Source: Narcine bancroftii
Taxonomy: Eukaryota
DNA length: 64,000 nt
Reading direction: 5' to 3'
NCBI RefSeq assembly: GCF_036971445.1
Contig: NC_091475.1
Location: 33,790,001-33,854,000, forward strand
Part shown: piece after piece, positions 1 to 64,000 of the stretch
How the letters are laid out: each line of letters opens with the position of its first letter
Numbering within the stretch: position 1 is the stretch's first letter
Position numbers and translations under genes: made by a program
Notes under the pieces: model-generated
What the model was told of the DNA's origin: nothing
Database searches by the model: none
What the model saw: the letters and a program-made list of their open reading frames with translations, nothing else

Positions 1-759
1 CATCCTCCAGCAGAATGATCCTGGTGTTTAGCAAATGCAAAACTGCAGGACACACAGTTCACAAAACACCCTTATGGGCACTTGTGCACATGTCACAACA
101 AGTTGGTTTGCATGTGGAGCAGGTAATCAGAAAGACAAATGGGACATCGGCCTTCATTGCCAGGGGGATTGAGTTTAAGAGCAGGGGAATTTTGCTGCAA
201 CTGTACAAGGTACTGCTGAGGCTGTCCCTGGAGTACTGCATACAGTTCTGGTCTCCTTAATTAAGAATAAATATAATGGCTTTGGAGGTGGTGCAGAGGA
301 GGTTCACCTGGTTGGTGCTTCACTGTCTGGTATGGGAAGTGCTCTGCCCAAGATGACAAGAAACCATGGAGAATTGTGAACGTGGCTCAGGACATCACAA
401 ACGTACCCCTCGCCTCTATGACTAACTATAACTCCCACTACCTTGGAAAAGCAGCCAATATATTTTTTAAAAACTCATCTCACCCAGCCACACTCTTAAC
501 CCACCTCCCATCAGAAAGAAGATTCATGTGTGAAATCAAGTACCACCAGATTCAAGGAGTTTCTTTCCTGTCATTATCAGACTCTTCAATGTGCCTTAAT
601 AAATTCATTGCCTTTGCTCCATATCAATTGATGTCTCTCCGTAACTCTGCAGTTTTGTACTGTGTCTTAAATGTTGTCCAATGTATGAGATGTCTAACAG
701 GACTGCTCGCAAAAAAAAGCTCCATCACTGCATCCTAGCCCTTGGGGGACAGTGTGTTC

Positions 760-1325
760 CGGATTTCAGAACAAAAGCCAGCTGCCCCAGATTTAAGCCC
801 ACTCGAATTGTGCTGCCATATTCACCCCCTTCCAGTCGCGCTGCCGTCTCTCCCTCTCCCCACCCACCTGAGTCATGCTGCCGTCTCTCTCCCCCCCCAC
901 CGCTCGCCCGAGTTGCGTTGCTGTCTCTCTCCCCCCTCCACCCCCCAAGTCGCTCGTCTCCAACAAAAGGAGCGGGAGGCAGGGTCCGCTGCGCACGGAG
1001 CGAGGGGGAAGGCATCGCCAACGAGACGTTCAGTCCGGCGTCGCCGCTGAAGCGCAGACCCAGCGAGGATGGTCCCTAACTCCAGCCGCATCTGTGTGTC
1101 CGGGAGCCGGGCGGGCTGAGTGCGGCACTCTGATCCCCGGGATCCGGGACTCTGAGATCCCTCCACACCTCCAGCGTCTTCATTTTCACCTTCAGTGTGC
1201 ATGCGCTATACTGGCGCGGCGGCCAGCGGGCCAACTCTAATATTTATTTAATATGATCTTGCGGGCCAAATGTAATTATATCATGGGCCAAATTTGGCCC
1301 GCGGGCCAGAGTTTGACATGTGTGC
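760..1325. mobile_element. Truncated GC-rich hAT-like non-autonomous DNA transposon
   Basis: Right end GGCCCGCGGGCCAGAGTTTGACATGTGTG with repeated GCGGGCC subterminal motifs; left TIR not found. Confidence 0.55.
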
Positions 1326-1705
1326 TCTAGAGATTCTGGAGTGGATTTAGGATAGAAATAAAGAGTAACTGCTTCTCTTAGGGAGTAGTGAATCTGTGGA
1401 ATTCTCTGCCCAAGAAAGCAGTAGAGGCCACCTCATTGAGTGAGTTAGATTTTTGAATAGTAGTGGAATTAAAGGTTATTGGGAACAGACAGTGAGGTGA
1501 ACTGAGTCCATGCCCAGATCAGCCATGATCTGATTGAATGGCGGACCAGACTCGATGGACCAGATGTCCAATTCCTGCTGCTATTTCTTGAGATCATGCT
1601 AGTTGATGGGATATCTCTTCCCTCTGAGGTTCATGCAAGTGACCTGAACTCCATCCAAAGTCAAGAATATTTGTGGATCAGCCGGTGTCATCGGCTGTCT
1701 TGTAC

Positions 1706-1829
1706 CTTCGTTAATTGGCAGCAATGTGATGGCGATGCTCAATCGTCCTCGTCCCAGACTCACGAGATGGGGTCTCTCTGATTGCATCTTCAAACCCTTC
1801 CCGATGTCGATGATGTCCAATGAAGTGCT
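1706..1829 (-). CDS. PHLDB2: PHLDB/LL5-family second coding exon (STSLDIIDIGKGLKMQSERPHLVSLGRGRLSIAITLLPINE-G), leading into the FHA domain; gene continues left of the window
   Basis: Aligns without gaps to the recalled PHLDB1 N-terminus (KGPLDLIETGKGLKVQTDKPHLVSLGSGRLSTAITLLPLEEG). 124 nt, cag acceptor, gtacaa donor, phase 0 to 1. Family is confident; the paralogue call PHLDB2 rests on lying downstream of PLCXD2 in the same orientation, as in human. Confidence 0.85.
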
Positions 1830-4800
1830 CTGTGAATGAACCAAAACCAGTGTCACTCCCACTGCTCTCCCCTCTGTCTTTTCACCACTTTACATGAAAG
1901 TTACATGAGGAAAAACTGCAGACAATCTGGACACAGAAAGATCCCACTGAGGATGAGTTTATAGCCCTGTATGCAAGTACAATCTGCAGATACACTGAAA
2001 TTCTTGCTTACAAATTGCAATGATAACAACTTAATCTTCATGCACATTGTACAAAATACTGTACATATTCACCAAATTTTGCTTGCTACAGCCGAATGGG
2101 TATTGTAAAGACAAATTTTAACAGTAAACTAATTTTTTGGGCTTGCAAAATGGGTAAGGACCACAACCATACTGCAGACATCTTTCAGCTACTCCTGTCG
2201 GGTAAGAGATACAGGAGTATTTGAGCCAGGCTGAAAAACGGCTTCTTCCCACGGGCAGTGAGACCGCAGAACAACTGATGAACTGCTCATACAAACCCTC
2301 TGTGTCTCTACTATTTATTTAACAATAACTGTCATTTATTTTAATATTTGGACATACTGTATGTATAAGTACTGTGCATATGTATCATTTGTCTGTGTTA
2401 TGTCTGCATGTGTGCTTGCAGGGTGTTGCACCGAGGACTGGAGAATGCTGTTTCGTCAGGTTGTAATTGTACAATCAGATGATAAATAAACTTGAACTGA
2501 ATTAAATTAATACAGTAGATAATAAATATTCACAGTAATCCTCGTGCTAGAAAAGTGACATGCAGACAGTCCATGAAGAGTGTACCAAAAGGAGGTTCAA
2601 AAGACTGATAGCTGTTAGAAACTGTCTTGAACCTCGAGGTGTCAGTCTTCAGGCTTTTGTACCTTCTGCCCAAAGGTAGCAGTGAGAAGAGGCTGTGACC
2701 AGTTTGACAGGAGTCCTTTATGATCTTGACTTCATTCTTAAGGCATCACCTCACAAAGATATCTTCAAAGGATGAGAGGTCAAAGCCTACGATGGACATG
2801 TCTATGTTTACTACATTCTACAGCCCTGTACATTTGCATGACCAAACCAGCCTGTGATATAACCAGCCAATATACTTTCCACAATGTACCTGTGGAAGTT
2901 TGATAGAATTACTGACAACATGCCTCATCTCCTTAGACCGCTTAGACAGCAGAGGTGTTGGTGAGCCTTCTTCACGGTTGCCTCGTTGTAATGAACCTAG
3001 GAAAGTTCTGCTGAGATGTGGACTCCTTAAACCTTGAAGATTTCAACCATCTCTACCTCCTTCCCATCAATGCAGATAGATGTGTGGTCCCTCAGCTTTT
3101 CCAGTGCTGTATGCCATGCTCAAATACTAACTGAATAAAAGTCACAGAAGTGTTTTGAGTTTTCACCAGTAAAGATCTACATTCGCATTAGACTTTAAAA
3201 CTTGCTCTTTCAGAATGCGGCGTTGTGCTGCTAATCAACTGCATAATTCATGGTCACATGATTAAACCTACTGATGAGTAGTACGACTGGCTAATGTGAA
3301 CCCTTACTGGTGAGTCATAGGGCTGAAGGGCCTGTTTCTGTGTTGAATAGTTCCATGCCTCAATGAGAATAGGTTGGTTGGGTTGGGTAGGGGAATGCCA
3401 TTGTGCGAATTGCTCTGTGAGCTAATGTCAACTCAATGGGCCAACTTGTATGAGGGCTATTTCCTGTTCTTCCAGTGAACTGGGAAGACATGGTGAAAGC
3501 AGATTTGGCTGGTCTTTTCCAGTTCTTTGAGATGTCCAATGTCAATGTACTCTCCCAGGCCAACTTCCTCAGTGTCGATGCCCTAGTTTCATTCACTCAG
3601 CCTCACCATTCCCAAGCCTGAGGCCTGATTCCCCAAACTCTATCCTGATGAAGAGGTCATTAAGCGGAGAGAGGAGATCGTTCAGAACCTCCTTAGAAAA
3701 AGTCAACACTCCCCAGTGATTCCTGGGGAACCTTGACACCTGACCATTCAAGATCAAGATGAAACATTCGAGATGGTATGTACAACTATCAGGCTCTTGC
3801 AGCTCCCAGCAATTCCTTCACCAAAACATAACTTCAAGAACATCACATATCCATCTGCTCTTTCATTTCCAAATGTGAATATTTATTATTTTTCCCCTTA
3901 TTTCTATATATTTTTTCTCTTTTAATGTATTGTGTTTTATGTTGCTGCAACAAATAAGATTTTCATTTGCATCGATACATTATACTCCTGTATTTGATTG
4001 ACCAGTTACTGTGGTGTATTAAAAAAAAATACAAAGAAATGGACATTTGAAGTCTTTGGGCTCATTAACTGTGGTTTCGAGTTTATTGTCATGTGTACCG
4101 AGGTACAGTGAGAAAGTTCCTTTTGAGAGGAGTCTAGCTCATCAGCCCTAACATTGTACAGCAGTGAAAACAGTTGAGTTCAATGTTACAGAAAGAGATC
4201 AGTTATAACAGAACAAAGGCAGCATTATTTTCCTGGTGGGAGGTTCATTCGGAAGTCTGGTAACGGCAGGATAGAAACCCTCTTCTAATCTGGTGGTGTG
4301 CGGTCTCACACTCGTGAATCTTCTTCTTGATGGGAGAAAGATGAAGAGAATATGGCCAGGGTGGGATGTGTCTTTTACTATGTTACGCAGACAAAGAATT
4401 GCTGGAGGAACTCAGCAGGTCAGGCAGCATCCATGGATAGAAAGGGTCAGTCAACATTCTGAGTCAGAGCCATTTATCAAGAGTCATAGAGCACAGAACA
4501 GGCCCTAAATATTTGCACTCTCACCTTAATCTCCTTATAAGATATCTCACCTTAACATTATTAAGTGTTTGAATATAATCAATCAAAGTCCCATTTGCTC
4601 TTTGAAGAAATCAAAGCAATACTGTGACAAAAATCAAACATCAAATCTAAATTTTTCCTTTAACCAATGCCTAAAAGACTTGAGTTTCGATGAAGGGTTC
4701 AGGCCTGAAACGTTGAATATTTCTACCAAAGGATGCTGTCTGACCTGCTGAGTTCTTCTAGAACTTCTTTATCTGCTCAAGATTTGCACTTCTCTATATT

Positions 4801-4914
4801 GCCTGCTTTTCCAAGGCAGCAGGAGTTGTAGACTGAATCGATGACTTCATGTGATGGTCTGAGCTGATGTTGATAGTTTTTTTGAAGGACTGATTCTCAC
4901 TACCAGACACTCAC

Positions 4915-4986
4915 TTTTAGCATCCCCAGATCAGTTCTTGGTTCCTCCTTTTCTTCCAAAACTTTCTTATCTTCAGACTTCCCCAT
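4915..4986 (-). CDS. PHLDB2: Probable first coding exon of the PHLDB gene (exon 4915-4989; MGKSEDKKVLEEKEEPRTDLGMLK)
   Basis: Strong acceptor (ttttttttgcag), ATG in good Kozak context (GAGATGG) and donor AAA|gtgagt. The phase 0 end joins in frame to the 1706-1829 exon, mirroring the short ATG exon of PHLDB1. No sequence homology recognised. Confidence 0.6.
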
Positions 4987-6044
4987 CTCCTGCAAAAAAA
5001 AATTTAAAAACACATGCCAGTTTTGGTTAAAGGTCCAAACAATGGAAAGAATGCAGAATTGGAGACCATTCAGCTCCATCCTCATCAGCAAACCAGCCCC
5101 TGTAAACTTCTCCTTTTCCACTAAGTCTGCCTTCCTGTGGAAACTTATTGTAGATCACTCAGTATGTTTTGAAGGCATGTATTTCTGGATCAGAGTGCTT
5201 TGCAGTGCATTACATGCAGTTCGAAGCAATGCCGTTGATCTTAAATCTGGTCACTGCTTTCCCATTTGTGGAAGCAATTCTCCTTATGCAGCCATGAAAG
5301 ATGGGGGTGTTAAGATTGATGTTGGGGTTGGGATCCCTGTTTGAGATATACTGTAATCGACTTGAACAAAAAAGTAGGTGGGAGGATTAGTAGCTTTGCA
5401 GATGACTCTTATTTTGGCAGAGCTGTGGACAATTGAGGAGGATTACAAATAATACAACAGGAAGTTGATCAGTTCCAGATAAAGTCAAGGAAAAAGCAGG
5501 TGGAGTTAATCCAGAGAAGTGTGAGATGTTGAGGTCAAATGTTAGGAGAATGTATACAAGTACTGGCAGGACTCTTAAAAGCTTTGATGTACAGAGGAAT
5601 TCTGGAGGCGCCAGGTCCTTGCCAGACAAGTCGATAGAGTGGTAAAGAAGATGCAGGGCATGCTTGGCTTCAATGGGCGTGGGATTGAGTCTGAAAATAA
5701 AGAGGTCATGTTGTTGCTCTATAAAACTTTGGTAAGAGTATTGTGAATAATGCTTCTCAACTCATTACAGGAAAGACGTGGAGGGTTGGGAAGGAACAGA
5801 AGAGGTTGACCAGGATGTTGCCTGGTTTAGAGGGTATGAGTTATGGTGAGAGGCTGGACAAACTTGGGTTACTTTCTTTGGAGCGTCAGATGCTGAGAGG
5901 TGACCTGATTAAGGTTTTTAAATCATGAGAGGCATTGATAGGGAGGACACCAGAAACTTTACCCAAGGAAAATTAGAAGGCATGTGTTCAAAGTTTGGGG
6001 GAAGATGTTTCAGAGAGATGTGCAGCACCTCCCTGTAACCTCCC

Positions 6045-6283
6045 CCATCCCTATAACCAGTCCCCCTGCTCATCCCTTTAACCTTCCCCATCCCTTTAAC
6101 CTTCCCCCGTCCCTGAAACCTGACCCCGTCCCCATCTCTGCAACCTGCCCGCTTCCCCATCCCTGCAACCTGCCCGCTTCCCCATCCCTGCAACCTGCCC
6201 GCTTCCCCATCCCTGCAACCTGCCCGCTTCCCCATCCCTGCAACCTGCCCGCTTCCCCATCCCTGCAACCTGCCCGCTTCCCC
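6045..6283. repeat. 25-bp minisatellite (CCCCATCCCTGCAACCTGCCCGCTT), ~6 near-perfect copies plus degenerate 5' copies
   Basis: Direct read-out; period 25. Confidence 0.95.
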
Positions 6284-6395
6284 TCTGCTATCACAGTAAG
6301 CTGCCCCCTTTCCCTGCACTGTACTGATCTCCTCCCCATCAGCTGCCTCAGTGTCCCGTTCCAGAATTCCCTCCCAAAACCTGTTTTCTGCTATC

Positions 6396-6396
<1 letters not shown>

Positions 6397-6458
<62 letters not shown>
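6397..6458. repeat. (CA)n microsatellite
   Basis: Direct read-out. Confidence 0.98.
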
Positions 6459-6462
<4 letters not shown>

Positions 6463-7214
6463 TGGCCAGAAACCTCGTCCTGTTGCTGTCACCTGTCTGG
6501 CTCTCCTCCTGTGGAAGAGCCTGATAAGGGTGAATCAGTGTTTGGTCTGTGTGACCAAACCCTAATGATCACCAAATGGATGCCACACAGCAGGCCATTA
6601 CACAAGTAGTTAAAAACCTGCATCTCACTCTTTCCAAACAACCCTTAACACTGGCCCCACAGGAAGGAATTCACCATAAATTGATTCTGCAGATGGAAAC
6701 TTGTTTGGTGTCTGGTGCACTTTGATGCATTGTTTCATACACTTCAGGAAATCTGGCCCCTCCTTTGTCAAGCTGAGCCAAAGGCAGAGAAAGGAACAGC
6801 ACTGATCCCACATCATCTAATATATCCCAAAGCCAGCCCACGCCTGGAATTCTGACCTTTCTGGACTTGATATTGCAATAGAACTTTTGGTGCACAAAGC
6901 CACGATTCATTGACACAGAGAAAGAACAAAAGAGGACTGGCCCTGAAATGAACAACACAGGCAATGACGTTGAGGATGAGTGGCCTCTGGGTGACCACTG
7001 GTAGCAAATCATTCAACCAAAGCAGGAATGCAAGCAGCACCCTCATTGGAGGATGGGCTCAGGGCCTGTTAATAGGCCTCCCATAGCACACACCCAGCCT
7101 TCTCAGCTGCAGGGTTTCAACCAATAGTTCACACACCAGGAAAACACAGCAACCCAGGAGGTAGAGCAACACTGCCTTCACTCTGATTCAAGGATCTGGA
7201 GATGCTACTCTTTT

Positions 7215-7490
7215 ACCATGTCTCAATCAGACACCGATCCCTCCATCCCACTCTACCCCCTTTCCCTGTCTCAGTCAGACACTGGTCCCGCCATCCCACT
7301 GTACCTCCTTGCCCTGTGTCAGTCAGACACTGATCCTTCCATCCCACTATACCCCCTTTCCCTGTCTCAGTCAGACACTGATCCCTCCGTCCCACTGTAC
7401 CCCCTTGTCCTGTGTCAGTTGGAAACCGTTCCCTCAATCCTATTCAATCCCCTCACTCCGTGTCAGTCGGAAACTGATCCATGTCCCACA
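7215..7490. repeat. ~48-bp minisatellite, 5-6 diverged copies (gtcagacactgatccctccatcccact.tacccc)
   Basis: Direct read-out. Confidence 0.9.
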
Positions 7491-8929
7491 CATCCTTTCT
7501 TTGTGGCAATCAAACTCTAAACCTTTAGTTCAGCATCAATGTAACATACTATATTTTTCCTAGTACTAACTGAATATTTATTATCTTTCTTTGTATTAAT
7601 TATCTCTTTTCAATATAATGTACACTATTGCAATGTTTTAATATAAAGCACCTGTTCAGCTGCAGGAAGTAAGAATTTTGGTGCATGTGTACATTGCATA
7701 ATATTCGTTACAATAAATTCATTATCATTATGAGTCCAAAGATTAGGACCAATCCAAACTTAATACTACTCTTCCCTGATATTCCAACCAATCTCATCAT
7801 TTACCCATAGTCGCAATTACAAGTGAATCTTACTGCCCACTTTCTATCTATGGGCCTGTATGGATAATCAAACCCTCCCAAATGCCCAGTGTCACCCCAG
7901 GCTAATCCCACTGTACACATGAATCCTGATGGTATCCCACCATTCCCTCTCATTCCAAAGCCCAATATCAACATGAAAATATACTCACAATCACACTCTC
8001 CTTCCAGTCTGGCATCAATTTAAATTTCCACTCTGCTCTTGCACCCGAGTGGACCTGGATTACTTGGAGCCTAATCCCACTTTCTCTGTTTCCCTGCCTC
8101 TGGGAACACCCCTCTTGCACCCATCCAATTTTCCCTCAAAAACTTCAGTGAGTCCACCCCACGTGCCAGCTTGTAATGTAAGAACATGAGAAACATGAGC
8201 AGGAGTCGGCCATCTGGCCTGTTGAACCTGCTCCGCCATTCAATAAGATCATGGCTTATCTGGCCATGGACTCAACTCCACTTCCTTCCTATTGCACATA
8301 AGCCTTAAAAATCTGCCTGTCTTAAGTACATTCTACTCCTTGGGTGGAAAATTCCACATATTCACTATTCTCTGGGAGAAGCAGTTCCTCCTCATCTGTC
8401 TTAAATCTACTCCCCTCAATCTTATGTCCCTTAGTTCTTGTCTTACCTGCCAGCTTCCCTGTTTCAGCCTTATTTATTCCTTTCATAATTTTATTTAAAT
8501 AAATTAGTTAAATTTGTGAGTTTTTTTTTCCTCCCATCCTCTCACAGTGACAACTTTGAACATTGAATCCTCACTGCTGACCATTTGAAGAGCGAGTCAT
8601 CTTTCTCCCTCTTGCCGTATGAATTGCAACGATTTAAAAATACCAATCAATTTCACCTCAGCCTCTCAGCTTCTGCAGAAATAGCCTTTGTTATTCCAAC
8701 CGCTTCCCAAACGACACTTCCCATTCCACCATTGCCTTGCAAGTGGCATTCTTTTAGGAACAGGCCCTTCATCCTATGTGTCTGTGCTGAACATGATGTC
8801 CAAGTCAAACTAAACCTCTGCTACCTGCATCTGATAAATATTCCTCCATCCCCTTCATATTAATGTGTCTACCTAGAAACCTCTTAAATGCTCCAAATGT
8901 ATCTGCTTCAACTACTCATGGAAAGACAA

Positions 8930-9650
8930 GCCTAGGTAGGGCATACACAGTAAATAGTAGGGCACTGAGGAGTGTAGAGGAACAAAGGGATCTTGGAATT
9001 CAGATACATAATTCTCTGAAAGTGACAGGGTTGTGAAGAAAGCTCTTGACTTTCATAAATCAAAGTATAGAGTAAAAGATTTGGGATGTTATGGTGAGTT
9101 TGTGTTAGACATTGGTGAGGTCAAATTTGAAGTATTGTGTGCGGTTCTGATTGCCAAACTACAGGAAGGATATCAGTAAGATTGAAAGAGTACAGAGAAA
9201 ATTTACTAGGATGTTGCTGGGTCTTCAGGAATTGAGTTACAGGGAAAGATTAAACAGGTTAGGACTTTATTCCTTGGAGTGCAGAAGAATGAGGGGAGAT
9301 TTGATGGAGGTTTACAAAATTATGGGAGGTATAGACAGATTAAATTCGCGTAGGCTCTTTCCACTTAGATTAGGAGAGATAAATACAAGAGGACATGGAT
9401 TTAGGATGACAGGTTTAGGGGGAACATTTTCATTCAGAGGGTGGTGGGAGTGTAGAACGAGTTGCCATCTGACTTGGTAAATGTGGGCTCACTCTTAAGT
9501 TTTAAAAATAAACTGGATAGATACATGGATAGGAGAGGTCTGGAGGGTTATGGAATGGGTACAGGTTAGTGGGACTAGTGGTATGATGTTTCAGCACAGA
9601 CTAGAAGGCCAAATGGCCAGTTTTTCTGTGCTGTAGTGTTCTATGATTCC
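8930..9650 (+). mobile_element. CR1-type LINE 3' fragment; similar pieces at ~100-310, 1330-1590, 5340-6020, 9680-10230(-), 11180-11500, 13225-13960, 37445-38000, 55320-56060(-) and 63380-63850
   Basis: IERVQRKFTRML.GL..LSYRERLNRLGLYSLE.RRMRGDL.EVYKIM...TRGH. Confidence 0.8.
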
Positions 9651-10555
9651 ACTTCTGCCAGCCTGTTCCACACACCTTGCCCTGCACATCTATTACCCTT
9701 CCTCCCTCTCACTTAAAATGCACATCCTCTGGTGTGCAACATTTTTACCCCATGGAAAAGACTTTGACTGTCCACTCTATCAATGCCCCTCATGATTTTA
9801 TAAACTTCCATCAAGTTTTCCCTTCGTTCCAACGCTCCAGAGAAAATAACCCAAGTTTGTCTAATCTCTCCCCATAACTCATACCCTTTAAATCAGGCAA
9901 CATCCTGATAAACTTCTTCTGTACCCTTTCCAAAACCTCCACATTCTTCCTGTAATGGGGCGACCTGAGTTGCACAGAATATTCCAAGTTTGGCCTAACC
10001 AGTGTTATTTAGCTCCAACATGACCTTCTTATTTTTACAGTCAATGCCACACCCAATGAAGTCAAGATACCAGATATCTTTATCACCTTTTTATTAACCT
10101 GTGAGGCCATTTTCAATGAGCTATGGCCTGAACCCCCAGATCCCTCTGCGCATTAACACTTTTAAGACCCTGTATATATTCCCCTTACATTTGACCTCCC
10201 AAATTTCACTCTCTCACACTTGTCAGGTTTTCAGTGGATTTTATGGTCTCTCTATAATGGGGACCCAGTTCTAATTGTACAGTAGCATTAATTATCCCTG
10301 TCAAAAGTGACCATACCTCCATATCCATGGTCGTTACTTTGGTGATCTACCGGCTGGGCTTTGTCACATCCTGCGTTACATGGATGCACAGGTTTCCAAC
10401 ACCTGTTGACAGAGAGGTGACAATAGAATTTAGCATGGTGCATCTGTATTTAAGACTAGGTACAGTGAATGAAGCAACAGAGAGCAAAGATGAGAACTTG
10501 GCCAGGCTTTACTACCTACCTTGAAGAAGGGCTCAGACCAAAAACATAGGTTAAA

Positions 10556-10984
10556 CAGGTATACTCCACTTTATGAAACTTTTCATAAGCCAAATGGTGC
10601 AAAACGAAGAAGTGATTACCATCGATTTCTATGGGAAAATTTTTGAGCATTCTCAGACCCAAAAAACCTACCAAATCGTACCAAATAACACATAAAATCT
10701 AAAATAACACTAACATATAGTAAAAGCAGAATAATATGATAAATACACAGCCTAAATAAAGTAGAATAATATATATACAGTGTAGTTTCGCTTACCAGAA
10801 TTGGAAAGACATCGAGTTTTGACAGCCCCCCGACCACTCTGTGACCGCCCTGCTGGCTGCGCACTGACAGCTCTACCAGCCACTTTTTTGTAAAAGCAAA
10901 AATCCTTTCATAAAAGTGGACGCAGGTTTTTTTCGTAAAAGCGAATTTGCTCAAAGCGAATATTCGTAAAGCGGGGTATACCTG
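10556..10984. mobile_element. Tc1/pogo(Tigger)-type MITE
   Basis: ~22-bp TIRs CAGGTATACTCCACTTTATGAA / TTCGTAAAGCGGGGTATACCTG, followed by TA on the right; inserted into a Penelope-terminal-repeat remnant. Confidence 0.75.
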
Positions 10985-11989
10985 TACATCTTTACCTACT
11001 ATGGACGCTGCGAGTTCCTTCAGCATCTCTGTTTGTTTACAAGGTTTACTGTTCCTTTCCTTGCTGCATAATGTGGAAAGATTGGAAAAGGCAAAAAGGC
11101 CATCATGTGCAACTCTTCACCATTTCCAGTCCTAAGTTACTCCCTGAACACCTGAAGATTTCAGAGAATTTCAGAGTTCAGCACAGGGCTGCTGGGCTTG
11201 AACTATAAAGAGAAACGGGACAGACTGGGACTTTTCCCCCTCCTAATAAAGGGCATAGGAAAGATGGATGATTACAGAGTAGGGGGACCTAAAATTACGA
11301 GGCATATATTTAAGGTGAGAGGGGCACCTTCTTCACACAAAGGGTTGGGGATATGTGGAATGATCTATCAGAATAAATGGCAGAGGTGGGCAAGTGTATC
11401 ATTAAGAAGACATTTATATAAATGCAGGAAAATGAGACTAGCTTGGGTCAGCATGGACAAGTAGGACCGAAGGGTCTGTATCCATGCTGTAAAACTCTGA
11501 CTTTTTATTCACTACAAGGTCATTTTCTTTAGTGAATGGTCCCAAATTAGCACAGGGTACAAGAGATTGTTTGTTCTTTGGAACCCGCAGAGGCCAGAAT
11601 TCATTGCCATCCCGATGTGTACCTGAGAAGTTGGAGGTAGGTGCTTTCTCGAACTGGTGCAGTCCTTCAGGTGAAGAGCTGTTAGGGAAGGAGTTGCAGG
11701 ATCTCAATCCATCAACAGCAAAGAACCAGTGATGTATTTCCAAGTCAGCATGGTACACATCTCAGAGAGCAACCCACTGTTCTTCCCCTTCTTATTCAAA
11801 GAGTTGCACAGCACAGGAACAGCTCCTTTGACCCGACTCCTCCATGCTCACCCAGTTGCCTACCTGAACTACAGATTTGTAAACACACACACTTGAATCC
11901 AAGACATGGAAGGGATATGTTTCTATTGCTGGATGTTGTGATCAGATGGTCAGTGTAGATATGGTTGGAAAAAGGGCCTGTTTTCTACA

Positions 11990-13220
11990 GAGGGAAATGA
12001 CCAGGTCTTGCCAGGTCTGCACAGAGTGCAAGCCGCACTTCTACCACCCCACAAAGGTGCACCTGATTAAGTCATCCAGGCCCTTTGAACACCTCAGTGT
12101 CGATTTTAAGGGACCTCTCCCCTTCCACAAAAGGGAGCATTTTCTTCCTCTCTATCATTGATGAGTACTCCCGCTTCCCGTTCGCCATCCCATGTCCAGT
12201 CACATCCACTTCATCAGTCATAAAGGCCCTAGGTTCGATTTTCGCCTTTTTCGGGTATCCCAGCTATATACATAGCAACCAGGACTCATCCTTTAGGAGT
12301 GAAGAGCTACGTCAGTACCTGCTAGCAAGAGGCATCGCATCCAGCAGGACTACTAGCTACAAACCCCGGGGGAACAGGCAGATTGAAAAGGAGAACACCA
12401 TGGTCTGAAAGGCTGTCAAACTGGCCCTCAAGTCAAAAGGCCTTTCAGACTCACACTACCAGGAAGTTCTTCCTCTGGCCCTCCATTCCATCCGGTCGCT
12501 ACTATGTAAGCAACCAAAACTATCCCTCACGAGCTCCTATTCAATTTCGAGAGAAAGTTGGCATTGGGAACTACACTCCCAACCTGGCTCACCACTCCTG
12601 GTCCGGTCCTTCTCAGGAAGCAGGTGAGGAGAAGCAAGATTGACGCCCTGTGGAAAGGGAGAAACTGCTCCACACCAATCCCTCATATGCCTATGTGGAG
12701 TACCTGGATGGCAGGGAGGACACCGTCTCCATCAGGGACCTGGCATCCACTGGAATAGAGGGTCTGTTGCCTCAAGTGCCCTATGAGCTGTGGAGCTCAT
12801 TCTCACCACTCCCAGTCAGGGCCTCAGGGAATCTGGTTCAGGAGGAAAATGCGTCCCCTCCACTGAGGAGCTGGAGACCTCCCCCCCCACCACTCCTCCC
12901 TCATAAGGGGACCAGAAGACCCAAGGAGTCCAAGGCCCTCCCAAGCTTAGGTGCTCCACCAGGATCTCCACAACCCCAGACTGCTTAAAGTTGTAAAAAA
13001 CTGTATATTTTTCAATTTTTTTTTTCTGAATCATTGTTCTTTGTCTTCATCCACAGACCCTAAATTCTGCAGGAAGGGGTGAATGCAGTGAACTGAGATT
13101 CACTGGTGGCATGTGGTACTGAGCCATTTTGAAGACCACTGTAAGTCCCTACCCTCTGTAATAAGCTAATAAAAGCATATGTTCTCCTTCCTGTCATGAG
13201 AGCTTATTCATGCTACAACA
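11990..13220 (+). mobile_element. Degenerate Gypsy-type LTR retrotransposon 3' end (integrase, PPT, short 3' LTR)
   Basis: CQVCTECK zinc-finger end, PFEHLSVDFKGPLP, IIDEYSRFPFAIP, GN.Q.E; frameshifts and stops; purine tract AGGAAGGGGTGAA then TG...ACAACA LTR at ~13084-13220 with AATAAA. Confidence 0.85.
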
Positions 13221-13614
13221 AGACACTGAGGTGACCATAGTATTGTGTGTAGTCTGGTCACCCATTATACAAAGGACATCAGTAAATCGGAAGGGGTGCA
13301 CAAGAGATTCAGCAGGGATATTGCCAGAATTGTTAAGCTACTGGAAGAGGTTGCATAGGCTGGGACTTTTTTCCTCAAAATATACTGTAGGAGGCTGAGT
13401 GGTGATTTAATAGAGTTTTATAAAATCATCCGGGGGATGGATAAAGTGAATGCTCAGTCTTTCTTTTCATCATAGATGATTTCAGAACTAGAGAGCATGA
13501 GATGAATAAAGAGAGATTAAAAAGGACCTAAAAGACAATTCCTTTACTCAGACTGTGGACTGTCTCTGGAACAAGGTGTCAGGGGAAGCTATTGAAGAGG
13601 GCCTCTGACTTTTA

Positions 13615-13875
13615 GGGTGGCACAATTGGCATAAATGTTAGCGCAACACCTTTACAGTGCCAGTGATCGGGACCAGGGTTTGAATCCCACGCTGTCTGTA
13701 AGGAGTTTGTATGCTCTCCCAGTATCTGCATGGGTTTTCCCAGGGGGCTCTGGTTTCCTCCCACCATCCAAATCATACCAGGGGGGTTATAAGTTAAATA
13801 GGTGTAAATTGGGGGGCATGAACACGTGGGCCGAAATGGCTGTTACTATGCTGTACATCTAAATTTAATTTAAAT
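13615..13875 (+). mobile_element. tRNA-derived V-type SINE; other copies at ~13970-14260, 17680-17920(-), 23503-23720, 39010-39240, 59985-60195 and 62695-62910
   Basis: A/B-box-like head (tggcat..ttagcg...gggtttgaatccc) and a V-domain-like core (ctccc.gtgtctgc.tgggttt.c..ggg.ctctggtttcctccca). Confidence 0.72.
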
Positions 13876-16294
13876 TAAAAAATTTGGACGGATAGATCAA
13901 TAGGAAGGATATGGACCAAAGCCGGGAAATGGACGTGCCCAAAATGCAAACCGTGTGACTCTTATGTTGGTGTGGCCCAGTAGCACAGCAGATAGAATCT
14001 CTGCCTCACAGTGCCAGCAGCAAAGGTTCAATCCTGATCTCAGGTGCTGTCTGTGGAGTTTGCACATTCTCTTATGACCAGAGTAGCCCAGTTCCCTCCA
14101 GTTTCATCCCACTGCCTAAAGGTGTGCGAGATGGTTGCTGTAAATTGATCCGAGAGTGTTGGTTGGTGATAGAATCCGAGGGAAATGTGGGGAGAATAAA
14201 ACGATTAGTGTAAAATTAAGTCTTTGAAGGCTGGCACAAACTTGATGGGTCAAAGGGCTTATTTCTGAGGCAACTTCAGTGTAATCGCTGATTTCCATAG
14301 CTGTTACAATGCAGAGGCTTCTATTTGCATTTGGCACTGACCCCACAACTCTTACCCCAGGTACATTGCACAATACACCCCCATTTTTGTAAAGTCATCA
14401 AACTCCCTGCTAAAACATTGCCTAAAATCTGATTGTAAAGTACAGAGATTTCTAGCTGTGGATATCTGGGCTGAGTGTTTGGGGAAGTGGAATGTACAAT
14501 AAATCATTAATTGCAACCAGAACTGACTGGCAGGTCTGAAATAGTTGTGGTTACGTGAATGCAGATTGAACTCATTTAAGTCGTCATGTAACTCGGCTGT
14601 TTGTATTCAGAATGCAACAGCAACTGAGATAAAGTTTTAACTGTCTATTCTGCATCTTATTTGGAAAGATTTGTGGAATGCATTTGAGTACATTATAGCC
14701 AGTGAAGTACTTTGGATGCATAGCAACTCTGATTCTTTTGTATGCAGCAAGGCCCTGCAATGTAATAATGGACAAATAATCTGTCCAGGTTTTATTGAAA
14801 AAGATACACTGGAGAAAACTCATGTACTTCCCCCCACCCCCCCTTCCCCTACCACCACCACGCCCCCCCTCCCCACCACCATGTCTCCTCCCCTCCCCCC
14901 CACCCCGACAAGAGAAATTTTAGACAGGGCTTTGGATTAACATTTAATTCAGAAGGCTGCAGACAGAACTTTCTGACTGCTGAACCCTCTACTCCACTGA
15001 GATATGAAAACTGAATTTCCAATTTAAACGGTCCCACTCTCCGAGTTCATATTGTGTTATGATAAAGGGTCCTGACCCAAAACCATGACCGTCGCTTCTT
15101 TCCATGGATGCTGCCTGACCCAGAGTCAGCTTTCACCTATTTGTTCAAAGTTCCAGCATCTGTAGATTTTATACTTTTCTCAGAACATAATAGGAACATC
15201 TGGCCCATTGAGCCTGCTCCAGTATTCAATAAAATCATGGCTGATCTGGCTGTGGACTCGGCTCTCTTTACCCATAGATCCCAATAACCCTTAATTCCCC
15301 TATTCTTCAAAAATCTCTCTCTCTGTCTTAAATACATTTAATGAGGCAGCCTCCATGTTTCTTTGTGAAGCCCACAAAAGATCTCCATGAAAATAGGTTA
15401 CCACAAATCAACTTTCATTCCACTATTTATACTGTTGCCCTGCATTGGAACACCATTGTTACCAAGTCTTCAGGCAAATTTTCCCAAAATGAAACATTTA
15501 ATTGGGGTTTGAAACAGACTTACATTGAGGACCAGGAGAGGAGTTTGTGTAGATAAATGTCTATCTGATTGAAACATAAGAACATTTTTTTCATAGCATG
15601 GGCTATGTGTTGAATAAACAAGAACCAAACATTTCCAAAGAATGAATATTAGAATATTCTTTTCTGTTTAAACTTGAGCATCAGGAATGCAAATCATGAA
15701 ACCTGTTTGAAGTTTCAAATCAAAGGTCAGTCAATGCATGCAATCCTATGCTTAGATATTTAAACAGGAAACGATAAAGATCAGATGGCAATTTCAAGGT
15801 ACTGTATCGCCCAAATAAAATCTCATTGGATGAGCTCATTGTAGGTATAAAGAATCAGATCACAACATTCTTTCACATCAACATTCAGCACTCTGTCTGA
15901 CAGTACACCTCGAACTGATAATCAAAGCAAATTAACTTTTCAAAACACCTTCCTAAATTTTGCCCAAGCTCTTCACATTTTTCTTGTACCTCTGGGAGAC
16001 TTTGAGTTGTCAGAATATGGTCTGAGTCTCTCTGATCATTTACCATCAATCTGCATATTACTGTATTGTGAAGATTGGCAGAAACAATTGGGAACCTTTC
16101 CAGACACCAGAGGCAGAACTTTGTGACCAGTGAGGTCCAGAGATTCCTCCAACAATTTTTTGATCAGATATAGAAGAATGAGATGGTCAAAAATATTCAA
16201 GGTGAGGGAGAAAGCTTATTTTACATGGTACAGGTTGATGGATTCTTGACCTCTTAGGAAATCCCACTATCCATGTATAGGACATGCATTACAC

Positions 16295-16658
16295 CAGCGG
16301 TTCTCAACCATTTTCTTTCCACTCACATACAACTTTAAGTAATCCCTATGCCATCGGTGCCTTGTGATTAATAAGGGATTGCTTAAGGTGTGATGTGAGT
16401 GGGTTGAGAACCACTGCTCCAGACCCAATTGTTACCGAAATATTTTGTTTGATGAAAATTGTTATTGGTCCATTTCCTTTGGAGTTATGAAACCGTACAC
16501 ATAATGAGTCAATTAGGTATGATTAAAAGTGATTTTCAAACTTTTTCTTTCCACCCACATACCACCTTAAGCAATCCCTTACTAATCACAGAGCGCCGAT
16601 GGCATAGGGATTACTTAAAGTGGTACATAAGTGGAAAGAAAGAGGTTGAGAACCACTG
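16295..16658. mobile_element. hAT-type MITE
   Basis: TIRs CAGCGGTTCTCAACC / GGTTGAGAACCACTG, perfect 8-bp TSD CATTACAC. Confidence 0.88.
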
Positions 16659-16895
16659 CATTACACATTTTGTAATTAACAAAAGAGTAACACAATGAAA
16701 ACCCAGCTTTAAGGGCTGTTGAAGCTTTAAGGGCTGTTGAAGTTCAGTCACCAGCGAATTCAAGGCAGACATTATTACATTTGGATATGAAGAGAATCAG
16801 GGGAAATGGGGTGAGTGCAAGGTTGGACCAGAGGTAGAAGATTTTACTGAAGGGCAGAGTGGGTTCAAATGGCTGTATAGCTTACTCCTGCTTGG

Positions 16896-17520
16896 GTGAC
16901 CAAATGTAAGTTCTTGGAAGTCATTATCTCGAAGGATCTTTCCTGGACCCAACACACGAATGGCATCATGAAGAAAGCACATCAGTGCCTATACTTCCTC
17001 AGGAGTTTGCAGAGGTTTGGTATGACATCGGAAACCCTGGAAAATTTCTTCAGACATATGGTGGAAAGTGTGCTGACCAGCTGCGTCACAGTCTGCTTCC
17101 CTGCAAAAGGTAGTGGACACAGCCCAGGAAATCGCACACAAATCCCTCCCCACTAATCAGAACATCTACAGGGAACACTGCTGTAGGAGAACAGCAGCAA
17201 TCATCAAGGATCCACCTCACCCAGCACATCAGGAAAGAGGTAGTGATGCCACCAGGTGCAGGAACAGCTGCTACCCCTCCACCATCAGACTCCTCAACAA
17301 TAAACTCAATCAGGGACTCACTTAAGGACTCTTGTACTTTATTGATTTTTTTTCCTCTCTGTATTTCACAGTTATTTCTTTATTTGTATATATGTGTAGG
17401 TCAAGTACGTTTTTGTTTGCACTACAAATAAGTGGCAATTCTGTCTCACCCACAGGAAAAAGAATCTCAGGGATGTATGTGATGTCACGTATGTTCTCTG
17501 ACAATAAATCTTAAATCTGC
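16896..17520 (+). mobile_element. Rex1-type LINE 3' fragment; similar pieces at ~330-750, 2160-3100, 18020-18630, 35790-35970, 41870-42930 and 57240-57800
   Basis: KFLEVIISKDLSWTQH...KKAHQCLYFLRSLQRFG and a shared 3' UTR. Confidence 0.72.
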
Positions 17521-19636
17521 TTCTTATAATCATTTCTGCAACTAGCCCTGGCAGGATACAAGCTCCCATACTGTCACTGCAGGCACTTAATTCGACCCAA
17601 TCAAAAAACAACTTTTCACAATAATGTAGCAAATGACAGTCCTTGCCGATAGAAAATGAACTGCACTTTAATTTAAATTTAAAAATACAGCTCGGTAACA
17701 GGCCCTTCTGGCCCATGAGCCCATGCCGCCCAAATACACCCATGTGGTGCATTAACGTACCAATCCTGTACATCTATGGAACATCAAAGCAACCAGAGTA
17801 TCTGGAGGAAACCCACGAAGACACAAGAACAAATTCCTTTCAGGTGGAGTGGATTTGAACATGTGTTGCTGGTGTTGTGATAGCACTGCACTAACTGCTA
17901 TGCTAACCATGTGGCCGTAACTTGCTTCCATTGTCCGCTAACCCCTGCTGTTCCTTCCAGCTACTGGTTCAAATGTTGCCCCAGACAGCATCGTGTCCAC
18001 GAGCTCTACCTCCTGAAGTGAAAAGAACACCGCTACTTTCGAAGAACATGAGGAGATTTGACATGTCATCGAATACTCTTATCAGACTGCTACAGATGCA
18101 CTGTGGAAATGCACTAACTGGTTGCATCACAGCCTAGTTTAGGAATTAGTGTCCCCAGGAATGCAGAAGGCGGCAGAAGGTAGCAAACATAGCCAGATTC
18201 ATCACAGACTCTGATCTCCCATCTACTGTTGACATCAATGAATGTCCCCATCACCTTGCTCACAATCTCATCTCACTGCTACTTTCAGGCAGAAGGTACA
18301 AATACCTGAAAACTAGCATCTTTAGGTCCAAGAGCAATTTGGTTTCCAATTTCTCATTAGGGTAGCACAAGAACCTCTCCATACAACCCTAGTCCTAACC
18401 TTACACAATTCCAGAGCAACCAAAAGATCTGTACTATTTAAACATCGCTTCTTTCCAGCAGTGACTGCAACTGTGAATATTTATCCATCCTTTTATATTT
18501 ATTGTTTTTATTTCTGTATTGGCACATTGTGATAATTTATACTGTTGAAGTTGGTTATTCTTGGCTATCTGCAACAAGTAAGAATTTTGCTGCATCTGTA
18601 GATTGTACATAACAAAAAAGTTTTGTATCGCTCTGCCACATCCATTGAGGACACACAGTAAAGCCTAATCCTCTCTCTCCAGTCTCCTTGCTCTCACCGA
18701 CCATGCTTATTGTCACAGGTATAAAGGTACAGCAAGAATGTTCATTTTGTGTGCAATCCAACTGGTCAACCCACAGTACAGCAGTAAAATGACAGTAGAA
18801 TGCAGAATTAAGAGAGATCAGTTACAACAGAGCAATGGCAACATAACTAGGGTGAGGTCCATTCAGAAGTCTGATGACAGCAGGAAAGAAGATCTGTACA
18901 ACAACTTTCTCATCATTTGCTCTTCAGGTTCCAGGCACTGTGCAACAACAGTTGACAGTCCACAAACCATTCTGCCCATTGCTCTGGTGCCCCCACCTCA
19001 CTTGAGGTTGAACTGCACACCAGCAATATCCAGGGGGGATTGAAGCTCAAGGCCTTCACAGCCAAGGAATCACAAGGGGGTTCAAGAGGAGTGTGTGCAG
19101 CCCTCCTACCCAGCAAGACCATATCCCAGGTCTTGGGGGAGGTGGATACTTCATATGATTCACACCAATCCCATGAGATAGAGACGACGCAAGTGGGGAG
19201 CATTAATCCAGGTAACATGGAGCACTGTTAATGGTGAGCTGGCTCAGCAGGCAGAATTCACCGGCCACAGGGTCATGGTGGAGAGGTGAAATGCAGAGGG
19301 TTGAACTTGAGGAGGAAGCCAAAGAGGGATGGTGGGGAAAGGGAGGGAAGAGGAATGGGGAGGAGGTGAGGGAGGAAAGGGGGGGGGGGGAGAAAGAGAG
19401 GAAAATAGGAGATAGATGAGGAAGCGAGCACAGAGGGAAGAAGGGGAGGGAGAATGAGAGGTTGGGAGGAAGATGAGGGGAAGAAAGGGAAAGAGAGCAC
19501 ATGACAAGGGAGGGGAAGGGAGGATGGGAAGAGGCATGGAGGATAGAGTCTGAGGCGGGGGAAGTCGAAGGGAGCAGTGATGGGCAGGGGAGAGGACCCA
19601 TGAGGGATTCCTGAGTTTGATGCACTCTGAGCTCAC

Positions 19637-20170
19637 CCACAGGAGGGCAAGTGTAGGATCCTGGCTAAAGGCGGCATCCGAGGAAACCACCCTCCTCCAC
19701 CCCCCCCCCCCCCCCCCCGAGCCCCTGTACCGGGCCGCCGGTGACAGCCCGCCGGGGTAGGAAGCTCCCAGTCCGGGGAGAGGGAACGGCCGGACCTGGC
19801 CGCCCACCGTGCCGGGGCACCTCCTGCCACGCTTGTACTCACGCTGCCTGCAGCCCCCTCACACCGGCACCGAGTGGCCCCAGACCGCCATCCCCGCCGC
19901 CGCCGCCGCTCGCGTCTCCCTCCGGCCACGTAGCGCAGGGGAGGCGGGGAGCAGGGGGCGCGGAGCGCGCACACGCGGGCCGAAGCGCGCGGCCGGATCG
20001 GCGGGGCAGTGTTCACCCCGAACTCCGGGTGTGCATCCCAACACACACACTCGGAGCTCTGGATATATAACTCCACACATCCAGGACTCCGTGGGTCCTC
20101 CCCGACACACAGCCCCAACTCCAGGTAAGTCGCCAGCAAACAGTCCGAACTCCTGGTCGGCAACCCAACA
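19637..20170 (-). promoter_or_regulatory. CpG island with probable non-coding first exon and promoter of the PHLDB gene
   Basis: Very GC- and CpG-rich non-repeat segment with GCC/CGG runs. A minus-strand donor TGG|gtgagc at 19637/19636 points toward the 4989 acceptor. TSS not determinable. Confidence 0.6.
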
Positions 20171-20499
20171 CACACTGGTCAACGCAAATACACCCCAACA
20201 CACACCCGAGATCGGGTGGATACTCACACCCATTCCAAACTCTGGCTGCACAACCCCCAATTCACACTCCAAACTTAAGATGTACACCCCAACACCCTTC
20301 CATATACCCGGTGAGCACATCCCATCACCAAGTGCTCATGCAAACCAACACCCAGCACACCACGTATACATACCCACACACCCCCTTCTCACTGGGCGTG
20401 CAGCCCTGTCATAGCATGTGCACCTCAGCATCCCTTAAACCACCATCACCATCACCAGCCCCCTCCATCACCAAGGGTACACTGACCTCCTCCATCACT

Positions 20500-21150
20500 G
20501 AATGTATACTCCAACGCATCCCCCATCACTGGGTGTCCACCCCAACGCACCTCCATCACCGGGTGTCCACTCCAACACATCTCCACCACCGTGTCGACTC
20601 CAACGCACCTCCATCATTGGGTCTCCACCCCAACACACTCCATCATTGGGTGTACAACACAACCCAACCCAACACACTCCATCATTGGGCATACAACCCA
20701 ATGCACCTCCAACACCGGGTGTCCACTCCAACACATCTCCACCACCGTGTCGACTCCAACACACCTCCATCATTGGGTGTCCACCCCAACACACTCCATC
20801 ATTGGGTGTACAACCCAACACACTCCATCATTGGGCATACAACCCAATGCACCTCCATCACCGGGTGTCCACTCCAACACATCTCCACCACCATGTCGAC
20901 TCCAACGCACCTCCATCATTGGGTGTCCACCCCAACACACTCCATCATTGGGTGTCCACCCCAACACACTCCATCATTGGGTGTACAACCCAACACACTC
21001 CATCATTGGGCATACAACCCAATGCACCTCCATCACCGGGTGTCCACTCCAACACATCTCCACCACCATGTCGACTCCAACGCACCTCCATCATTGGGTG
21101 TCCACCCCAACACACTCCAGCACCAGGTGTCCTCCTCAACACACCTCCAA
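20500..21150. repeat. ~29-bp minisatellite with higher-order organisation
   Basis: Variants of ccaacacactccatcattgggtgtccacc; the GTCGAC-bearing variant recurs at 20593, 20749, 20895 and 21070. Confidence 0.92.
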
Positions 21151-21674
21151 ACACCAGGTACAATAAAACATATCCCAGATCACCCTATGAACAATTCAAG
21201 ACATCCTTGGTGAGCACATTCGAGATGGGCTGAAGAGCCTGTTATTCCTTGGTGCCATGTAATATTCTACTTGTGTAACATCCATGTATTATAAATATTT
21301 CAGTAAAACTTGGATTAACATTTTCCTGACAATGGCTGAGGTCTATACCATTGAATATTTTTAAAGATAAATATTTGATAAACTGGGGATCCTAGTTTAT
21401 TATGAGTAAGGGGAATGCAGAGTTAAGGTTACATTCTGTTGATTTTAATAGGTGTTGCAGATTTGAGGGGCCAAATCTTGCTCTTGATCTCCAAGTTTGT
21501 GTTCATATTTATTAGGGAAACTGGTATATGCACACACAGAATAGGCTTTTGCACTAATGCTAAGATTTTGGATTTTGACTGATCCAACACCCAAGAGCCA
21601 ATGTAGTTTCACATCATGTTGACACTCCATATTGTCTCCTACAGACCCAGTTCCATCTCTCCCATATCTCTCAA

Positions 21675-22681
21675 TGTTTTTGAAGGGGATAGATTGTGGG
21701 GGTTAGTGTAGGTCACAAACACAAACACTTTACAAAACAGATCTCATTTAAAATGCAAGAGCTTTGCTCAAATCAGACACCCCGGGCCCAGGGCCTTTGT
21801 AGGAACAATGAAAACTGTTTTGCTAGAGGTTTTCATGAGGAGGTGAAAATAGAAGAACCCGAGCTCAAGAGACTTCACAAGTTAGTGTTAATTGGACATG
21901 CTGTGGAGTAATGGATTATTGTTTTGAAAGCAACAGATGAACGGGCTCAGAAGTTTGGGTCTGGTGCCACAATCTAAGAATGCAGTTGCTGTTCTAAGAT
22001 GATCATGTGGTTTTGCAAAGGGGGGAGGGGGTAGAGAGCCCTTCTGCAGTGGCTTTTGGAGGCTGCAGCATGCCAGCTGGTAGCTTGTTGAAACCCCATT
22101 TTGAAGATGGGTTGTGAATTCTGATTTCAGCCTGTTGAAACCCTTGTAGTCCTTACAAGAGGAAATGGCTGGTTAGAGTTTCACCTGAAATAAGGGAAAC
22201 AAGAGGAACTTGGTGGTGGCCTGGACAAAGAGGTTATCATTTGGAAAACCCTGATGGGGCAAGTTTCTTCGGCAAGACACTAAAGTGGCTGATCGGAGGG
22301 TATCAGTTTGTGTATGTCCAACGAGCAACAAATCTCTCTGAAACCAACAAGAACCTTCCTGAGTGGTAACCAATTACCTTTAAGTACCAGAGCTTGGGGA
22401 AAATTCATAAATGTTAATTTCTGTGCACAGTATAAGAATTGCCTGATACCGGTGACTTGGAAAAGTGAAGGAAGATTGGACTGTGAATCAAATAACTTTT
22501 CTGAACTTATACACATTACATACATGTGTGCTTAGAATTAGAATGGGGTTAATAGTAATAAGTTAAAGTTTGATCCTTTTTAATGTTTAAAGAAAATTAA
22601 AAGTAATTTTTGTTTAAGTAACCATTTGTCTTAGTAAATTTCTATTGCTGCTGGATTTTGCGGTCCTCTGGGCCCATAACA
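21675..22681 (+). mobile_element. LTR-like element (~1 kb)
   Basis: Ends ...GGGCCCATAACA; homologous in opposite orientation to 54573-55290. Left boundary and strand approximate. Confidence 0.6.
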
Positions 22682-24393
22682 TTACCTCATACTGCTTGGA
22701 AAAGAAGCCATTAAAGCACTCATTCTACCCAGCCACACTCTCTTCATCCCCTTCCTGTTAGGAAGAATCATGAATGTGTTTTCACACACGACCAGATTCA
22801 AAGGCAGTTTCTTGCTTACCATATCAGTCCCCGAATGAATCCCAAAACAGTAAAATTATGCTGCCTTTGCTCTGTACCAATCGATCTCTCTCAATAACCC
22901 TGATGTCTTACTTGTACTATGCACGAGATGTCCATTGGTCTGATTGCAAAACAATCTCTATCATTGCATCTTTGGTAAACATGACAATAGAAATAGATTT
23001 GGAAATGTTTCACTTAATCTTTTACAGTTTTGTTTTGCAACAGTATCAATTATCCAGTTATTTCATAATTTTTGTTTATCCTTTTCCTATACAGGTTCAT
23101 GGCTTGAAATTTGCTTGTTCTCATTTGGAGGCACTGAAACAACTTTGGGTGCACGATACAGTGCTCGTGCGAGATCTCAAGGTAGACTCAAATCAGGCAA
23201 AAGAAAATCTTGCACTGTGCTTGTGGACAGAAAATTTAATTGAAGAGCAGTGATAAATTTGAGGTGGCTTGTTGTTTTTATTGTCACATTCAAACTAGAC
23301 AAGAATGAAAATGTTTATTTTATATTATCTTGCCACATCTAAGAAATAAATTGATGCATGTTTTACACTCAATTGTTTTGGGTGCAGTTTCATTAATATA
23401 GTGTGTGTCAGTTGTGTTTATATATGTTGATACAATGGCTATAGCAGCAGAAATATTCCAATTAATTTAAAAATTTTATTTAATTAAATATAATTAAATT
23501 TTGGATGGCATGGTTGGTGTAGTGTAATGCCTTTACAGTGCCAGCGATCAGGAGCTGGATTTGAATCCCATGCTGTCTGTAAGGAGTTTGAATATTCTCC
23601 CAGTGTCTGCGTGGGTTTTCTCTCCATTGTTCATAACGTACTGGGAGTGAGGGTTAATTGGGTGTAAATTTGGCGGACGGACTCATGGACTGAAATGGCC
23701 AGTTACCATGCTCTATATCTAATTTTTTTTTAAATCATGAGTCTGCTACCAGAAGAGAATTTGCCCCACATATTTTACCAGAGGACAATGTTCCTTATAA
23801 AGTATCAGAAGTAGCTGAAACACTTTACCCTCCAGATGTGGAAATAGGAATCCTAGTTTTCACAAGTAAACCTCAAGCAATGCTTAAGATATCAATGTAA
23901 TGAAATGGACTGAGTGAATTCTTTAAACACAATATATAATCTGATTACTTTTTTCATTTACAATAAAGAGACGAGTCAGTATGCAGATACTGAGAAAGGA
24001 AAATTGTCAATAATCATCAATCATTGCAATCCCAGTGTTAGAGAATACCTGCTGATGGAGCTGGGTCCAGAAACACTTGCCAAAAATACATTTAATCAAA
24101 TATTCGACTTGATGAGACACAATCCCGTTCTGGTTTCTAGTGCAGACCACAACTTTGCACCTGTTTTGCGCTTTGATTTCAATCCTTGTAATAAAATGTA
24201 ATAATTAAAAGTAGATGAGATTTTCAGATTTGCTGTTCCTAATCAATGTTAGAGTTTACATTTATCCTCCAAGCAAATGCATCTGTGCACACATAACCAC
24301 ACATGCTCTCAAAGAGTATACGTACACTATCATGCAACATCTCTTACTCACATGGTCTCTCCCTATCACAGACAATTTTGCTGTCTCTCTCTG

Positions 24394-24985
24394 ACACACA
24401 CTCCCTCACTCTCACACACTCCCTCACTCTCACACACTCCCTCACTCTCACACACTCCCTCACTCTCACACACTCCCTCACTCACACACTCCCTCACTCT
24501 CACACACTCCCTCACTCTCACACACCCCCTCACTCTCACACACCCCCTCACTCTCACACACCCCCTCACTCTCACACACCCCCTCACTCTCACACACCCC
24601 CTCACTCTCACACACCCCCTCACTCTCACACACCCCCTCACTCTCACACACCCCCTCACTCTCACACACTCCCTCACTCTCACACACTTCCATTCTCACA
24701 CACTTCCATTCTCACACACTTCCATTCTCACACACTTCCATTCACACACTTCCATTCACACACTTCCATTCTCACACACTTCCATTCTCACACACTTCCA
24801 TTCTCACACACTTCCATTCTCACACACTTCCATTCTCACACACTTCCATTCTCACACACTTCCATTCTCACACACTTCCATTCTCACACACTTCCATTCT
24901 CACACACTTCCATTCTCACACACTTCCATTCTCACACACTTCCATTCTCACACACTTCCATTCTCACACACTTCCATTCTCACAA
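24394..24985. repeat. Compound minisatellite: (CTCCCTCACTCTCACACA)n, 18 bp, switching to (CTTCCATTCTCACACA)n, 16 bp, near 24687
   Basis: Direct read-out. Confidence 0.95.
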
Positions 24986-26029
24986 ACTCATTTAGACACA
25001 GTGATTTTGGAATGTCACCTTCAGCATTTTCTTTTATTTCAGATTTCAAGCTGCTCTTTCAATGTTTTCAGACAACACAAACTTATGTTTTAAAAACATG
25101 ATAACTTTTGCAGAAAAGCTTTGAGAAAATAAAAAACCTGCAGTCAATTGAAATCTGAGATTAAAACAGAAAATGTTAGAAACAGTAAGCAAGTCACCCA
25201 GCATCTATGGAAAGAGGAACAGAGCTAACATTTCAGGTTGCAGACCATTCATATGAACTGAGGAGAGAAAAACAATTTAGTTTTAATTTGCAACGAGATG
25301 GGGAATGGATAGGACAAAGGGAATGTCCACGACAGGACAAGTCCATGGTTGCCACAGAGATGAGTTGTGAGATGCTCTGGTCAAATCAGTTAGTGGGAAA
25401 GTTAGAGAGTGACAACACAAACAAAGCATGGTACCATGTTGCAAATGGCAGTTTAGGGCGTGTTAATGGAGAGAGGAGAACTCACGCTTCAGTTGAATAA
25501 CAATAATAGCCAGTTCTAAATATAAACACATCTGGTCTATTATCCTCCTGCTGTGAAACTTGTACATCTGTTTTTATAATCCAATTCATGTGTAAATTTA
25601 TCACAGAAGCATAAAACACCAGACGCTGAAGCTGCTGAAAAGAGTCAGCAGGTCGGGCAGTATCTGTGGAGGAGTTCATTTCATCTCAATGATTTCTCAT
25701 CATTAAAGGTAAAGGGAATATTAAGATGCAGAGTGAGGTAGGTAGGGGAGGGGAAGGGGGTCAGAGATAAAGGAAACAAAGGTTGGAATGGGAAGGACTG
25801 TGATGATAAATGACAGAAGGAACAAGGTATAGGCGGGTGGGAGTGATGGAACTGGGTCTGTAGGAGACAAATAAATGTGTGAAATTACCTGCAGAAAACA
25901 CAGCGATAAAAATGTGTTTAATCTCAAAGGAATGAAAGTGATTTGCCTGTTATGTTAAAATAATTGACTAAAATGAGAAATTAAAGATGGCGCAAAAGGC
26001 AATGAAGTCTGAAGATTAGAAATAAAAAG

Positions 26030-29000
26030 CAATAAATCATCATCTTAAAGCAAAACTTTGTGGGCTGTGCCCTTTCTTAAAGTGCCAGTAATATCATTAG
26101 ATTCTCAAAAAACGATAGCTTAGGGTTCTAAAACCAGGTCAAAGCAATGGACTTAAAGACATCCTTATCTGGTTCCACGCTGAAAATTAAATGGTTTAGA
26201 ATTCTGAGAATTAGTAAGAACACAGGCAGAAAGGGAATATATCTAGTAACTTAATCCATTGAATAAAATCACCACCAAAATTTAAATTTTCTAAAGTCTT
26301 AAATAAATAATTCCATTCTCTCTGATCAAAAGCCTTCCCTGCATCCAGAGTTATCACAGATTTCAAAACCTCCTTAGAAGGAGAATATATAATATTTAAT
26401 AAACAATGTATATTCAAATGGGAGCACTGATTTTTAATAAATCCAGTCTGATCATCAAATATAATAAATGCAAAATATTTTCAAGTCCACGAGCCAAAAC
26501 TTTAGATAGAATTTTAGTGTCAATGTTGAGTAGAGAAATTGGTCTGTATGAAGATCAGTCAACTGGATTTTTATTATTTTTAAGAATTAGTGAAATGGAA
26601 GTCTCATAAAAACTGTGGCAACTTGCTAAATTTAAAAGAATCAGAAAAAAATAGATCACAGGTGAGGTGAAAAGGCCTTATAAAATTCTATAGGAAATCC
26701 ATCAGGACCTCCCAGAATGTAGTGAACGTACAGCCTCGGCAATTTCTTCAGATGAAATAGGTTGATTCAATTGCTTGATAGTACAGGAATATACAATTGA
26801 TCTAAAAAAAAATTCATTAGAATATTATCCTTAGGAAAGTCAGAACTATACAGTTCAGAATAAAATTCCTTAAAGGTATCATTTATTTCTAAATAATCAG
26901 TTGTCATAACCATTTGTTTTACAAATTTCTTTGATTTGTTGTTTGGCTACTGACGATTTTAATTGATTAGCCAATAAGTTACCTGTTTTATCTCCATGTA
27001 TATAAAATTGACTTTTACTTTTTAAAAGTTGGATTTCAATTGGATAAGTTAAAAGAAACTCATATTTAGTTTTAATTTCAACATGCCATTTAAATAAAGC
27101 AAGGTCTTGAGCCAAAGCATACCTTCAATCTAATTGTTTCCATTGGTTAGCTAAATAATTTTTCTCTTTATTAGCCTTTTACCTAATACTTGCAGTACAA
27201 GATATAATTTGTCCCATAATAAAAACCTTAAAAGCATCCCAAACATTAAGACTGGAAGTCTATTTAACAGTCTTTTTTTCAAAAAGGAGAGTAATTTGTT
27301 CCTCCAAGAACTTAAAAAATTAATTTTCAGATAGCAGGGTTGAATTAACATGCCAATGTCTGATTTTTTGGGGAAGACTTGGAAAGTTTAAGGATAATAA
27401 CACAGGAACAAATTAATGGGACCATTTAACTATCAATAAAAAATAGTCAATCCACAAATATGTATGGTGAAAGTAATAAAAAAATGAATATTCCCTGTCT
27501 TCTGGATGAAAAAAATGCCAGACATCAATAATACCATATTTTAATTTTAAAAATTGAACAAATAAAGCCAATTTATTCAAAATGGCTGGTTTAGAAGACA
27601 AATTATCTAAAATCAGATCTAACCAGCAGTTAAAGTCCCCTCCCATCACTAATGAATAAAGACTCAGATCAGACAAGAATGAAAAGAAAATTCAAAAAAT
27701 CCAGAGTCATTCACATTTGGAGCATAAACATTAGCAAACACCATCAATTTATTATACAATTTCCTTGTCACCATAACAAAGTGACCATTTGTGCCTGAAA
27801 CAACATTATGTTGAACGAAGGAAATTGCGTGATCTATAAAAATCAATATCCCTCTGGATTTAGCCTGAAATGATGAGTGAAACTGCAGTCTATTCCATTG
27901 TCTAAAAAGATGCATGTTATCACTATTATTTGCAAAAATATAATTGGGACCCGAAATTTTTTTAGCATAAGCAAAAATCTTATTTTGTTTTACAGGGTGA
28001 TTTACCCCTTTTAACATTAAAACTAAGTAACTCAATTAATTGATCCATTTTAACTGTTGAAAAAACAAGAAGCTAACAAATAGGGAACTTATGTCACTCA
28101 TTCTTAACAAGCATCGAAAGTAGAGTGGCCAAAACACGTGTGATTATACAAAGCCAAAACAACTTTCAAAAAAAATTAAACCCCCCATCTCCTTCCACCC
28201 AAACCCAAAAAGCTGACCAATAGACAGATAGCATGCAGCTAACTAAATTACCCATCTCCAAAATATTTCCTGTTGGCAAAACTCCAATATTATAATGAAA
28301 CCTTGTATATGTTCCAAATGAGACATAACAGGGCAGGTACAGTTAATGCCAAAACACAAAAGCTGAGATGACTATTATGTTTCCATAATATAATAATACA
28401 CATTACCAATTAACAATAGAAAAAACCTTGAGGTAAAGAAAACACAACTATTAAAATATTAGTTTAAATAGTTCATTCAAAAATCAGAGTTTAACATTTT
28501 ATAAGCTAAATGATTTATTAATTCAAATAGTTAATTCAAAACCAAATAACTTAACATTTTATAGACTAGATGATTTAGCTATCAAAAGCAAACTGATCAA
28601 AATATATAAACACTAAGGCATTAACTCACATAAACCTTATTCTATTAATTAAGCATTTAAAAAATTCAAGAAGTAAATCACTACATAGAATGAGAGAAAT
28701 GGTTACTCAGATGGAGAGATAGTAGATGGCAGTTGTGCTTCCAAAAATTTTTGGATTTCTTCAATGGTACAAAGCCACTTCTTAGAATTGACCTTCAGTG
28801 TAATATAACCATATAACCATTTATGGAGCAGAAACAGGCCTACGAAGGCATGCTGGAAAAAGCAGAGTAGGCTTAAAACCTTGATTGTAGAATTCCGACA
28901 TAATCTTCTTGTATTTTACACGTTCACTCATAACCTTGGATGAGTACTCCTCAATGGTACCAATCTTCTGACCTTTGTAGTCAATTCTTCCCCTACGACG

Positions 29001-29420
29001 AGCTTCATGTAATAAAACCTCCTTAGTTTGAAATTCATGAAACACACTATAATTGATCAAGGTCTCTGACCGGGTGCTGGTTTAGAAATCAACGATCTAT
29101 GTGCACGTTCTATCACAGGGAGAGTCAGCAGAACTCCAGATACAAACAATTCAGTCAGAAAACATGAAAAAATTTAGAAGGCTGGCCACCCTCAGTTGAT
29201 TCTTCCAAGCTGAGATTTAATAAATTATTTCCTCTGCTTCTGTTTTCTACATCACTAATCTTCTGGGTTAATTTTACATTAGTAGCTTTATTCCTTGTAT
29301 CCATGTTAAAGATAGTTACAGTTGTTAATCCAATTAAATTAATTATACAAAGTTTAAAAATAAGTTTTAAAAAGGTTGGAAACAGTAACATAAATTGGAA
29401 CCACTTCAGAAAGCTGCTAC
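26030..29420 (-). mobile_element. Old, AT-rich, degenerate L1-clade LINE (ORF1, APE endonuclease, partial RT)
   Basis: ORF1-like DVENRSRGNNL...EST EG and PTLLFPACLR; APE motifs SFNVKG, FANVYAPN, GGDFNC, DVWHFFHP, IDYFL; RT LDAGKAFD..EW.YL. Many frameshifts. Confidence 0.85.
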
Positions 29421-29992
29421 TCTATCAACAGCCATTAATATAATTTGTTTGATTAAGAATGCAGAGTACCTTGGATGAAATGGTATGATTTAAGTGTAAT
29501 GTATTTTTTTACTTTTAAAATGTATTCTTATGTACTCTGTATTTTTTGATGTGGAATTTCAATATTTGGAGGAACAAGCCCTCATATTCTGTCTGGTTAC
29601 CCTCCAACCAGATGGAATGAACAATGACTTTTCCAGTTTCTGTTAGTGTCTCTCTCCCCCCCAGGTTCAGAGCTAAAAACACCCCATCCCCTAATCAATA
29701 CTCATCTTTTCTGTCTACTGTCCTCCCATGCATATCCAATTAATACCTTTTGTCTGTTGGTCTGTAATCCTCCCCTTGTCCATTCTTCCCTTCTCCCCAG
29801 CCTTTTAGTTCAGTCACCTGTCCGCTTTTTACTCACACTTTGAAGAAGGGCTCATGCATGAAAAGTTGGTTTTATCTATGTTTACCTCCTATGGAGCTGC
29901 GAGATGTGCTGAATTCCTTCAGCATTTCTGTGTTTTACTACCTTGATAGTGACTGCAGACTTCCATGTTTCATAGCACACATAACTAAGTTT

Positions 29993-29998
29993 TTTATT
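29993..29998 (-). terminator. Candidate polyadenylation signal for PLCXD2
   Basis: AATAAA on the minus strand ~435 nt after the stop (across the gap), just before repeat-derived sequence. Confidence 0.3.
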
Positions 29999-30091
29999 GT
30001 GTCTTAGGGAAGTGAATGAAACTAATTTTTCCAAATTTGGATGCTTCTGACTGCTTCACTCTGTTTTATCTTAAAGCTGTCAATGCGTGGT

Positions 30092-30234
30092 NNNNNNNNN
30101 NNNNNNNNNNNNNNNNNNNNNNNNNNNNNNNNNNNNNNNNNNNNNNNNNNNNNNNNNNNNNNNNNNNNNNNNNNNNNNNNNNNNNNNNNNNNNNNNNNNN
30201 NNNNNNNNNNNNNNNNNNNNNNNNNNNNNNNNNN
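30092..30234. other. Assembly gap (143 N) within the probable PLCXD2 3' UTR
   Basis: Run of N. Confidence 1.
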
Positions 30235-30432
30235 AACAATCTAGAATTTAATGTGGTATGATTAGTTTGCACACAGAAGCATAATGTCCAACTTTAAAAT
30301 GGTGACTGAAGTACATCTGGACACTCTGGTCCAAAAATTCCGCAGCCCCCTCAGCCCACTCCATGTGAATACCGGGCATGGCCTTGACTTTGTTACTTTA
30401 ACAGCGCCCATTGAAAGGGAGGATGCTCGTGC

Positions 30433-30580
30433 TCAGTTTTGTCCAAGCAGGTACTGGTAATTCAGCTTGATCACAGTTGGAGCAAAGTCCATAAGCTCCA
30501 CAAAGTCAGAGGTGATGATGTTGACACCATTTACACCTGGCTTTTGACACTTCACCCAGTTCATTATTACAGGAAGATTT
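30433..30580 (-). CDS. PLCXD2: PLCXD2 exon 4, last coding exon (R-NLPVIMNWVKCQKPGVNGVNIITSDFVELMDFAPTVIKLNYQYLLGQN*)
   Basis: ctttcag acceptor, phase 2 matching exon 3, conserved PLCXD C-terminal motif NIITSDFV, TGA at 30435-30433. Confidence 0.92.
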
Positions 30581-30989
30581 CTGAAAGAACAAAATGAGCA
30601 TTTAAAAAATTGTCAACATTTTAAAAATCTTTATGTGAATATGCACAACCTTTCCCCCAAATCTATGTGCCGTAATCATAGCATTCACAACGACACAATC
30701 GAGGCTATTACCTTTTGCCACTATTGCAAACTGCCACTCATTGCACTAGATTCACATTGAGTCATACAGAACAGGCCTTTCTGCCCAATTTGTCCACACT
30801 GTCCAAGTTAGAATTCTGGGTTTCACTGCATTTGGTCCATATCCTTCATATCCATATATTTGACCAAATGTCTTTTGAACATTGTAATCATATCTGCTTC
30901 ATCTGGAAGCTCATTCCAGATATGACCACACTCTGAAAGTCACTCCTCAAGTCCTTCTTAAATCTCTTCCCTCTCACCATAAACCCTTT

Positions 30990-31284
30990 TGCTAGGAAGC
31001 TGTAAAAACAGCGACCCCACTGCCACCAGGATTGCGTGTTGCCAGTTCTCGGGTCTTGAGCCGTCAATCAACTAATCCAGTCACGTGTGTAAGAGGGTCT
31101 GTAATCCTCAGGACCAAGGGCATCATAAAAAAGCTATAAATAGTCTCCAATTTTAAATAAAAGGCTTCATTCTTTAGATTTGGAAAAACACTGGCTTGCG
31201 TCATTTCTCTCTGGGTCTAACGAGGTGGAAGCTTGTATTCCATACAACATGTGCACAGCACAAACATTCAGCACATTTACAACA
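30990..31284 (+). mobile_element. Possible short solo LTR
   Basis: TG...ACAACA ends, internal TATAAA and AATAAA, imperfect CCCTT flanking duplication. Confidence 0.4.
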
Positions 31285-31811
31285 CCCTTGCTCTGATCTG
31301 AACTAACTGGTTACATTTCTTGCAGGAAAAACATGTGGATCGGGGAATGTTTAGTGGGATAATGGCCAAATTCAGGCAAATTGGACTAGCTTGGGAAGGC
31401 AACTTGGTCATTGCGCCATGCTGGGCTGAAGGGCCTGTTTCTATGATGTCAAAAGCCTTTGCTCCCTAGTTCGCAAATCATTTGCCCTAGGAAAAAGACT
31501 GTAAGCATTCACCTTTATCCAGGCCCCTTCATGATTGTAATAAACATCTATAAGGTCACCCTTCAGCATCCGAAACCCCAGGGATTATGTCTCCGTGGCT
31601 TCTGTTTTTCTTTCCTGAATATTCCATTGTTGGAGAAGCTGGGACACACAGGACCAACCCCAGTGTCCAGCGAGAAAGGACCCTGGAGCCTTTCCCCTCA
31701 GACCCAAAGTGGTGGAGAGCCCTGAGATTCAATGCATCTCCTAGCAGGATTCATGAACTCTGGAATGTGCCAGCCAGTAGCATTTCATTGCTAACCTCTC
31801 TGCATTGAAGT

Positions 31812-31976
31812 AAGACATAGGATTCTGTTGACACCTTTTGTTTGGACATTTCTCATATTCCCCCATACCTTGATGAAGGGCTCAAGCCCGAAACATTGGT
31901 GATGTGTCTTTACTTTTGCTACACAAAGGCACTGTTTGACCTTCTGAGTTTCTCCAGCATTCATGTGTTTTTTTTC
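31812..31976 (+). mobile_element. Short Penelope-terminal-repeat-derived insertion containing a hammerhead-like motif
   Basis: 17-bp flanking direct repeat CCTCTCTGCATTGAAGT (31795-31811 / 31977-31993); sequence similar to the 3' repeat of the Penelope copies. Confidence 0.7.
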
Positions 31977-32479
31977 CCTCTCTGCATTGAAGTGCCAGCA
32001 GGTTTTGGGAAAACACAAGTGCTCTTCACTGAGATGCCAGCTTTCCAGTAGCACTTTAAATATGTATCAGTGTGTATCCTTGGGAACAGCCCATGGATCA
32101 CAGTGTCCTCTGCAACACAGCTGCTCTGAATGAACTATGGCAGAGATCACTGCATCATTTTGTAAACTTTTTTTGCAAATACAGGCTCATCGTGGGGTCC
32201 AAATGTAGTGTATCCAGTTTGCTAAATGATACAATATTAAGTGGAAAAGCAAATTGTGCAGAGGATGCAGAAGGATGTACGTGGGTTAAGTGATTGACCA
32301 AGAATCTGGCAGATGGAATATAATGTTGGTAAATGCTTTGGATTGCAAAATAGATCAGACTATCATTTCAAGTATGAAAAATGTAGCAGATTGCTGCGCA
32401 GAGACCTAGGAGTGCTTGTGCATGAATTTTAAAAAGTTGGTTAGCAGATGTAGCAGGTAATCAAGGAGGCTAATAGTTC

Positions 32480-33350
32480 AAAGTTATTGTTACAGTACAT
32501 AGACAACATCACATTCTTTTCTTGCAGGCCAGGCAGAATTTCATCTTATCGGTAGTGTAAACTCTACTCAACAAAAAGATATTCATAGAAAGAGAGAAAT
32601 GTAAACAAACTGACTGTGCAAATACAGAAAAATCATTCAGTAAAAATAATGTGCACAGTAAGAGTCCATAATGAGTCTGTTTTTTTGGAGTCTGGTTGAG
32701 GAGTAGCAGCTGTTCCTGAACTAGGTGGTACGAGTCTTGTGGCACCTGTACCTCTTTCCTGATGGCGGTAGCGTGAACAGAGTGCATCCTTGTTGGCTTT
32801 TGCTGTTCTTCGATGGCAATATTCCACATACATTTTCTTAAGGGGGCGGAGAAGGGGTGGGGGGTTGCCTGATGTACTGGGCTGCGTCCACTATCTTTTG
32901 CAGGGCTTTTCATTCAGAGATATTGGTGTGCCCATGCCAGGCCGTGTTGCAGCCAGTCAGCATAGTTTCCACACCACATCTGGAAGTTTGCTGAAGTTTT
33001 TGATGTCATACCAAACCTCCACAAACTCCTGAGGAAGTAGAGGCAATGACGCTTTTTCTTCATGATGACATTAGTAGGTTTGGTCCAGGAAAATTCCTCC
33101 GAGATAGTCACTCCCAGGAATTTAAATGTGCTCACTTTCTCCACCTCTGATTTCCCCCAATGATCATTGGAATGCCCATCTCTGAAGTCCACAATCAGCT
33201 TCTTGATCTTGGTGACGTTGAGTGAGAGATTGTTGTTCGAACACCATGAAGCCAAGTTTTCACTCTCTCTGTCTGCTGATCATCGCCCCTTTTTATCCAA
33301 CCCACTAACTATGGAATCATCAGCCAATTTGTAAATGGTGTTGTTGTCAT
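32480..33350 (-). mobile_element. Rex1-type LINE 3' fragment
   Basis: WCSNNNLSLNVTKIKKLIVDFR...FKFLGVTISE...LYFLRSL.RFG. Confidence 0.78.
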
Positions 33351-33960
33351 GAAGAGATATTGCCCTTTCATTGTTAAAGGGATTGATTTTAAGAGCAGGG
33401 AGATTCAACTGTACTGGGTACAAGTGAGGCTACAGTTGGAGTACTGCGGGCAGTTCTTGTCTCTTTATTGGGAGATTCACCAGCTGATTCCGGAAATGAA
33501 GGGGATTTCCTATGCCAAGAAATTGAGAGGCCTGTAACTATATTCAATGGCATTTAGAAATTTGAGTGGGGGAACTTGTAGAAACCTATACAATTATGAA
33601 AGAGATAGGTAAGATTGGAACAATGAGATTGTTTCCATTGGCAGGTGAAATCAGAACCAGTGGACCTAGTCTCAAGAACCAAGGTGTATATTTAAGCTAG
33701 AGATAAGGAGGAACTGATTTTCCCCAGAGTGGTGAATCTGTGGAATTCTCTGTCCAATAAAGCAGTACAATCTACCTCATTGAGTGTATTTAAGACACAG
33801 ATTGACAGATTGCTGAAGAATAGTGGAAATAAGGGCTATGGAGAACAGCCGGGTAAGTGAAGCTGATTCCATGGCCTGATCAGCCATGATCTTCTTGAAC
33901 GATGGACCAAGTTTGATGGGCTGGATGGCCGACTCCTGCTCTTTTTTCTTATGTTCTGAT
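33350..33960 (+). mobile_element. CR1-type LINE 3' fragment, continuing from ~32200-32470 across the Rex1 insertion
   Basis: GIDFKSRE..LY...VR.QLEYC.QF motif and the typical 3' UTR (gatcagccatgatc...gaatgg). Confidence 0.72.
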
Positions 33961-36216
33961 CACAGAATGTGCTTCTCATCTCAGGAAAACAAAGTCTTGG
34001 TGTTTGGAAGGTCTGACTGAGGCATTCGGCCAAGGACATTGGCAGCCTTCTCAAGGGAACATCCGGCATCAACCATTGTGCCCTTCTCCTGCAGTGCCTG
34101 AAACATGTCCCATCCTGACCACTGCCCCGTCGACTTATGGGTAAAGGAGTTTGTCTGAAAGAACTTTTCCACAAAAGACAAGTAGCAAGGCAAATGTCCA
34201 AAAGACTGAGCTGTCTGATCTTGACTACTGCCAATCATTGCCAAGGTTTGACACAAGAATTTCCTCCCCCACAAAATACATAAACTTCAATAATAAAATA
34301 TGAAATTATACAATTCCAGAAATGATCATTCACTGTAGCAAACATAACTTTACACCTGCGTAGAAAACATCAATTCACCAATTTTTCAATCACCAGTCTG
34401 TCTCCAAATATCAGTGTCAAAATTGTTATCCAGGTAGGACTGCTTCTGACTCTGGTCTCCATTCCCCCCCCCCCCCCCCCCACCACCAATCCCCACCCCC
34501 TTCTGTGGACAGGAAGGCCTCATGGCCCCCTTGTGGTACCACTGGTGAAAACATTTCAGAAGAGTTTGGCTCCTTCCCTTCGTTTTCATCTCATTTTATG
34601 AATGCCTTATGGTCCACCTTGTGGATACAGTGAGAACTGACAGTCAAAGGGACATACAGGAAAACAGGAAGATTAAATGGCTCAAAACAGCAAGTCGCTC
34701 AACAAAGCACTTCTGTTTCTGATATTAGCATTATTTATGCAGAATTTACTTGACCACAGTCTTCAATTTTCGCAGTGTGGAATCTATGGCAGTGGCCAAT
34801 TTAGGGGTAAAAAACAGGATTCTGTTGACACCGTGGTTTAGTGAAAAAACACACAAATGCTGTAGAAACTCAGCAGGTCAAGCAGTGCCTTTATGTAGCA
34901 AAGGTAAAGATACATCACCAACGTTTCAGGCTTGAGCCCTTCATTAAGGTGTTTTCACCTTTTGATTCAGGTGTCCAGCTGTTTCTCAAAGTTCCCACCA
35001 ACACATTCACAGCCAATGGATGTTGTGTGGCCTGCCCAGTTTCTCCAGCACCTTGGTGTATTGCTGTTGGAACTTCCCATGATGCTGCTCAACCTGCTGA
35101 GTTTCTCCTGCTGATTGTTTGTTGCCCCAGATCCCAGCATCTGCATTCTTCCATGCACTCTCATTTATGACTTTAGTCCAGTTTTATTTCCACCTTTTGT
35201 GGTCTTCAAACATGACTGTTCAAGAGACACAATTTCTCAGCATAGGCCATTTCATTCATGCTGACCAAGGTGCCTTCCTGAGCTACTCCCATTTGCCTAC
35301 ATTTGGATCTAATCCCTGTAAAACTTTCCAATCCAAGAACCTGTCCAGATATTTTTTTTAAATTTTAAAACGTTTTAATTGCCCCCACCTCAACCACTTC
35401 CTATGGCAATATGTTTCATATTCCCAGCACTTTCTCTATGACAAACCTGGTCTTCAGATTTCCTTTAAGTTTTCCCTTTTCACCTTAAATGCAGCCCTCT
35501 AGTTCTAGCCTCCCTTACCTTGGAAGGAGGTCTATCTTCTCTATAGCCCTCTACATGGTCACTCCAGGGAGAAAAGTCCTAGCTATTCCTTGTAACTCAC
35601 ACTCTCCAGTTCCCTCAGTACAGCTACCAGAAATGCACACAATGCTCCAGGTGCAATTGTAACGTGACGTCCCTGCACCTGTACAGTGCCATGACAAGTC
35701 ACTCCACCAGTGTTGCCTCTTTCAATGAGTTGTGCCCCTGCCCCCTTAACTCCCTCTGTCCTACAATAAGAGAAAAAGCATCTGATGAGGGAAGGGTACC
35801 AGCTGTTCCTGAACCTGTTGAGTCTTGTGGCACCTACGCCTCCTCCCTGATGGCAGCAGTGAGAATGGAGTGTGCTGGGTGGTGTTGGTCTTTGATGATT
35901 GCTGCTGCTCTCTAGGCTGTGTCCACTACCTTTTGGAGCATTTTACGCTCAAGGGTATTGGTGTTCGCCCAGACGAGACCAGTGAGTCCATCATTGTGTG
36001 GCAAGAGAGTTAGTGGAAAAAGTTCTGAGGGACAAGATTGATCTGCACCTGAAGAGGGAGATATTCTGTGGGGCAAACAAAGGGAAGAATTTTAATGCAT
36101 CTGTGTATGTGACCACAAATGGGCTGGAGGGGCTATTTCTGTGCTGCAAAATATTCTATATAATAATAATAATAAAACAATTAAGGTGAGCGATGATAAG
36201 GAGAATCAAAGCCAAC

Positions 36217-36458
36217 CTTTCAACAAGAGAGCTCTGCAGTCCGTTGATCAATCCCCAGAAGACTGTGTTGGTTTGTGGAGTCAAGATGGCCTGTGACACA
36301 TGAAAGGTGCCTCGATTTGCCCGTTCCCTCAGGGAGTTTTCCAGGAACTGCACCAGTTTCTGAGCATCCGAAGTGTTGGCCCAGGGAGCCAAGATCTGGT
36401 GGCCTGGCCAGAGGAAAGAAAAGCCATGGGCCAAATGGTGATGGTAAAACACAAGTAC
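36217..36458 (-). CDS. PLCXD2: PLCXD2 exon 3 (VLVFYHHH...APWANT...RGTFHVSQAILTP...LVE-R)
   Basis: 242 nt, tacag acceptor, gttggc donor; motifs APWANT and FHVSQAILTP of PLCXD2/3. Confidence 0.95.
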
Positions 36459-39299
36459 CTGTATAAGAAAAGCAGGGAGTTACCAAAACAGGACATAGTG
36501 CAGAGACACGGCGCTGTTCCACAGGATCCTACCGCCTGGTACTGAAGCCAATGGCTCTGTACAGGCTTCAACCAGTCTGTTAAAAGAATTATTTTTAAAA
36601 TTCTGCAACCATGACAGTCAGTGGCCAAGATAGCAACACCTAAGTTGAGCAGTGTACCACAAGGGGTTGCAGACTCTGGGGGGAGCAGCAGACTGGCATA
36701 TGGCACCAGAGAGTAGAAATACAACCTTACAGGGAAGGTGACACATGGCAGTGGACCAGCGAGGGCCTCAGCGGCTGAAGGATTCACACAGGCTGCAGGC
36801 GACTTGTGGTCGAAGGACACAACCTGTGGACTGCTGGAGTCTGTCTCATGGGAACCAGGTATTGGAACTGAGATTCAAGAGGCACTGAGGGCAAGAATGG
36901 CTCCTGAAGGGCCTCAGATACTGAAGGCTTCCTGATCATATCAGAGGTCTGGATCTGGAGCTCGGATTGTCCGGCTGCAGAGGCTGCGGGAGCACTGGAG
37001 GAAAATCCATGGACACTCAGTGACTCGAAGGAATCTTTTTTTGCTTCTTTTTCTCTTATTGTTAGATGCGCCGGGCAATGCAAATGGCAACTCTTGCCTT
37101 ATGACAGACAAGAGTTGAAGCACATCATAGATATTACATTTTATCTATTATTATGTGGCAATAAAAGGAACCTCGAGACATTGCCTCTTCCATTGGGAGC
37201 GTTGCTCACCTCTAATCATGCTGTTATAACTGAGGATTTCAGATAGTCAGGGTTGTAATGTATTAGTTTTTTTTATTTCAAAGCAATGAACTTAATTTGA
37301 AATGCAGAACAGAATATTTGTGATGTCAGCTGTAATGTTTAGAATTCAGCCACTCACAAAAAGTAAAGGCCATTAACAAACAGCAGGCCAGTTGATACAT
37401 TACAGAGAGATCGGTTTCCTCCAAATTTTCACTGCTTCTCAGTCAGGCATTGAGTGTAGGAGCAGGGATGTCATATTATAATGATATGGGATGTTGGTGA
37501 GACTGCACTTGGAGTAACTGTGTCACTTAGCTATATAGGAAAGATATCATTAAGTTAAAAGTCGTACAGAAGAAATTCAGCAGGACGTTACAAGGACTGA
37601 TGGGCTTGAGTAACGTGGAGAGCCTGGGATTTTTCTTTCTGGAGTGTATGTGGCTGAGATGGGGGGGGGGGCTTACAGAATCATGAGGAGAATTGATAGT
37701 CCAAATTATCTTTTTTCCCAGGGTTGGGGACTCTAAAACATGAGGGTATAAATTTAAGATGAAAGGGGAAAGATTTCAAAGGAACCAAGAGGCATTTTAC
37801 TCACACAGTGTGTGGTGGGTATGTGGAACGAGCTGCCAGAGGAAATAGTAGAGGTGAGGTCATTTAGAAGACAATTATATGGGTATGTGGATAGGAAAGA
37901 TTTGGAGGGGTATGGGCCAAATGCAGACAAATGGGAGTAGCTTGGTCAGCAGGGACAAGTTGGGCTGCAAGGCCCGTTTCTGTGATGCAGAATTCGATAA
38001 CTTATCAGTTTCACTTCTTTTCCTGTTTGCAGTTGTAATCTTTTCGGCCACATGAATGACAAACGATTGGTTCCTTTTTAAACTATCTTGTGCTCAGTTT
38101 TCTCTCTGATTATCAATGTCATTCTTATCTTTACATTTCAAAAGCATGCCTTCACTTCCAGAAAACCCTGCTACTGCCCACACTGCAAGCTGCTTCTGTT
38201 TAATGCTGACTAAATATCTCCAGTTCACTATGCTTATTTTGAAATAGGGAATTTATTCTTGAAAGAAATGTATATACGTTATTAAATATATATTTCTTTA
38301 AATGCGTGACATTGCTTATGTGTTGTAATACCCCTTCAACTCTGACAATTGACTGTCACTAATATATTGTGTATATTTAAATTCAATACTGCAATATTGG
38401 GCATAATCAAATCCTTCCAAAACTACAAGAAATATTAGAGCCAGTGTCACCACAGGCCCTTCACCCCAGTGACAGTCAGAAAACCTTTCTCACCATACAA
38501 AGTATTTTATGACTAATAAACTTGAACTTAAATTATGGCAAGAGCGATGAAGCAGCATTTTTGTTAAAAGGTGAGGAGTAAGTTCTGATATCTGTGAGGA
38601 TTCAGCGAGAATTTCAAAAGTAAATGGTACATTAGCAGAGTTCTGGAAGGTTGAGCAGATGGCACAATCCCCTTTGGGGTTGAGAAGAATGACAAGGGTT
38701 CCTCTTAAAATATTCAACCTTCTTTGAGATTTAAAGGGAAATTTCTGGGGTTCCAGTCACACAACAAGGAAATGGAAGCTGAGCAGTGAAATGAGGAGTC
38801 TTTCAAGTACTCAGAGTTATGAACCATTTGAATGTTCTACTCCCAAGGCCTGGGGGCTCAGTCATTGAGAATATTCTGCAGGTTTCTGGTCACCAAACTA
38901 GAAACGGGGATGAGAATAGCCTACTCTGCCACAATTCTGCCTCCATCTACCTACATCCCATTATGTTGTTGCTCCATTACCACCAAGCTTTGCAGCGTTA
39001 TAAGGTAAAGGGGCAGCAAGGTTTCCGCAATGCTTCTCCAGTGCCAGCAATCCAGGTTCAAATCTGCCACTGTAAAGACTTTATATGTTCTCCCCATGCC
39101 CATGTGGGTTTTCTCCAAGACCGCCAGTTTTCTCCCACATTCCAAAGACGTACGAGGATAGTTAGTTAATTGGTCACATTGGTGTATTTGGGCAGCATGG
39201 GCTCATGGGCCGGGAGGGTCTTGTTAATCTCTAAATTAAATATGCCAGTGATTGTCAGGTTTAAAAGAATCAAATTGTGCAAATGTTGATCAGACCGAC

Positions 39300-39763
39300 C
39301 TGGTACTTGTGTTCCCATAAATACTGTAGTGTTATTTCCTCAGTTAGGTTGGTTTCGCAGAGCCTGGATCTAAATATCCTTTGAAACATTTGGATGAGGT
39401 ATTGATGGTTTGAATCTTCCATTGCATAATAGTGATTGAAATCCAGAAAGATCACTTCCTTGCTGTATGATTTCAAAAAATTGTTAATTTCTATCAGTCC
39501 ATCGTAAACTCTACTACCAAACAACCCATGGATGAAATAAGGCTCATCTCCTTCTCCCGGTTTACTGGAGACTCGAAGGTCAAAATAGCGTATGCCAACT
39601 TCCAGCTGCTCTCTGAACGTTAACCTTTGTGTCACAGACCATTTCTTTATCAACATCTTTGTTAGAGAACTGGAAAGTGCAGCTAGTTGCCTGACCATGA
39701 TGGGTTGATCACATCCAACTGGGGACTTCTCATCGATCAAAAAGCTGAAGGAGTTATGAGATC
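39300..39763 (-). CDS. PLCXD2: PLCXD2 exon 2, PI-PLC X-domain core (GSHNSF...KKWSVTQRLTFREQLEVGIRYFDLRVSSKPG...FIHGLFG...FLDFNH...KYQ)
   Basis: 464 nt, ctcag acceptor, gtcggt donor. KKWSVTQ.LTFREQLE.GIRYFDLRVSSKPG is PLCXD2-type rather than PLCXD3-type. Confidence 0.95.
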
Positions 39764-40437
39764 CTGAGAAGGAAACAAGGAAAATGTGCACAGTTTGTTC
39801 ATTCTTCGAACACGACACATACCCGCATCTTAAATTTTGTTAACATGTGTGGACGAGCATCAAAGCTTTCTTGTCACATTGAGTGAAAAAAAAACCTCAG
39901 CACATTGGCAAAGGGGAAGGTTTAGCAAGAACCTTGCAGAAAGTTGCACAACAGAGTCCTGCTTAGTCAGAGTAATAGAGGATATTGAGAACCAGATAAT
40001 TTTGTAGCAAGAAAACAGGCTCCTCTGTCCAACTTGCCCATATCAACTAAGATGTTTAAGTGAGCTAGTCCCATTTGGCGCCATTCAGTTAATATCCCGT
40101 TAAACCTTTTCTAGCCATGTCTGTCTCAAAGTCTTTTAAATATTATAATACCCACCTCCACTATTTCCTCTCGCAGCTCGTTTAACATACCTATTACATT
40201 CTGTATGAAAAAAGTCTCTTTTAAATCATTCCCCTCTCACTTTAAGATCTATGCTCCCTAGTTTTAGACTCCTTTACCCTGGGGAAAAGAAGATGACTAA
40301 TTACTTTGAAACTTAGAGCCAAACAACATGGAAACAGGCCCTTCAGGGCAACTCGTCCATGCCAAATAAGTTGGCATTCTGGGCGAGTCTCATTTGCTTG
40401 GATTGGGTTTGTATCTTTTTAAAGTTTATTCTTCTAA

Positions 40438-40809
40438 CAGTGGTTTTCAAATGTTTTCTTTCCACCTGCATACCACCTTAAGTAACCCCTTACACAGAGC
40501 ACCTGTGGCATAGGGATTATTAGTTAAGGTGATATGTGAGTGGAAAGAAAAAAGTTGAGAACCACTCTTTTAATCATGCCTAATTGACTGGTTATGTGCA
40601 CGGTTTCATAACTCCAAAGGAAATGGGCCAATGACAATTTTTCTCAGCAAAATATATCAGTAACAATTGGATCTAGAGCAGTGATTCTAAACCTTCTCTT
40701 CCCACTCACATTCCACCTGAAGCAATCCTTTACTAATCACAGAGCAACGATGGCATAGGGATTACTTAAGGTGGTATGTGAGTAGAAAGAAAAAGTTTGA
40801 AAACATCTG
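40438..40809. mobile_element. Second copy of the hAT MITE, inverted relative to 16295-16658; partial third copy at ~52204-52277
   Basis: Collinear with the reverse complement of 16295-16658; degenerate TIRs. Confidence 0.8.
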
Positions 40810-42591
40810 TTCTAAACTCTTCCTATTCTCACGTCACTACATCTCCATGATTTAGAGAAGCCGACTATTGTTGGAAACGTTCTTATTGCACCCTGGACTT
40901 CAATCAAACAGAAACAAAACTGATACCTGTTGCAAATGAACTTTAAGGAATTAGAACAGAACACGAAATAACAGTAGATTTAGTATATGTCAAAACATAG
41001 GAATGTGAATTGTTGCTAACCTGCTGCTAAAGTACCCCTCCATGCCAGTTCAGATACACTCAAAACACTGACTTGCAATCTAAAGGCTCTCGTCAGACCA
41101 GATTGCTGGAAACTGACAGAGTCCAGAGAGCATGGCAATATGATCAGTTGTTTCCCCTTCACGAAAGAGTAATAGTTGTTGATTTTATCTTAAAGGGATT
41201 GATGTTTGCCAGCAAAAAAAGAGGTGGGTAAGAGAGACGCAAATGTTATTCCATGGTGTAGACATGTTAACTGCTGATTTAAGTAGCTGCAGTTACAATT
41301 TTATTTAATAATATTAATAACATTCTGGGACAAACAACAAATTGGTTTAACATTGGATTAGTGTAAATGGGTGGCTGATGGAGAGGACAGACTTAGTGGG
41401 TTAAAGGGACTCTCTCCATGCTAAATCACTCTATGTCTTTGATAAAGTTGTATTGAAGGTTGTACAGAGAAGGTTCACAGATGATCTTGGGGCTGAGGGC
41501 ATTGAGATCCTGAGGTTAATAAGTTGGGTGAAAAGAGATCCGGAGATGATCTTGTATAAGTGTAAATTCCAAGGGAGTCAAGAGGTTATATGAAGGTTGT
41601 GTTGAAGCCAAGAGCGGAGCAGCCATAATCTCATTGCATGGTGAGAGGTCCACCAACCCACTCCTGCACCTTCTCCTTTACACCTCCTCCAGGCAGATCA
41701 GATACAATCAGCAAGCTTCCATATCACGTCTCAACTTGCTTCCACATGGCTAGGTCTGTGTCACTCAGTCTCCATCCCAAGGTGTTCTCTTTGTCCCTCA
41801 CTTCATACTCAAAACCTGCTCGTTCTTGAACTTTTCTTACTTCTGATGGAAGGACAATGACCTGAGCAGGAATCCTTGTTGCTGTATGGATGGAGATCAA
41901 GAATCTGGTTGGGTGGTGCCAGAACAATTATCATGCTCTCAACATCACCAAGGAGTTTATTGTGGATTTTTGGAAGGTATTTTTCCAAGGGATCATGCAT
42001 CCATCCACATTAATAGGAAAGAGGTAGAAAGGGTATGAACTGGCACATTCCTGGGAGTCCATATTACAGAAGACCTTTCTTAAAGCAAGCACATTGAAGT
42101 GACCATGAAGGTGGCACACCAATATCTTAATTTTTGAAGAAGCTTGGGAAGAATTGACATGTTGCCAAATATGCTATTAAACTTCTACAGGTGCACTGTG
42201 AAAAGTATACAGACTAGATGCACGCCAGCCTGGTTTGGAAACTTGAGTGCCCAGGAACACAGAAGGTAACTAACATAGCCAGGTCCATCACAGGGCTCTG
42301 ACACCTCATTGATTGAATACAACCGAGGCACTGCCTCAAGAAAGCAGGCAATGTCATAAAGAACCCCATTACCCTGGTCATAACCTCTTCCCACTGCTAC
42401 CTGAAGGCAAAAGGTACATAATCTCGAAGACCAACACCTCTAGGTTCAAGAACAGTTTCTTTCCAAGAGCTATCAGGCTCTTGAACCTCACAGTACTCAC
42501 TCACTAACCACGATCTGTTCTGATACTGCAAAATGACCTGACTGAACTTTTGTAACACCACTTCTTTTTCTCTTGCAGTAACAGTAAATGT

Positions 42592-42777
42592 TACCTCACT
42601 GACAAAAGGCAAAGGAGGAAAAACCCAACACCCAACCCCAACCAACCAATTTTCCCCTGCAGCCGCTGCAACTGTGTCTGCCTGTCCCGCATCGGACTTG
42701 TCAGCCACAAACGAGCCTGCAGCTGACGTGGACTTTTACCCCCTCCATAAATCTTCGTCCGCGAAGCCAAGCCAAGC
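42592..42777 (+). mobile_element. Short 3' fragment of the same RTE family
   Basis: Nearly identical to the reverse complement of 49805-49990; 12-bp TSD AACAGTAAATGT (42580-42591 / 42778-42789). Confidence 0.9.
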
Positions 42778-43129
42778 AACAGTAAATGTGAAAATTTATT
42801 ATCTATCTTTTTAATATCTCCTGATTAGTAATGCCCAGTTTTATTTAAAATGACATACCTGTTTGGCTGCAGCAAGTAAAAATTTTGATGCATGTGTACA
42901 TTGCACACTGTAGATAAGAATAAACTCATTATTACTAAAGGTCAACATAGCATTTGCCTGTTTATCACTTGTACCTACATATTTACTGGCTGCATTTTAA
43001 TAACCAGGACAGGATCAAACAATGCCCAAATAATTCACTGGTTTCTCAACCATTTTTCAATTCTTTCCAATAAATTCCATCTGGAAATTTCAAAATGCAA
43101 CCCAATCCTGAAATAACTCATTCAAGAAA

Positions 43130-45385
43130 GTGACTCATGAAACCACGATCTCATGCACTATCTCTGACCTCACTTTCAGTTATCTCCCTCGCATAGCCTC
43201 CAACCTCAGCACTTCCCAGTTCAGACTGATTGTTTCCGCATGCTCCTGCCCCACTGAATTGGAATCCGCTTACCTTGATTCCATTTTGTCCCCCGTGGTC
43301 CAGTCTCTCCCCAGCTACATCAGAGATATTTCACATGGCCTCCATCACTTCAACAACTTCCAGTTCCCTGAATGTGACAGCCTCATTTTTACCTTGGCCA
43401 TCCAATCACTCTACACTTCCATTCCCCCTTTGTTTCTTTCTTGACAATTGACTCAACCAGTCCCCCTCCACCATCACCCTCAACCACCTGACAAAATTTG
43501 TCATCACTCAATAAGTTCTCCTTTGACTCATCCCACGTTCATCCCGCATGGGCCCCAGCTAAACCTGCCTTTTTGTTGGCTCTGTGAAGCAATCCATACT
43601 ACAAGCCGACAAAGGGAAGGCCCCCTCAAACTTTTCCTCTGCTACATCAATGACTACTTGTACTGCCTTATGCATCCATGATGAACTCACCAACATTATC
43701 CACTTTCCTGCCAACTTCTACCCTGACCTCATATTCATTTGATCTATCTCTAGCAACACTGTCTCCTTTCTCTTTCTCTCCACCTCCATCTCTAGAGACA
43801 AACTCATGATAGACATTTTCTACAAATCCACCAACTCCTACAGCTACACCTCTTCACACACTCTCCCCTGTAAAGATTCCATTCCTTTCCCTCAATTCCT
43901 CCATCTCCATCACATCTGCTCCCTGGATGAGATCTTCCTTGCCAGATCATTTGAGATGTCCTCCTTCTTCAATCAATGTGGCTTTCCCTCTACCACCATC
44001 AACTCAGCACTCACCAGCACATTCTCTATTATCTGTACATCTGCCCTGGTCTCCTCTATCTCCACACAAAAAGGACAGGATTCCTCTTGTCCTCACCTAC
44101 CACATCACCAGCTTCTGCATCGAACATATTATCCTCTGCTATTTCCGCCACCTACTATATAATCCCATCACCAGACACATCTTCCCTGCTCCTCTCCTCC
44201 TTCTGCAGGGACCACTCTCTCCATAACTCCTCATCCACTCCTCTCTTTCCACCAATCAGCCCCTTGGCACCTACCCTCCAGCTGCAGGAAATGCCACATT
44301 TGCACCCACACCTCCTCCCTCACCTCCATTTGGGGCCCCAAACAGTCCTTCCCAGTGAAGCAACATTTCACTTGTGAATCTGCAGGGATCATCTACTGCA
44401 TCCAGTGCTCCCGTTGTGGTCTCCTCTACATCGGAGCGTCTGGACATAGACTGAGAGATCACTTTGTTGAGCACCTCAGTTCTGACCATCGCTATAGCAG
44501 GAATCTCCCACTGGCTGCTGTTAGGTCTGCTTTGTTCATGAATGAGTGAGACAAACACCAGGCTGAGTCGAAATCAGGGTTCTTTGTTCTTTATTACCGG
44601 ATTGTAACACTTGCGACTAAACATGTTAGTCGGAGAATGCATTCTGCCGTTATCAGCAAAATGGTGATTTTTTATACCCTTGGATACATGCTTAGAACAT
44701 CATCATATCATTACTTGTCCAATGACTAAAACTGTTGCTATCCTTTCCCTGCTAGCTTCCTGCCTCTCAATCCATCAATGTCTCTCTTATCTTGTAAGTA
44801 CAAGGATGCATTCACATCTTGTTACAGCCCTGTACAGGGCAGGGTAACTCCTTACACATTCCCATCTCATGATGTTTTACCTTACACTGCCCATTTCAAT
44901 TCTCCAGCCCATTCCCTTGCCGACATGTCAGTGCTTAGTCTTATGGACTGCTAGATTGAGACCACCTGCAAATTGGAGGAACAACACCTCATCTTCTGTC
45001 TATGCACACTCCAACCAGATGGTATTAACATTGACTACTCCAGTTTCCGTTAGCCCCCCCCCAACCAATACCTTTTCTCTAGCTGTCTCACTCTCACCCT
45101 TTTTCCTTCTGTCTCCTTTCTCCCAGCTGTGCTTCCATAGAGCCCCAAACAACACTCCCTTTCCCTCAGTCAATCTCATCCTTTCGCTCTCCTGTATCCC
45201 ATTAACACCTTTTGTCTGTTGGTCTGTACTCCCCCTGCCCACTCTTCCCTCCCCATCCTTTTAATTCAGGTGCCTGCCTGCTTTTTACTCATACTTAGGC
45301 CTGGAACTTCAGTTACATATCTTCACCTGCGACAGACGCTGTGAGACCTGTTGAGTTTCTCCAGCATTTCTGTGTTTTTTTTTGT
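43130..45385 (+). mobile_element. Degenerate Penelope-like element (RT, GIY-YIG endonuclease, 3' repeat), interrupted by a solo LTR
   Basis: QSLYTSIP, LCYINDY, DIFYKSTNS...SSH..PCKDSIPF.QFL, FTCES.GIIYCIQCSRCGLLYIG...HF.EHL. Confidence 0.88.
44519..44886 (-). mobile_element. Solo LTR inserted into a Penelope element
   Basis: TGTTAGG...CCTTACA termini, 4-bp TSD CTGC, minus-strand TATAAAAA and AATAAA; Penelope sequence resumes after it. Confidence 0.82.
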
Positions 45386-46262
45386 TTGCACACACACAAA
45401 GTATCAGCTCAATCTCATTAATTTACAATGTTAAAACTGAAGCAGATGACACTGAAACTTGATAAATGGCCCCGAGCTACAATGCTATCAGAATATAGTA
45501 ATCAAGCAAATTGCTTCAAGAGTACTGAAGCATGTTTCACTCCATGCCCTTTCAATGAACAAACCTTAAAGTTCTGCTGATTATTTTAAAGCAAACAGCT
45601 GCTGTTTAATGACATGACTTGGTGTGGGATTTAGGCAATCATACTTCTAATCTGTTCTGATGAGATCAAGATCTGTAAAGAATACTTCCAAATGAAAAGG
45701 ATGTCAGAAATAAAGCAATTAAAAGTGTCATCCTCTTAGGTGGTGCCATTTCTATTTGCATTTACAACACTTAAACCTGTGCGGTAAACACCTGCGATGT
45801 TCATTTTAATGTGTTGATTCTTCAAAAAAAAAATGCAGACTGTTTGATAATTTAATACTGCTGTGGAGAATTGAGTCAAGAATCAATAAAGGAATTTGTT
45901 GAGATGATGTAATCCACAGATTTTCTTTCACTGACCAGAGACAAAAAAATGCTGAGAATCAAGCAAGCTACAGGGTGGATCTGCATGAGATAAAGACTGT
46001 AACACAAATCACTGAAGGTTAAAAAGACCAATAATAACAAGACAAAGCACCAGGGTTAGAACAGAACCGAAATGGAAGAGTGATGCTAAAATTGAATGGA
46101 ACAGTGGTTTGATCATTAGATGGCACTGTAGTGGTTTCCGTGTTTCACAGCAAGAAAGAGGCATTGAATAATGCATAAAGAATATGACCAAGATAATAAT
46201 ATAAATACAGAATGTGTTGGAGAAACTCGGAAGTTCTTGCAGCGTCCAGAGGAGACATAGGC

Positions 46263-46307
46263 TGTTTGTCTCACTCACATTCCCATCTCATGATGTTTTA
46301 CCTTACA
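46263..46307. mobile_element. 45-bp rearranged remnant of the 44519-44886 LTR family
   Basis: TG...CA ends, TSD AGGC. The last 30 nt are identical to 44857-44886 and the first 15 nt are the reverse complement of 44543-44557. Confidence 0.72.
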
Positions 46308-47246
46308 AGGCATACAACAGTTTCAGGCCCAAGCCCTTCATCAAGGTATGAGCAAAAAAACAAGCAGGCACCTAAATACAAAGGTGGGGATAGTAGGGAA
46401 GAAGGTGCAAAGAGAAGTGCATAGGGCAAAGCCCAAAACACTATAAATGGCCATAGATAAAAGGGCAGGAGGGAAAGGCGGAGAATTGATCAGGGGAGGG
46501 AGTAGCTCTGTGAATACAGAGCTGGAGGAAACAGGAAAGAGAGAAACAGGAGTGGGGGGGAGAAGAGAAGGGCACTAATGGAAACCAGAGAAGTTGATGT
46601 TAATGCCATCAGGTTAGAGGGTACCAAGATGGAATATGAAGTGTTGTTCCTCCAACTTGTGGGAGGTCTCAGTTTGGCAATGCATGAGACCATGGACAGA
46701 CATGTCATGATAGGAAAGGGGGTGAGAAATTGAAATGGGTTGGCACTATTACAGCAGAGTGAAGGTGCTCAACAAAGTGATCTCTCAATCTAAGTTCAGT
46801 CTCTCCAATGTAGAGGAGGTCACATCATCTACTGGATGCAGTAGATGACCCCTGCAGGTCACAAGTGAAGTACTGTTTCACTTGGAAGGACTGTTTGGGG
46901 CCCCGAATAGTGGTGAAGGAGGACATGTAGGGCCCAAGAGCAGCACTTACTGCATTCTCAGGGAAAGGTACCAAGGAGGAGATTGATAGGAAGGAAAGAG
47001 TGGACAAGGGAGATTCAGAGGGAGCTGTCCCTGTAGAAGGCAGGGAGGAGGAGAGGGCAATTTGCGTCTTTTGGCGGGATCACATTGTAGGTGGTGGAAA
47101 TTGAGGAAGAGGATATATTGGATGTGGAGGCTGGGAGGGTAGTAGGTGAGGACAAGGGGAATCCTGTTCTTGTTGCCTCTAGGCACAGAGAGGGCCAGGA
47201 CAGATATACAGGAAATGGAGAATATGCAGGTGAGGGCCGAGTTCAT

Positions 47247-48530
47247 GTCCCCTGATGATTCTCTACTGTCAGTATCCGAAGATGTGACATGCAGACTACT
47301 TTCAAAAGAGTGAATCCAAGGTACTCAGGTCCAGATGAAATACCCAGCTGAGTATTGAAAACCAGTGCTGACCAACTTGCCAATGTATTCATGGATATCT
47401 TGAACCTAAATGTCACTTTGACAGAGCGAAGTAGCTACCTGCTTGAAACAGGCTTTAATTGTATCGGTGCCCAGCAGGAGTGTGATAACCTGACTAAGAG
47501 ACTACCACCCAGTGGCACTCACATCCACAGTGATGAAATGTTTTAAGAGGTTGGTATTGAAGCATATCAGCTCCTGCCCGAGTGGTGACATGGATCCATT
47601 GCAATTCACCTACCTGAGCGACAGGTCTGCAGCAGATGCCATCTCACTGGTTCTACACAAAACAGTGGAATAGCTGGACAGTTAAGATACATTCATCAGG
47701 GTATTCTTTATTGACTGCATTTCAGCATTCAATACAGTCATCCCCTCAAAATTAATGGTGTACAAGCAATAACCTCTCGTCAAAACCAAGGAGCTGATTA
47801 TAGGCTTTAGGAAATGGGTGATAATGGGGACTCAGAGATGGAGAGAGTGAGCAAATTTAAATTCCTGTGAGTCAACATCTTGGAGGGCCTTTCCTGGATC
47901 CATCTTCAATGTTATCATCAAGAAAGCATTTCAATGCCTCTGTGTTCTCAGGAGTTTGCAAAGGTTCAGTATGTCAGAGGAAATCTTGGCAAACTTCTCA
48001 AGATGTGGAGTGGAAAGTATGCTGACCGGCTACATCATGGCCTGGCACAGGGGCATCAATACCGATGAGTGGAAAGCCCTGCAAAATGTCATGGACATAG
48101 CCCCATACATCACAGGATAAACTCTCCCTTTATCGAGAACAGCTACAGGGAACACTGCCATCGGAGAGCAGCAACAATCATCAAAGATCCACACCATCCA
48201 GGACATGCTCTATTCTCACTGCTGCCATCAGGTAAGAGGTAAAGGTGCCACAAGACTTGAACCATCTCGTTCAGGAACAGTTGTTGTCCCTCAACCAGAC
48301 TCCTAAACAATACTCAATTAGAGACTCATTTAAGCACTCTTACTTTTCTCATTACTTACTATTGAAATTTTTTTCTGTATTTTCTCTCTTTGTTTACAAA
48401 TTTCTTCTCAAGTTCAATTTACAGCTACCGACAAGTAGAAATTCTGCATGGCCCACAGGAAAAAGAATCTCAGGCTGTACACAACTCATGTGTAGTCTTG
48501 ATAATAAATTTGAACTTTTTGAACTTTGAG
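47247..48530 (+). mobile_element. Degenerate Rex1/Babar-type LINE fragment
   Basis: LKTSADQLANVFMDILNL, DYHPVALTSTVMKCF.RLV, FKFL, 3' tail aataaa(tttgaac)n. Confidence 0.75.
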
Positions 48531-48940
48531 TTGATGGGGGGGGGGGGGTGGAGGGAAGGAGGACAACTTGGATAATCTCACAAGGAAGACTCCAAGGAAC
48601 AGATGCGCCTGAGATGGAGGAATTGTGAGAATGGATTACAGGGAGAGTGCAGAGACTTTCAGTTGAGGTAACTGTTGGAGTTGGTGGATTTGTAGAAGAT
48701 GATGCCTCTCGATAAGTTTGTCTCCCGAGTTGAAGACAGAAAGATTGAGAAAGGGGAGAGCGTTATGAGAGATGGATCAAGGGAATTTGAGTTTGGGGTG
48801 GAAGTTGGAAACAAAAGATTGCAAGTTCAGCCTGGGTTCATGAACCAGCATTAATGTAATGGAGGAAGAGTTAAGTAGCCTTGCCTGTGTGCCAGCACGT
48901 TTACTACGATCACAGCGTCTGCACACATTCTTGTTCCACT

Positions 48941-49605
48941 TGTGAGAGATGAGTAAAACTAATATGAAAATATGTGTAATGAATAAAGCCAGTATGAATA
49001 GGATAAGGGTAGATAATAGAATGTAGGAAGTAAAGTTAGTCTGAATAAGATAAAGGTCTTCTAGCCTTAGAGAGAGTCAGCAAGTTCTGCATATGTAAGT
49101 AGTAAGCCTTACACTGACAAAAGGCAAAGGAGGAAAAACCCAACCCCAACCAACCAATTTTCCCCTGCAACCGTGTCTGCCTGTCCCGCATCGGACTTGT
49201 CAGCCACAAACGAGCCTGCAGCTGACGTTGACATTTACCCCCTCCATAAATCTTCGTCCATGAAGCCAAGCCAAGAGAGAGACAGAATTAGCAAGTTCTG
49301 CATATAAGAGTTAGTAAGCCCTGAGGGTTGGAAAGGTGTGAATAAGGACAAAGGCAGGTGAATAAGGACAATGACATGATGGGACACAGACAGAATATCC
49401 CCTGGTCCTCCAAGTTCACAGAAACAGCACATAAGCAGACAGGATTGCCTAATGCCAAACTCATCCAGGAGGCAGAAGAAGGTTAGGGGTGGGGGGTGGG
49501 GTGGAGGGTACCTCTACACTGAAATTAACTGTATAAAAGTTGGGTGAGCCCCAGTATGTGTGTGTGTCTCGAGCAATTTCTGTGAAGGTACTTCTGTTTC
49601 TCACA
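48941..49605 (+). mobile_element. Solo LTR
   Basis: TGTGAGA...TCTCACA termini, 4-bp TSD CACT confirmed against the empty site in the right arm, internal ~40-bp direct repeats, TATAAAA near 49532. Confidence 0.82.
49112..49273 (+). mobile_element. Short 3' fragment of the same RTE family nested inside a solo LTR
   Basis: Same 3' end (cactgacaaaaggcaaagg...gaagccaagccaa). Confidence 0.88.
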
Positions 49606-49801
49606 CACTCGTTTTGACCCAGATAATATCAGAACAGGCAAAGGTGGAACTTTATCCCCTACGAAACACAGAGGCCATTAAGAGTCATTCTAGTTTATCA
49701 ATCTGCTTAATTTGGCGTTCAGACATATAGAAGAGATCAACTGTTACAGGTGCATACAATATACCACAATACATATAGTAACAGCACAAAGTATCGAGTA
49801 T

Positions 49802-50616
49802 TCTTTGGCTTGGCTTCGCGGACGAAGATTTATGGAGGGGGTAAAAAGTCCACGTCAGCTGCAGGCTCGTTTGTGGCTGACAAGTCCGATGCGGGACAGG
49901 CAGACACGATTGCAGCGGTTGCAAGGGAAAATTGGTTGGTTGGGGTTTGGTGTTGGGTTTTTCCTCCTTTGCCTTTTGTCAGTGAGGTGGGCTCTGCGGT
50001 CTTCTTCAAAGGAGGTTGCTGCCCGCCAAACTGTGAGGCGCCAAGATGCACGGTTTGAGGCGTTATCAGCCCACTGGCGGTGGTCAATGTGGCAGGCACC
50101 AAGAGATTTCTTTAGGCAGTCCTTGTACCTTTTCTTTGGTGCACCTCTGTCACGGTGGCCAGTGGAGAGCTCGCCAAATAACACGATCTTGGGAAGGCGA
50201 TGGTCCTCCATTCTGGAGACGTGACCCATCCAGCGCAGCTGGATCTTCAGCAGCGTGGACTCGATGCTGTCGACCTCTGCCATCTCAAGTACTTTGACGT
50301 TAGGGGTGTAAGCGCTCCAATGGATGTTGAGGATGGAGCGGAGACAACGCTGGTGGAAGCGTTCTAGGAGCCGTAGGTGGTGCCGGTAGAGGACCCATGA
50401 TTCGGAGCCGAACAGGAGTGTGGGTATGACAACGGCTCTGTATACGCTTATCTTTGTGAGGTTTTTCAGTTGGTTGTTTTTCCAGACTCTTTTGTGTAGT
50501 CTTCCAAAGGCGCTATTTGCCTTGGCGAGTCTGTTGTCTATCTCATTGTCGATCCTTGCATCTGATGAAATGGTGCAGCCGAGATAGGTAAACTGGTTGA
50601 CCGTTTTGTGTATATC
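49802..50616 (-). mobile_element. Young 5'-truncated RTE-clade LINE (3' part of ORF, C-terminal Cys/His motif, short 3' UTR with GCCAA repeats)
   Basis: Stop-free for ~250 aa: FTYLG...RLAKANSAFGRL...VVIPTLLFGSESW...LRWMGHVSRM...CNRCNRVCLSRIGLVSHKRAC. Probable TSD AGTAT (49797-49801 / 50617-50621). Confidence 0.92.
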
Positions 50617-50825
50617 AGTATAATTATGGAGTAAATGTACGCAGAGAGAGGCAAGCACAATGCAAATACAATGGACCTACTGCGGCAATGCACGTAGATG
50701 TACACAGAGCTGGTGCCGAGAACACGAACAGTACAGTGCAGACGCAGAGAAAACAGTACACGGAACAAACCCAGACCACATTCCAATCCCCGAACCGCCG
50801 GAGACCGACTATGACAGAGGCTTAC

Positions 50826-50961
50826 CGGGCACGGCCAGGTTGGCGAGGGGCAGGGCACTGAGCGACTGCGGGAGGCTGCCCATCCATTCTGCGTGCGGTG
50901 GGCCCGGGCCGACTACCGGTTCCCGGAACGTTGCCCAGTCGTTCCCAGCCCTGGTCGTCAT
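50826..50961 (-). CDS. PLCXD2: PLCXD2 exon 1 (MTTRAGNDWATFREPVVGPGPPHAEWMGSLPQSLSALPLANLAVP-G)
   Basis: WM.SLP...LPL.NLA.PG motif of PLCXD N-termini. gtaag donor in phase 1 matching exon 2, in-frame TGA just upstream of the ATG. The four exons total 990 nt = 329 aa + stop. Confidence 0.92.
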
Positions 50962-51700
50962 CACCGGCACTCAGGCAGGCGGGAGAGCCAGACGCTGGGC
51001 GGAGCGGAGCCGCCTGATTCCGGGTTCATCACCGCGGCTCCTGGACAGCCAGTCAAAACGCACCGCGAAGCTGGAGGAACTCTTCAGGTCTCGCAATGCC
51101 CAGAGGAGGCAATTTCGGTGTGTTTTTACTGCAACCTCAGCGTCTGCAGACTTCTCTGTTTCATTTGGACAGCCAGTGACCGATTCCTTCCCCATCACAA
51201 CACACACACATACACACACTCACAGACCAGGGATGCCCAGCACAAATTGCACTTGGTCACATCCCCATCTCAACACACACGTTGCAAGGTCTCTGCACTG
51301 CCCGCCCCGCCCCGCACACACAGGATCACTCCGCAACGGCCCCATACAAAGATCCCGCCACTCACCCAACTATTTAGGGTCACCCCAACCTAGTCAAGGG
51401 GAGGGAATAGAGCTCCCACCCGATGCTGCTGAAGCCCCCCCCCCCCACCCACCCCCCACAGAAAGCATACTCATTACACACTACCCAAGGGAGTCTCTCT
51501 CTCTCAACGCGCCCCTCTCCAGGGAAACCCTGTAGTCCTTCTCCTCACTACTCCCCACAGCCTCATCCCGGTCCCAGGGCTGACAGCGCCAACCCCGCGT
51601 CTCGTTCTCGCGTGTTTTGAGTTCGCGCTTGGTATTGGGGGCCCCCGCGGCCGCCGTACGCACGGCCCGTTCCGGAAAGGGCACGGGATCGGGGGCGAAG
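50962..51700. promoter_or_regulatory. Bidirectional CpG-island promoter and 5' UTRs shared by PLCXD2 (-) and APOO-like (+)
   Basis: Divergent ATGs at 50961 and 51701; CpG-rich from about 50700 to 52100; ETS-like CCGGAA near 51672 and YY1-like AAGATGG over the APOO ATG. Confidence 0.75.
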
Positions 51701-51703
51701 ATG
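51701..51703 (+). CDS. APOO: APOO/MIC26-like exon 1, coding part is only the ATG
   Basis: gcgaagATG|gtgagt: good Kozak context plus consensus donor, phase 0 compatible with exon 2. Confidence 0.65.
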
Positions 51704-52047
51704 GTGAGTGCTCCGGCTGAGAGGAGACTCGCTGCTCCGCGACGGGTCGATGTCGGCGTGGACCGTTGCTGTGGGCGAAGGGAAGGCGGGGAACATGGGG
51801 TGAAGGGCAGGTGTGAGGAGGGCAGGGATCTCACTCACCCCCACGTCGCGGGGGTCTCTCGCAGCCCATGGAGCCTGGTCATTACCGAATCCGATGACAC
51901 TGGCCCCGTCAGGGATCTTGTTTCTGTGCATCCATGAAGCTGGAAGGCGTCGTGCGTGAAGGACAAATCGATTCAATGCAGCGTCGAGTGAAGTACAGGT
52001 ATAAATCTCCTGAAATCAAGTGCCAGCCCCTGTGTATTTCCTTACAG

Positions 52048-52149
52048 GTTGTCGGACCGGCAACATTGCGCACAAGCTTGGCCTTCGTTTCAATTCCTGT
52101 GTTCGCACAGAGTAAGGAAGAAACGAAAAAGGTTCTCAAAGTTGAGCAG
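52048..52149 (+). CDS. APOO: APOO/MIC26-like exon 2 (VVGPATLRTSLAFVSIPVFAQSKEETKKVLKVEQ)
   Basis: ttacag acceptor, gtaatg donor; resembles the N-termini of APOO (SVGPASLSLLTFKVYA...VKVDE) and APOOL. Confidence 0.85.
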
Positions 52150-52787
52150 GTAATGTTTATATTTTGTACCATGGTTACACGATCATGTACTACCATGAGC
52201 ATTCAGTGGTTCTCAACCTTTTTCTTTCCACTCCTAAACCACTTTAAGTAATCCCAATGCCATTGGTGCTCTGATTAGTTTCCCATTTCTTGTTATTTTC
52301 TTCACTTCTCCGTGCTCTTTCTGTATTTTGCGTATTTTCTTCACATATTTCTTGTCATTCTTTTCTACTCAGTTTTCCCTTTCCTTTTGCATTCAAAATC
52401 ATCCTTTCACTCTGTTTCAAACATTCCCAGCTCTTCTCCCACCCTTCCTTGCATCTGTTCTGCTATTTACTAATCTTACCTGGCTTAGAACAACTAATAT
52501 TTTTGCATTCCAGTAAGGAGCTAGTTCCTGGAGCTGAGGTACAGATATCTTTGAAAGGTCTTGATTTGTATGGAATGAACTTACTAACTTATCCAACTGT
52601 GCCAGTAAACTAGATAATTTACAGAACTGATTAAAGGCCTAAGGGGAACATCTCCCACTTCATCTCGGGAACATTCCAAAGTATGTTGCTCTCCTGAGTG
52701 ATTTTTGCAATTAAGACTGGAAATTCGAATGACAAGTTCGAACATTCAGTTGTCAGTGATTCACTACATCCTCAATTTCTAAAGGAG

Positions 52788-53241
52788 GTGCACATCTTCG
52801 TACACTGCCGCAGTAGGTCCATTGTATTTGCATTGTGCTTGCCTCTCTCTGCGTACATTTACTCCATAATTATACTCGATACTTTGTGCTGTTACTATAT
52901 GTACTGTGGTATATTGTATGCACCTGTAACAGTTGATCTCTTCTATATGTCTGAACACCAAATTAAGCAGATTGATAAACTAGAATGACTCAAAGATGGC
53001 CTCTGTGTTTCATAGGGGATAAAGTTCCACCTTTGCTTATAAGTATATCCTGCCTGTTCTGATATCTGGGTCAAAACGAGTGGAACAAGAAAGTGTGCAG
53101 ATGCTGAGATCTTAGAAAACGTGTTGGCACCCAGGCAAGGCTACTTAACTCTTCCTTCACCACATTGATGACTACATTGATGCTGGTTCATGAACACAGG
53201 CTGAACTTGCAATCTTTTGTTTCCAACTTCCACTCCAAACT
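52788..53241. repeat. Right, uninterrupted arm of the inverted duplication, in APOO intron 2
   Basis: Direct read-out against the left arm; near-identical core. Confidence 0.92.
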
Positions 53242-53647
53242 AGAGTATGGAAATGGGCCAGAAGCATCCATTCTGGCCAAGATGTCTACCTAAGCTAGTC
53301 TATTTGCCTGCATTTTTTTTTTTGACCCATATCTGTCTTAACCTTTCTTAACCTGCCCTTAAATATGAAAATTGTACAAATCTTCAACACTTCCTCTAGT
53401 ACCTCATTGCACATTCCCACCTTTCCCCTCTCACCTTGGTTGGTAAGGATAAGTTTGGTCAAAGAGCCTGCTTAAAATTCTATGAATTCAGGTCATTGGG
53501 ATTAATGTTTGTTTAGGAGGGAGGGAGAGAGAGTTTTGTAAGACTTCATGATTTAGGGCTTTGGGGAAAATGAAATAAGTTTCAGCCTGTGTGGGTAACC
53601 ATTAATTGTTCTATACGTACCAGTCTTGTTCTATACTTGTTTTGCAG

Positions 53648-53767
53648 ATGTCACTTTATACAACCCCGGCTAAAACTTTTCGCTTTGAGGAAGCAAAACC
53701 AACTCGACTTGAAGAGAGCATCTCCATGCTGCGAAAGTCAGCAGAACCATACACCACCCAGTATCAG
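53648..53767 (+). CDS. APOO: APOO/MIC26-like exon 3 (MSLYTTPAKTFRFEEAKPTRLEESISMLRKSAEPYTTQYQ)
   Basis: 120 nt, tttgcag/gtaagg; SLY..P...EE...LEESIS.LR...EPYT matches APOO. Confidence 0.92.
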
Positions 53768-54149
53768 GTAAGGCAGACTTCTGGAACTGTGTCCTGTGTC
53801 CTTTGGGGAAAAAAGTGGAATTTATTTGAATTTATCTCAGTGAATGGTTTCGTACAGAGAAGGGAAAAAAGCTAGTAGCTAGCTGGAACATTTGTTTCAA
53901 GATCAACTGGATGCTGGATATTTCTTCTTTGACAATTTCTTTGCAACCACCCTGTTTCAGTCATTGCCACCATTATTCTTTTGATTTATTTTCTATCTGC
54001 CCAGGCCCCAGTTAATAGGGGATGCTCCAATTATTGGTGTCTTCTGAGGCCCAGACACTGGTATGGTTTCCTTGGATCATAAAATAGGGATCGAATTGTG
54101 ATGGACATAGAATTCTTTTTCTCCAGGATTTGGACCATCTCAGCATTAC

Positions 54150-54540
54150 TCCTTATAGAAACATATAGGATTATGAAGGGTATGGATAGGATAGATGTAG
54201 GAAGGTTTTTTGAGCTGGCCAGGGAAACTAAAACGAGAAGACACTGTGTCAAGATTCGGGGGAGTAGATTTAGGACAGAGATGATGAAAAATAGTTTTCC
54301 CAGAGAGTAGTGAATGTTTGGAATTCTCTAACCAGGGAAGTGGTTGAGGCTGCCTCATTAAACATATTTAAAATTCGGTTAGATCAATTTTTACATGATA
54401 GAGGAATTAGGGGATATGGGGAGAAAGCAGGTAGATGGAGTTAGGTCATAAATTAGATCAGCCATGATCGTATTGAATGGCAGAGCAGGCTCGATGGGCC
54501 ATTTTTGGCCTACTCCTGTTCCTACTTCCTATGTTCCTAG
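54150..54540 (+). mobile_element. Relatively intact CR1-type LINE 3' end
   Basis: LIETYRIMKGMDRID..RFF......TRRH; 3' UTR ending in ttccta repeats. Confidence 0.75.
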
Positions 54541-54572
54541 CATTTCCCACTCTAGCCTAATTTCTTCATGAC

Positions 54573-55290
54573 TGTTACGGGCTCCAGAGGACCTGAAAAA
54601 CCAGCAGCAATAAATAAATATGCACCACCACACAGGGTTATTTAAACAAAAGTAGTTTTTAATTATATTTGAACAAGAAAACAGAATTAAACTTTAACTA
54701 ACTTAATCCCCCCCCCCATTAATACTAAGCGCAGGTGTGTGTAATGTATATTTAAGGTTAGAAAAGTTCTTTGGATCACGGTCCAATCTCACTGGTTGCA
54801 GACAATTCTTGTACAGAAGTTAGCATTAACAAAGTTCACCAGGCTTTGGTGTTTAACAGGCAAATGGTTACCACTCAGAGGGTTCTTGCTGGTTTTCAGA
54901 GAGAGATTCCTTTTTCAGGACATCCGCAACTGATTCCTTATCATTCAGTCTTGCTGACGAAACTTGCCCCCTTCAGGGTTCTCCAGATGATCCTCTTTCT
55001 TTCAGGTCATCTGTCAGACTGCCAGTCTTCTCCTTTGACCAGACAGCCTTCCAAAGTTTGCCAGCTTGTCCCTCTGGAACTGATTTCTGTGATTCTTTCT
55101 CTCCCTGAGAGCAAAACTGTTCTGATTCTGCCTGCAAAGATCACATGCTCCCCCAGGCCAGCTGTATTCTGCAACTTGGTTGTTCTTTCTGCAAAAGGCA
55201 CTCTGCAAAAATTCTGTGTTTTAAAATGTGTGTGTGCAAGCTGCTCTAGCAATTCCTCCCAAGCCACCTCAAAATACTCTGTCATGTGAC
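54573..55290 (-). mobile_element. LTR-like element related to 21675-22681
   Basis: Begins TGTTACGGGCTCCAGAGGACC, collinear with the reverse complement of the 22681 end over several hundred bp. Confidence 0.6.
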
Positions 55291-58242
55291 CTTCCCTGTC
55301 ATTGAAGTTATAAAGTCAGAGCTGTACACCTTGGGAGCAAGCTCTTTCTGCCCAATGTGGACATAGTCCCATTTGTCTGTGTTTTGCCCATATCCCTCCA
55401 ACTCTTTCCCATCCATTCACCTGACTAAATATCTTTTGAACATTATACTTGTTCCCACCTCTAGCATTTCCTATGAAGGCACCTACCCCACCTTGAAACC
55501 CTTTCCTTCTCACCCCAAATCTCTTGCCTCAAGTTTTACATTCCCCCACCCTTGGGGCAGAAAAAAATTGTGTTCATTTACTTTATCTATACCCTTAATA
55601 ATTTTGTGCAACCTCTATAATGTCAGCTCTCAGCCTGCTATCCTTCAGGGAGAAAAGTCCAGGCCTATCCTCATAACCAAGCTCTCCAAATCCAGCAACA
55701 TGCTTGTGAATCTTTTGTGCACCCTTTACAACTTAAAGACGTCCTTCCAACAATGAGGTAACCAGAACTGCACAGTACTCCCCAAATGTGGTCTCACCAA
55801 TGTCTTGTACTGTTGTAACATGTCCCAATTCCTGTTATTCAATGCCAGATCCTTTTTTCACCACCCTGTCTACTTGTGATGCCACTTTCAGATAACTTTT
55901 ACCCCTTGGTCTCTCTATGTCACAGCACTCTCCAGGCAAGTAGGTAAATAAATCTGAATTTACTGTATAAAATTTGTCCTGGTTTAACTTGCTAAGTTCC
56001 ATCTATCGTACCTTGGCTCGCTTCCCCAGTTGATTAAGATCCTGCTACAAACTTAAATATCTTCACTGTTGTCCTTTACTTTATCTGTCAGATCTATCTC
56101 GTATTCTTCTATTCCCTCCTGATTTCCTCCTTAACTACTACATTTTACTCCTTTTTTTCTGACCAATGTCTCAATGCCCCTTGACAGGCAGTGTTACCTA
56201 ATCCTTCTAACAGGTACATGCTGTCCCTGAACTCTTCCAATTTCACTTTAGAAGCACCCCCCCCCCCCCTTGCTTCAAAAGATTTACCCACCCAATCTTT
56301 ACAAGTGCCTGATCAAAGCCTTCAAAATGAACCTTGTCCTTAACTTGTGGGCCCACCCGATCTTTTTTTCCAAAACTATTTTGAAACCAATAGAATTATG
56401 GTGCTTCCCCCCCCCCCCCACCCCCCACTCCCCCTCACATGTTGATCATTTGCTTGATCCTATCAGGAAGTTCAGTACTGTGCCCCCTCTAGTAGGGCCC
56501 TCTGTATATTGTTTCAGAAAATATTTGCTGGACACACATTTGGAGTTCCACCCTGTTCAAGCTATTTGCACTATGGGAGTTTCATTCAATTTGAGGGAAG
56601 TTAAAATTTTCTACAATTACGACCCTATTCATTTTTATTGTCATGGATACTAAGGTATGTTGAAAAAATTCCTGCACAGACCCTCACCCATCATTTTATT
56701 ACTCCAGACTTGCTGCTGCCGATTGTGTTCCGCTGTGTGTTATCTTTCTCTGAACTGTGCTGCCCATATACTCACACTCTCCTGTTCATTCACACACCTG
56801 CAACTTCAATGCTAATCTTCATGTTTAAAACCTTTCAATTTCTTCTCTGTTCTTGCACATAACCTCCACTTTCCTTTAATCTCTATTCATGATGTTGTGC
56901 CAACCTATGTAAACCTGCTCCACATCAATCTAACTTTCCCTCATAGCCTGCATTTTTTTAATGTATCTGTGTGCCAATCTAGGAGTCTTATAAAAGTGTC
57001 CCACTTGTATCAACCTCTATTTACACCCCCGCCAATGCGTTCCAGGCACCACAACTCTTTTTTTTAAAAACTACCTCTGACATCTCCAACATTTCTCCAT
57101 TCACCTTCAACTGATGTCCTTTAGTATTCACCATTGCTGCCCTGTTTGTCTTTGAACTCCACTGCCACACTCATTGCTACTCCCTTTTTGGAGCCTATGT
57201 AATGGGTGAACAAGGTTACTGAGATAAGATGGGTCGCGATTTTTGAATTAAATTGTTTTTTGTCACATGTACAAACCACAGAGAAAACTTTTATGTGCAT
57301 TATCCAGGCGAGTTAACTTACCTTGAGTGCAAGATCAAACAAAAGTACAGAGTACAGAGTATAGTGTTACAGAGAAAATGTTCAAGCAGTGCAAGCTCTG
57401 TTCAATAGCTCATTACAGCAGGGAAAAAATTGCCTTTGAATCTGGTGTCGCATGTTTTAAAATTAATTTATCTTCTGCACAGTGGGGAGGGGAAGAAGAA
57501 AGTGACTGTGATGGGATGAGTCTTTTAATATATTGACTGTTTTCCTGGCACAGCAGGAAATGTAATTGGGAGTCGAGGGAGGGGAGGTTGGCTTGTGTGA
57601 TGTCCTGAGCTGCATTTACAACTCTCGACAGTTTCTTGTGGACTTTGGACAGAGTAGTTCCCGTCCCAAGCTGTAATGCATTCAGAAAGGATACTTTGCA
57701 TCTGTAAAAATTAGTAAGAGACGATGGGGGACATGCTGAACTTCTGAGGAAGCCAAAGTACTTACTTGGTCATGATGTTGACGTGGTTGGACTAGGAGAG
57801 AGCCTGTCACTTGGCCAAACTTGTCCAAAGGATACCAATGTTGCATGCAGCTTTCAACTCTAATGCAGTTCCATCAAATTGGGTGTGAGGGTGAATTATG
57901 CTGATAACATTGTTCAAATCTAACCATTGATCTGGGTCTCTCATCCCTGTAAAATTAAGCAATAATGATTTGTTTCTCACCTTGCCTAAGCAACTGTCTG
58001 CACTGCTGGATAGTTAACGTCTGTTTGCTCTGTTGTCTCAGAGACAAGAAACCTATTAACTCACTGAACCTAAGAAAGTTTGTTCAGCAGATTGAGTTTG
58101 TCAGGGATAGGAAACAGAAACAGTTCCTTTGATATAAATGGAAATGCATCTTTTATACTCTGGTGCCAGATCCAATGGATGGCTTTGTTCTTCATTGTGT
58201 ACAGATTTTTATTCAATTTATTTCTATTTTTTTTCTTCCTAG

Positions 58243-58297
58243 GGAGTTTACAATAATTTTAAACCTAAAATAGAACAAACTGTTCAGTTTGGAAAAG
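58243..58297 (+). CDS. APOO: APOO/MIC26-like exon 4 (GVYNNFKPKIEQTVQFGK-D)
   Basis: 55 nt, polypyrimidine tract plus tag acceptor, gtaaga donor; KPK and TVQFGK motifs. Confidence 0.9.
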
Positions 58298-60525
58298 GTA
58301 AGAATCTATCAGGCTTTGGTGTTCATTTCTGTTTTTGCAGAATGAGGATATAAGAAATAGAAGCAGGATTCCACCATTCTGCCTCTTGAGCCTGCTTCTC
58401 TATTCATTTGTTTGGTGCTAATTAACTGGACTTTTAGTTACCTAAACATGCCTTGAATGTAGTCAATGGCTGAGCTTCCACAATCTCAGAAGTAGTAATT
58501 TGAGAGATTCTCTACTCACAAGGTGAGGACATCTTTTCTCATCTGTTGAATGTTCATCCTTGTATTTTGCCTGTGACCTCAGGTTTGAGACATCCCAGGC
58601 AAGGGAGACAAAAATTTGCTGCATGTACCCAAGAACAGCAGATGCTGGTATTTTGAGTGAACAAAGAGATGCTGGCAAGACTCAGCGGATCAGGCAGCAT
58701 CAGTGGAGAGAAACGGTCAGTCAGCATTTTGCGTTGGGACCCAAAACGTTGACTGTCCACTTCTCTCCTGTAGATGCTGGTGGATCTGCATCTGTCCTGT
58801 TAAGTCACAGAAGAATTTTGTATGTTTTAATGAGGTTGGTCTTTTCATAGTCATAGGAGATTATGAATCCAGTCTGCTGCATCCCTCCTCACGTCCACCA
58901 TCTCAAGCATCCATCCAGTGAATGCTGCATTTCCTGCATTGCAAGTGCATCTTTCTAGGGTTGGCAGATAATACCTATGCATGTTATTCCAGCAGCAAAT
59001 TTACCAAGGTTCGATGTAACTGGAGCCAAGTGTTTCTGCACTTTTATCCAAATCCCCTTGCAGGCAAGTGCTTCAGAACCCAGCACTAGGGCATCAGGTC
59101 CATGTAAAAACTCCTCAGTATGCGATGATTTAAAATACATAAAATACTCTGCTGCACCATCCGCTGCCTATGTACAAGGAAACCCTCTGCTGAGCGTGGT
59201 GATTGGAGGGCAGATAAGATCACCGGTTTTCCTGCTCTCTGATCCATGGGGCTGAAGTTACATCCAAGGCGAGCTCAACCATTTAACCTGAAAGGACAGC
59301 TGGAAACTGTTTCCATTCTCATTCCTGCATGAATGTTTTCATCTCGGTTCCAAGCTCTTTACATGGTCATCTGTCAAAGACCAAACCATTATAATGAAAT
59401 ATTTTTTCTGCTCAACAAAGTACACACAAAAGGATTACTCATCTTTTAATTTTGGTGCTAAAGTCCAGATGCTTGGTTGGAAATATGTGTGATGTAAAAG
59501 TAGCTTAATAAAGGTTATCCATCAGAGTAAACCCAAATCATGTGCATTCTACACTAAACCTGATCTCATTTGTGTTTGAAGCACTTTCTGTGCAGGGCAG
59601 AGGTCATCCGTGGACTAGTTTTTTTATTCAGATTCACTTCATTATCTTAAACAACAGATTACGCACACTTATGTACTATACTCATACCCATGAGAATGCT
59701 GCAGTGAAGAATTTCACCCAAGCCTTTATGCCACATTTATCTTTGATCACTGCATTCTAATCACACCAAAAAAACAAATTGAAGAATAAGTAAAGTGAAC
59801 TTCATAAAATGGAGTAGTTCTGATCTTTCTCTTGCTCTCATTGTTCTCTTAGACCCCACTGCCCTCAATCAGTCACTTTACTACCTTGGTTATGCCGAGC
59901 ATAAAACTCATCCACCCCTTCCTCCTTTTCCCAAAGTAAATACATTGACCTAATACCCATAAACGTAGACAGAATCTCCAATGGATGGCACAGTTGGCAT
60001 AGTGGTTAGTCCAATGCCTTGACAGCACTAGCGATCGGTACTGGGGTTCAAATCCCATGCTCTCTATAAGGAGTTTTTGCATTCTCCCCGTGTCTGCTTG
60101 GGTTTACACTGGGGCTCTGGTTTCCTCCCACTGTCTGAAATATACTGGGAGTGTAGGTTAATTGGACCATAATGGCCTGTTACCGTGCTGTATGTTTTCA
60201 AAAGAATGGTATGCCAATTAGAAAGCTGTTTTAATTAGTGCTGATTCCTTTGGGTGCTAGGGTACTGAGATTTTCAGGCAGTGTAGACTGTAGTTTTCAC
60301 AATCAATATTGAGTGTCTGTGGCAGTAAGGGTCCCTATAAATGCATCCTGTAAACCTGAGCAATTGATTTGGAATGGTGATTGAATCCACTCATGATAAC
60401 GCATGGTCACCATTGTATTCATTATCCAGGTAACTGGTGGTAAGTGTTTGGATGAAGCAGATGTTCAAATGCATTGGTGTGTGGGTTATTGGGTTGTGTT
60501 TATGTTTTCTCGTTGTCTCTGACAG

Positions 60526-60624
60526 ATAGCTATACATTTCTGAAGAACCCTCCACCTGGTTTCTACCCACGGGCTGGAGTTATCACACTCGCTGGAGTTG
60601 CGGGCCTTCTGTTGGCCGGAAGAG
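60526..60624 (+). CDS. APOO: APOO/MIC26-like exon 5 (DSYTFLKNPPPGFYPRAGVITLAGVAGLLLAGR-G), first hydrophobic segment
   Basis: 99 nt, gacag/gtagga, phase 1-1; PPPGF.PR.GVI motif. Confidence 0.92.
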
Positions 60625-60939
60625 GTAGGAGCAGGAGGAAGCTTTATGGGAGAGAAGTTTCACTGTTTTATCTGGCGAACCCCATGTAAGCTCAATAATG
60701 GAGTCATGACAATGAAACATACCCTGTCCTGGTTTTCCCCTTGCCATTTCACCAAAAACCCCAATGGTCAAAGTTGACCCATACATGCCATTGAGATTGC
60801 TGGGGGTAAGAACAGAAATCATGGACCATAGTATATAGGAGCAGAATAAGACTACTCCGCCTATTGAGTTTATTTCTGCCATTCGAATCATGGCTGATGT
60901 ATTTTTCCTCTCAACCCCACTTTCTCGTAACCTTTGACA

Positions 60940-62420
60940 CTGACTCCAACCCTGGCCCTGGGCGCTTGCTTACCAGAGCTCCCAATGCCTTGGCTGTCAA
61001 CTCAGCATTGACCTTGACCCTCTGCTTACTAGAGCTCCCGATGCCTTGGCCGCTAACTCCAGCATGGTCCTGGCCGCCTACTTACCGGAGATCCTGCTGA
61101 TATGACCACTGACACTCACCAAGGCCCCAACCGCCCTTGGGCCAGAGCTTCCCATGTTGAATCTCACCACATGCCTCCTGATGACATAGACACCTACTGT
61201 GGTCCTGACCTCGCTGCTGGATCCACTGGCTCACACACTCCCCGTCAACCCACCACCCATTACCCTATCCCCCTACACTTCTTCCTACTCCCATCCCACT
61301 GAGCTCCCCACTTCTTCCCAACTCCCTAACCCTCAGGCTCTCTCATCTCCCCCCCCCCTTTCTTACTGGTAACACCTCTACCCTCCTCTTCCCCGCTGAC
61401 CCCCTCTACATCCCCTTCCCCCAACCACTTCATTCCCAACCTCCCCGACATTCCCCACCTCCCCCTGACCTCCACCCCCTTCACCCCTCTATCCCCTACC
61501 CCCCTGACCTCCATCCCCCACCCTGACGTTCCCCCATTTACTCCCCAATCTCACCAGCCCTCCACCTCCACCCTTTGCCTTCCCCTACCTTCCACCTCTA
61601 TCTTCTGACCTCTCCTACCTTCTTTCTCTACCCTGACCTCCATAACCTTCCACCTCCTCCCAACACCCTCCATCACAATGACTCCCACTCTGACTCCCGT
61701 TTGTTCTTTACCATCCCCTTTGAATGGAGCGCTCAGTCCTCAGTAGAGGTCTTACCTTCATTCCCCCTTCAGTACACACCACCGATGCCAAATTTAATCA
61801 AATCTCTGTTGATTACATGATCCATATTCCTCCATTCCCTGAATATTCATGTCTATCTAAAAAGCCTCTTAAATGCTACTACTATCAACATCCACCACTA
61901 CCTGACACCCTCACTCTTTCTGCCGCATTATCCAGTACAATAATTCCCCTTCTCATCCCAATATGTCTGTCCATATCCTGTTGTATTGCCAGGTTGAGGC
62001 CACATGCAAATTAGAACAACAGCTTGGCAGTCTCCAACTGGACAGGACCAATATGGACTTGTTCAGTTTCCTGTAACCTCCCCTCCCCTCACTCCGCATC
62101 CTACACTTTCTCTTCTCCCTCTGATCCCATTTCTTTTTCTTCTCTTGTCCCCCTCCCTCTCAACCTTCCCATTACCCACACCTTCCTTCTCCCAGCTCCC
62201 CACTGTATCCTCACTTCCCACTTCCTTCCCTTCTACTGCCTTCCTATCAAAGTGTACGTTTCTCTGCCCTCTGCCTCTTCCTCCTACCTTCTTACATTAT
62301 TCCTATTTTGTTCCCCACCCACCTTCTTCCCTCTCTCATCTGTGGTCACCTATCCCCTGCCAGCCTGTGCTCCTCCCCTTCCCCCTTTTTATCCTGGCTT
62401 CTGGTTTCTTTCCAGACCAT
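60940..62420 (+). mobile_element. Fragmented Penelope-like element with C-rich low-complexity tracts
   Basis: ERSVLSRGLTFIP N-terminal motif at ~61724 and a 3' part (caaattagaacaacagc...ctccaac) resembling the other Penelope copies. Confidence 0.6.
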
Positions 62421-63135
62421 TGAGGACTGAAATAATCAAACTGTTTATTGGCCACTACCAGAGGCATGCAATCTTGTCCTAGGGAATTCTTCATCAAGGT
62501 ACCAATTGGAAACAGAGTGGGGGTGTGCTGCCTTGTTCACTCTCTTGTCCATGAGACAGCACTCATCATGGATTGGCAACTCTAATCATCGGTTTTGGTT
62601 TCAGTTAGCAACTTCCAAGCACCTGAGTTATTGAACATAAGTGGGCCCTTTAAACAGGAGCCATGGCTTGAAGTTGACTTAAGATTGAGATTTGAGGTAC
62701 CACTGTTAGTGCAACCCTTTTACAGAACCAAAGATTTGGGTTTGAATCCATTGCTGCCTGTAAAGTATTTGTACATTCTCCCTGTGACCGCGTGGGTTGC
62801 CTCCCTCGTTCCCAAAATGTATGGGGTTAATAGGTTAATTGGGAACATAGGTGTATTTGTGTAGCATGGGCTTGTGGCCTGGAAAGGTATGCACTGTGCT
62901 GTATCTCTAAGTTTTTTATTAATTTAAAAAATAAACCATATGGGAGCTAAGCAATTCAGTCTGTTCTTGCTTGTCAATCATACCAACACCTTCCCAGCAT
63001 CAGATTCAGTTGTATGTTGAACTGCTGCCTTCAAGAGCCTCTGTCTCTATGGAGTAGATTTCAGGTACTTCTCTTGTTTCTCTCTGACTTTGGTTTAATT
63101 TGAGTGCTTTTATTTTTATGTTGGTAAAATTCTAG

Positions 63136-63227
63136 GTTCCCGTGTCAGGAAAATAATTTATTCATGTGGGTTTGTAGCAGCTTGTGGATCTCTGTATTAT
63201 CCTCAAGCAACTGTTGAAATCGCAAAG
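63136..63227 (+). CDS. APOO: APOO/MIC26-like exon 6 (GSRVRKIIYSCGFVAACGSLYYPQATVEIAK); gene continues beyond the window
   Basis: 92 nt, tctag/gtaagt; SLYYPQ motif. Confidence 0.9.
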
Positions 63228-64000
63228 GTAAGTGCTTTGTTTGAATCTCTATTACACAGGGATTGTACCTCATTGGGTATACAAAGACTTTTATGATACT
63301 GTCTAAACATTGGGATAATTAACACATGTTTTTTTAAAAAATTAGTTATGCTACTGAAAGAATATCCAAAAGAAAATAATGCATTGGATACAGAAGAGGC
63401 TTACCAGGATGTTACTGGGTTTTCTGGGTATGAGTTATAGGGAAAAGTTGGACAAACTTGAGTTGTTTTCTCTGGAGTGTCATAGTTTGAGGGAATACCT
63501 GATAAAAGTGTTTAAAAATACATTGATAGGGTGGACAGTCACAATCTTTTATCTGGGGGAAAAGTGTCACACCCTGAGGGACATGCATTTGAGGGGGGAG
63601 GAATTTTAAGTGACCTGTGTAGGCAAATATTTTACTCAGAGAGTGGTGGATGTCTGGAATGAGTGCCATGGTAGTGTTTGAAGCAGATACAACAGTAGCA
63701 TTTAAGAGCATCTCAGAGAGACCTGTGACTATGAAGGAGATGGAGGGATATCTATTAGGTGGAAGGAGAACATTTTAATTTTGATTTGGTCCTGTTCGGC
63801 GCAGACATGTGGACAAAGGGCCTGTTCTTGTGCTGTACTGTTTTATGATCTAATAATTAGTGCTTTTTGTAAGCGCGTTATGAAAAACTGCTTTGCAGCT
63901 TTGCCTGGCCAACATATTTGTTGTCGTCAGAAATAGCAACCACCTGCTGTGTATTGCCACGACCAGACCATCTGCTGTAGATGGAGAATTGCCTTCTGGG

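Follow-up and report, generated by a model that had tools for sequence, protein, structure and literature searches.

The window analysed here, a 64,000-nt stretch of the Narcine bancroftii genome (contig NC_091475.1, positions 33,790,001 to 33,854,000), contains the 5' ends of two divergent genes, PLCXD2 and APOO (MIC26), together with an inverted duplication in their introns (Table 1). The first coding exon of PLCXD2 aligns with the N-termini of eight other vertebrate PLCXD2 proteins, and exon 2 of this gene has its ends near 39765-39297. APOO exon 2 matches the N-terminus of the sawfish protein at 24 of 34 positions. Both genes splice in the normal arrangement, with normal APOO joints present in all three RNA-like runs (X5-X7; their RNA status is guessed rather than on record, and their GT..AG joints fit RNA).

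Table 1. Features of the PLCXD2/APOO locus, in positions of the window
Feature	Position	Strand	Remarks
Old Penelope-like RT fragment	48555..48890	-	continues only beyond the left arm
Left arm, outer piece	48790..48940	-	101 nt of the old Penelope RT fragment plus unique DNA
LTR-like dispersed repeat	48941..49605		665 nt; TG..CA ends; 4-nt target duplication CACT
Left arm, middle piece	49610..49801	-	unique DNA
Probable last conversion tract	49682..50687		186 columns, 2 mismatches, no indel; partner 52806-52991; split by the RTE element
5'-truncated young RTE-type LINE	49802..50616	-	815 nt; target duplication AGTAT; inside the left-arm core
Left arm, inner piece	50622..50705	-	PLCXD2 intron 1
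Spacer	50706..52787		2,082 nt; CpG-rich shared promoter; ancestral orientation
PLCXD2 exon 1, coding part	50826..50961	-	136 nt, phase 1; RNA contigs end at 50826
APOO (MIC26) likely start ATG	51701..51703	+	end of exon 1
APOO exon 2	52048..52149	+	102 nt, phase 0
Right arm (acceptor copy)	52788..53241	+	APOO intron 2, 454 nt; without both later insertions
Putative cryptic 3' splice site	53014..53016	+	AG at 53014-53015, inside the right arm
APOO exon 3	53648..53767	+	opens with ATG at 53648; Leu in the sawfish orthologue

The first-pass annotation had recognised the right arm as the reverse complement of sequence in PLCXD2 intron 1, and the two arms indeed align over 424 columns with 95% identity (21 mismatches) and four indels (12, 3, 17, and 1 nt). 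Its picture of the left arm as a single segment of about 450 bp has to be revised, as this arm lies in three pieces separated by elements of 665 and 815 nt. The outer piece differs from the right arm at 12 of 151 positions and carries the 12-nt indel, the middle piece differs at 5 of 189 and carries the other three, and the inner piece is identical over 66 columns before four mismatches in the 18 columns at its end. At present, the longest exact match between the arms is 71 nt. The remainder of the description stands: a spacer of about 2.1 kb holding PLCXD2 exon 1 and APOO exons 1 and 2; an arm composed of a Penelope junction and unique DNA; a Penelope fragment that extends only past the left arm; and the same intronic sequence in sense orientation in both transcripts, with one arm in each pre-mRNA. 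A genome-wide search with the 338-nt non-Penelope part, proposed in the same annotation, placed four of four candidates at the PLCXD2/APOO locus (very common words were skipped by the search); the part occurs in two places only, and this lack of a third copy rules out a high-copy repeat. Readings of the arms as a foldback transposon or a non-coding RNA were also rejected; Rfam returned four matches, none reaching threshold (best E 0.58) and none on the arms' unique part. The geometry rules out an RNA hairpin or duplex, since each pre-mRNA has one arm in the same sense, and a cruciform, whose loop would be 2 kb, was set aside. No paper on the APOO/PLCXD2 locus was found, going by titles and abstract openings.

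The elements that divide the left arm help to order the events. The 665-nt repeat has the features of a solo LTR, namely TG..CA ends, a short target duplication, and a dispersed family sharing its ends (another copy, L047, also has a 4-nt duplication), and it carries 10 private sites in 495. The 815-nt LINE, which we take to belong to the RTE clade from its RT C-terminus/zinc finger and short-repeat tail, is 99.0-99.4% identical to 13 of 14 fetched copies and 98.9% identical to the remaining one, with 4 private sites in 810. Each insertion is bounded by its target duplication, and because the right arm preserves the empty site for both, both postdate the duplication. The Penelope-like fragment is old, with about 70-75% gapped identity to its best other copies. 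Its assignment comes from a family copy (L069) in which an RT is followed by an HTH and a GIY-YIG endonuclease (Atlas matches of 0.95 with HTH_animal, RVT_1, and GIY-YIG) and which matches 48602-48845 by tblastn (E 4e-12); a Pfam scan of three Penelope-like ORFs gave no match, and Pfam recognised neither the Penelope nor the RTE pieces at the locus. As the Penelope sequence continues only beyond the left arm, the left copy is the donor.

It is likely that this 454-nt stretch of PLCXD2 intron 1 was copied backwards into APOO intron 2 during the repair of a break, leaving what is probably a neutral scar. Two-copy status and the one-sided Penelope continuation agree with the earlier suggestion of a local duplication rather than two TE insertions. 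The flanks of the right-arm junctions have no poly-A tail and no clear target duplication. Together with the size of the copy and its 2.1-kb distance from the donor, this favours repair-mediated proximal duplication. Against that reading, neither junction has visible microhomology or filler, as judged at the alignment ends in this genome alone. Such duplications measure up to 619 bp with a mean of 162 bp, 824 of 1,136 lie within 5 kb, they copy splice sites, and the class is found in fish and birds (Pace et al., 2009; PMC2671141, excerpt). The ray pair likewise consists of two copies, with the donor no more than 5 kb away (2,082 nt), a length below the limit of about 620 bp, and no poly-A/T. 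Unlike the set in that excerpt, the ray copy exceeds the 162-bp mean, two TEs later interrupted its donor, and its core looks converted; PMC2671141 has no occurrence of 'gene conversion'. The ray copy also resembles the human 'Inverted Dup', an inverted copy of less than 1 kb inserted within 5 kb of its source, a type that accounts for 54% of sequenced human 'inversions' (PMC4617611, excerpt). The human copies described there are polymorphic and near-identical, whereas that of the ray is older and 5% diverged overall.

Comparable events are present elsewhere in the genome. Two of 80 control tiles of 10 kb hold a two-copy proximal duplication, one inverted (L117) and one direct (L141), although so few cases bound the rate only loosely (for one event, 95% range 0.03-7 per Mb). 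The pairs L082 and L084 were not counted as local duplications, their distant copies being closer (98-99%) than the local partner; L156 and L158, covered by other tiles and with no genome-wide check, were left out, and tandem arrays among 315 direct matches were ignored. In DNA runs from relatives (X9 and X11), 52300-54100 at 84% likeness yielded 24 and 0 records, respectively, consisting only of Penelope pieces and short fragments, and a blank here does not mean absence. The duplication is genuine yet ordinary, most likely a repair scar.

A plausible order of events begins with an old Penelope fragment in PLCXD2 intron 1. Repair of a break in APOO intron 2, through invasion of the opposite strand nearby or a template switch into it, would have copied about 430-450 nt, the Penelope end among them, and the copies would then have drifted to about 8% apart. 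The LTR-like element may next have inserted into the donor, separating the outer third from the rest, and the core was then likely re-matched over about 186 nt by one or more short conversions without crossover. Finally, the young RTE LINE would have landed in that core, leaving 71 nt of unbroken identity. In support of this order, the ages nest as it requires, from the outer arm (7.9% pairwise) through the LTR-like element (2.0% private) and the core (1.1% pairwise) to the RTE (0.5% private). At the six sites that could be polarised, the change fell in the right arm four times and in the left arm twice.

As to the conversion, the annotation had counted two mismatches in a core of about 190 nt with more diverged edges, and this is borne out by 2 mismatches in 186 columns vs 12 of 151 in the outer part and 4 of 18 in the inner, so that edges of 8% and 22% flank the core. 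The core straddles the RTE insertion. It is quite possible, though we would not call it probable, that the arms arose in the same way but never converted, and that the low-divergence core reflects chance within about 5% divergence together with error-prone copying at the ends. The statistics are divided: a best-window scan counts against chance (p=0.023; 0.045 once clustered mismatches are merged), whereas the longest-run test (p=0.076; merged 0.148), the merged sum-of-squares test (p=0.126; unmerged 0.039), and a Fisher test of the outer part vs the rest (p=0.059) are compatible with it, and five of these seven p-values lie above 0.04. In a clock test, an expected distance of 4% between the arms yields P=0.021, and the 2% lower bound set by a younger LTR yields P=0.28. 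Against chance stand the indels, all four of which fall outside the 186 columns, and the mutation spectrum. CpG transitions make up 1 of 12 outer and 2 of 5 middle mismatches, and the CpG counts are alike (3, 4, and 3); the contrast between core and edges is therefore not accounted for by mutability. The tract size fits the range for conversion of 50 to several hundred bp (PMC3924818, excerpt). Gene conversion between the arms, which the annotation had proposed, is moderately supported by the sequence comparison as a past event, and the RTE element that landed midway in the tract probably put a stop to it.

In a two-sequence comparison, selection on the core would look the same as conversion. 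Such selection could maintain an enhancer within the intron, or a weak 3' splice site through which part of the RNA of each gene goes to decay, and there is some indication of the latter in the right arm. One RNA-like contig (X6) starts exactly at the AG at 53014, as a splice from exon 2 would, with 28 unplaced letters, and the pyrimidine tract and AG are retained in both copies. The contig depth is 26, compared with 1,049 for the normal joint, and splicing to this acceptor would lengthen the RNA by 632 nt and introduce a stop after 8 codons. On this single contig, the copy is likely to contain a weak cryptic acceptor that leads into a stop, as a minor side effect of the duplication. As an account of the core, selection is nevertheless improbable: the acceptor lies outside the 186-nt core, in a part with indels, it appears in just one of the three RNA-like runs, the left core is interrupted midway by an 815-nt LINE, and no Rfam family reached threshold. 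A larger proposal is that the shared sense module, copied by repair and matched by conversion, provides through a weak 3' splice site used by APOO one unproductive-splicing control for two unrelated genes, and that the bidirectional promoters of this ray may be hot spots for repair copies; this we regard as very improbable.

The first-pass annotation had also raised a potentially invertible cassette. In a working one, recombination between the arms would flip the promoter block in the germ line or tissues and swap or silence both genes. The geometry allows it, much as in the F8 int1h-1/int1h-2 repeats of the haemophilia A intron 1 inversion, where a promoter and first exon are enclosed by an intronic inverted repeat and inversion disrupts the gene (PMC8776779, excerpt), and recombination through matches of less than 50 bp has been seen for repeats 5 kb apart (PMC2583991, excerpt). 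The int1h repeats, in contrast, are 1,041 bp long with one mismatch and lie 140 kb apart (PMC8776779, excerpt), and those of the ray have 71 nt unbroken, lie 2 kb apart, and involve two divergent genes. Efficient recombination requires 134-232 bp in mitosis and 300-500 bp in meiosis according to the excerpted literature, so unbroken arms of 134-500 bp or more would be expected, and with 71 nt the arms should by now seldom convert or invert. Among human inversion polymorphisms, HsInv0241 (AQP12A/B first-exon exchange) and HsInv0389 (FLNA-EMD) likewise have inverted repeats that surround 5' exons or entire genes, and their flips are harmless because paralogous exons are exchanged or whole genes turned (PMC3961182, excerpt). 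The ray genes are unrelated and their phases clash: as the annotation had stated, PLCXD2 exon 1 ends in phase 1 and APOO exon 2 in phase 0, which would put either flip product out of frame. The ATG that it had noted at the opening of APOO exon 3 is present, but the sawfish Leu means that it is no conserved rescue start. The spacer is in ancestral orientation, both genes splice normally, and longer inverted pairs of young TEs occur in 2 of the 80 control tiles. No strand-change joint was seen among the 15 of 2,130 joints listed, from short-read contigs that collapse shared words and drop rare forms. A crossover would turn the promoter block round and shift the frame of both genes, which would make it a harmful accident, not a switch; a flip-switch role is unlikely, and a working cassette highly so.

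An inversion by staggered breaks is expected to leave inverted duplications on both sides of the segment, and the arms could on that ground be the by-product of a single inversion of the spacer. This would require the spacer to have been reversed once, and the first exons belong with their present genes by homology; judged by sequence, a single inversion is contradicted unless two are invoked, which makes this origin scarcely credible. That the pair is an assembly artefact, or two insertions of one repeat, can practically be dismissed, even though the supporting DNA runs (X1 and X2) may come from the assembly's own sample: the arms differ by 21 mismatches, four indels, and two insertions, contigs from these runs end or start exactly at the identity borders (52806/52835 and 53204/53226), an RNA-like contig from another sample (X6) covers the outer junction (53014-53460) with 0 differences, and no third copy exists genome-wide.

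Repair copying followed by drift, later insertions, and probable conversion is the preferred reading. The locus would carry more weight if alleles with the spacer inverted came to light, if the cryptic acceptor proved to be used in a regulated way, or if such copies were in excess at shared promoters across the genome. Ultimately, the locus offers a dated example of a common process, with a local copy made by repair, a probable short conversion tract, and the TE insertions that end the exchange all found within 4.5 kb, and such copies can carry a splice site into a neighbouring gene.

The inverted duplication that the first-pass annotation placed between APOO intron 2 and PLCXD2 intron 1 is borne out by comparison of the window with itself. 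The right arm (52788-53241) is the reverse complement of 48790-48940, 49610-49801 and 50622-50705, with 21 mismatches over 424 aligned columns (95.0% identity) and four indels of 12, 3, 17 and 1 nt. The arm length of about 450 bp given there holds for the right arm (454 nt), but the left arm lies in three pieces, parted by two insertions that the annotation did not mention. All four candidate genomic matches to the 338-nt non-Penelope part fall at this locus, in line with the two places expected, while the whole right arm as query also matches Penelope copies from arm position 341 onward. As had been noticed, the Penelope fragment extends past the left arm only, which makes the left copy the donor. 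Short-read DNA contigs, possibly from the assembly's own sample, break at 52806/52835 and 53204/53226, the exact ends of identical stretches, as an assembly graph behaves with two copies present; a contig from another sample spans 53014-53460 without a difference. Taken together, the duplication is real, old, local, inverted and of a known kind, now interrupted by two transposons. In the literature searched for the APOO/PLCXD2 pair and its layout, no paper dealt with this locus as judged by title and the opening of the abstract.

Features of the locus (window positions) and of two control tiles elsewhere in the genome
Feature	Position	Strand	Remarks
PLCXD2 exon 1, coding part	50961-50826	-	further exons at about 39.5, 36.3 and 30.5 kb
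APOO/MIC26 ATG	51701	+	
APOO/MIC26 exon 2	52048-52149	+	
APOO/MIC26 exon 3	53648-53767	+	
Penelope RT fragment	48555-48890		last 101 nt alone shared with arm
LTR-like element	48941-49605		665 nt; TG..CA ends; CACT target duplication
LINE, 5'-truncated	49802-50616		815 nt; AGTAT target duplication
Control tile L117	5311-5411 / 5695-5795		inverted two-copy, 101 nt, 88%
Control tile L141	5893-6170 / 7873-8150		direct two-copy, 278 nt, 97%, 1.7 kb apart

The two genes lie head-to-head across a CpG-rich spacer. The exons of the window agree to 100% with proteins listed in the database under Narcine bancroftii. An unbroken contig from a run presumed to be RNA (X5) links their exon 1 donors (50826-51702), and on this one strand-blind contig their 5' ends may overlap. 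The database APOO model begins at 51233, 55 residues upstream of the sawfish start, and PLCXD2 isoform X1 replaces 30436-30582 with an alternative last exon (35915-36076, minus strand). PLCXD2 exon 2 (39297-39776, minus strand) reads HNS at a conserved HDS motif whose Asp is present in 8/8 other full-length proteins aligned. In PI-PLC X domains an Asp at this place comes after the catalytic His, and the activity of PLCXD2 may differ in Narcine bancroftii. Left of PLCXD2, a second GC-rich, promoter-like stretch (19200-20300) holds two ORFs with no Pfam match, and a decayed LTR element at 12067-12405 retains part of an integrase core (Pfam rve, E 1.4e-11).

Each target site is single in the right arm, and the duplication therefore predates both insertions. 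Private sites number 10/495 (2.0%, range 1.0-3.7) in the LTR-like element, a member of a dispersed family sharing the same ends, and 4/810 (0.5%) in the LINE. The LINE is about 99% identical to each of 39 other scored copies; its family shows RT and zinc-finger features, and it is taken to be of the RTE type. Many copies of the LTR-like family include an RTE 3' tail as their own part, and the tail here (49112-49275) forms a small inverted pair with the adjoining RTE (49805-49984).

As to origin, what remains is a templated copy, in which repair of a break would have copied a stretch of PLCXD2 intron 1 into APOO intron 2. The size of the right arm and its 2,082-nt distance from the donor fall within what has been described both for repair-mediated duplications (PMC2671141) and for human inverted duplications (PMC4617611). 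Counting against repair, no microhomology or filler is visible at the copy junctions. Retrotransposition is unlikely, since the right-arm junctions show neither poly-A nor a clear target duplication. A single staggered-break inversion would need a formerly reversed spacer and is excluded by the homology of PLCXD2 exon 1 (aligned with the N-termini of 8 other vertebrate proteins) and APOO exon 2 (24/34 identical to the sawfish N-terminus) to their own genes.

To gauge how often such copies occur, 80 tiles of 10 kb (60 distributed across 10 contigs and 20 beside the window) were scanned; a pair counted if it reached 80 nt and 85% identity. Seven inverted matches appeared in five tiles, three of which were checked across the genome. 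Two were young TE pairs (287 and 665 nt, 96-98%, within 3 kb), which are longer inversion substrates than the arms described here, and one (L117) was a true two-copy inverted duplication. A direct two-copy duplication (L141) was confirmed as well. One inverted event in the 0.8 Mb scanned corresponds to 0.03-7 per Mb, which for the 3.3-Gb genome would mean between about a hundred and about twenty thousand inverted copies. Within the window, a 32-nt exact direct repeat (44855-44886 and 46276-46307, 1.4 kb apart), possibly another small templated copy, adjoins two old opposed Penelope copies (43997-44476 and 46763-47247, 75%).

Against the right arm, the outer piece (48790-48940) is mismatched at 12/151 columns, the indel-free core (49682-50687) at 2/186 and the inner edge at 4/18. 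In a permutation scan for a low-mismatch tract (1,500 permutations), p was 0.023 and rose to 0.045 once clustered mismatches were merged; the sum of squared runs gave 0.039 (merged 0.126), the longest run 0.076 (merged 0.148) and Fisher's test of outer piece against the rest 0.059. CpG decay, found at 1/12 outer against 2/5 middle-piece mismatches, was rejected as the cause of the contrast. With the duplication placed before the LTR-like insertion, a divergence of about 4% or more is expected of unconverted arms; the core count has P=0.021 at 4% expected divergence and 0.28 at 2%. Six sites could be polarised by other Penelope copies, with four changed on the right arm and two on the left. We lean, with some reserve, towards the arm-to-arm gene conversion that the annotation had proposed, as a past event and probably one round in the history of the duplication. 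The inferred tract size agrees with the 50 to several hundred bp published for conversion tracts (PMC3924818). The RTE lies inside the tract and its age is close to the tract's divergence, so its insertion probably stopped the exchange.

Inversion between the arms would have a longest exact match of 71 nt at present. PMC2583991 gives 134-232 bp (cultured cells) and 300-500 bp (human meiosis) as the lengths needed for efficient recombination, although recombination through less than 50 bp was observed for repeats 5 kb apart; F8 int1h, in contrast to the 71 unbroken nt here, measures 1,041 bp and has a single mismatch (PMC8776779). After a flip, a phase-1 donor would face a phase-0 acceptor in one gene and a phase-0 donor a phase-1 acceptor in the other, and both genes would be out of frame, as the first reading had reasoned; the ATG opening APOO exon 3 is Leu in sawfish. 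The APOO exon 2-3 and 3-4 joints were found in 3/3 RNA-like runs, and PLCXD2 RNA-like contigs terminate at the donor of exon 1 and at the acceptor of exon 2. No strand-change joint occurs among the 15 joints listed of 2,130, in contigs that drop rare forms.

The right arm also contains a candidate splice acceptor. A 475-nt contig from another RNA-like run (X6) aligns from 53014, its first 28 letters unplaced, and 53014-53015 is an AG preceded by a pyrimidine tract; APOO exon 2 also ends in AG, with a different preceding letter. The 28 + 2 letters equal the 30-letter overlap expected at a branch of a 31-letter-word graph, which suggests that exon 2 is spliced into the copy. The contig was found in 1/3 RNA-like runs, at a rough depth of 26 against 1,049 at the normal joint, and such use is most likely splicing noise; if the acceptor is used, the APOO transcript would gain 632 nt and meet a stop after 8 codons.
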